Of a stretch of 24,000 nucleotides of DNA, positions 1-24,000 are shown piece by piece; the first letter of the stretch is position 1; each line of letters starts with the position of its first letter. The stretch spans positions 19,555-43,554 of the forward strand of contig CAUVKI010000012.1 in NCBI GenBank assembly GCA_963552605.1, written 5' to 3'. The position numbers and the translations under genes are program-made. The notes below the pieces were generated by a model. That model was not told the origin of the DNA. It saw only the letters and a program-made list of their open reading frames with translations, and did no database searches. This DNA comes from an uncultured Tissierellia bacterium. GTDB taxonomy: Bacteria; Bacillota; Clostridia; Tissierellales; Peptoniphilaceae.

Positions 1-379
1 GAATATTCCGGAGCCGGGAATTCCCGAATCATTCAAGGTGCTCATCAAGGAGTTGCAAAGCCTTTGTCTTGATGTAAAGATCTTAGATGAGAAAGATGAA
101 GAAGTGGAGCTTAGAGAATCTTTTGATGAAGATATGACCGATTTTGATGCGATGCGTGAGGATTACAGGGAGAGTCGCAACTTGTTCAAAGATGATGAGG
201 AAGATGATTATGATGGGAACGAGAAACTTTCGGACGAGTTTGAGGGCGATGAAGATAAAATTTATGAAGATGGAGAAACAGAGAAAGAAAGCTATGATCT
301 TCCCACGGGTTTCATATTGATTGAGCCGGAAGATTATCAGGACGATGAAGATACTTATGAGGACCTTGATGATTTCTAG
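1..379 (+). CDS. rpoB: DNA-directed RNA polymerase subunit beta, 3' end (open at left edge) with a long acidic C-terminal tail
   Basis: Frame from base 2 reads [28 protein letters not shown], the conserved beta-subunit C-terminal motif. The ORF is open to the window edge and rpoC starts 12 nt after its stop. The last ~95 aa are D/E-rich. Confidence 0.9.
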
Positions 380-391
380 GAAGGAGAAAAT

Positions 392-3300
392 ATGCTGGAG
401 AATGTGGATTTTTATTCTATACAGATCGGTCTTGCAAGTCCGGATAAGATTAGGGAGTGGTCAAGGGGCGAAGTAAAAAAACCCGAAACCATAAACTACC
501 GCACACTTAAACCCGAACGTGAGGGGTTGTTTTGTGAAAAGATCTTCGGTCCTACCAAAGATTGGGAATGTTATTGCGGAAAATATAAGCGTGTGCGTTA
601 TAAGGGCGTGATTTGTGACAAGTGCGGAGTGGAGGTTACTAAATCCAAGGTGCGCCGTGAAAGAATGGGACATATCGAGCTTGCGTCGCCTGTTTCTCAC
701 ATATGGTATTTTAAGGGTGTTCCGTCGAGAATGGCATTGGTGCTTGACATAAAAGCCAAAGACCTTGAGGGAGTGCTTTATTTCTCGCGCTATATAGTTA
801 CGGATAAGGGAACTTATAGGCTGCCTCTAAAAGAAGTGCTTTCCGAGGGAGAATATCAGAAAGAAAAAGCCGAGGCGGAGGAAATGGGTTTAACCTTTAC
901 CGCTAAAATGGGAGCCGAGGCGATAGAAGATCTTTTGAAGAGTATAGATTTAAATGAGGAATCCGAAAAGCTTAAGAAGCAAATTGAAAAGACCGGAGGT
1001 CAATCAAAATCCAAACTTGTAAAGAGATTGGAAACAATCGAAAGCTTCAAAAAATCAGGAAATGATCCTGCGTGGATGATACTTAATGTCATACCGGTCA
1101 TTCCTCCGGATTTAAGACCTATGGTTGAGTTGGACGGCGGGAGATTTGCAACAAGCGACCTTAATGATCTTTATCGAAGAGTCATAAATCGCAACAACAG
1201 GCTAAAAAGACTTTTAGACCTCGGTGCACCTGAAATTATAGTGAGAAACGAAAAGAGAATGCTTCAGGAAGCCGTGGATTCGTTAATAGATAACGGCAGA
1301 AGGGGAAAGGCTGTAACCGGAGCGGGAAACAGAGAGCTCAAATCCTTATCGGGAATGCTTAAGGGAAAGCAAGGGCGTTTTCGTCAAAATCTTTTGGGAA
1401 AGCGGGTGGACTATTCAGGACGCTCCGTTATAGTGGTAGGTCCCGAACTCAAGTTCTATCAGTGTGGACTTCCGAAGGATATGGCTTTGGAGCTTTTTAA
1501 GCCTTTCGTTATGAAAAGACTGGTTGAGGAGAACTATGCGCATAACATAAAGTCTGCAAAACGAATGGTGGAACGGGCGGAAGCTGAAGTGTGGGATGCG
1601 TTGGAATATGTGATAGAGGATCACCCCGTTCTTTTAAACAGAGCCCCGACTCTTCACAGATTGGGAATACAGGCATTTGAGCCGTTGCTTGTTGAGGGAA
1701 AGGCCATAAAGCTTCACCCTTTGGTGTGCGCCGCTTTTAATGCGGACTTTGACGGAGATCAAATGCCAGTACACATTCCGATTTCCGTGGAAGCTCAAGC
1801 GGAAGCAAGAATGCTTATGCTCTCTACCAATAATATCCTCGCACCCAAAGACGGAAAACCCATAACCACACCTTCTCAAGATATGGTGCTCGGGTGTTAT
1901 TGGATTACAATGGAAATTGCCGGAGAAATAGGAGAGGGAAAGCTCTTTTGTGACTATAACGAAATGCTCACCGCTTTGGAACATAAAGCTGTGGGGCTTC
2001 ATTCAAGAGTTAAAGTGCGTGTCAAATTAAACAGCAAGGATAGAGGAAAGATAGTCGAGAGCACGGTCGGAAGATTTATAATGAATCAGGAAATTCCTCA
2101 GGATTTGGGATTTGTGGACAGGGAAAAAGACCCCTATTCCTTGGAAGTGGATTTCTTATTAAAGAAAAAACAACTAAGCCTCCTTGTTGAGAAATGCTAT
2201 AAAAAACACGGCAATATAAAGACTGCAAGGCTTTTGGATCATATTAAATCAACAGGATTTAAATATTCCACACTCGCCGCCATTTCAATTTCAATAGGAG
2301 ATATTTTAGTTCCGGATGCAAAGAGGGAAATCATTGCACAGGCTGAGGAAAAGGTCGAAAAAATTCAAAAGATTTTCAAAAGAGGTCTTATATCGGACGA
2401 TGAACGCTATGAAAAGGTAATTGAAACTTGGACAAAAGCCACGGATGATCTTACCAATATCCTTATGGATAATATGAATGAGCTTAACAATATATACATT
2501 ATGACCAACTCGGGTGCGAGAGGAAGTATGCAGCAAATTCGTCAGCTTGCCGGAATGCGGGGACTTATGGCATCAACTTCCGGAAAGACTGTCGAAATTC
2601 CAATCAAATCAAATTTCCGTGAAGGACTTTCCGTATTGGAGTTTTTTATATCAACTCACGGTGCAAGAAAAGGATTGGCGGACACCGCATTGCGCACGGC
2701 GGATTCGGGATATCTTACGAGAAGGTTGGTAGATGTAAGTCAGCAGGTGATTATCAGAGAAGAGGACTGCAAAACGGAGGAGTATTTGACCATCACCTCG
2801 TTTAAAGACGGCAATGAAGTCATTGAGGAATTGAAAGACCGAATTGAGGGAAGATATTCGGCGGAAACCGTAACCCATCCGGAAACGGGGGAAATAATAG
2901 TTGAAAAAGGCTGTATGATTTCTCAGGATCAGGCGGAAAAAATTCAAGATGCGGGGATAATAAGCGTAAAAGCCAGATCGGTTTTGGGGTGTCATTCAAA
3001 GCGGGGAGTCTGTGCTCATTGCTACGGCAGAAACTTAGCCCAAGACGGAGATATTCAGATAGGAGAATCCGTAGGAATTATAGCGGCTCAATCCATAGGA
3101 GAGCCGGGAACTCAGCTTACGATGAGAGGATTTCACACCGGAGGAGTGGCGGGAGTTGCGGATATAACCCAAGGCTTGCCCAGAGTTGAGGAACTTTTTG
3201 AAGCGAGAAAACCAAAAGGTCTTGCGGTGATAAGTGAAGTTGCAGGAGAAGTGTCAATAAGAGACAATGAGGACAAGAGAAAAGATGTGGTAATAATCGA

Positions 3301-3934
3301 CGAACAAGGCGAAGAACACATCTATCATATCAATTACGGATATAGAATTCTTGTGAAAGAAGGACAGTATGTGGAAGAAGCTCAGGCTCTTACGGACGGT
3401 TCAATTGACCCTCACGAGATAATGAAGATTAAGGGAATTGAAGCGGTTGAACACTATATAGTAAAAGAAGTGCAAAGAGTATATAAAATGGCGGGTATCG
3501 ACATCAATGATAAGCACATTGAATTGATAGTAAGGCAGATGCTCTCAAAAGTGAAGATAGGAAACCCCGGGGACTCCGAGTTTTTGCCGGGCTCCATGGT
3601 TTCGTGGCAGACATTCAATGCGGTCAATCGCAGACTTGAGGAGAATGGAGAAACCGCCTCCGAGGGGGAAAGAATTCTACTGGGAATTACAAAAGCCGCA
3701 CTTGCAACGGAATCTTTCCTTTCCGCCGCATCGTTCCAAGAAACTACAAGGGTTTTGACTCAAGCGGCGATAGAGGGAAAGAGAGACCATTTAGAGGGAC
3801 TTAAGGAAAATATAATCATAGGAAAGCTCATTCCTGCAGGTACGGGATTGGTAAGATATAGAAAAGTGGAAGTGGAAAAGGAAAAAAAGACGGAAAAAAT
3901 CCTTAGAGAGATTCCTGTTGAGGATCTGTTATAG
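392..3934 (+). CDS. rpoC: DNA-directed RNA polymerase subunit beta-prime
   Basis: 1180-aa ORF with SD aaggag at 381-386. It has the N-terminal zinc motif [23 protein letters not shown] and the catalytic NADFDGDQM motif, and sits immediately downstream of rpoB. Confidence 0.97.
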
Positions 3935-3961
3935 TCCTGACTTATGTCGTAATCGTGAAGC

Positions 3962-3997
3962 ATCGGCGACTGCAAAAATGTAGTCGCCGATTTTTTT
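3962..3997 (+). terminator. Rho-independent terminator of rpoC
   Basis: 13-bp stem atcggcgactgca / tgtagtcgccgat (one G-U pair), A-rich 4-nt loop, then T7 (3991-3997). Confidence 0.8.
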
Positions 3998-4010
3998 GCG
4001 AGTATCTGAT

Positions 4011-4120
4011 ACTATTATTTCTTTGAATTGTGGATATAAACAATTTGTACTCCACAGAAGATACACGAATTTTTGTGGTCGAAAAATAGATATAACCATA
4101 CCTCTATTGAATAATATAGT
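4011..4120 (+). repeat. MITE-like repeat, copy A (110 nt)
   Basis: Reverse-complement match to 6884-6982 with 3 substitutions, a 9-nt insertion (ctccacaga) and a 2-nt insertion. About 86% identical over ~78 nt to 9404-9480. Starts ACTATTATT and ends with an imperfect inverted copy, AATAATATAGT. Confidence 0.75.
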
Positions 4121-4224
4121 CGATTAACTTAGAATTACGAATCAGCCCTCCTTGCAATTCCTGCGTTTTATTTTTTAATTTATTCGGCTCATAAGATTAA
4201 AATACTATAGTATGAATTTTTTAT

Positions 4225-4261
4225 ATAAAAAACGGGCAAAAACTTCAGCCCGTTTTTTTTT
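4225..4261. terminator. Bidirectional intrinsic terminator (terminates the minus-strand two-gene operon)
   Basis: Stem aacgggc (4231-4237) / gcccgtt (4248-4254). It is flanked by an A-run on the left and a T-run on the right, so it reads as hairpin plus U-tract on both strands. The stop codon of the 77-aa ORF lies in the loop. Confidence 0.7.
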
Positions 4262-4478
4262 CATCAACCTCGCTCGGCACATGCCTATCCACATATCTAT
4301 CCAAAAGCCTGAAAAAGAGGATAATTGCAGTTATAAGGCACGCAATTCTGCATACAGCCCATAACTCAAAAGGCACAGGAAAATTCCGAATAAATATACT
4401 GAGGTCAAAAGACAGATATACGAGTGCGACTATGATAACCGCCTCTAAAAGGATACAAAACTTCTCTTCGTATCTCAT
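4245..4478 (-). CDS. Small membrane protein, 77 aa, two predicted TM helices and a charged C-terminus; no recognised family
   Basis: The ORF shares an ATGA start/stop overlap with the upstream gene. SD-like gagg lies 7 nt upstream. Hydrophobic stretches are FCILLEAVIIVALVYLSF and LWAVCRIACLITAIILFF, and the C-terminal tail is DRYVDRHVPSEVDEKKTG. Confidence 0.6.
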   Translation of the reverse strand: MRYEEKFCILLEAVIIVALVYLSFDLSIFIRNFPVPFELWAVCRIACLITAIILFFRLLDRYVDRHVPSEVDEKKTG

Positions 4479-4873
4479 GATTCAACCTCATAAATCTTTC
4501 TGCATACTACACGAACTCTCTTATTAGGTTTAACAGTGAATGTATGAGTTTCAGTTCTGACAAAAGAAAGATTTGGAGCTATTCCCAGACCCTTAATATC
4601 TCCTGAGAAAGTTGTTCCAAACGAAAGTGTTTCTGTGATCGTAATACTTCCCTCTGAATAGTGATAATATTTAGAAACGGTTTCGTAAGGTGAATACTCA
4701 TAATAAGTTCTCACGTTAATTGCCCTGTTCCTAATATCGTTTATGAACTTCGGTCTAATAGCTTCCTTCTCTGTGGCATCCTGCCCTCTTTGCGCAAACA
4801 CACTTGTGGGAAGCGCAAGAATCCCAATAGACAACAATAAAGCCAACACTGAAATAAACAACTTCTTTTTCAT
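4475..4873 (-). CDS. Secreted protein, 132 aa, Sec-type signal peptide; no recognised family
   Basis: Consensus SD aaggagg lies 5-6 nt upstream of the ATG. The N-terminus MKKKLFISVLALLLSIGILALPTSVFA/Q is a classic signal peptide with an AxA-like cleavage site. The mature part is Y/T/S-rich and looks beta-rich. Confidence 0.7.
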   Translation of the reverse strand: MKKKLFISVLALLLSIGILALPTSVFAQRGQDATEKEAIRPKFINDIRNRAINVRTYYEYSPYETVSKYYHYSEGSITITETLSFGTTFSGDIKGLGIAPNLSFVRTETHTFTVKPNKRVRVVCRKIYEVES

Positions 4874-5006
4874 ACTCTCCTCCTTAAATATCTTTTCAAC
4901 TGTCTTAACCTGTTCACTACTGACCGAGATAATTTTTGCCTAAAGCATTTGTCAGAAAACAGATCTGCTGACTTTGAGCTCACCTCACTTTCTCTCTCCT
5001 AAGCAC

Positions 5007-5033
5007 ATTATAATCCAAAAGAAAAAAAAACAA
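5007..5033 (-). promoter_or_regulatory. Candidate promoter for the minus-strand operon
   Basis: On the minus strand, TATAAT lies at 5012-5007 and a weak -35 ttgttt at 5033-5028, with a suboptimal 15-nt spacer. This would give a ~125-nt leader. Confidence 0.3.
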
Positions 5034-5132
5034 CCATTATTTTCGAAATAAATAAAATTTTAATATTAAAGAGATGAAATGTCTAATTCAAACACTTAAA
5101 TATTATAACCGTAGTTTGTTATGTAAATGTGT

Positions 5133-5160
5133 AAAAAAGAGCAGCCTAAGGACTGTTCTT
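5133..5160 (-). terminator. Orphan terminator-like hairpin (minus strand)
   Basis: 8-bp stem aagagcag (5137-5144) / ctgttctt (5153-5160) with one G-U pair. On the minus strand it is followed by a T-run. No ORF is evident upstream of it. Confidence 0.35.
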
Positions 5161-5333
5161 AACCTAATTTATCTCTGGGGGGAACTTTTTTATAGGGAGT
5201 TATCAGCACCACTTCTCCCTCGCTATAAGTGCCAAGCACCTGATTACATTTAAATCTCCTCCAAATTTTCCAACACTTCACATGTCAAATCCGATGACAA
5301 TTTTTATAAAGTAAAAACGACTTTCACCTTGTG

Positions 5334-5382
5334 TGGTAGAATATAATGATCACACAGAGTAAAAGTCGCTTTTTTAGGAGGA
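5334..5382 (+). promoter_or_regulatory. Candidate extended -10 promoter plus consensus SD abutting the rpoC fragment
   Basis: TGGTAGAAT at 5334-5342 overlaps TATAAT at 5342-5347. AGGAGGA lies at 5376-5382, and rpoC homology starts at 5391. There is no convincing -35. Confidence 0.35.
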
Positions 5383-5390
5383 ATAAGTTT

Positions 5391-6675
5391 GATGAACGCT
5401 ATGAAAAGGTAATTGAAACTTGGATAAAAGCCACGGATGATCTTACCAATATCCTTATGGATAATATGAATGAGCTTAACAATATATACATTATGACCAA
5501 CTCGGGTGCGAGAGGAAGTATGCAGCAAATTCGTCAGCTTGCCGGAATACGGCAATGAAGTCATTGAGGAATTGAAAGACCGAATTGAGGGAAGATACTC
5601 AGCGGAAACCGTAACCCACCCCGAAACGGGAGAAATAATAGTTGAAAAAGGCTGTATGATTTCTCAGGATCAGGCAGAAAAAATTCAAGATGCGGGGATA
5701 ATAAGCGTAAAAGCCAGATCGGTTTTGGGGTGTCATTCAAAGCGGGGAGTCTGTGCTCATTGCTACGGCAGAAACTTAGCCCAAGACGGAGATATTCAGA
5801 TAGGAGAATCCGTAGGAATTATAGCGGCTCAATCCATAGGAGAGCCGGGAACTCAGCTTACGATGAGAGGATTTCACACCGGAGGAGTGGCGGGAGTTGC
5901 GGATATAACCCAAGGCTTGCCCAGAGTTGAGGAACTTTTTGAAGCGAGAAAACCAAAAGGTCTTGCGGTGATAAGTGAAGTTGCAGGAGAAGTGTCAATA
6001 AGAGACAATGAGGACAAGAGAAAAGATGTGGTAATAATCGACGAACAAGGCGAAGAACACATCTATCATATCAATTACGGATATAGAATTCTTGTGAAAG
6101 AAGGACAGTATGTGGAAGAAGCTCAGGCTCTTACGGACGGTTCAATTGACCCTCACGAGATAATGAAGATTAAGGGAATTGAAGCGGTTGAACACTATAT
6201 AGTAAAAGAAGTGCAAAGAGTATATAAAATGGCGGGTATCGACATCAATGATAAGCACATTGAATTGATAGTAAGGCAGATGCTCTCAAAAGTGAAGATA
6301 GGAAACCCCGGGGACTCCGAGTTTTTGCCGGGCTCCATGGTTTCGTGGCAGACATTCAATGCGGTCAATCGCAGACTTGAGGAGAATGGAGAAACCGCCT
6401 CCGAGGGGGAAAGAATTCTACTGGGAATTACAAAAGCCGCACTTGCAACGGAATCTTTCCTTTCCGCCGCATCGTTCCAAGAAACTACAAGGGTTTTGAC
6501 TCAAGCGGCGATAGAGGGAAAGAGAGACCATTTAGAGGGACTTAAGGAAAATATAATCATAGGAAAGCTCATTCCTGCAGGTACGGGATTGGTAAGATAT
6601 AGAAAAGTGGAAGTGGAAAAGGAAAAAAAGACGGAAAAAATCCTTAGAGAGATTCCTGTTGAGGATCTGTTATAG
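5391..6675 (+). pseudogene. rpoC: Truncated, internally deleted duplicate of the rpoC 3' region
   Basis: 5391-5548 matches rpoC 2399-2556 and 5549-6675 matches rpoC 2808-3934. The 251 nt at 2557-2807 are missing, so the two blocks are out of frame. There is no native start. The 389-aa track ORF begins at a GTG in out-of-frame rpoC sequence. Confidence 0.9.
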
Positions 6676-6702
6676 TCCTGACTTATGTCGTAATCGTGAA
6701 GC

Positions 6703-6739
6703 ATCGGCGGCTGCAGAAATGTAGCCGCCGATTTTTTTT
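6703..6739 (+). terminator. Duplicate of the rpoC terminator (variant stem)
   Basis: Same hairpin as 3962-3997, but an A-T stem pair is replaced by G-C (6710/6725), there is one loop change (6716), and the tract is T8 rather than T7. Confidence 0.8.
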
Positions 6740-6824
6740 GGTATCTGTGTTTTTTATACTAAAATTCTATAAACTTATTGAATATCAAACATAAATATGC
6801 CGGACTAGCTTGGGGGTGAAATAA

Positions 6825-7186
6825 ATGCACAAAATACAACAACAAGAAGCAGAAAAGATAAAAGAAATGAGAAAGAAAGTAATACTATTATTCAATAGAA
6901 GTATGGTTATATATATTTTTCGACCATAAAAATTCGTGTATCTTACAAATTGTTTATATCCACAATTCAAAGAAATAATAGTATAAAATACAAAAGACTA
7001 TATGCAGTGCAGCTAAGAGCGGAAAGAAAAACCAATCAGGAAATAGCGGAAAAATTAGACACATCGGATAGGGTAGTAAGCAATTGGATATGCAAATATG
7101 TAAAAGAAGGAATAGAGGGATTATTAAGCAAACGACAAAAAGGAAATCACAGAAATATGACATTAAGGAAGGATAGTATAAGATAG
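6825..7186 (+). pseudogene. IS630-like transposase N-terminal HTH fragment, split by a MITE-like insertion and 3'-truncated
   Basis: SD gggggtga then ATG 6825 encodes MHKIQQQEAEKIKEMRKKV. After the 99-nt insert the ORF continues KYKRLYAVQLRAERKTNQEIAEKLDTSDRVVSNWICKYVKEGIEGLLSKRQKGNHRNM. This is a winged-helix/HTH pattern that I associate with IS630-family N-termini. No DDE domain follows. Confidence 0.6.
6884..6982 (-). repeat. MITE-like repeat, copy B (99 nt), inverted relative to copies A and C
   Basis: Perfect 9-bp terminal inverted repeats ACTATTATT / AATAATAGT, flanked by AT on both sides (6882-6883 and 6983-6984). About 97% identical to copy A apart from the indels. Confidence 0.75.
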
Positions 7187-7445
7187 TCGGCAGCTTTTTT
7201 AAAAAAGAGTTAAGCTCTAATCGTTGATAAATTTTTTGCAGGAAAAAATATCCGATATTTAGCTTGTTGCTTTCAGACATAATTTTATCAGTAGCCTTAA
7301 TTTTCTGAGCAAAATCAACTTTTATGTCTAAAAATAAATTTTAAAAATTTGACAAAAGAATGGAGCTATTTCAAGCTTTTTAAGGTGTTTGAGGCAATTT
7401 AACTGTCGAAAACCCGTTTCGTTTTCGATTGAATAACAAAAAATC

Positions 7446-7474
7446 TTGTTCCTTAGGTGAGTTATTGGTATAAT
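7446..7474 (+). promoter_or_regulatory. Candidate efp promoter
   Basis: TTGTTC (7446-7451), a 17-nt spacer, then extended -10 TGGTATAAT (7466-7474), about 30 nt upstream of the efp start. Confidence 0.5.
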
Positions 7475-7505
7475 AGGGGCGTAGGAATTGTTAAGGAGGA
7501 ATGAG

Positions 7506-8066
7506 ATGGTATCTGCTAGTGATTTTAAAAACGGCTTGACTTTCATTTTTGAGGGTGATGTGTATCAGGTCGTGGAATTTCAGCATGTGAAACCCGGAAA
7601 GGGGGCTGCTTTTGTGCGGACTAAAATCAAGTCCGTTATGAGCGGGGGTACGAAAGAGCTTACATTTAATCCGTCTGAGAAGTTTGAACAGGCTCAGCTT
7701 GAATCCAAGGAAATGCAATATCTCTATAATGAAGGCGAATTATACTACTTTATGGACAACGAAACCTATGAGCAAATTCCAATTTCCAAGGACAAGGTGG
7801 AGGACGCAATGAAATTCTTAAAGGAAAATGATAGTGCAAATATTCGTTTCTTTAAGGGAGAGCCTTTCGAGGTGCTTGCGCCGAATTTTGTGGAGCTTGA
7901 AGTTATTCACACGGAGCCGGGGGTTAAAGGAAACACGGCAACCGGAGCCAATAAGCCCGCAACCGTCAGCACGGGAGCGACCGTTACCGTTCCGCTTTTT
8001 GTAAACACCGGCGATGTCATTAAGATAGACACTCGTTCGGGAGAATATCTCTCAAGAGTACAATAG
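7506..8066 (+). CDS. efp: Elongation factor P
   Basis: [42 protein letters not shown] is the canonical EF-P N-terminus, including the KPGKG loop. SD aggagga lies at 7494-7500. The track ORF start at 7488 is probably too early. Confidence 0.95.
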
Positions 8067-8076
8067 GAGGTGTGTG

Positions 8077-8451
8077 ATGAGCTATTTAGGAGAAAGAGTA
8101 TCGTATCTAAGAGGTCTTTTGGAGGGAATGGAATTTGAATCCAAAAGCAGGGTAGGAAAGATTTTGAGTGAAGTGGTTGCCTGCATGGAGGATATGGCTG
8201 ATGAGATTGAAAGGCTTAGTGAAAATCAATCCGATTCGGACGAACTTTTAAATCTTTTAGATGAGGATTTGGAGGATTTGGAAGATTTCGTCTATGACGA
8301 TGATGAATATGACGGATACGATCGTTATGATGATTATGACGACGATGACGAGGACGATGACGACTTCGATTATGATTTTGACTATGACGACGATGACGAC
8401 GACTTCGATTACGATTTTGACGACGATGACGAGGACGATGACGAAGATTAG
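8077..8451 (+). CDS. CD1247 N-terminal-domain-like protein with a polyacidic D/E/Y/F tail
   Basis: The N-terminus MSYLGERVSYLRGLLEGM matches the small protein family commonly found downstream of efp in Clostridia. SD aggagg lies at 8065-8070. The C-terminal ~60 aa are almost entirely D/E/Y/F. Confidence 0.8.
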   Translation: MSYLGERVSYLRGLLEGMEFESKSRVGKILSEVVACMEDMADEIERLSENQSDSDELLNLLDEDLEDLEDFVYDDDEYDGYDRYDDYDDDDEDDDDFDYDFDYDDDDDDFDYDFDDDDEDDDED

Positions 8452-8472
8452 AAATTTTTGAAATCCGAAAAG

Positions 8473-8499
8473 GCTCGAGGTTTATGCTTCGGGCTTTTT
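8473..8499 (+). terminator. Intrinsic terminator of the efp operon
   Basis: Stem gctcgagg / cttcgggc (two G-U pairs), loop tttatg, then T5. Confidence 0.7.
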
Positions 8500-8593
8500 A
8501 GTTTCACGATAAACTAGTAATTTTTTAGAGAAATAGGATATGTTATGAATGGTGGGAGAATGGTGTTTGGGTAATTTTAGGGAATTTATTGAT

Positions 8594-8622
8594 TTGACAT
8601 TTATAAAAATATCTGCTAATCT
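8594..8622 (+). promoter_or_regulatory. Promoter of the type III TA locus
   Basis: TTGACA (8594-8599), an exact 17-nt spacer, then TAATCT (8617-8622) preceded by TGC, which gives an extended -10. Confidence 0.6.
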
Positions 8623-8629
8623 TTAAGCG

Positions 8630-8748
8630 GGTAAAGAGGGTGTCCCGCTACCGTTAAAGGTGGAACATTAAAGAAGGTGTCTCACTACCTATATCCCAAA
8701 GGTGAAGCATTAAAGCAAGCGGAGAGGGTAAAACCTCTCCGTTTTTTT
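8630..8748 (+). ncRNA. Candidate type III antitoxin RNA (ToxI-like tandem repeats ending in a terminator)
   Basis: There is no ORF. Tandem units occupy 8633-8669 (37 nt) and 8670-8711 (42 nt). They share cores aaaga(g/a)ggtgtc(c/t)c(g/a)ctacc (17/20) and aaaggtg(g/a)a(a/g)catt (12/14). A third unit starts at 8712 and runs into the terminator. The region lies between a promoter and a ToxN-like ORF. Confidence 0.6.
8720..8748 (+). terminator. Intrinsic terminator between the repeat RNA and the toxin ORF
   Basis: Stem cggagagg (8720-8727) / cctctccg (8734-8741), loop gtaaaa, then T7 (8742-8748). The toxin SD follows immediately. Confidence 0.75.
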
Positions 8749-8759
8749 AGGAGAAAGCA

Positions 8760-9317
8760 ATGGCAGAAGCGGTTAAATATGGATTTTATACTGTAAATCC
8801 CGATTATCTTGAATATCTGAGTAAAATAGACTCCGAAGTTTATTATGATCCATTGTATAGAAATAGTATCAAGCCATTTGTTGGAATTATTGTTGGGATA
8901 GAAAACTATAATTATTTTATTCCAATATCTTCTGCAAAGGAAAAACACAAAAGATGGAAGAATGTTTCTGATGAGCATTTTTTGATTTATGAAGTGATTG
9001 ATAATAGCATTACCATAAATGGAGATATTTATAAATACTATTCTGATAAAGAAAAAATGCACATATTATCTATACTGGATATTAAAAAAATGATACCTGT
9101 GCCAAATGGATGTTATGAAAGAATTATGTTTGATGAACTTGAGGACTTTAGATACAAAGACTTATTTGAAAAAGAATATGCTTTTTGCTTATCAATAAAA
9201 ACGAAGGTTTTGAAAAAAGTGGAAAAATTATATCAAAAGCAAAAAGAAACAGGAATCATTAGAAAAGCGAATTGCAATTTTTCAGAGTTGGAAAGAGCGA
9301 TGCTGGACTGGAAGTAA
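8760..9317 (+). CDS. toxN: ToxN/AbiQ-family type III toxin (endoribonuclease), 185 aa
   Basis: SD aggag lies 6 nt upstream. The protein shows landmarks I recall from ToxN/AbiQ: N-terminal FYTV..DYLEYLSKID, KPFVGIIVGI..YNYFIPISSAK, LDIKKMIPV, and C-terminal CNFSELE. Its size and the upstream repeat-terminator architecture also fit. Confidence 0.85.
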   Translation: MAEAVKYGFYTVNPDYLEYLSKIDSEVYYDPLYRNSIKPFVGIIVGIENYNYFIPISSAKEKHKRWKNVSDEHFLIYEVIDNSITINGDIYKYYSDKEKMHILSILDIKKMIPVPNGCYERIMFDELEDFRYKDLFEKEYAFCLSIKTKVLKKVEKLYQKQKETGIIRKANCNFSELERAMLDWK

Positions 9318-9341
9318 AAAAATTGCTTGCGAATAATCAAG

Positions 9342-9371
9342 GAAGTGGAATGCCAATCTACTTCTTTTTTT
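9342..9371 (+). terminator. Intrinsic terminator after toxN
   Basis: Stem gaagtgg / ctacttc (one G-U pair), 9-nt loop, then T7 (9365-9371). Confidence 0.65.
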
Positions 9372-9403
9372 ATGCAAGGGAAGATGATGGAAAGGCGGTT
9401 TAC

Positions 9404-9480
9404 ACTATTATTTCTTTGAATTGTAGATATCAACGATTTGTGCTCCTAAGAAGACACATGAATTTTTGCGGTCGCAAAAG
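9404..9480 (+). repeat. MITE-like repeat, copy C (partial, diverged)
   Basis: About 86% identical to the first ~78 nt of copy A in the same orientation. It retains the 9-nt segment that copy B lacks. The right-hand terminal repeat is absent. Confidence 0.6.
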
Positions 9481-9487
9481 GGAATTC

Positions 9488-9516
9488 TTGCAAACATATG
9501 GTTATTCTGCTACAAT
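9488..9516 (+). promoter_or_regulatory. Candidate promoter of the asp23-nusB operon
   Basis: TTGCAA (9488-9493), a 17-nt spacer, then TGCTACAAT extended -10 (9508-9516), 22 nt upstream of the asp23 ATG. Confidence 0.5.
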
Positions 9517-9538
9517 ACCATCATTCGGAGGTGTTAAT

Positions 9539-9928
9539 ATGTTGGAGACATATGAAGTTTTAGACAATGGAGAAATAAAAATTTCAGACCATGTGATTTC
9601 CGTTATAGCAACGGTGGCTGCATTGAGCGTCGGCGGAGTGAGCAGAATGAGCGGAACTTTGACGGAAGACTTGCAGACGAAATTAAGACTTAAGACGGAA
9701 GACGGCAAGGGAGTGAAGGTCAGTTTAAAGGATAATCGTTTGGAGATTTGTCTTTATATCTTTGTGGATTACGGCTATCCTCTGATGGAGGTGGCTGAAG
9801 ATGTGCAAAGAGCGGTTTCCGAATCCATAAAGTCAATGACGGATATGGAAATAGGCTCCGTAGATGTAAGCATTGAGGGAGTCACCATAAATAAGGAATT
9901 AAAGTCCGTGCCCAAAGCGTCGAGATGA
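9539..9928 (+). CDS. Asp23/Gls24-family envelope stress protein
   Basis: SD ggaggtg lies at 9527-9533. MLETYEVLDNGEIKISDHVISVIATVAALSVGGVSRMSG is a typical Asp23 N-terminus. The longer track ORF (9272) runs through a terminator and repeat copy C. Confidence 0.85.
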   Translation: MLETYEVLDNGEIKISDHVISVIATVAALSVGGVSRMSGTLTEDLQTKLRLKTEDGKGVKVSLKDNRLEICLYIFVDYGYPLMEVAEDVQRAVSESIKSMTDMEIGSVDVSIEGVTINKELKSVPKASR

Positions 9929-10356
9929 GCAGAACCCAAACACGCCAAGTGCTTATCGGTCTTCTTTATGCCGCAGATATAAACGGAGATTTCTCCGAAA
10001 ACTTTTTTTTAAGTCAGTCGGCTTCCTTTCCGACCGAAAGCGGAGAGGAAGCCAAAGTGATTTCGGAAGATGACCGAGACTTTTTATGGGATATACTAAG
10101 GGGAATTATGGATAATAAATCCGTCTTGGATAATTATATCTCCGAAGGCTCCGAGGGCTGGACCATTGACAGAATAGGAAGAGTCGAGCTTGCGGTGCTG
10201 AGGGGAGCTATCTATGAGTTGTTATTCAGAAAAGATATTCCCATAGAAGTGGTTGTTAATGAAGCGGTTGAAAACTCCAAGCGTTTCGGAAAAGAGGACA
10301 GTTATCGTTTTGTCAACGGGGTTTTGGCTTATGTGATAAAAAAGGAGAGAGTTTGA
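9925..10356 (+). CDS. nusB: Transcription antitermination factor NusB
   Basis: Contains DRIGRVELAVLRGAIYELLF..IPIEVVVNEAVENSKRFG..SYRFVNGVL, and has an ATGA overlap with asp23. Confidence 0.9.
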   Translation: MSRTQTRQVLIGLLYAADINGDFSENFFLSQSASFPTESGEEAKVISEDDRDFLWDILRGIMDNKSVLDNYISEGSEGWTIDRIGRVELAVLRGAIYELLFRKDIPIEVVVNEAVENSKRFGKEDSYRFVNGVLAYVIKKERV

Positions 10357-11612
10357 AAGGATATTTTTCCGTATCTGATGTAAATCAGTATCTTCTGAAA
10401 GTAATAAAAGACGATTTTATATTGACAAGGCTTATGGTCAAGGGAGAGGTGTTTAATAAAAGACATCACCCCTCCGGAGTTATTTATTTCACCCTTAAAG
10501 ACGAACATTCCTCAATTAACTGCAGGATTTCGGAAAAGACCGGGAGCTTCCGTTCCATTGAGGACGGTATGGAGATTATATTAAGCGGCAGAGTTTCCTT
10601 AAATTCACATCAGGCAAGCTGCGTAATTATAGCGGAAAGTTTTGAAGAAACAGGTATGGGAGCTGTTTTCAGGGAATTTTACAGAAAAAAGAAATCGCTT
10701 GAGGAGAAGGGATATCTGGATGAGTCCGTGAAACGACCAATCCCGAGAGCAAAGAAGATAGGAATTGTGACCAGCGAGATAGGTGCGGTGGTGCACGATA
10801 TAATTACGGTTTCAAAGAGCAGAAATCCCTCCGTAAGCTTATATCTCTACCCCGCTTCCGTACAGGGCGAGAATGCTGTCGGAGAAGTGATTGAGGGAAT
10901 AAATTTTTTCAACAATATGTTTCCCGTAGATGTCATTATTTTCGGAAGAGGCGGCGGCTCATATGAGGAACTGAATATTTTCAATGACGAGGAACTTTGT
11001 GAAGTCGTCGCAAACAGTAAAATTCCTACAATCTCCGCAGTAGGACATGAAACCGACATCGTGCTTTCGGATTATGCGGCGGACAGGCGTGCCGCCACCC
11101 CGTCGCAAGCGGCGGAAATGGCGGTTGTGGAGAGAAAGGTTCTTTTCGGAGAGGCTAAAGAATTAAATGATAGACTTATTTCGATTTTTTCAAGCTGTCT
11201 TAAAGAAAAAACAATATTTTTAGACGAACTTGATAAAAGACTCAATCTGTCTTTTGGCAAAAAATTGGAGCTTGATAAAAAATTTCTCCTCGCACTTAGA
11301 CGCAGGCTTGACATATGCAATCCTGAACTTATGCTTGTTAGACAATTCGGGAAATTGGAAGAATTGAGCAAATCATTAAACTTTTCGAGCAGGTATTATT
11401 TTTCGGAGCGTTTTTCATCACTTGAGAAGCTCAATTCAAGGCTTGAAATTGCGTATAAAGAAACGCTTGCAGCCGCAAAGCCCGAAGTTAGAAATATTGA
11501 AGGAGAACCTTTGCAGGGTGTTAAAGATTTGTCGGTCGGAGAAACGGTTTCCCTAATTTTTCCCGACGGGGTCGCCTTTTTGGAAGTGAAAAAGATACAG
11601 GAAGGGTTTTGA
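10353..11612 (+). CDS. xseA: Exodeoxyribonuclease VII large subunit
   Basis: TTG start after SD aaggagag. It has an OB-fold N-terminus (VSDVNQYLLKVI, VKGEV), the central GRGGGS motif, and ISAVGHETD. xseB follows. Confidence 0.9.
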   Translation: MKGYFSVSDVNQYLLKVIKDDFILTRLMVKGEVFNKRHHPSGVIYFTLKDEHSSINCRISEKTGSFRSIEDGMEIILSGRVSLNSHQASCVIIAESFEETGMGAVFREFYRKKKSLEEKGYLDESVKRPIPRAKKIGIVTSEIGAVVHDIITVSKSRNPSVSLYLYPASVQGENAVGEVIEGINFFNNMFPVDVIIFGRGGGSYEELNIFNDEELCEVVANSKIPTISAVGHETDIVLSDYAADRRAATPSQAAEMAVVERKVLFGEAKELNDRLISIFSSCLKEKTIFLDELDKRLNLSFGKKLELDKKFLLALRRRLDICNPELMLVRQFGKLEELSKSLNFSSRYYFSERFSSLEKLNSRLEIAYKETLAAAKPEVRNIEGEPLQGVKDLSVGETVSLIFPDGVAFLEVKKIQEGF

Positions 11613-11613
11613 T

Positions 11614-11826
11614 ATGACATATGAGGAGGCTATGGCTCGCCTTGAGGAGATAGTCGGACTTTTGGAAGAAAATAAGGTTTCTCTTTCCGAAGCTGTGGAC
11701 TTGTACAAGGAGGGAGCGAAATTATCCTTGGAAATCAGAGATATGTTGGAGAATGCCGAAGGAGAAGTGGCAAAACTCGGCGGAGATTTAAAAAAAGAGG
11801 GATTTTCTAAGTATGAGGGATTTTGA
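11614..11826 (+). CDS. xseB: Exodeoxyribonuclease VII small subunit
   Basis: 70-aa protein beginning MTYEEAMARLEEIVGLLEENKVSLSEAVDLYKEG, adjacent to xseA. Confidence 0.85.
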   Translation: MTYEEAMARLEEIVGLLEENKVSLSEAVDLYKEGAKLSLEIRDMLENAEGEVAKLGGDLKKEGFSKYEGF

Positions 11827-12646
11827 ATTATATTTGGAGGAACTTTTGCCGTCCGAAAGGGACAATTTATCCAAAGCGGTGAGATATGCGGTTTTCCCGG
11901 GAGGAAAACGGCTTAGAAGCACTTTTTTGCGCAGAGCTTTTTTGTGCTTTGCGGACGGTGTTGCACTTGAGAGAGGGGAGGAGTTTTGCTATCCCGAGGC
12001 GGCAGCTGTGGAGCTTATTCACTCATATTCTCTAATTCACGACGATTTACCCTCTATGGATGATGACGATGAAAGACGTGGAAAGCCGAGTGTACATAAG
12101 GCCTTTGGAGAGGGAATGGCGGTACTTGCCGGAGATTTACTCCTGAACTTGGCTTATGAAACGGGATTTTCCTCACTTTGCAAAGAGAAAAATCAGGAGC
12201 TTTTGCAAAGAAAGATTAAATCATTAGATTTAATTTCACGTTATGCGGGAAAAGACGGTATGGTCGGCGGGCAAGGGATTGACATAACCAAGGTTATTGA
12301 CGATTATTCACAAGATGATAAAGAGTTTTTAAAGATGACAAAAATGAAAACCGCTTGTCTGATAGTTGCGGCATTGGAGGGCGGAGCTTGCTTGGGAAAT
12401 CCGTCAGAGGGCGAATTTAAAGCCGTAGGAGAATTCGGATATGCCTACGGTATGGCGTTTCAAGCGGCGGACGATATCTCCGATTATAAAAGGGATTTAG
12501 CTGATGAAAAGCCGACTTTTGCAACTCTTTACGGAGAGGACGAGGCAAAACGAAAACTTGAACTCTATAAGGAGCGGGCAAAGTCGGCTCTTATGAGTAT
12601 AAAGAGAAACACTGAGTTTTTCAAAGAACATTTAGCCAAGTTATGA
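11813..12646 (+). CDS. ispA: Polyprenyl (farnesyl/geranyl) diphosphate synthase
   Basis: The first Asp-rich motif is LIHDDLPSMDDDDERRGKPS and the second is FQAADDISD. Confidence 0.85.
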   Translation: MRDFELYLEELLPSERDNLSKAVRYAVFPGGKRLRSTFLRRAFLCFADGVALERGEEFCYPEAAAVELIHSYSLIHDDLPSMDDDDERRGKPSVHKAFGEGMAVLAGDLLLNLAYETGFSSLCKEKNQELLQRKIKSLDLISRYAGKDGMVGGQGIDITKVIDDYSQDDKEFLKMTKMKTACLIVAALEGGACLGNPSEGEFKAVGEFGYAYGMAFQAADDISDYKRDLADEKPTFATLYGEDEAKRKLELYKERAKSALMSIKRNTEFFKEHLAKL

Positions 12647-13428
12647 TGTACCGATTGGATTTGCTGCTGGTAAAACGGGAATTATCTCCCTCAAGGGAGA
12701 AAGCCCGTGAATTTATAAAATCGGGCTGCGTGAAAGTAAACGGCAACCCGATTTTAAAACCTTCGCATAAAACGGAAGAAACTGCGTATATAGATATAAA
12801 ACCGCTCTATCCCTTTGTGGGGCGAGGGGGAGTGAAGTTGAATTATCTCTTGGAGAAAAAAATCGTATCTTTCAAAGATTTGGAAGTGTTGGATATAGGA
12901 GCTTCCACGGGAGGATTTACGGAAGTTATACTTAAAGACGGAGCAAGATCTGTTACGGCTTTAGATGTCGGAAAAAATCAGCTTGCCGATAAACTTAAGC
13001 TTGATCCGAGAGTTACTGTCAGGGAAAATACGGACATAAGGGACGCAGTTTTCAATAACGGATTTGATGCCGCAACGGTTGATGTTTCCTTTATCTCTAT
13101 AAAAAAAGTATTGCCGAGAGTCGTTGAACTTATAGATGACGGATTTATATGTGTGCTTTTTAAGCCTCAGTTTGAGGCGGGAAAATTGCGCAAAAAACAC
13201 GGAATATTTAATGATATTTCCTTACATAAAAATTTATTGCTTGAGTATGAACACTTTGTAAAAGGTTTGGGCATGGGAATAAAATTTATATCACCCTCTC
13301 CGATAAGAGGAGGCAGCGGAAATATTGAATATATTTCCGTTTTGGTTTTCGGGGATTTTTCCATAAATACTTCCGATGTTGCGGACAAAGCTTTTCAAAA
13401 CCTTGTTGACGGGAGATTAAAATGTTAG
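12643..13428 (+). CDS. tlyA: TlyA-family rRNA 2'-O-methyltransferase
   Basis: S4-like N-terminus (RLDLLLVKRELSPSREKAREFIKSG.VKVNG), then FtsJ-like LDIGASTGGFTEV. Confidence 0.85.
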   Translation: MMYRLDLLLVKRELSPSREKAREFIKSGCVKVNGNPILKPSHKTEETAYIDIKPLYPFVGRGGVKLNYLLEKKIVSFKDLEVLDIGASTGGFTEVILKDGARSVTALDVGKNQLADKLKLDPRVTVRENTDIRDAVFNNGFDAATVDVSFISIKKVLPRVVELIDDGFICVLFKPQFEAGKLRKKHGIFNDISLHKNLLLEYEHFVKGLGMGIKFISPSPIRGGSGNIEYISVLVFGDFSINTSDVADKAFQNLVDGRLKC

Positions 13429-15098
13429 TTGAGCTTGCAATCAAAAATTATGCAATTATCACCGACTTGAATATAGCTTTTGAAAAGGGTCTAAATGTGA
13501 TAACAGGAGAAACCGGAGCCGGAAAATCAATAATATTTGACGCTCTCAATGTGTCTTTAGGAGCGAGAGGCAGCAGAGATGTTTTGAAATTTCCGGATAA
13601 AAATGCACATATAGATAGTGTTTTTGAGCTAACCTCTTCTGATAAACTTTTTGCAAAGGAACAATTGGACTTTGACTGTGAAGATACCGTTATCTTTTCA
13701 AAGGAAGTGCGCCCCAACGGTTCGACTTCCTCAAAAATTGACGGAAAAATTTTCACTCAGGGTGCAGTGCAGGGCTTTTCGGATAAGTTAATTCATATCT
13801 ACGGTCAGCATGAACAATTGGAGTTAATGGACGAAAAAAATCACATATCGCTTTTGGATCAGATGGGAGACGAAGACTTTAGGAATACCTTATCCGAATA
13901 TCGGAAAGATTATGATGAATACAGGTCATTGCTTTCGGAATTTAAGGATTTTAACTTGGACGAAGAAGCTTTAAATCGGGAGTTGGATTTTTACAATTTT
14001 CAGATTTCGGAGATAAACGAAGTTTCCTTAGTTTCAGGAGAAGATGAAGAACTTGAGTATGAGGAACAAAAGCTTTCTCATCAGGCTGAACTCATAACTT
14101 TGGTTTCTGAAATCAATGATTTGTTTAACGGGAGAGAGTACGGGTTTGGGGGATTGTTGTCGGATTTGAATTTTCTTTCGGAGAAGATTAAGTCTATTTC
14201 TCATATCGACGGTGAGAGGGAAAAATGGGTTGAAAGAGCCGAAAGCATTTACTTTGAGACGGAAGACTTAAAGAGAGAGGTATCGGGGTATCTTTCTTCT
14301 CTCAATCCCGATGATGAAAGATTATACGAGGTCAGAGAAAGACTTAACTCCATAAATAAGTTGAAGATGAAATACGGAAAAACCATAGAGGAAATTTTGG
14401 ATTACTTGGAGAATACGGAAAAGAAATATGAGGAGCTTTTAAGTTATAACGAGCGTATGGAAAATGCAAGGGAAGAATTATCTTCAAAGAAAAAAAGCCT
14501 GATTGAAAAAGCTTCGGTTATAACGGATATGAGAAAAAATATTTCCGAGAACTTGTCCAAAGCGCTTGAAGCCGAACTCAAAGAACTCAATATGAAAGAC
14601 ACCGTGATTAGAGTGGAATTTGAAGAGTCGGATTTGAGCGAAAACGGAGCGGATTCGGTGAGGTTTATGATTTCCACAAATAAAAATATGCCGCTAAAGC
14701 CCCTTTCAAAAATTGCTTCAGGCGGCGAGATGTCAAGAATAATGCTGGGGTTAAAAACCGTGGTTTCGGAAAGTTTTTGCACTTTGGTATTTGACGAAAT
14801 TGACACGGGGATTTCCGGTGCTGCCGTAAAGGCGGTGGGATTAAAGTTGAAAGCTTTATCAAAAAATCATCAGGTGATTGTGATATCGCACCTGCCTCAA
14901 ATCGCCGCAATTGCAGACACTCACTTTTTAATCCGAAAAGAGTCCGACGCTTTGGGAGTTTCAACAACGGTTATAAAACTTAATGAGGAAGAGCGCATAA
15001 GGGAAATTGCCGCTTTATTGTCAGGAGAGTCCGAAACCGCTTTGAAACACGCCAGAGAGATGATAAACGAATACAAAGGAGGACATAATGGAGTTTGA
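13422..15098 (+). CDS. recN: DNA repair protein RecN
   Basis: Contains Walker A GETGAGKSII, a long coiled-coil middle region, the signature SGGEMSRIML, and Walker B LVFDEIDTG. Confidence 0.93.
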   Translation: MLVELAIKNYAIITDLNIAFEKGLNVITGETGAGKSIIFDALNVSLGARGSRDVLKFPDKNAHIDSVFELTSSDKLFAKEQLDFDCEDTVIFSKEVRPNGSTSSKIDGKIFTQGAVQGFSDKLIHIYGQHEQLELMDEKNHISLLDQMGDEDFRNTLSEYRKDYDEYRSLLSEFKDFNLDEEALNRELDFYNFQISEINEVSLVSGEDEELEYEEQKLSHQAELITLVSEINDLFNGREYGFGGLLSDLNFLSEKIKSISHIDGEREKWVERAESIYFETEDLKREVSGYLSSLNPDDERLYEVRERLNSINKLKMKYGKTIEEILDYLENTEKKYEELLSYNERMENAREELSSKKKSLIEKASVITDMRKNISENLSKALEAELKELNMKDTVIRVEFEESDLSENGADSVRFMISTNKNMPLKPLSKIASGGEMSRIMLGLKTVVSESFCTLVFDEIDTGISGAAVKAVGLKLKALSKNHQVIVISHLPQIAAIADTHFLIRKESDALGVSTTVIKLNEEERIREIAALLSGESETALKHAREMINEYKGGHNGV

Positions 15099-15651
15099 AG
15101 AAACCACCATAAAATCCGAAAAAATTTACCAAGGGAAAATTTTAAATCTCAGGTGCGATACTGTGGAACTTCCCGGAAAAAAATACAGTAAGAGAGAGCT
15201 TGTAGAAGTATCACCCGCCGCCGCCGTCGTACCTGTTACGCAAGACGGAAATGTTATTCTCGTAAAGCAATTTAGAAAACCGTTTGAGAGAGTTTTGCTT
15301 GAGGTACCCGCCGGAAAACTTGATCCCGGAGAAGAACCGAGAGAAGCGGCATTCAGAGAACTGGAAGAAGAAACGGGTAAGCGTGCCGGAAAGCTTGTAT
15401 ATCTGAATGAAATTTTCACTTCTCCCGGCTATATCAATGAAAAAATTCATCTGTTTTTGGCAACGGAACTTGAGGACGGAGAATATAAACCCGATGATGA
15501 CGAGATTATGGAAGTCGTGTTGTATAACTTTGATGAACTTAAAAAGATGATTACCAGAGGTGAACTTTCCGATGCAAAGTCAATCATTGCAATCACTATG
15601 GCAATTGATTACCTCAAAGAGAAGAACTTATTGAAAGGTGAAAAAAAATGA
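15088..15651 (+). CDS. NUDIX hydrolase (ADP-ribose pyrophosphatase-like)
   Basis: The Nudix box is GKLDPGEEPREAAFRELEEETG. Confidence 0.85.
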   Translation: MEFEETTIKSEKIYQGKILNLRCDTVELPGKKYSKRELVEVSPAAAVVPVTQDGNVILVKQFRKPFERVLLEVPAGKLDPGEEPREAAFRELEEETGKRAGKLVYLNEIFTSPGYINEKIHLFLATELEDGEYKPDDDEIMEVVLYNFDELKKMITRGELSDAKSIIAITMAIDYLKEKNLLKGEKK

Positions 15652-16457
15652 ACAATAAAGAAAAATTTGCGGCATTTATAAGGGAAAGAATAAAAGACAT
15701 TCCCGATGTTGCGGTGGTTTTGGGTTCAGGGCTTGGAGATTTATCTTCTGAAATTGAAGAACCCGTAATAATTCCATATGGAGAAATTCCCGATTATCCG
15801 CTCTCAAATGTTAAAGGACATAACGGGCGTTTTGTGTACGGAAAACTTTCCGGAAAAAAGGTTATTTGCGAGGACGGAAGACTTCATTACTATGAAGGAC
15901 ACAGCATGGAAAAAGTTGTCCTTCCGATAAGACTCTTCGGAGCTTTAGGAATAAAAAACTTAATTCTTTCAAATGCTTCGGGCGGAGTCAACAGAGATTT
16001 CAAGGCGGGGGATTTGATGATTATAAGAGATCATTTGAATTTCACCGGAATAAATCCTCTTGTGGGTGAGAACGACGATAGCATCGGTCCGAGATTTCCG
16101 GATTTGGGAGATGCCTACTGCGAAGAACTTAGAAATTTGGCAAAGAGAGCGGCTCAAAGGCTGGAAATAGATTATAGAGAAGGGGTTTATGCGTTTTTGA
16201 CGGGACCTTCCTATGAAACTCCCGCAGAGGTTTCGGCGATTCGCATTATGGGGGGAGATGCGGTCGGAATGAGTACGGTTCCCGAAGTGATAGTTGCAGT
16301 TCATCAGGGAATGAGGGTGCTTGGAATTTCCTCCATTTCAAATCTTGCCGCCGATTTATCGAAAACTCCTATAACGCACGATATGGTTTTGAAGGTTGCG
16401 GACAGTGTTAAAGCCAAGTTTGTACCTTTGGTTAAGGAAATAATAAGAGAGATTTAA
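15648..16457 (+). CDS. punA: Purine nucleoside phosphorylase (trimeric PNP-I type)
   Basis: Contains VLGSGLG, GHNGRFVYG, GRLHYYEG, and the MSTVPEV motif. Confidence 0.88.
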   Translation: MNNKEKFAAFIRERIKDIPDVAVVLGSGLGDLSSEIEEPVIIPYGEIPDYPLSNVKGHNGRFVYGKLSGKKVICEDGRLHYYEGHSMEKVVLPIRLFGALGIKNLILSNASGGVNRDFKAGDLMIIRDHLNFTGINPLVGENDDSIGPRFPDLGDAYCEELRNLAKRAAQRLEIDYREGVYAFLTGPSYETPAEVSAIRIMGGDAVGMSTVPEVIVAVHQGMRVLGISSISNLAADLSKTPITHDMVLKVADSVKAKFVPLVKEIIREI

Positions 16458-16471
16458 CATCGGAGTTTAAA

Positions 16472-17086
16472 ATGCCTGTTACAGCTAAAATTTTAGATTT
16501 TTTCCTTATGCTTCCCGCTCTTTATCTTGCGATTGTGCCGCACGAGCTTGCACACGGATTTGTGGCGAATAAATTGGGGGATCCGACTGCAAAAAATATG
16601 GGAAGGCTCACCTTAAATCCTCTAAGCCATTTTGACCCGCTCGGTTTTATGGCTCTTATATTTTTCAAATTCGGTTGGGCAAAACCCGTGCCCGTAGATC
16701 CCAACTACTTCAAAGATTATAAAAAAGGTATGAGGTATGTGGCGGCGGCAGGACCTTTGATGAATTTTTTAATAGCGGTTATTGCGGCACTGCTTCTCAG
16801 AGTCATCTATTACGCAGGTTTTAATCAGGAGATTATTTTTAGGATATTGCTCAATATAGTTCTATACAGCGTCGTGTTGGGAGTTTTTAATTTACTTCCT
16901 CTGCCTCCGCTTGACGGCTCAAAGGTTTTGCGTTCATTTCTGTCATATGAAACGGACGATTTTTTTATGAGAAACGAAAGAATTCTGTCCGTTATAACAA
17001 TGTTCCTGATTATAAGCGGACTTACAGGAAGAATTATATTTCCCATAACCAATTCCATTTTGCGGCATCTGCTCGGAGGAATATGA
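16472..17086 (+). CDS. Site-2 protease (M50) family membrane metalloprotease
   Basis: Contains the HELAHG zinc motif, multiple TM segments, and NLLPLPPLDG. Confidence 0.8.
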   Translation: MPVTAKILDFFLMLPALYLAIVPHELAHGFVANKLGDPTAKNMGRLTLNPLSHFDPLGFMALIFFKFGWAKPVPVDPNYFKDYKKGMRYVAAAGPLMNFLIAVIAALLLRVIYYAGFNQEIIFRILLNIVLYSVVLGVFNLLPLPPLDGSKVLRSFLSYETDDFFMRNERILSVITMFLIISGLTGRIIFPITNSILRHLLGGI

Positions 17087-17796
17087 TGGGCGGATATGAA
17101 ATCTCCATCCCCGCATATCAAGGTCCGATCGAAGTGCTTCTATCCTTAATCAACAAACATAAGATTGACATTTACGATATCCCTGTTGCAGAGCTTACGG
17201 ACGAATTTCTTCTGTATATTTCGGAAAATTCTATGGATTTGGATATGGCGACCGAATTTTTGGAAATGGCGTCCACTCTCTTGGAAGTTAAATCAAAGAT
17301 GTTATTATTCCATAAGAGTGATCCTGAAATTTCGGAAGACCCCAGAGAGAAGTTGGTGGAGCAGCTTCTGGAGTATAAGAAAATAAAAATGGCTGCGGGG
17401 GAGCTTAAGAAGTTGGATTTCATAAATTCCAAAATATTTTGTAAAGAACCGGAGGATTTCTCTGAGGTTTTGAAGATATCGGTCAACCCCCAAAAACTTC
17501 CTCAAGCATTAAACAGACTTATTCTAAAAACTGAGAATAAAAAACCGGCTGAAAAGCCGCTTTTCCGTGAAACTTATACGGTCGAGGATGCCATATCGGA
17601 TTTAATGAGTTTTACAAATGAAAAAAAGGAATTTGTTTTTAGCGAGATACCGAATGTATTCTGTTCTCCGCCCAAATTTTTCACTTTGTTTATGGCATTG
17701 CTTGAACTTGTGCGTCAGAAGAGAATTAAGGCAATGCAAAGCGTCCCCTATGGCGAGATAGTTGTCCGAGATGTGAGTGAAGAAAATGGAACTTAA
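17083..17796 (+). CDS. scpA: Segregation and condensation protein A
   Basis: The N-terminus reads YQGPIEVLLSLINKHKIDIYDIPVAELTDEFL, and scpB follows. Confidence 0.9.
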   Translation: MMGGYEISIPAYQGPIEVLLSLINKHKIDIYDIPVAELTDEFLLYISENSMDLDMATEFLEMASTLLEVKSKMLLFHKSDPEISEDPREKLVEQLLEYKKIKMAAGELKKLDFINSKIFCKEPEDFSEVLKISVNPQKLPQALNRLILKTENKKPAEKPLFRETYTVEDAISDLMSFTNEKKEFVFSEIPNVFCSPPKFFTLFMALLELVRQKRIKAMQSVPYGEIVVRDVSEENGT

Positions 17797-18310
17797 AAAC
17801 AGGATAGAGGCATTATTGTTCGCCTCGGGAGAAAAATTTAGTATAGAAGAACTTTCCCATATGCTTTCGAGTAATGTAAACGACATAGAAAAAGCCGCCT
17901 TGGAGCTTGCTGCGGATTATGAAACACACGCAATTTCTCTGAGAAGATTTGGAAATTATCTTAGACTTGCAACCAAACCTGAATATTTCGATACAATAAA
18001 AGTCATAACAGATATAAAAACTCCGAAGCTTCTAACGGATACTCAACTTGAGGCACTGTCGATAATTGCATACAGACAGCCCGTGGACAAACTTGAGATA
18101 GAAAAAATCAGGGGAGTGAGGAGTGAAAAGGTTATAAATTCTCTATTGGATAAAAAAATGATTGAGGAGATTAAAAGCGGAGAGTCGTTTCTCTACAAGA
18201 CGACTGATGAATTTTTGAGAGCTTTCGGCTTTAATTCCCTTTCGGATTTGCCCGATATAGGTTTTGTTAAGGAAAAAAAAGATGCGACTTCAGAAATTTC
18301 TCTCAAATAG
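17777..18310 (+). CDS. scpB: Segregation and condensation protein B
   Basis: Contains IEALLFASGE, LEALSIIAYRQPV and IRGV. The start is either GTG 17777 or ATG 17786. Confidence 0.88.
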   Translation: MKKMELKNRIEALLFASGEKFSIEELSHMLSSNVNDIEKAALELAADYETHAISLRRFGNYLRLATKPEYFDTIKVITDIKTPKLLTDTQLEALSIIAYRQPVDKLEIEKIRGVRSEKVINSLLDKKMIEEIKSGESFLYKTTDEFLRAFGFNSLSDLPDIGFVKEKKDATSEISLK

Positions 18311-18986
18311 CGGAATTGCCAGCCGAAGAAAATCCGAGGAGCTGATTTCCGAGGGAAGGGTTGCAGTTAACGGAACAGTAATCAGCGAAAAAGGTGTTAA
18401 GGTTTCGGAAAAAGATATTGTGTCGGTTGACGGAAAAATTGTAAGTTTAACTTCAAATAAGCTCTATATCATCTTTAATAAGCCGGTGGGAGTTATCACC
18501 ACCGTTTCTGACGATAGAGGAAGAAAAACCGTTATGGATTTTTTTAAAGGTATAGATGAAAGAATTTTTCCGGTGGGAAGACTTGATAAGGATACTTCGG
18601 GACTTTTGCTTTTGACAAATGACGGACTTTTAACCGAGAGGTTGACGCACCCCTCATTCGGCATAGAAAAGACTTATCTGGTAGATTGCAAAGGCTCTCT
18701 TAGCCGTGAAGATATGATGTCGATAAGAGAGGGGATTTTTATTGACGGAAAGAAAACTTCCAAGGCAAAACTGAAAAAAATCGCTGATGAAAAATATGAA
18801 ATCACTTTACACGAGGGAAGAAACAGAGAAGTGAGAAAACTTTTTTCCGCCGTTGGTCATAATGTGGTGTCGCTTAAACGGATAAGGTATGATTTTTTGA
18901 ACCTTAACGGTCTACCCGCGGGAAAATGGAGATTCTTAAAAAAAGAAGAAGCGGAGGGGTTGAAAAAAAGTTGCAAACTGTTGTAA
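18282..18986 (+). CDS. rluB: Pseudouridine synthase, RsuA/RluB family
   Basis: MRLQKFLSNSGIASRRKSEELI is an S4 domain, and the catalytic motif is GRLDKDTSGLLLLTNDG. ATG 18282 is preferred over the upstream TTG 18264. Confidence 0.88.
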   Translation: MRLQKFLSNSGIASRRKSEELISEGRVAVNGTVISEKGVKVSEKDIVSVDGKIVSLTSNKLYIIFNKPVGVITTVSDDRGRKTVMDFFKGIDERIFPVGRLDKDTSGLLLLTNDGLLTERLTHPSFGIEKTYLVDCKGSLSREDMMSIREGIFIDGKKTSKAKLKKIADEKYEITLHEGRNREVRKLFSAVGHNVVSLKRIRYDFLNLNGLPAGKWRFLKKEEAEGLKKSCKLL

Positions 18987-20206
18987 TAGGGGGGGGACCC
19001 GCAGGAATGATGGCTTCGATTGCCGCATCCGAACATTCGGAGGTTGAGCTTATCGAGCAAAACGAAAAACTCGGAAAAAAATTATACCTCACAGGTAAGG
19101 GAAGATGTAATATAACAAATGCCGAGCCCATTGAAAATTTTTTTTCCAAAATTCCTACCAATCCCAAGTTTCTTTATCACGCTTTTTCCGAATTTGATAA
19201 TAACGATTTGATTTCATTTATGAATTCTCATAAGCTTAAAACCAAAATTGAGCGAGGCGGCAGAGTCTTTCCCCTGTCGGATAAATCTTCAGATGTGATA
19301 AAAGCTCTTGAACTTGCACTTAAAGAATGCGGAGTGAAGATAAATTTAAATGAAAAAGTTCTTTCGATTAAGAATAACGGTAGGTTTTCGATAAAGACCT
19401 CTTTGAGAAACCTATGTGCGGATAGGGTCGTGCTTGCAAGCGGCGGGGTTTCGTACCCCTCGACAGGTTCTTCGGGAGACGGATATAAGTTTTTGAGAGA
19501 ACTGGGGGTGGAAATTGTCAAACCTCGTGTCGGATTAGCTCCTATACTTCTTAAAGACAGTTGGGTGGGAGAGCTTTCGGGGATAACGCTTAAAAATGTG
19601 AAGCTTACGGTTAGGGAAGTTCAAAAGACCAAGCCGATTTTTTCGGAAGTGGGAGAACTTCTCTTTACGCACACCGGAATTTCCGGTCCCCTTGTTTTGA
19701 AAGCAAGTTCGCTTATTAGAGGAGAGTGCTTGCTGACTTTGGATTTGAAACCTGCGATTGAAACGGATGAATTGGAGAATAGGCTGATTGAGGACTTATC
19801 CCTTAATAAAAATCAGAATATTGAAAATGCTTTGGAAAGGCTTACCGTAAGAAGACTTTTGCCTGTGATAATTGAACTTTCGGGAATTTCCAAAACGAAA
19901 AAAGCCAATCAGGTTTCAAAGGAGGAGCGCAAAGCTCTGGTCAGTTATATTAAAAAAATGCCTATTAATTTCAAAGAGCTTGCAGGGTTCAATGAGGCGA
20001 TTATAACAAGCGGCGGAGTTTCCGTTAAGGAAATCAATCCGAAAACTATGGAATTAAAAAAAATTCCCGGGCTTTATGTGGCAGGAGAGATAATTGACGT
20101 GGACGCATTCACCGGAGGATATAATCTGCAAATTGCTTTCTCCACCGGTTATACGGCAGGCGCGGGTATAGGAGGCGAAAATGAAAATAATAAGAGGTGC
20201 GATTGA
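18926..20206 (+). CDS. NAD(P)/FAD-dependent oxidoreductase, HI0933/BaiN-like flavoprotein
   Basis: Contains the dinucleotide fold VVIGGGPAGMMA, then GKGRCN and TSGGVS. The true start may be TTG 18971, which follows ggagggg, rather than ATG 18926. Confidence 0.8.
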   Translation: MEILKKRRSGGVEKKLQTVVIGGGPAGMMASIAASEHSEVELIEQNEKLGKKLYLTGKGRCNITNAEPIENFFSKIPTNPKFLYHAFSEFDNNDLISFMNSHKLKTKIERGGRVFPLSDKSSDVIKALELALKECGVKINLNEKVLSIKNNGRFSIKTSLRNLCADRVVLASGGVSYPSTGSSGDGYKFLRELGVEIVKPRVGLAPILLKDSWVGELSGITLKNVKLTVREVQKTKPIFSEVGELLFTHTGISGPLVLKASSLIRGECLLTLDLKPAIETDELENRLIEDLSLNKNQNIENALERLTVRRLLPVIIELSGISKTKKANQVSKEERKALVSYIKKMPINFKELAGFNEAIITSGGVSVKEINPKTMELKKIPGLYVAGEIIDVDAFTGGYNLQIAFSTGYTAGAGIGGENENNKRCD

Positions 20207-21173
20207 TGTTTCAAATAACGCTCAAGAAGCTATTGAGAGTGCGGCAAGAGAGCTGTTGAACGCCATAGTTGAAAGAAATGAATTACATAGAGAAGAAGTT
20301 GAGGGGATATTTTTTACTCTTACAAAAGATTTGACGGCGGCAAATCCTGCAAAAACCGCTCGTGAATTTACGAATGCATCGCTGATGTGCTTTCAGGAGG
20401 CTGACATTGAGGGCGGAATGGAGATGTGCTTAAGAGCGGCGGTATTTGCCGAAACGGATAAAAAAATCCCCGTCTACCTTGGGAATGCAAAACTTTTAAG
20501 ACCCGATTTGATTATTGACGGAAAAAAAATTCAAATTGCCGTGGACGGACCCGCAGGTTCGGGAAAAAGCACTATATCCAAGATAATCGCCGACAAATTA
20601 AATATAATCTATATTGACACGGGGGCGATGTATCGTGCGGTGACCTACGCCGCATTGAATAGAGAATTGGATTTACAGGATGAAGTTAAGATTTCTGAAT
20701 TGTCGGAGAGTTTGTCGATAGATTTCAGAGATAAGTCGATTTTTTTGGACGGCAAAAATATTGACAAAGAGATAAGAGAAAATATGGTGAGCAGAAATGT
20801 GTCTAAAGTTTCCGCATATGCTAGGGTGAGAAAAAGGCTTGTTGATTTGCAAAGGTTATTTTCGGAAAAAAAATCCGTGATAATGGACGGAAGAGATATA
20901 GGAACAGTTGTTTTTCCGAATGCGGATTTCAAATTCTATCTTGATGCCTCGGCGGAAATTCGAGGGAAGCGAAGATTTTTGGAACTTAGAGAAAAAGGTG
21001 AACATATCCCCCTTGAAAAAATCATTGAGGAGATAAAGACAAGGGATCTCTCGGACTCACAAAGAGAAAACTCTCCGCTTAGAAAAGCCGAGGACGCCAT
21101 TATTATAGATACCGGCGATATGACCGTTGAGGAAGTGGTAAGAGAGATAATAAAGAGAGTGGTTTATGTATAG
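20181..21173 (+). CDS. cmk: Fusion protein: AroH-type chorismate mutase (N-terminal) and cytidylate kinase (C-terminal)
   Basis: The N-terminal ~110 aa (MKIIRGAIDV..NPAKTAREF..LLRPDL) resemble monofunctional AroH. The remainder (IAVDGPAGSGKSTISK..IDTGAMYR..MDGRDIGT) is Cmk. The frame is continuous, with no internal SD or ATG. Confidence 0.85.
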   Translation: MKIIRGAIDVSNNAQEAIESAARELLNAIVERNELHREEVEGIFFTLTKDLTAANPAKTAREFTNASLMCFQEADIEGGMEMCLRAAVFAETDKKIPVYLGNAKLLRPDLIIDGKKIQIAVDGPAGSGKSTISKIIADKLNIIYIDTGAMYRAVTYAALNRELDLQDEVKISELSESLSIDFRDKSIFLDGKNIDKEIRENMVSRNVSKVSAYARVRKRLVDLQRLFSEKKSVIMDGRDIGTVVFPNADFKFYLDASAEIRGKRRFLELREKGEHIPLEKIIEEIKTRDLSDSQRENSPLRKAEDAIIIDTGDMTVEEVVREIIKRVVYV

Positions 21174-21744
21174 TTTTTTTAGAATTATTTTAAAAATTTT
21201 TGTGCTGCCGTTTTTTCGTATAGAGGTATCGGGGAATGTAAATATTCTAAATGACTATGAAAATATCTTGGTTTGCGCAAACCACAGCTCAAATTGGGAT
21301 CCTTTTTTTCTTTCGGGAATTTTCAATCGACAAATTTTTTGGCTTGCAAAGGCTGAATTATTTGAAAATCCTCTATTTAAAGTATTACTTAACGGGCTCG
21401 GAGCAATTCCCGTAAACCGACAAAAAAATGATCTCAAGGCTATAAAATCATCTATTCGCACCCTAAGAGACGGGAAAGTGCTTGGAATTTTTATTGAGGG
21501 AACGAGGGTTAAGGAAGAGGACGCAGGCAATGCAAAATCGGGGACGATTATGATTTCGCAAAAAACCGCTTCTCCCATAATTCCCGTAAAGATTTCCTCT
21601 TCTTATAAAATTTTCAAAAAAACCTTTGTGACGATAGGAGAACCCGTACCGCCGGTTGAAGACGGGAAAGATTATTCCGAACAGGCAAAACAGTTATGGC
21701 GAAATATTTACAGTTTGGACGAAAAGAGAATAAATAATGGTTAG
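21166..21744 (+). CDS. plsC: 1-acyl-sn-glycerol-3-phosphate acyltransferase
   Basis: Contains the NHSSNWDP (HX4D) motif and FIEGTR. Confidence 0.85.
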   Translation: MYSFFRIILKIFVLPFFRIEVSGNVNILNDYENILVCANHSSNWDPFFLSGIFNRQIFWLAKAELFENPLFKVLLNGLGAIPVNRQKNDLKAIKSSIRTLRDGKVLGIFIEGTRVKEEDAGNAKSGTIMISQKTASPIIPVKISSSYKIFKKTFVTIGEPVPPVEDGKDYSEQAKQLWRNIYSLDEKRINNG

Positions 21745-23689
21745 GGTGGCAAAAACTGCGGGATTTTGTTTCGGGGTAAGGCGTGCCGTCGAGCTTACAA
21801 AAAAAATCTCCGAGAAAACGGATCTTCCAATCTATATCTACGGAGATCTTGTTCATCACCCCGCTGTGGTGGATTATTTCTTAAAGAGAGGCTGTCGGAC
21901 TATATATGATTTGGAAGATTTTAAATCTTTACCCAAGGGAAGAGTGATAATAAGAGCTCACGGAGTTACGCCGAGAGAAGAAATGGAAATAAAAAAAAAG
22001 CATATGATTTTTGATTCGACCTGTGTATTTGTAAAAAGTATTCATAATAGTGTTGAAAATTTTTCAAAAAAAGGTTATAATGTGGTGATAGTGGGGGACT
22101 GTGAGCACCCTGAGGTCAAGGGAATAGCAGGGTGCGTTTCTTCTAAAGTTTACATTATTTCTTCTAAAGAGGAAGCTGTGGGAACTTCTTTTGAAGAACC
22201 TCTTTATTGTGTGGCTCAGACCACTTTTCGCAAAGAGAAGTTTGACGAAATAAAAGAGTCTTTGACTGAGAGATTTCCAAAGCTCATTTATAAAAACACC
22301 ATTTGCACGGCAACAACCGAAAGGCAAAATGAGTGTTTGGAGCTTTCGCTTAAGTCCGATGTTATGGTTGTGGTGGGCGGAAAGAACAGTTCAAATTCAA
22401 GAAAGCTTTTCGATATCGCAAAAGAAATTTCCAAAGAGGCTTATTTTGTTGAAAATGCAAGCGAGCTTTTAAGTTTTGGAATAAGATCCCCGAATATCGG
22501 AATTACGGCAGGTGCTTCCACGCCTGATGAAATAATTGAGGAGGTAGAGATGACTATGAATGAACAAAACGGAAACGAGATGAGCATGGAGGTGGTAGAC
22601 AATTCCTTTAGGAAAATTTTCAAGGGTGATGTCATTAAAGGGACTGTGTTGTATGTCAATGAAAATGAAGTGAGCGTGAATATCAACTATAAGTCGGACG
22701 GTATCATAGATAAAGACGAAATATCAAACGACCCTGTTGACCCTCGTGAATTGTTCCAACCGGGGCAGGAGATTGATGTCTATGTCCTGAAAGTGGACGA
22801 TGCGGAGGGAATGGTTACGCTCTCTTATAAAAAGGTCTTGGAAGGTCAGCAATGGGAGGAACTTGAGAAAAAGTTTGAAGAAAAATCCGATGTGCAGTGC
22901 AACGTGATTTCCCCGATTAAGGGAGGGTTGTCGGTATCCTGCAACGGTCTTAGGGGATTTATGCCCGCTTCTCAAGTAGAACTTAGCTATGTGGACGACT
23001 TTTCAAAATACAAGGGGCAGACTCTTACCTGTCGCATAATTGACTTTGATAAGGCAAAGAGAAGGCTGCTGGTTTCAAAAAAAGTGGTTGACAAAGAGCT
23101 TCGTGAGGCTAGACTTGAGGAATTGTGGAATTCCTTTGAGGAAGGTCAGATTATACACGGAAGAGTTGAAAGACTGGTTGATTTCGGCGCATTTGTAGAT
23201 GTGGGAGGAATTGACGGACTGGTTCATATTTCGGACTTGGCATGGAGGAGGGTGCGTAAGCCCTCGGACGTTGTGAAAGTCGGAGATGAGGTTGACACAA
23301 AGATCCTTGCGATAGATCGTGAGAGAAATCGTATATCCTTGGGAATAAAGCAAACTGTTGAGGAACCTTGGAAAGTGTTTATGAATAATAACCATGTCGG
23401 AGATGTGGTAGAGGGAAAAGTTGTGAGCCTCTTGGACTTCGGAGCTTTTGTGACACTTCAGAGCGGAGTGGACGGATTATTGCATATTTCTCAAATTTCC
23501 AAAGAACATATCGAAAAGCCTTCCGATGTACTTAAAGAGGGTCAATCCGTCTATGTGAAGATCACTGAGATAAATGAGGAGAAGAGAAAGATAAGTCTTT
23601 CGATACGCGCGATTAAACCCTTGCAGATGCCCGGTGCGGAAAGTGAGGAAAACGGCGAAGCTTGCCCTGTAGAAACTTCGGAAGAATAA
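21737..23689 (+). CDS. ispH: Bifunctional 4-hydroxy-3-methylbut-2-enyl diphosphate reductase / S1 RNA-binding protein
   Basis: The N-terminal ~280 aa are IspH (GFCFGVRRAV, AHGV, TICTATTERQ, GGKNSSNS). The C-terminal half carries four S1 repeats (GxVxxxxDFGAFV). This fusion is well known in Clostridia. Confidence 0.9.
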   Translation: MVRVAKTAGFCFGVRRAVELTKKISEKTDLPIYIYGDLVHHPAVVDYFLKRGCRTIYDLEDFKSLPKGRVIIRAHGVTPREEMEIKKKHMIFDSTCVFVKSIHNSVENFSKKGYNVVIVGDCEHPEVKGIAGCVSSKVYIISSKEEAVGTSFEEPLYCVAQTTFRKEKFDEIKESLTERFPKLIYKNTICTATTERQNECLELSLKSDVMVVVGGKNSSNSRKLFDIAKEISKEAYFVENASELLSFGIRSPNIGITAGASTPDEIIEEVEMTMNEQNGNEMSMEVVDNSFRKIFKGDVIKGTVLYVNENEVSVNINYKSDGIIDKDEISNDPVDPRELFQPGQEIDVYVLKVDDAEGMVTLSYKKVLEGQQWEELEKKFEEKSDVQCNVISPIKGGLSVSCNGLRGFMPASQVELSYVDDFSKYKGQTLTCRIIDFDKAKRRLLVSKKVVDKELREARLEELWNSFEEGQIIHGRVERLVDFGAFVDVGGIDGLVHISDLAWRRVRKPSDVVKVGDEVDTKILAIDRERNRISLGIKQTVEEPWKVFMNNNHVGDVVEGKVVSLLDFGAFVTLQSGVDGLLHISQISKEHIEKPSDVLKEGQSVYVKITEINEEKRKISLSIRAIKPLQMPGAESEENGEACPVETSEE

Positions 23690-23695
23690 CCGAAG

Positions 23696-24000
23696 ATGAA
23701 ATACGAAAAATTCAAAACCGATGTCAATCGTCTGATTCGGGTAGATCTCAATCTCTACAAAGAAAAACAGATGAAAAGGCGTCTCACATCTTTGCTTACC
23801 AGAAACGGATTTAAGGATTTTGACGATTACTTTGAAGAAGGTTTGAAAAAAAACAAGGATCTCCTCAATGAATTCATCAACTTTATGACCATCAACGTAT
23901 CGGAATTTTATAGAAATCCCCAGCAATGGCAAGTTTTGAAAGATACGGTCATTCCGGAATTAAGAAAAGAAAATTCCTCGGCATTAAAAGTCTGGAGTGC
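23696..24000 (+). CDS. CheR-family methyltransferase, 5' part (open at right edge)
   Basis: ATG at 23696, with the frame open to the window end. The translation is MKYEKFKTDVNRLIRVDLNLYKEKQMKRRLTSLLTRNGF..FMTINVSEFYRNPQQW, a CheR N-terminal pattern. Confidence 0.7.
   Translation, partial: MKYEKFKTDVNRLIRVDLNLYKEKQMKRRLTSLLTRNGFKDFDDYFEEGLKKNKDLLNEFINFMTINVSEFYRNPQQWQVLKDTVIPELRKENSSALKVWS

Follow-up and report, generated by a model that had tools for sequence, protein, structure and literature searches.

A partial direct duplication of rpoC downstream of the intact gene in an uncultured Tissierellia bacterium

Introduction

Partial tandem duplications and Campbell-type insertions leave direct repeats of the 3' part of a gene on either side of an unrelated insert, one repeat belonging to the complete gene and the other being truncated at its 5' end. 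The novel joint is made without homology, a secondary frameshifting deletion may be found in the truncated repeat, and the two repeats are able to recombine the insert out. A comparable layout, with a functional gene followed by inserted DNA and a displaced duplicate 3' end, is produced by integrative elements that replace the 3' end of a gene, the repeats in that case being att sites of tens of bases. The gene concerned here, rpoC, encodes the beta-prime subunit of RNA polymerase, which is naturally divided between two polypeptides in cyanobacteria (rpoC1/rpoC2) and in archaea (A'/A''). A literature search returned only plastid cases.

The window, by which the whole 24,000-nt stretch of DNA analysed here is meant (from contig CAUVKI010000012.1 of GenBank assembly GCA_963552605.1), was found to carry a second rpoC 3' end close to an intact rpoC gene. 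The arrangement has each of the properties listed above for a partial duplication, and differs from the known cases in that the parent is an essential, normally single-copy gene, in that the structure persists across strains, and in that the variation in the copy looks shaped by selection, most probably by way of exchange with the parent. Integrative elements share the overall layout, but here the insert has no integrase or recombinase and is just 1.4 kb of orphan genes and a miniature inverted-repeat transposable element (MITE), while the repeat is 1.35-1.6 kb long (158 + 1,190 nt of coding copy in the present case). An integrative element was rejected on these two grounds, the lack of a recombinase in the insert and the length of the repeats, which is far too great for att sites. 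The likeness to split beta-prime lies in the position of the break, as residue 670, at which the copy starts, falls near position 88 when set against the cyanobacterial rpoC2 profile, not far from a natural split point; the difference is that a full-length rpoC is present and that the fragment has no visible translation signals and, in this window, lacks the bridge helix. A split rpoC in the window was rejected because the full-length gene is present. Thus the feature is of an ordinary kind and reveals no new mechanism; it is unusual mainly for its rpoC parent and for being maintained, and polymorphic, in a poorly sampled species.

Results and Discussion

The rpoC gene and its partial copy

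The translation of rpoC in the window is 100% identical to cluster member P0128. The copy lies 1.46 kb downstream of this working gene as a direct repeat, lacks codons 1-669, and is made of two blocks, B' and C' (Table 1), which together differ from the parent at 10 positions across 1,348 nt; with >99% identity over 1.35 kb, chance resemblance is not a concern. The sole difference between B and B' (2433 C, 5425 T) is at a second codon position and changes Thr to Ile; a single difference at 5425 had been stated in the preliminary description of the locus, which was made by reading the sequence. That description had also equated 2808-3997 with 5549-6739; the match stands, while the equality does not, as nine of the 1,190 nt differ, and the copy ends at 6738. 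Six of the nine (2857, 2860, 2878, 2881, 2890 and 2935) fall within 80 nt, every one of them synonymous and at a third codon position, and the remaining three (3969, 3975 and 3984) are inside the terminator. From 2936 to 3968 the gene has no mismatch with 5677-6709 over 1,033 nt, in agreement with the earlier reading.

Table 1 Features of the duplicated region, with positions in the window.
Feature	Position	Strand	Basis
rpoC, full-length parent gene (beta-prime, 1180 aa)	392..3934	+	ORF call and translation
Parent block B, first base is the start of codon 670	2399..2556	+	repeat comparison
Parent segment m, 251 nt, missing from the copy	2557..2807	+	repeat comparison and alignment
Parent block C: last 375 codons, stop codon, terminator	2808..3997	+	repeat comparison
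rpoC intrinsic terminator, 13-pair hairpin and T-run	3962..3997	+	terminator detection
MITE copy R-, about 104-111 nt, abutting right edge of duplicated segment	4009..4119	-	sequence comparison
Spacer u	4120..4275	.	sequence; colinear in L104 and L012
77-aa ORF, predicted membrane protein, no family match	4245..4478	-	ORF list and profile searches
132-aa ORF, signal-peptide-like N-terminus, orphan	4475..4873	-	ORF list and homologue search
Cassette intergenic region, 517 nt	4874..5390	.	sequence
Copy block B' (2399-2556, 1 difference)	5391..5548	+	repeat comparison
389-aa ORF, GTG start, 14 out-of-frame residues and beta-prime 806-1180	5506..6675	+	ORF list
Copy block C' (2808-3997, 9 differences), terminator 6703-6738 within	5549..6738	+	repeat comparison
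Flank d: left end and start codon (ATG 6825) of IS630-family transposase remnant	6739..6882	+	comparison with L015, and profile
MITE copy R+, inserted in the IS630 remnant	6883..6986	+	comparison with L015
Rest of IS630 transposase N-terminal helix-turn-helix remnant	6987..7186	+	NF033545, profile positions 1-56 of 299
efp, first intact core gene past the spacer	7506..8066	+	profile search

Segment m, absent from the copy, measures 3x83+2 nt, so that B' and C' are out of frame with each other, and the 251-nt loss with its frame consequence had been correctly recognized. It encodes 84 aa that align to residues 743-823 of E. coli beta-prime, a region that includes the bridge helix. At the deletion joint the sequences compare as AAT/GCGG and AAG/ACGG. 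The cgg/acgg microhomology proposed for this junction is therefore right as to the CGG, found one base inward, and not as to a true microhomology, no base being identical at the joint itself. At the right edge a weak homology goes on for about 10 nt beyond the T-run (GTATCTG, to 4008/6747) and ends exactly where the MITE begins; spacer u and flank d showed no homology to each other, and the duplication thus reaches no further than about 4008/6747. On the whole, the repeat comparison bore out the earlier notion of a second rpoC 3' end that carries its terminator, is truncated at the 5' side, internally deleted and broken in frame.

The terminator was detected in both copies as a 13-pair hairpin followed by a T-run. 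Positions 3969 and 3984 pair together, as A-T in rpoC and as G-C in the copy (6710/6725), which amounts to a compensatory change; the G.T intermediate occurs in most of the other contigs described below, and G-C in two of them (L102 and L104). The mixed threading of these contigs weakens the inference that the terminator alleles belong to one copy only.

DNA between the repeats

The repeats flank a 1.39-kb insert composed of the MITE, spacer u and a cassette of two orphan genes that lie on the opposite strand. The spacer includes a hairpin with T/A runs at about 4231-4262, located 3' of the 77-aa gene. Neither of the two insert ORFs matched a Pfam, NCBIfam or PHROG family, and searches of both against the same three collections disclosed no integrase or recombinase. 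The 132-aa protein has no homologues, finding only itself among 5.8 billion clusters, and an exact look-up of the 77-aa ORF gave no record. At the right end of the cassette intergenic region a rightward extended -10-like sequence TGGTAGAAT, an AGGAGG and an ATG (5392) were recognized by eye as a promoter and ribosome-binding site, now joined to rpoC codon 670.

Two variants of the insert were noted in other contigs. In L008 the cassette intergenic region is 13% different, indels included, while the adjoining 132-aa gene is identical. It was rejected that L008 might represent a 96% strain, the divergence being concentrated in the 517-nt region, which appears to be a local hypervariable or recombined patch; as the divergence is local, it was no longer argued that the flanks diverge faster than the copy. 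In L001 (1206-1256) and L002 (1146-1176) the sequence differs to the left of window position 4276, the rest being 100% identical. These contigs end 51 and 31 nt, respectively, past the 4275/4276 break, about one k-mer length, which suggests that in these strains a repeated or mobile element may be inserted in the 3' end of the 77-aa gene.

Mobile-element remnants between the copy and efp

The MITE, here designated R, is a non-coding element of about 104 nt with terminal inverted repeats of 11-12 nt (TACTATTATT(T)C) and TA flanks, and is present in three copies in the window, the third, at 9399-9479, being partial. R+ is missing from L015, in which flank d and the helix-turn-helix ORF form a single intact ORF of 89 aa, with a match to positions 1-56 of the 299-position IS630 transposase model. 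In L009, R has a different flank, the 3' end of a convergent ORF taking the place of spacer u; by eye, this ORF looks like a methyl-accepting chemotaxis protein. A part of the third copy (9410-9453) is missing from L012, L014 and L015. Given the terminal inverted repeats, the TA flanks and the presence/absence polymorphism, R qualifies on sequence features as a MITE of IS630 type, and an Rfam scan of the whole window gave no family over threshold, so the dispersed repeat is not a known RNA. IS630/Tc1-mariner-type MITEs thus offer a parallel in length (~104 nt), inverted repeats, TA, polymorphism and the adjoining IS630 remnant, the transposase near the element being merely a 56-residue N-terminal remnant; the difference is that R is the context of the duplication and not the duplication itself. 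The spacer between rpoC and efp thus reads as a rearrangement-prone patchwork of mobile-element debris. An exact look-up of efp, with its TTG start, gave no record.

In Firmicutes, rpsL-rpsG-fusA usually follow rpoC. The order found past rpoC in the window is instead efp, an Asp23-family gene, nusB and xseA.

Coding potential of the copy

The only long ORF in the copy ends in the last 375 aa of beta-prime. As had been noted before, it has a GTG start and 14 residues read out of frame ahead of these 375, and no Shine-Dalgarno sequence is visible by eye before GTG 5506. ATG 5346, from which a 70-aa ORF starts here and a 526-aa ORF in L012, was likewise judged by eye to be without a Shine-Dalgarno sequence, and the good AGGAGG at 5376 serves an ATG in another frame, from which a peptide of six residues is read. 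The 389-aa ORF is thus probably not expressed. With codons 1-669 and the bridge-helix region missing, and with no usable start, the copy is read as a pseudogene with no coding role, whose sole activity would be that of a homologous partner of rpoC. When homologues of the 389-aa ORF were sought, all those returned were relatives at 54-67% identity, the cluster of the protein itself not being among them. The ORF is an annotation trap, being called as a gene with an RNA_pol_Rpb1_5 domain.

Joints of the duplication in independent contigs

Independent contigs, designated by numbers with the prefix L, were gathered by exact-protein look-ups, and their cohort-style sample names suggest that they come from human microbiome studies. 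L001 and L002 are 100% identical to 4276-5480 and 4276-5420, respectively, and span the joint between cassette and copy. L008 covers 4570-6960 and includes both outer joints, the identical deletion and flank d. The deletion joint is present in L009 and L010, and L012 extends from 4158 onward through efp and further. L104 is colinear with 2805-4469 and is the sole independent support for the succession of rpoC terminator, R-, spacer u and cassette. Taken joint by joint, 5390/5391 (cassette to B') occurs in L001, L002, L008 and L012, the deletion joint 5548/5549 in L008, L009, L010, L103 and L104, and that between C' and d in L008, L012, L102 and L103.

The novel joints therefore recur in at least eight independent metagenome contigs from several cohorts and assemblers. 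The preliminary description had named an assembly or strain-mixture artefact as what would refute the duplication; this fails, since all three copy-specific joints were found in assemblies of other samples. Collapse of strain variants cannot create such joints, and, judged from these contigs, the duplication is present in the organism and is not a one-off assembly error. With one full-length essential gene, the order in the window is the sole arrangement that uses every observed edge.

Outside this set of contigs the species is poorly represented. No second rpoC 3' piece occurred in any of 80 rpoC loci of distant relatives, a baseline taken from a protein scan and reaching at most 69% identity; additional matches ~5 kb upstream in these loci are probably rpoB. 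The nearest rpoC 3' regions have <=69% amino-acid identity, and the family names met among the matches indicate Clostridia or Tissierellia. JGI metagenomes scanned for exact 41-mers had 0 matches, exact look-ups of the window rpoC and of P0128 gave no record, and no close match to the species was found in a GTDB-representative scan or in the JGI collection. A scan of genome contigs for the duplicated C-terminal part returned only a 53% Actinomycetota match, in a setting where short-read metagenome-assembled genomes would drop such a repeat.

Threading of short-read contigs through the repeat

Almost all combinations of left entry, middle and right exit occur across the contigs. In the window, the first copy reads rpoC 5' part, m and R-, and the second reads cassette, deletion and d, the latter path being shared by L008. 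L102 combines the rpoC 5' part with m and d, L103 the rpoC 5' part with the deletion and d, and L104 the rpoC 5' part with the deletion and R-; L012 passes from the cassette through m to d, and L009 and L010, which start at block B, lead through the deletion to R-. A full-length rpoC without the bridge helix cannot function, and it follows that some of these contigs are artefacts that arose by threading across the shared blocks. Links were regarded as trustworthy only when shorter than the k-mer length. L103 and L104 show an apparently deleted full-length rpoC as 726-aa and 389-aa ORFs, and L012 has an rpoC fragment of 526 aa; all of these most likely result from mis-threading at the repeat. 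The undeleted copy that yields the 526-aa ORF in L012 could be of this kind, as could, to a lesser degree, the single-copy state of L102.

The least secure part of the structure is the 1,033-nt identity, which may reflect assembler collapse or gene conversion. The identical core begins past 2935, the last SNP chained to the deletion joint, and stops before 3969, the first one chained to the right flank; bounded in this way by SNP clusters linked to unique flanks, it has the pattern that bubble-popping would also leave. rpoC serves as a marker in phylogeny and typing. In this species, however, short-read assemblies break or mis-thread the gene, and typing of the species by rpoC from short reads is unreliable.

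Probable exchange between gene and copy

Among all versions of the duplicated region, 32 of the 36 variable coding sites are at third codon positions, as against about one third for a freely drifting pseudogene, so that the even spread expected under neutrality was not observed. The variation was thus shaped in a functional rpoC and reached the copy by exchange, or else the contigs report a collapsed pair. The signal comes from contigs and not from phased rpoC sequences of other strains, and conversion and contig collapse may both fit it; either way, gene and copy are near-identical within each genome.

L102 (ERZ26867812 NODE_1085) is a full rpoB-rpoC contig with a single rpoC. L102 and a second contig of its sample, L013, have the same coverage, and L013 matches window 6930-18066 at 100% identity. 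Over 608-2856 L102 does not differ from the window; beginning at 2857 it has the alleles of the copy at all six sites (2857-2935) and at the three in the terminator, and it then runs into flank d of the copy with 0 mismatches, crossing all four potential branch points. The distance from segment m to 2857 is 50 nt, below k=55, and a window-type genome has no 55-mer joining m to the copy alleles; with the link shorter than k, the linkage in L102 is real and is no graph chimera of a window-type genome. The protein clusters contain no cassette protein and no 389-aa ORF from the ERZ26867812 assembly. The simplest reading is that L102 would be a single-copy haplotype one crossover, in 2808-2856, from the window, and most likely it arose by repeat-mediated pop-out, favoured because the duplication joints are common to strains differing by 1-2%.

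Two details of L102 do not fit this reading well. L102 differs from both window gene and copy at 21 sites in 3022-3847, where the window copies are identical, so that a simple pop-out would call either for a further conversion event there or for collapse of this stretch in the window assembly. The crossover would have to lie within 49 of the 1,190 nt; as a speculation, the narrowness of this interval might come from resolution beside the 251-nt heterology. Together with the third-position bias, L102 lends support to the earlier suggestion that the copy serves as a recombination substrate beside rpoC. The copy seems to exchange sequence with its parent and occasionally to resolve to a single copy. 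The locus offers a natural instance in which strains keep a long direct repeat of part of an essential gene, and it could serve for work on gene conversion and repeat-mediated deletion in a human-associated, uncultured Firmicute.

Origin of the duplication

With a probability of about 0.75, part of rpoC has genuinely been duplicated in direct orientation, the repeat extending from codon 670 to ~10 nt past the terminator, and the downstream copy is a pseudogene and a passive recombination partner of the gene. From the way the sequences are related, the joints shared with other assemblies, the distribution of alleles and the haplotype of L102, we infer the following course. One illegitimate join would have fused the right end of the cassette to rpoC codon 670, by tandem duplication or by a Campbell-type or homology-facilitated insertion, and the 251 nt would have been lost after it. 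Exchange or gene conversion may since have kept the copy rpoC-like, and repeat-mediated pop-out could delete the insert, fusing rpoC to the 3' part of the copy.

The reverse history, in which the copy is the original rpoC 3' end of the lineage and the functional 3' end (from ~2857 on) was imported with the MITE, spacer and cassette, is considered rather unlikely, even if it would concern the origin only and leave the copy a pseudogene. The imported DNA could have arrived through one homologous crossover together with one illegitimate join, or as a circular fragment inserted in the Campbell manner. The near-identical, single-rpoC L102 has, as this history would have it, the copy alleles at 2857-2935 and in the terminator along with the flank of the copy; the real gene of the window has other alleles from 2857 on; and the right edge of homology coincides with the end of the MITE. 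Against this, the cassette-B' joint and the deletion joint are also found in L008, L012 and L104, strains 1-2% different. Shared joints make the duplication older than the split between window and L102, and its loss in L102 is then more parsimonious than its gain in the window. Moreover, the patch of the window gene that carries the first allele is the common allele in all other strains.

Far less probable are two further readings. Mis-joined strain variants or repeats might have produced the duplication, or its adjacency to rpoC, in a source that is apparently an uncultured organism; the inconsistent threading of the locus and the bubble-popping pattern around the 1,033-nt core are what such mis-joining could leave, but collapse does not make the copy-specific joints, which came from at least eight contigs of different cohorts and assemblers, and L104 independently gives the order C, terminator, MITE, spacer and cassette, as L008 and L012 give cassette, copy, d and efp. 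To the same very low degree it is credible that the copy is expressed as a C-terminal beta-prime fragment modulating RNA polymerase, or that beta-prime is assembled from two polypeptides. L104 and L103 do read from the rpoC 5' part through B into the deletion, and L012 from the cassette through B', m and C' with an intact 526-aa ORF (a 15-aa leader and residues 670-1180). L104 equals L012 across a 312-nt overlap, and their B blocks differ at 2440 and 2488, which, if they are from one genome, would preclude a chimera at k=141; the third-position bias is equally expected from selection on the copy. These contigs are, however, from different samples; both the window and L102 have rpoC intact at 1180 aa; ATG 5346 lacks a visible Shine-Dalgarno sequence, and the AGGAGG at 5376 leads to an out-of-frame ATG and a 6-aa peptide; and all path combinations are present, as random threading through a repeat graph predicts. 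The more specific form of this idea, that some strains have the deletion in the first copy and make beta-prime as overlapping polypeptides 1-721 and 670-1180, has a slighter chance still; if true, an essential RNA polymerase subunit would have been split recently by way of a duplication, and the split would be polymorphic in one species.

Other features of the window

Past efp, an ORF at 8074-8451 was found to combine a CD1247 N-terminal domain (NF045650) with a highly acidic, repetitive tail rich in Asp, Tyr and Phe, the tail being the source of the tandem repeats at 8263-8450. The layout at 8598-9317 is that of a type III toxin-antitoxin system, with a ToxN-family toxin gene at 8760-9317 (PF13958, E=6.5e-41). 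Upstream of this gene are a TTGACA-type promoter-like site and two to three imperfect repeats of ~42-44 nt (8622-8729), and a hairpin with a T-run stands immediately 5' of the ribosome-binding site of the toxin gene.

What the first reader, a model, noticed from the sequence alone, without database searches (positions are those of the whole stretch)
8594..9371. Compact type III toxin-antitoxin (ToxIN/AbiQ-like) module inserted between the efp and asp23-nusB operons
Seen in sequence: a near-consensus promoter (TTGACA-17-TGcTAATCT) is followed by ~115 nt with no ORF, made of short tandem units. Next comes a strong intrinsic terminator (8-bp GC-rich stem plus T7), then SD aggag and a 185-aa ORF, and finally a second terminator. 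Established knowledge: type III TA loci (Pectobacterium ToxIN, Lactococcus AbiQ/antiQ, CptIN, TenpIN) have exactly this layout of promoter, repeat RNA, leaky terminator and toxin. They act as abortive-infection phage defence. The protein carries landmarks I recall from ToxN (FYT..Y.EYL N-terminus, KxF.GI..., MIP, CNFSxLE near the C-terminus). Inference: this ~0.8-kb self-contained cassette is an accessory defence island in an otherwise conserved housekeeping neighbourhood. It is bounded on the right by a MITE-like remnant.
Basis: partly seen in the sequence, partly recalled or inferred. Interest (0 to 1): 0.8.

Follow-up and report, generated by a model that had tools for sequence, protein, structure and literature searches.

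The report
ToxIN RNA-protein toxin-antitoxin cassette
This is an ordinary but intact member of the known ToxIN family: a ribonuclease toxin gene preceded by a short repeated RNA that should neutralise it. It was acquired horizontally and sits between two housekeeping operons.

Summary
The ORF at 8760-9317 is a ToxN/AbiQ-family endoribonuclease: Pfam PF13958 E=6.5e-41, and the AlphaFold model's only significant PDB matches are ToxN and AbiQ. The ToxN active-site residues are conserved. Upstream lie a promoter, two unequal tandem units (37 nt and 42 nt), an 8-bp GC-rich terminator with T7, and an SD. A second terminator follows the gene.

The same 37+42 layout recurs almost unchanged in more than 40 loci from Fusobacteriota, Negativicutes, Tissierellia, Clostridia and Bacilli. 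Across 63 distinct units, both stems of a ToxI-type pseudoknot covary. toxN is under purifying selection (dN/dS about 0.06-0.13).

Homology to other genomes is confined to about 8515-9398. Relatives with the same efp / acidic ORF / asp23-nusB synteny lack the cassette. Elsewhere it sits beside a MobA/MobL relaxase or inside a conjugative element.

Corrections:
- The -10 hexamer is weak (3 of 6).
- There are only about 2.1 repeats.
- Tandem Repeats Finder misses them.

The family and this Gram-positive/Fusobacterium branch were catalogued in 2012, so this is a new member of a known kind. Side observation: phages, including cultured Lactococcus AM phages, carry single ToxI-like units without a toxin.

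The parts
8515..8593 (+). Left flank of the transferred cassette, upstream of the promoter. It carries a window-specific 10-nt insertion.
   Evidence: Homology with L002, L008, L010 and L011 starts at about 8515. In those loci the equivalent sequence directly follows the stop codon of a MobA/MobL relaxase gene.
8594..8622 (+). Promoter: -35 TTGACA, 17-nt spacer, TGn extension, weak -10 TAATCT
   Evidence: Read from the sequence. Not listed by the consensus scan because the -10 matches at only 3 of 6 positions. Position conserved in homologs, which have TATACT.
8632..8668 (+). ToxI-like antitoxin unit 1 (37 nt, short type). Stem 1 is GGU/ACC; stem 2 is CCGC/GUGG.
   Evidence: Direct repeat with spacing 37. 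The same unit is present in more than 40 loci. Covariation supports the pseudoknot.
8669..8710 (+). ToxI-like antitoxin unit 2 (42 nt, long type, 5-nt longer connecting loop). Stem 1 is AGGU/ACCU; stem 2 is UCAC/GUGA.
   Evidence: Direct repeat with spacing 42. Identical sequence in 17 loci of the set analysed. Covariation supports the pseudoknot.
8711..8715 (+). Start of a third unit (TAAAG), completing the third copy of the near-invariant inter-unit linker AUUAAAG, the presumed ToxN processing site
   Evidence: Linker columns are nearly invariant in alignment A2. ATTAAAG is found at 8667 and 8709. Assigning it as the cleavage site is inference by analogy with GAAAU in ToxIN of E. coli (PMC8860590).
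8717..8748 (+). Intrinsic terminator between antitoxin and toxin: 8-bp GC-rich stem at 8720-8741 (11 bp in the MFE fold) followed by T7
   Evidence: (I1). A hairpin is present at the same place in all homologous loci, with different stem sequences.
8749..8753 (+). Shine-Dalgarno AGGAG, 6 nt before the ATG
   Evidence: Sequence; conserved in homologs
8760..9317 (+). toxN: 185-aa ToxN/AbiQ-family endoribonuclease toxin
   Evidence: Pfam PF13958 E=6.5e-41. PADLOC AbiQ. PDB ToxN/AbiQ by sequence and by fold. K38/S57/S58/K60 align with ToxN K33/T52/S53/K55. dN/dS 0.06-0.13.
9339..9371 (+). Terminator after toxN: 11-pair stem followed by a T run
   Evidence: Conserved in L002, L008, L011, L012 and L017.
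9372..9398 (+). Right flank of the transferred cassette; the last stretch still alignable with other loci
   Evidence: alignment with L008, L012, L017. blastn homology ends at 9379-9382.
9399..9479 (+). Truncated copy of a host MITE-like repeat abutting the cassette. It is not part of the cassette and is absent from all other toxIN loci.
   Evidence: No match in the 80 loci.

Best explanation

**Proposed mechanism (inferred from the family).** One promoter drives a short non-coding RNA made of two pseudoknot units. A terminator after the repeats lets only some transcripts continue into toxN, so antitoxin RNA outnumbers toxin. ToxN is a sequence-specific endoribonuclease. It would cut the precursor in the conserved A-rich linker (AUUAAAG) and stay bound to the released pseudoknots in a closed, inactive RNA-protein complex. 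When transcription of the locus stops, for example through phage-induced host shut-off or loss of a carrying element, the labile RNA is no longer replenished and free ToxN degrades cellular and phage RNA.

**Shown here:**
- family, fold and active-site residues of the toxin;
- the repeat, terminator and SD anatomy;
- conservation and covariation of the RNA pseudoknot;
- purifying selection on toxN;
- horizontal spread, and insertion into a conserved housekeeping site.

**Inferred from the family, not shown:** the cleavage site, neutralisation by the RNA, terminator leakiness, and the phage-defence or addiction phenotype.
For: **Toxin**
- Pfam ToxN_toxin E=6.5e-41 over 157 of 159 profile positions; PADLOC AbiQ 1.3e-27.
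- phmmer hits to ToxN 2xd0, 4ato and 7d8o, and to AbiQ 4glk.
- AlphaFold pLDDT 92.1, pTM 0.88. Those four entries are the only Foldseek hits with E<=0.001, with TM 0.65-0.81.
- K38, S57, S58 and K60 align with ToxN K33, T52, S53 and K55, the residues reported at the active site (PMC8860590). K38, S58 and K60 are invariant in 33 homologs. Position 57 is Ser or Thr (pattern).
- dN/dS is 0.06-0.13 at dS 0.45-1.0 against 16 intact homologs.

**Antitoxin**
- Two units with spacings of 37 and 42 nt.
- The same 37+42 arrangement, terminator and SD occur in more than 40 loci. The units are nearly invariant although synonymous sites of toxN are about 50% saturated.
- On 63 distinct units, the two stems (columns 1-4 with 13-16, and 8-11 with 29-32) are 97.4% paired. 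There are 59 double-change cells against 19.2 +/- 3.6 in shuffles (0 of 500 reach the observed value), and pairing collapses when partners are slid.
- Stem and loop spacing (3-nt loop, 1-nt loop, long variable loop, G before stem 2b) matches the ToxI template described in PMC3401426.
- Repeat length and copy number are inside the family range of 31-62 nt and 1.9-5.6 copies.

**Acquisition**
- Homology with 80 loci is limited to 8515-9398.
- Relatives L087, L089 and L090 have efp / acidic ORF / terminator / promoter / asp23 with 86-116-nt gaps and no cassette.
- Elsewhere the cassette follows a MobA/MobL relaxase, or lies in a conjugative element of more than 12 kb.
Against: - The window's own -10 hexamer is poor (TAATCT, 3 of 6), where relatives have TATACT. 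Expression may therefore be lower than in relatives.
- The window-specific leader GCGGG (8626-8630) can pair with CCCGC of unit 1 in the MFE fold. This would compete with pseudoknot stem 2.
- There are only two complete units, the low end of the family range.
- In related mobile elements toxN is often inactivated by a frameshift or a 161-bp 5' deletion. The toxin is therefore dispensable in some hosts.
- No expression, processing, toxicity or phage data exist for this locus.
- No Rfam family matched the RNA. I did not check whether Rfam contains a ToxI model.
Confidence: 0.88

Rival explanations
1. The module is a working ToxIN system, but its biological role here is post-segregational addiction or selfish persistence inherited from a mobilisable element. 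It would be a stranded passenger in the chromosome rather than a phage defence.
For: The closest cassettes lie immediately downstream of a MobA/MobL relaxase (L008, L010, L011) or inside a conjugative element of more than 12 kb with topoisomerase III, a CD1107-like protein and TnpV, shared at 97-100% identity among many Peptoniphilaceae genera. The window's left flank 8515-8576 is homologous to the sequence just after that relaxase gene. No other defence gene lies next to it.
Against: ToxIN and AbiQ relatives are documented anti-phage systems (PMC3401426, PMC13064643). Phage genomes carry solitary ToxI-like units of this same RNA class, as expected if phages are under selection from such systems. 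The two roles are not mutually exclusive.
Confidence: 0.25
2. The locus is a silent or decaying remnant. The sequence looks intact, but it is not expressed or no longer functional in this genome.
For: The -10 box is weakened relative to all close homologs (TAATCT versus TATACT). There is a 10-nt insertion upstream of the promoter and substitutions in the leader. toxN pseudogenes are common in sister loci.
Against: The ORF is full length, with all 42 family-invariant residues listed. dN/dS is about 0.06-0.1 against its closest relatives. Both pseudoknot units, the terminator and the SD are intact. The -35 is perfect and a TGn extension can compensate for a weak -10 (established knowledge of extended -10 promoters).
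Confidence: 0.08
3. The upstream repeats are only a cis-acting leader or attenuator of the ORF and do not act as a trans-acting antitoxin.
For: The repeats are followed by a terminator, as in attenuators. Only two units are present. Tandem Repeats Finder and Rfam do not recognise them.
Against: The covarying two-stem pseudoknot has the exact stem and loop spacing of crystallographically defined ToxI. The single-stranded linkers between units are near-invariant. Single units exist on their own in phages and are retained next to deleted toxN genes. A purely cis leader would not be expected to behave this way.
Confidence: 0.03

Closest known systems
ToxIN of Pectobacterium atrosepticum pECA1039 (PDB 2xd0/2xdb/2xdd) and ToxIN of E. 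coli (7d8o)
   Same: Same operon logic: promoter, tandem RNA repeats, terminator, toxN. Same Pfam family and fold. Same active-site Lys / Ser-Thr / Ser / Lys (PMC8860590). The RNA unit has the same H-type pseudoknot plan, with AGGU...ACCU as stem 1 and a loop-to-downstream stem 2 (PMC3401426).
   Different: Only about 24% identity in the fold-based alignment. The toxin is 185 aa against about 170 aa. There are two unequal units (37 and 42 nt) instead of 5.5 identical 36-nt units. The presumed linker is AUUAAAG rather than GAAAU. The locus is chromosomal and stand-alone rather than on a plasmid.
ToxIN of Bacillus thuringiensis pAW63 (PDB 4ato)
   Same: Best Foldseek hit (E=4.6e-10, TM 0.70/0.76). 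A Firmicute ToxIN with few repeats; the figure of about 2.9 x 34 nt is from my own knowledge of the literature.
   Different: 25% identity; different repeat sequence and length; plasmid-borne.
AbiQ/antiQ of Lactococcus lactis (PDB 4glk)
   Same: Same family (PADLOC AbiQ 1.3e-27; fold match). A Gram-positive type III TA with a proven anti-phage phenotype (PMC13064643).
   Different: 25% identity. It is not the closest branch. The antiQ repeat sequence was not compared here.
toxIN loci catalogued by Blower et al. 2012 in Peptoniphilus duerdenii ATCC BAA-1640, P. harei, Finegoldia magna, Eubacterium yurii, Fusobacterium and Lachnospiraceae (PMC3401426)
   Same: Same host groups as the 80-92% identical loci found here. 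L069 is from the same P. duerdenii strain. That paper also noted horizontal spread between unrelated bacteria, and truncated toxins with intact repeats.
   Different: This window's host, an uncultured Tissierellia-like lineage, and its insertion site between efp and asp23 are new. The paper's Table S1 is not held in the library, so I could not verify locus-by-locus identity.

Membership tests
ToxIN (type III TA, ToxN/AbiQ family) | Toxin matches the ToxN_toxin profile (PF13958) above the curated threshold | tested here: met
   140.6 bits against a cut-off of 25, E=6.5e-41, residues 9-182 on profile positions 3-157 of 159
ToxIN (type III TA, ToxN/AbiQ family) | Toxin adopts the ToxN/AbiQ fold | tested here: met
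   Model pLDDT 92.1. 4ato, 2xd0, 7d8o and 4glk are the only hits with E<=0.001, prob 1.00, TM 0.65-0.81.
ToxIN (type III TA, ToxN/AbiQ family) | Active-site residues equivalent to ToxN Lys33, Thr52, Ser53 and Lys55 | tested here: met
   K38, S57 (Thr to Ser), S58 and K60 in the phmmer alignment to 2xd0. K38, S58 and K60 are invariant in 33 homologs. Residue roles are from PMC8860590.
ToxIN (type III TA, ToxN/AbiQ family) | Tandem direct repeats directly upstream of the toxin on the same strand, within the family range (31-62 nt, 1.9-5.6 copies) | tested here: met
   Units of 37 and 42 nt, about 2.1 copies. Range from PMC3401426 Table 2. Tandem Repeats Finder itself reports nothing.
ToxIN (type III TA, ToxN/AbiQ family) | Each repeat can form a ToxI-type hairpin pseudoknot: two nested 3-4-bp stems, a 3-4-nt loop, a 1-2-nt loop and a long variable loop | tested here: met
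   Two 4-bp stems with loops of 3 nt, 1 nt and 12-18 nt. 97.4% of cells paired; 4 of 8 pairs have double changes; 0 of 500 shuffles reach the covariation score; slid controls collapse.
ToxIN (type III TA, ToxN/AbiQ family) | Rho-independent terminator between the repeats and the toxin gene | tested here: met
   8-bp stem at 8720-8741 plus T7. Present in all homologous loci.
ToxIN (type III TA, ToxN/AbiQ family) | Promoter upstream of the repeats driving both genes | tested here: inconclusive
   Perfect -35, 17-nt spacer and TGn, but the -10 matches at only 3 of 6 positions and was not called by the scan. Homologs have TATACT at the same position.
ToxIN (type III TA, ToxN/AbiQ family) | ToxN processes the repeat RNA, and the processed RNA neutralises the toxin | not testable with these tools
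   Needs toxicity and rescue assays and RNA end mapping
ToxIN (type III TA, ToxN/AbiQ family) | Anti-phage (abortive infection-like) phenotype | not testable with these tools
   Indirect support only: solitary ToxI-like units in phage genomes
CptIN / TenpIN (the other type III TA families) | Toxin related to CptN or TenpN | tested here: not met
   At E<=1 the only relevant hits were Pfam ToxN_toxin and PADLOC AbiQ. I did not verify that CptN and TenpN models are present in those libraries.

The most novel reading that the evidence does not exclude
This branch of ToxIN may have a fixed two-part antitoxin, and phages may counter it with single-unit RNA decoys.

- **Two-part antitoxin.** The antitoxin consists of a short (37-nt) and a long (42-nt) pseudoknot with different stem-2 sequences (CCRC:GUGG versus UCAC:GUGA). 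This arrangement is conserved unchanged across several phyla while toxN synonymous sites diverge by dS 0.5-1. The two RNAs might therefore be non-redundant. For example, they could build a mixed, asymmetric ToxN-RNA assembly unlike the homo-trimeric triangle of the solved ToxIN complexes.
- **Phage decoys.** Phages carry single units of either type without a toxin. Examples are L096 between the terminase and portal genes, and Lactococcus phages AM1-AM12, which match the toxIN antitoxin of an L. lactis plasmid. These could be natural decoys.
Probability: 0.15. Interest if true: 0.55.

Novelty: new member of a known kind. Interest (0 to 1): 0.3.

Why it matters
In itself it matters little. It adds one more ToxIN locus, in an uncultured Tissierellia-like bacterium, to a family catalogued since 2009-2012. 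Standard annotation would already name the protein.

It is still useful in three ways:
- It is a clean natural example of an RNA-antitoxin cassette of about 0.9 kb moving as a unit, from terminator to terminator, from mobilisable elements into a core chromosomal intergenic site.
- The comparative set assembled here gives covariation support for the pseudoknot and a candidate processing motif (AUUAAAG) for this branch.
- It exposes phage-borne solitary ToxI-like units that could be tested as natural anti-defence RNAs.

Tried and rejected
- **Tandem Repeats Finder** at minimum score 30 found no array. The two units differ by a 5-nt indel and there are only two, so the negative result is uninformative.
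- **Rfam** at E<=10 gave only chance-level miRNA and sRNA hits.
- **NCBIfam** gave no meaningful hit.
- **IS or MITE as vehicle.** I considered that the 43-nt inverted repeat 6945-6987 / 9399-9441 marks a composite element carrying efp and toxIN. I rejected this. It is one of three copies of a host-specific repeat of about 115 nt, it is absent from all 80 other toxIN loci, and efp is syntenic in relatives.
- **Junction signatures.** I looked for target-site duplications or terminal repeats at the cassette junctions. None was evident, and the nearest empty sites are too diverged to define the breakpoint to the base.
- **Table S1 of Blower et al. 2012** is not held in the library, so I could not confirm that this exact repeat sequence is listed there.
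- **First Asp23 query** failed because of a coordinate error; it was repeated correctly.

Full report
**Observation**

- A perfect -35 (TTGACA, 8594-8599) is followed after 17 nt by TGc-TAATCT.
- A 137-nt stretch with no ORF follows.
- Next comes a hairpin, CGGAGAGG-GTAAAA-CCTCTCCG (8720-8741), with seven T (8742-8748).
- AGGAG lies at 8749-8753 and a 185-codon ORF at 8760-9317.
- A second hairpin with a T run lies at 9339-9371.

Two corrections apply.
- The -10 hexamer matches the consensus at only 3 of 6 positions, so the promoter scan did not list the site. Close homologs have TATACT at the same position.
- The 'tandem units' are just two unequal units, 8632-8668 (37 nt) and 8669-8710 (42 nt), followed by the first five bases of a third. 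Tandem Repeats Finder misses them.

The unit core occurs twice in the window against 0.02 expected by chance.

**The protein**

- The ORF matches Pfam ToxN_toxin (PF13958) at E=6.5e-41, almost end to end.
- It matches PADLOC AbiQ at 1.3e-27.
- By sequence it matches the solved ToxN proteins of P. atrosepticum, B. thuringiensis and E. coli, and lactococcal AbiQ.
- An AlphaFold model built on 33 homologs is confident (pLDDT 92.1, pTM 0.88). Its only significant PDB matches are those same four entries (TM 0.65-0.81, about 24-25% identity).
- In the alignment to ToxN, K38, S57, S58 and K60 take the places of Lys33, Thr52, Ser53 and Lys55. Those residues are reported at the catalytic site, and mutating Lys33, Thr52 or Lys55 abolishes toxicity (PMC8860590).
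- K38, S58 and K60 are invariant among homologs.
- Against 16 intact homologs, dN/dS is 0.06-0.13 at dS 0.45-1.0. The gene has therefore been under purifying selection.

**The RNA**

A scan of one genome per species returned 80 loci. In more than 40 of them the whole upstream region is nearly the same as in the window: promoter, a 37-nt unit, a 42-nt unit, terminator and SD. These hosts include Fusobacterium, Anaeroglobus, Johnsonella, Lachnoanaerobaculum, Oribacterium, Peptoniphilus, Anaerococcus, Gemella, Granulicatella, Streptococcus and Atopobacter. More distant loci have two or three units of 38-43 nt.

I aligned 63 distinct units and tested a two-stem pseudoknot, with columns 1-4 pairing with 13-16 and columns 8-11 with 29-32.
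- 97.4% of cells form standard pairs.
- Stem 2 alternates between C-G and U-A at one pair, and among A-U, G-U, G-C and U-A at another.
- Stem 1 alternates between U-A and C-G, and among A-U, G-C and U-A.
- There are 59 double-change cells against 19.2 +/- 3.6 in shuffles; none of 500 shuffles reaches the observed covariation score.
- Pairing falls to 30-63% when partners are slid by 1-3 columns.

The spacing is a 3-nt loop, a 1-nt loop, a long variable loop, and a G before stem 2b. This is the pattern Blower et al. describe for ToxI homologs aligned to the crystal structure (PMC3401426). Unit length and copy number lie within that paper's toxIN range (31-62 nt, 1.9-5.6 copies).

The single-stranded linker between units, AUUAAAG, is nearly invariant. 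By analogy with the GAAAU site of ToxN in E. coli (PMC8860590), I infer that it is the processing site. This is not shown.

**Origin**

- Similarity between the window and the 80 loci is confined to 8577-9323 in most, and to 8515-9382 in the closest. Alignments place the ends at about 8515 and about 9398.
- The exact ToxN protein occurs on a metagenome contig with the same neighbours.
- The host is poorly sampled. The best Asp23 homologs outside it are 62% and 57% identical, the latter from a Tissierellia MAG.
- Those relatives keep efp, the small acidic ORF (72% identical N-terminus), asp23, nusB, xseA, xseB and ispA in the same order. Only 86-116 nt lie between the acidic ORF and asp23.
- In L087 that gap holds just a terminator and a TTGCAA-17-TAAAAT promoter. 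The window has the same terminator and a TTGCAA-17-TACAAT promoter, separated by the toxIN cassette and an 81-nt repeat remnant.
- The insertion claim is therefore supported, at family-level phylogenetic distance.

In other genomes the cassette lies right after a MobA/MobL relaxase gene (Johnsonella, Peptoanaerobacter, a Fusobacterium MAG). It also lies inside an element of more than 12 kb that is 97-100% identical across many Peptoniphilaceae genera and encodes topoisomerase III, a CD1107-like protein and TnpV. The window's left flank (8515-8576) is homologous to the sequence just downstream of that relaxase. This suggests the cassette came from such an element.

**Mechanism**

The anatomy fits the established ToxIN scheme. 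Excess antitoxin RNA is ensured by a terminator before the toxin gene. The endoribonuclease cuts the repeat precursor and is held inactive by the released pseudoknots. The toxin is freed when the RNA is no longer made; the review PMC13064643, citing Guegler and Laub 2021, attributes ToxIN's anti-phage effect to ToxN cleavage of viral mRNAs. The sequence-level steps are shown here. Processing, neutralisation and phenotype are inferred.

Caveats specific to this copy:
- the weak -10;
- a leader (GCGGG, 8626-8630) that can pair with stem 2a of unit 1;
- the minimal number of units.

**Comparison and novelty**

This is a member of the toxIN family by every feature that can be tested in silico. It is not CptIN or TenpIN. 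The same host groups, and in one case the same strain (Peptoniphilus duerdenii ATCC BAA-1640), were already listed as toxIN carriers in 2012, together with the observation of horizontal spread (PMC3401426). NCBI already names homologs 'type III toxin-antitoxin system ToxN/AbiQ family toxin'. It is a new member of a known kind, of modest interest.

**Beyond the finding**

- **Fixed short-plus-long unit pair.** The pair has distinct stem-2 sequences and is conserved over substantial synonymous divergence. Whether the two RNAs are redundant is unknown.
- **Solitary units in phage contigs.** A pattern scan of viral contigs found full toxIN loci in two contigs and solitary units without toxN in four.
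  - One unit overlaps the stop codon of a large terminase gene and is followed by tRNA-Pro and the portal gene (L096).
  - Another lies downstream of an anti-repressor gene and retains a degenerate toxN start (L093).
- **Solitary units in cultured phages.** Lactococcus phages AM1-AM12 carry one unit in a tRNA region. It is 97.7% identical over 43 nt to the repeat of a toxIN locus on L. lactis plasmid p001F (about 3.5 x 41 nt). That plasmid's toxin is 34% identical to the window's.
- **Precedent.** This resembles the 1.5 pseudo-ToxI repeats of wild-type phage PhiTE, which expand to give escape from ToxIN (PMC3475682).
- **Prior mention.** The one lactococcal Abi review I checked does not mention the AM-phage units. 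I did not search further.

Noticed in passing
L096:1782-1808; L092:221-252; L093:5667-5698 (-); L094:79-110 (-): IMG/VR viral contigs carry a single ToxI-like pseudoknot unit of this same RNA class with no toxN gene. In L096 it overlaps the stop codon of the large terminase gene and is followed by a promoter-like region, tRNA-Pro and the portal gene. In L093 it lies downstream of an anti-repressor gene and is followed by the terminator, SD and a degenerate toxN start. These are candidate natural antitoxin decoys, like pseudo-ToxI of phage PhiTE.
   Followed up: partly
L097:1503-1551 (Lactococcus phage AM1, KY554768.1 about 48983-49031) and L098:1450-1620 (L. lactis plasmid p001F, NZ_CP053672.2): Eight records of cultured Lactococcus 949-group (Audreyjarvisvirus) AM phages hold one ToxI-like unit in a tRNA region. 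It is 97.7% identical over 43 nt to the roughly 3.5 x 41-nt repeats upstream of a ToxN/AbiQ gene on an L. lactis plasmid. The lactococcal Abi review I checked does not mention it.
   Followed up: partly
window 2399-2560 and 2805-3997 versus 5391-5552 and 5546-6738: A second, partial copy of the 3' third of rpoC plus its downstream 60 nt lies 1.4 kb after the full rpoC gene (392-3934). It is 99% identical and has an internal 244-bp deletion. It is either a real segmental duplication next to the MITE/IS copies or an assembly artefact. One metagenome contig of this organism (L081) ends at about window 6930, inside the repeat.
   Followed up: partly
window 4002-4116 (+), 6886-6991 (-), 9399-9479 (+, truncated): Three copies of a MITE-like repeat of about 115 nt, with terminal inverted repeats (ATACTATTATT...). 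It is absent from all other toxIN loci. Copy B runs into an IS630-like helix-turn-helix transposase fragment (6950-7186; Pfam HTH_23/HTH_29), so the repeat may derive from an IS end.
   Followed up: partly
window 9488-9516: The predicted asp23 promoter (TTGCAA-17-TACAAT with TG) lies directly after the truncated MITE copy. The empty site in L087 has TTGCAA-17-TAAAAT at the equivalent place, so the insertion preserved the downstream operon's promoter.
   Followed up: partly
L043-L053, L056, L076-L078 (161-bp deletion); L054, L061-L072 (1-nt shorter match): In the conjugative element of more than 12 kb shared by many Peptoniphilaceae, toxN is often inactivated while the repeats and terminator stay intact. 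One group lacks the equivalent of window 8750-8910 (SD, start and about 50 codons). Another appears frameshifted (ORF of 110 aa in L067). Intact versions exist in L007 and L013.
   Followed up: partly
window 8074-8451: A small ORF after efp has a conserved N-terminal 50 residues and an extremely acidic, repetitive D/E/Y/F-rich tail. It has no Pfam match. It is conserved in position in relatives (L087, L089), where it is also unannotated.
   Followed up: partly
L082, L084, L086 (contig starts); L010, L041, L058 (Peptoanaerobacter stomatis contig ends): Several assemblies appear to break inside or next to toxN, judging from gene positions and distances to asp23. This suggests the cassette is multi-copy or strain-variable in those samples and genomes.
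   Followed up: no
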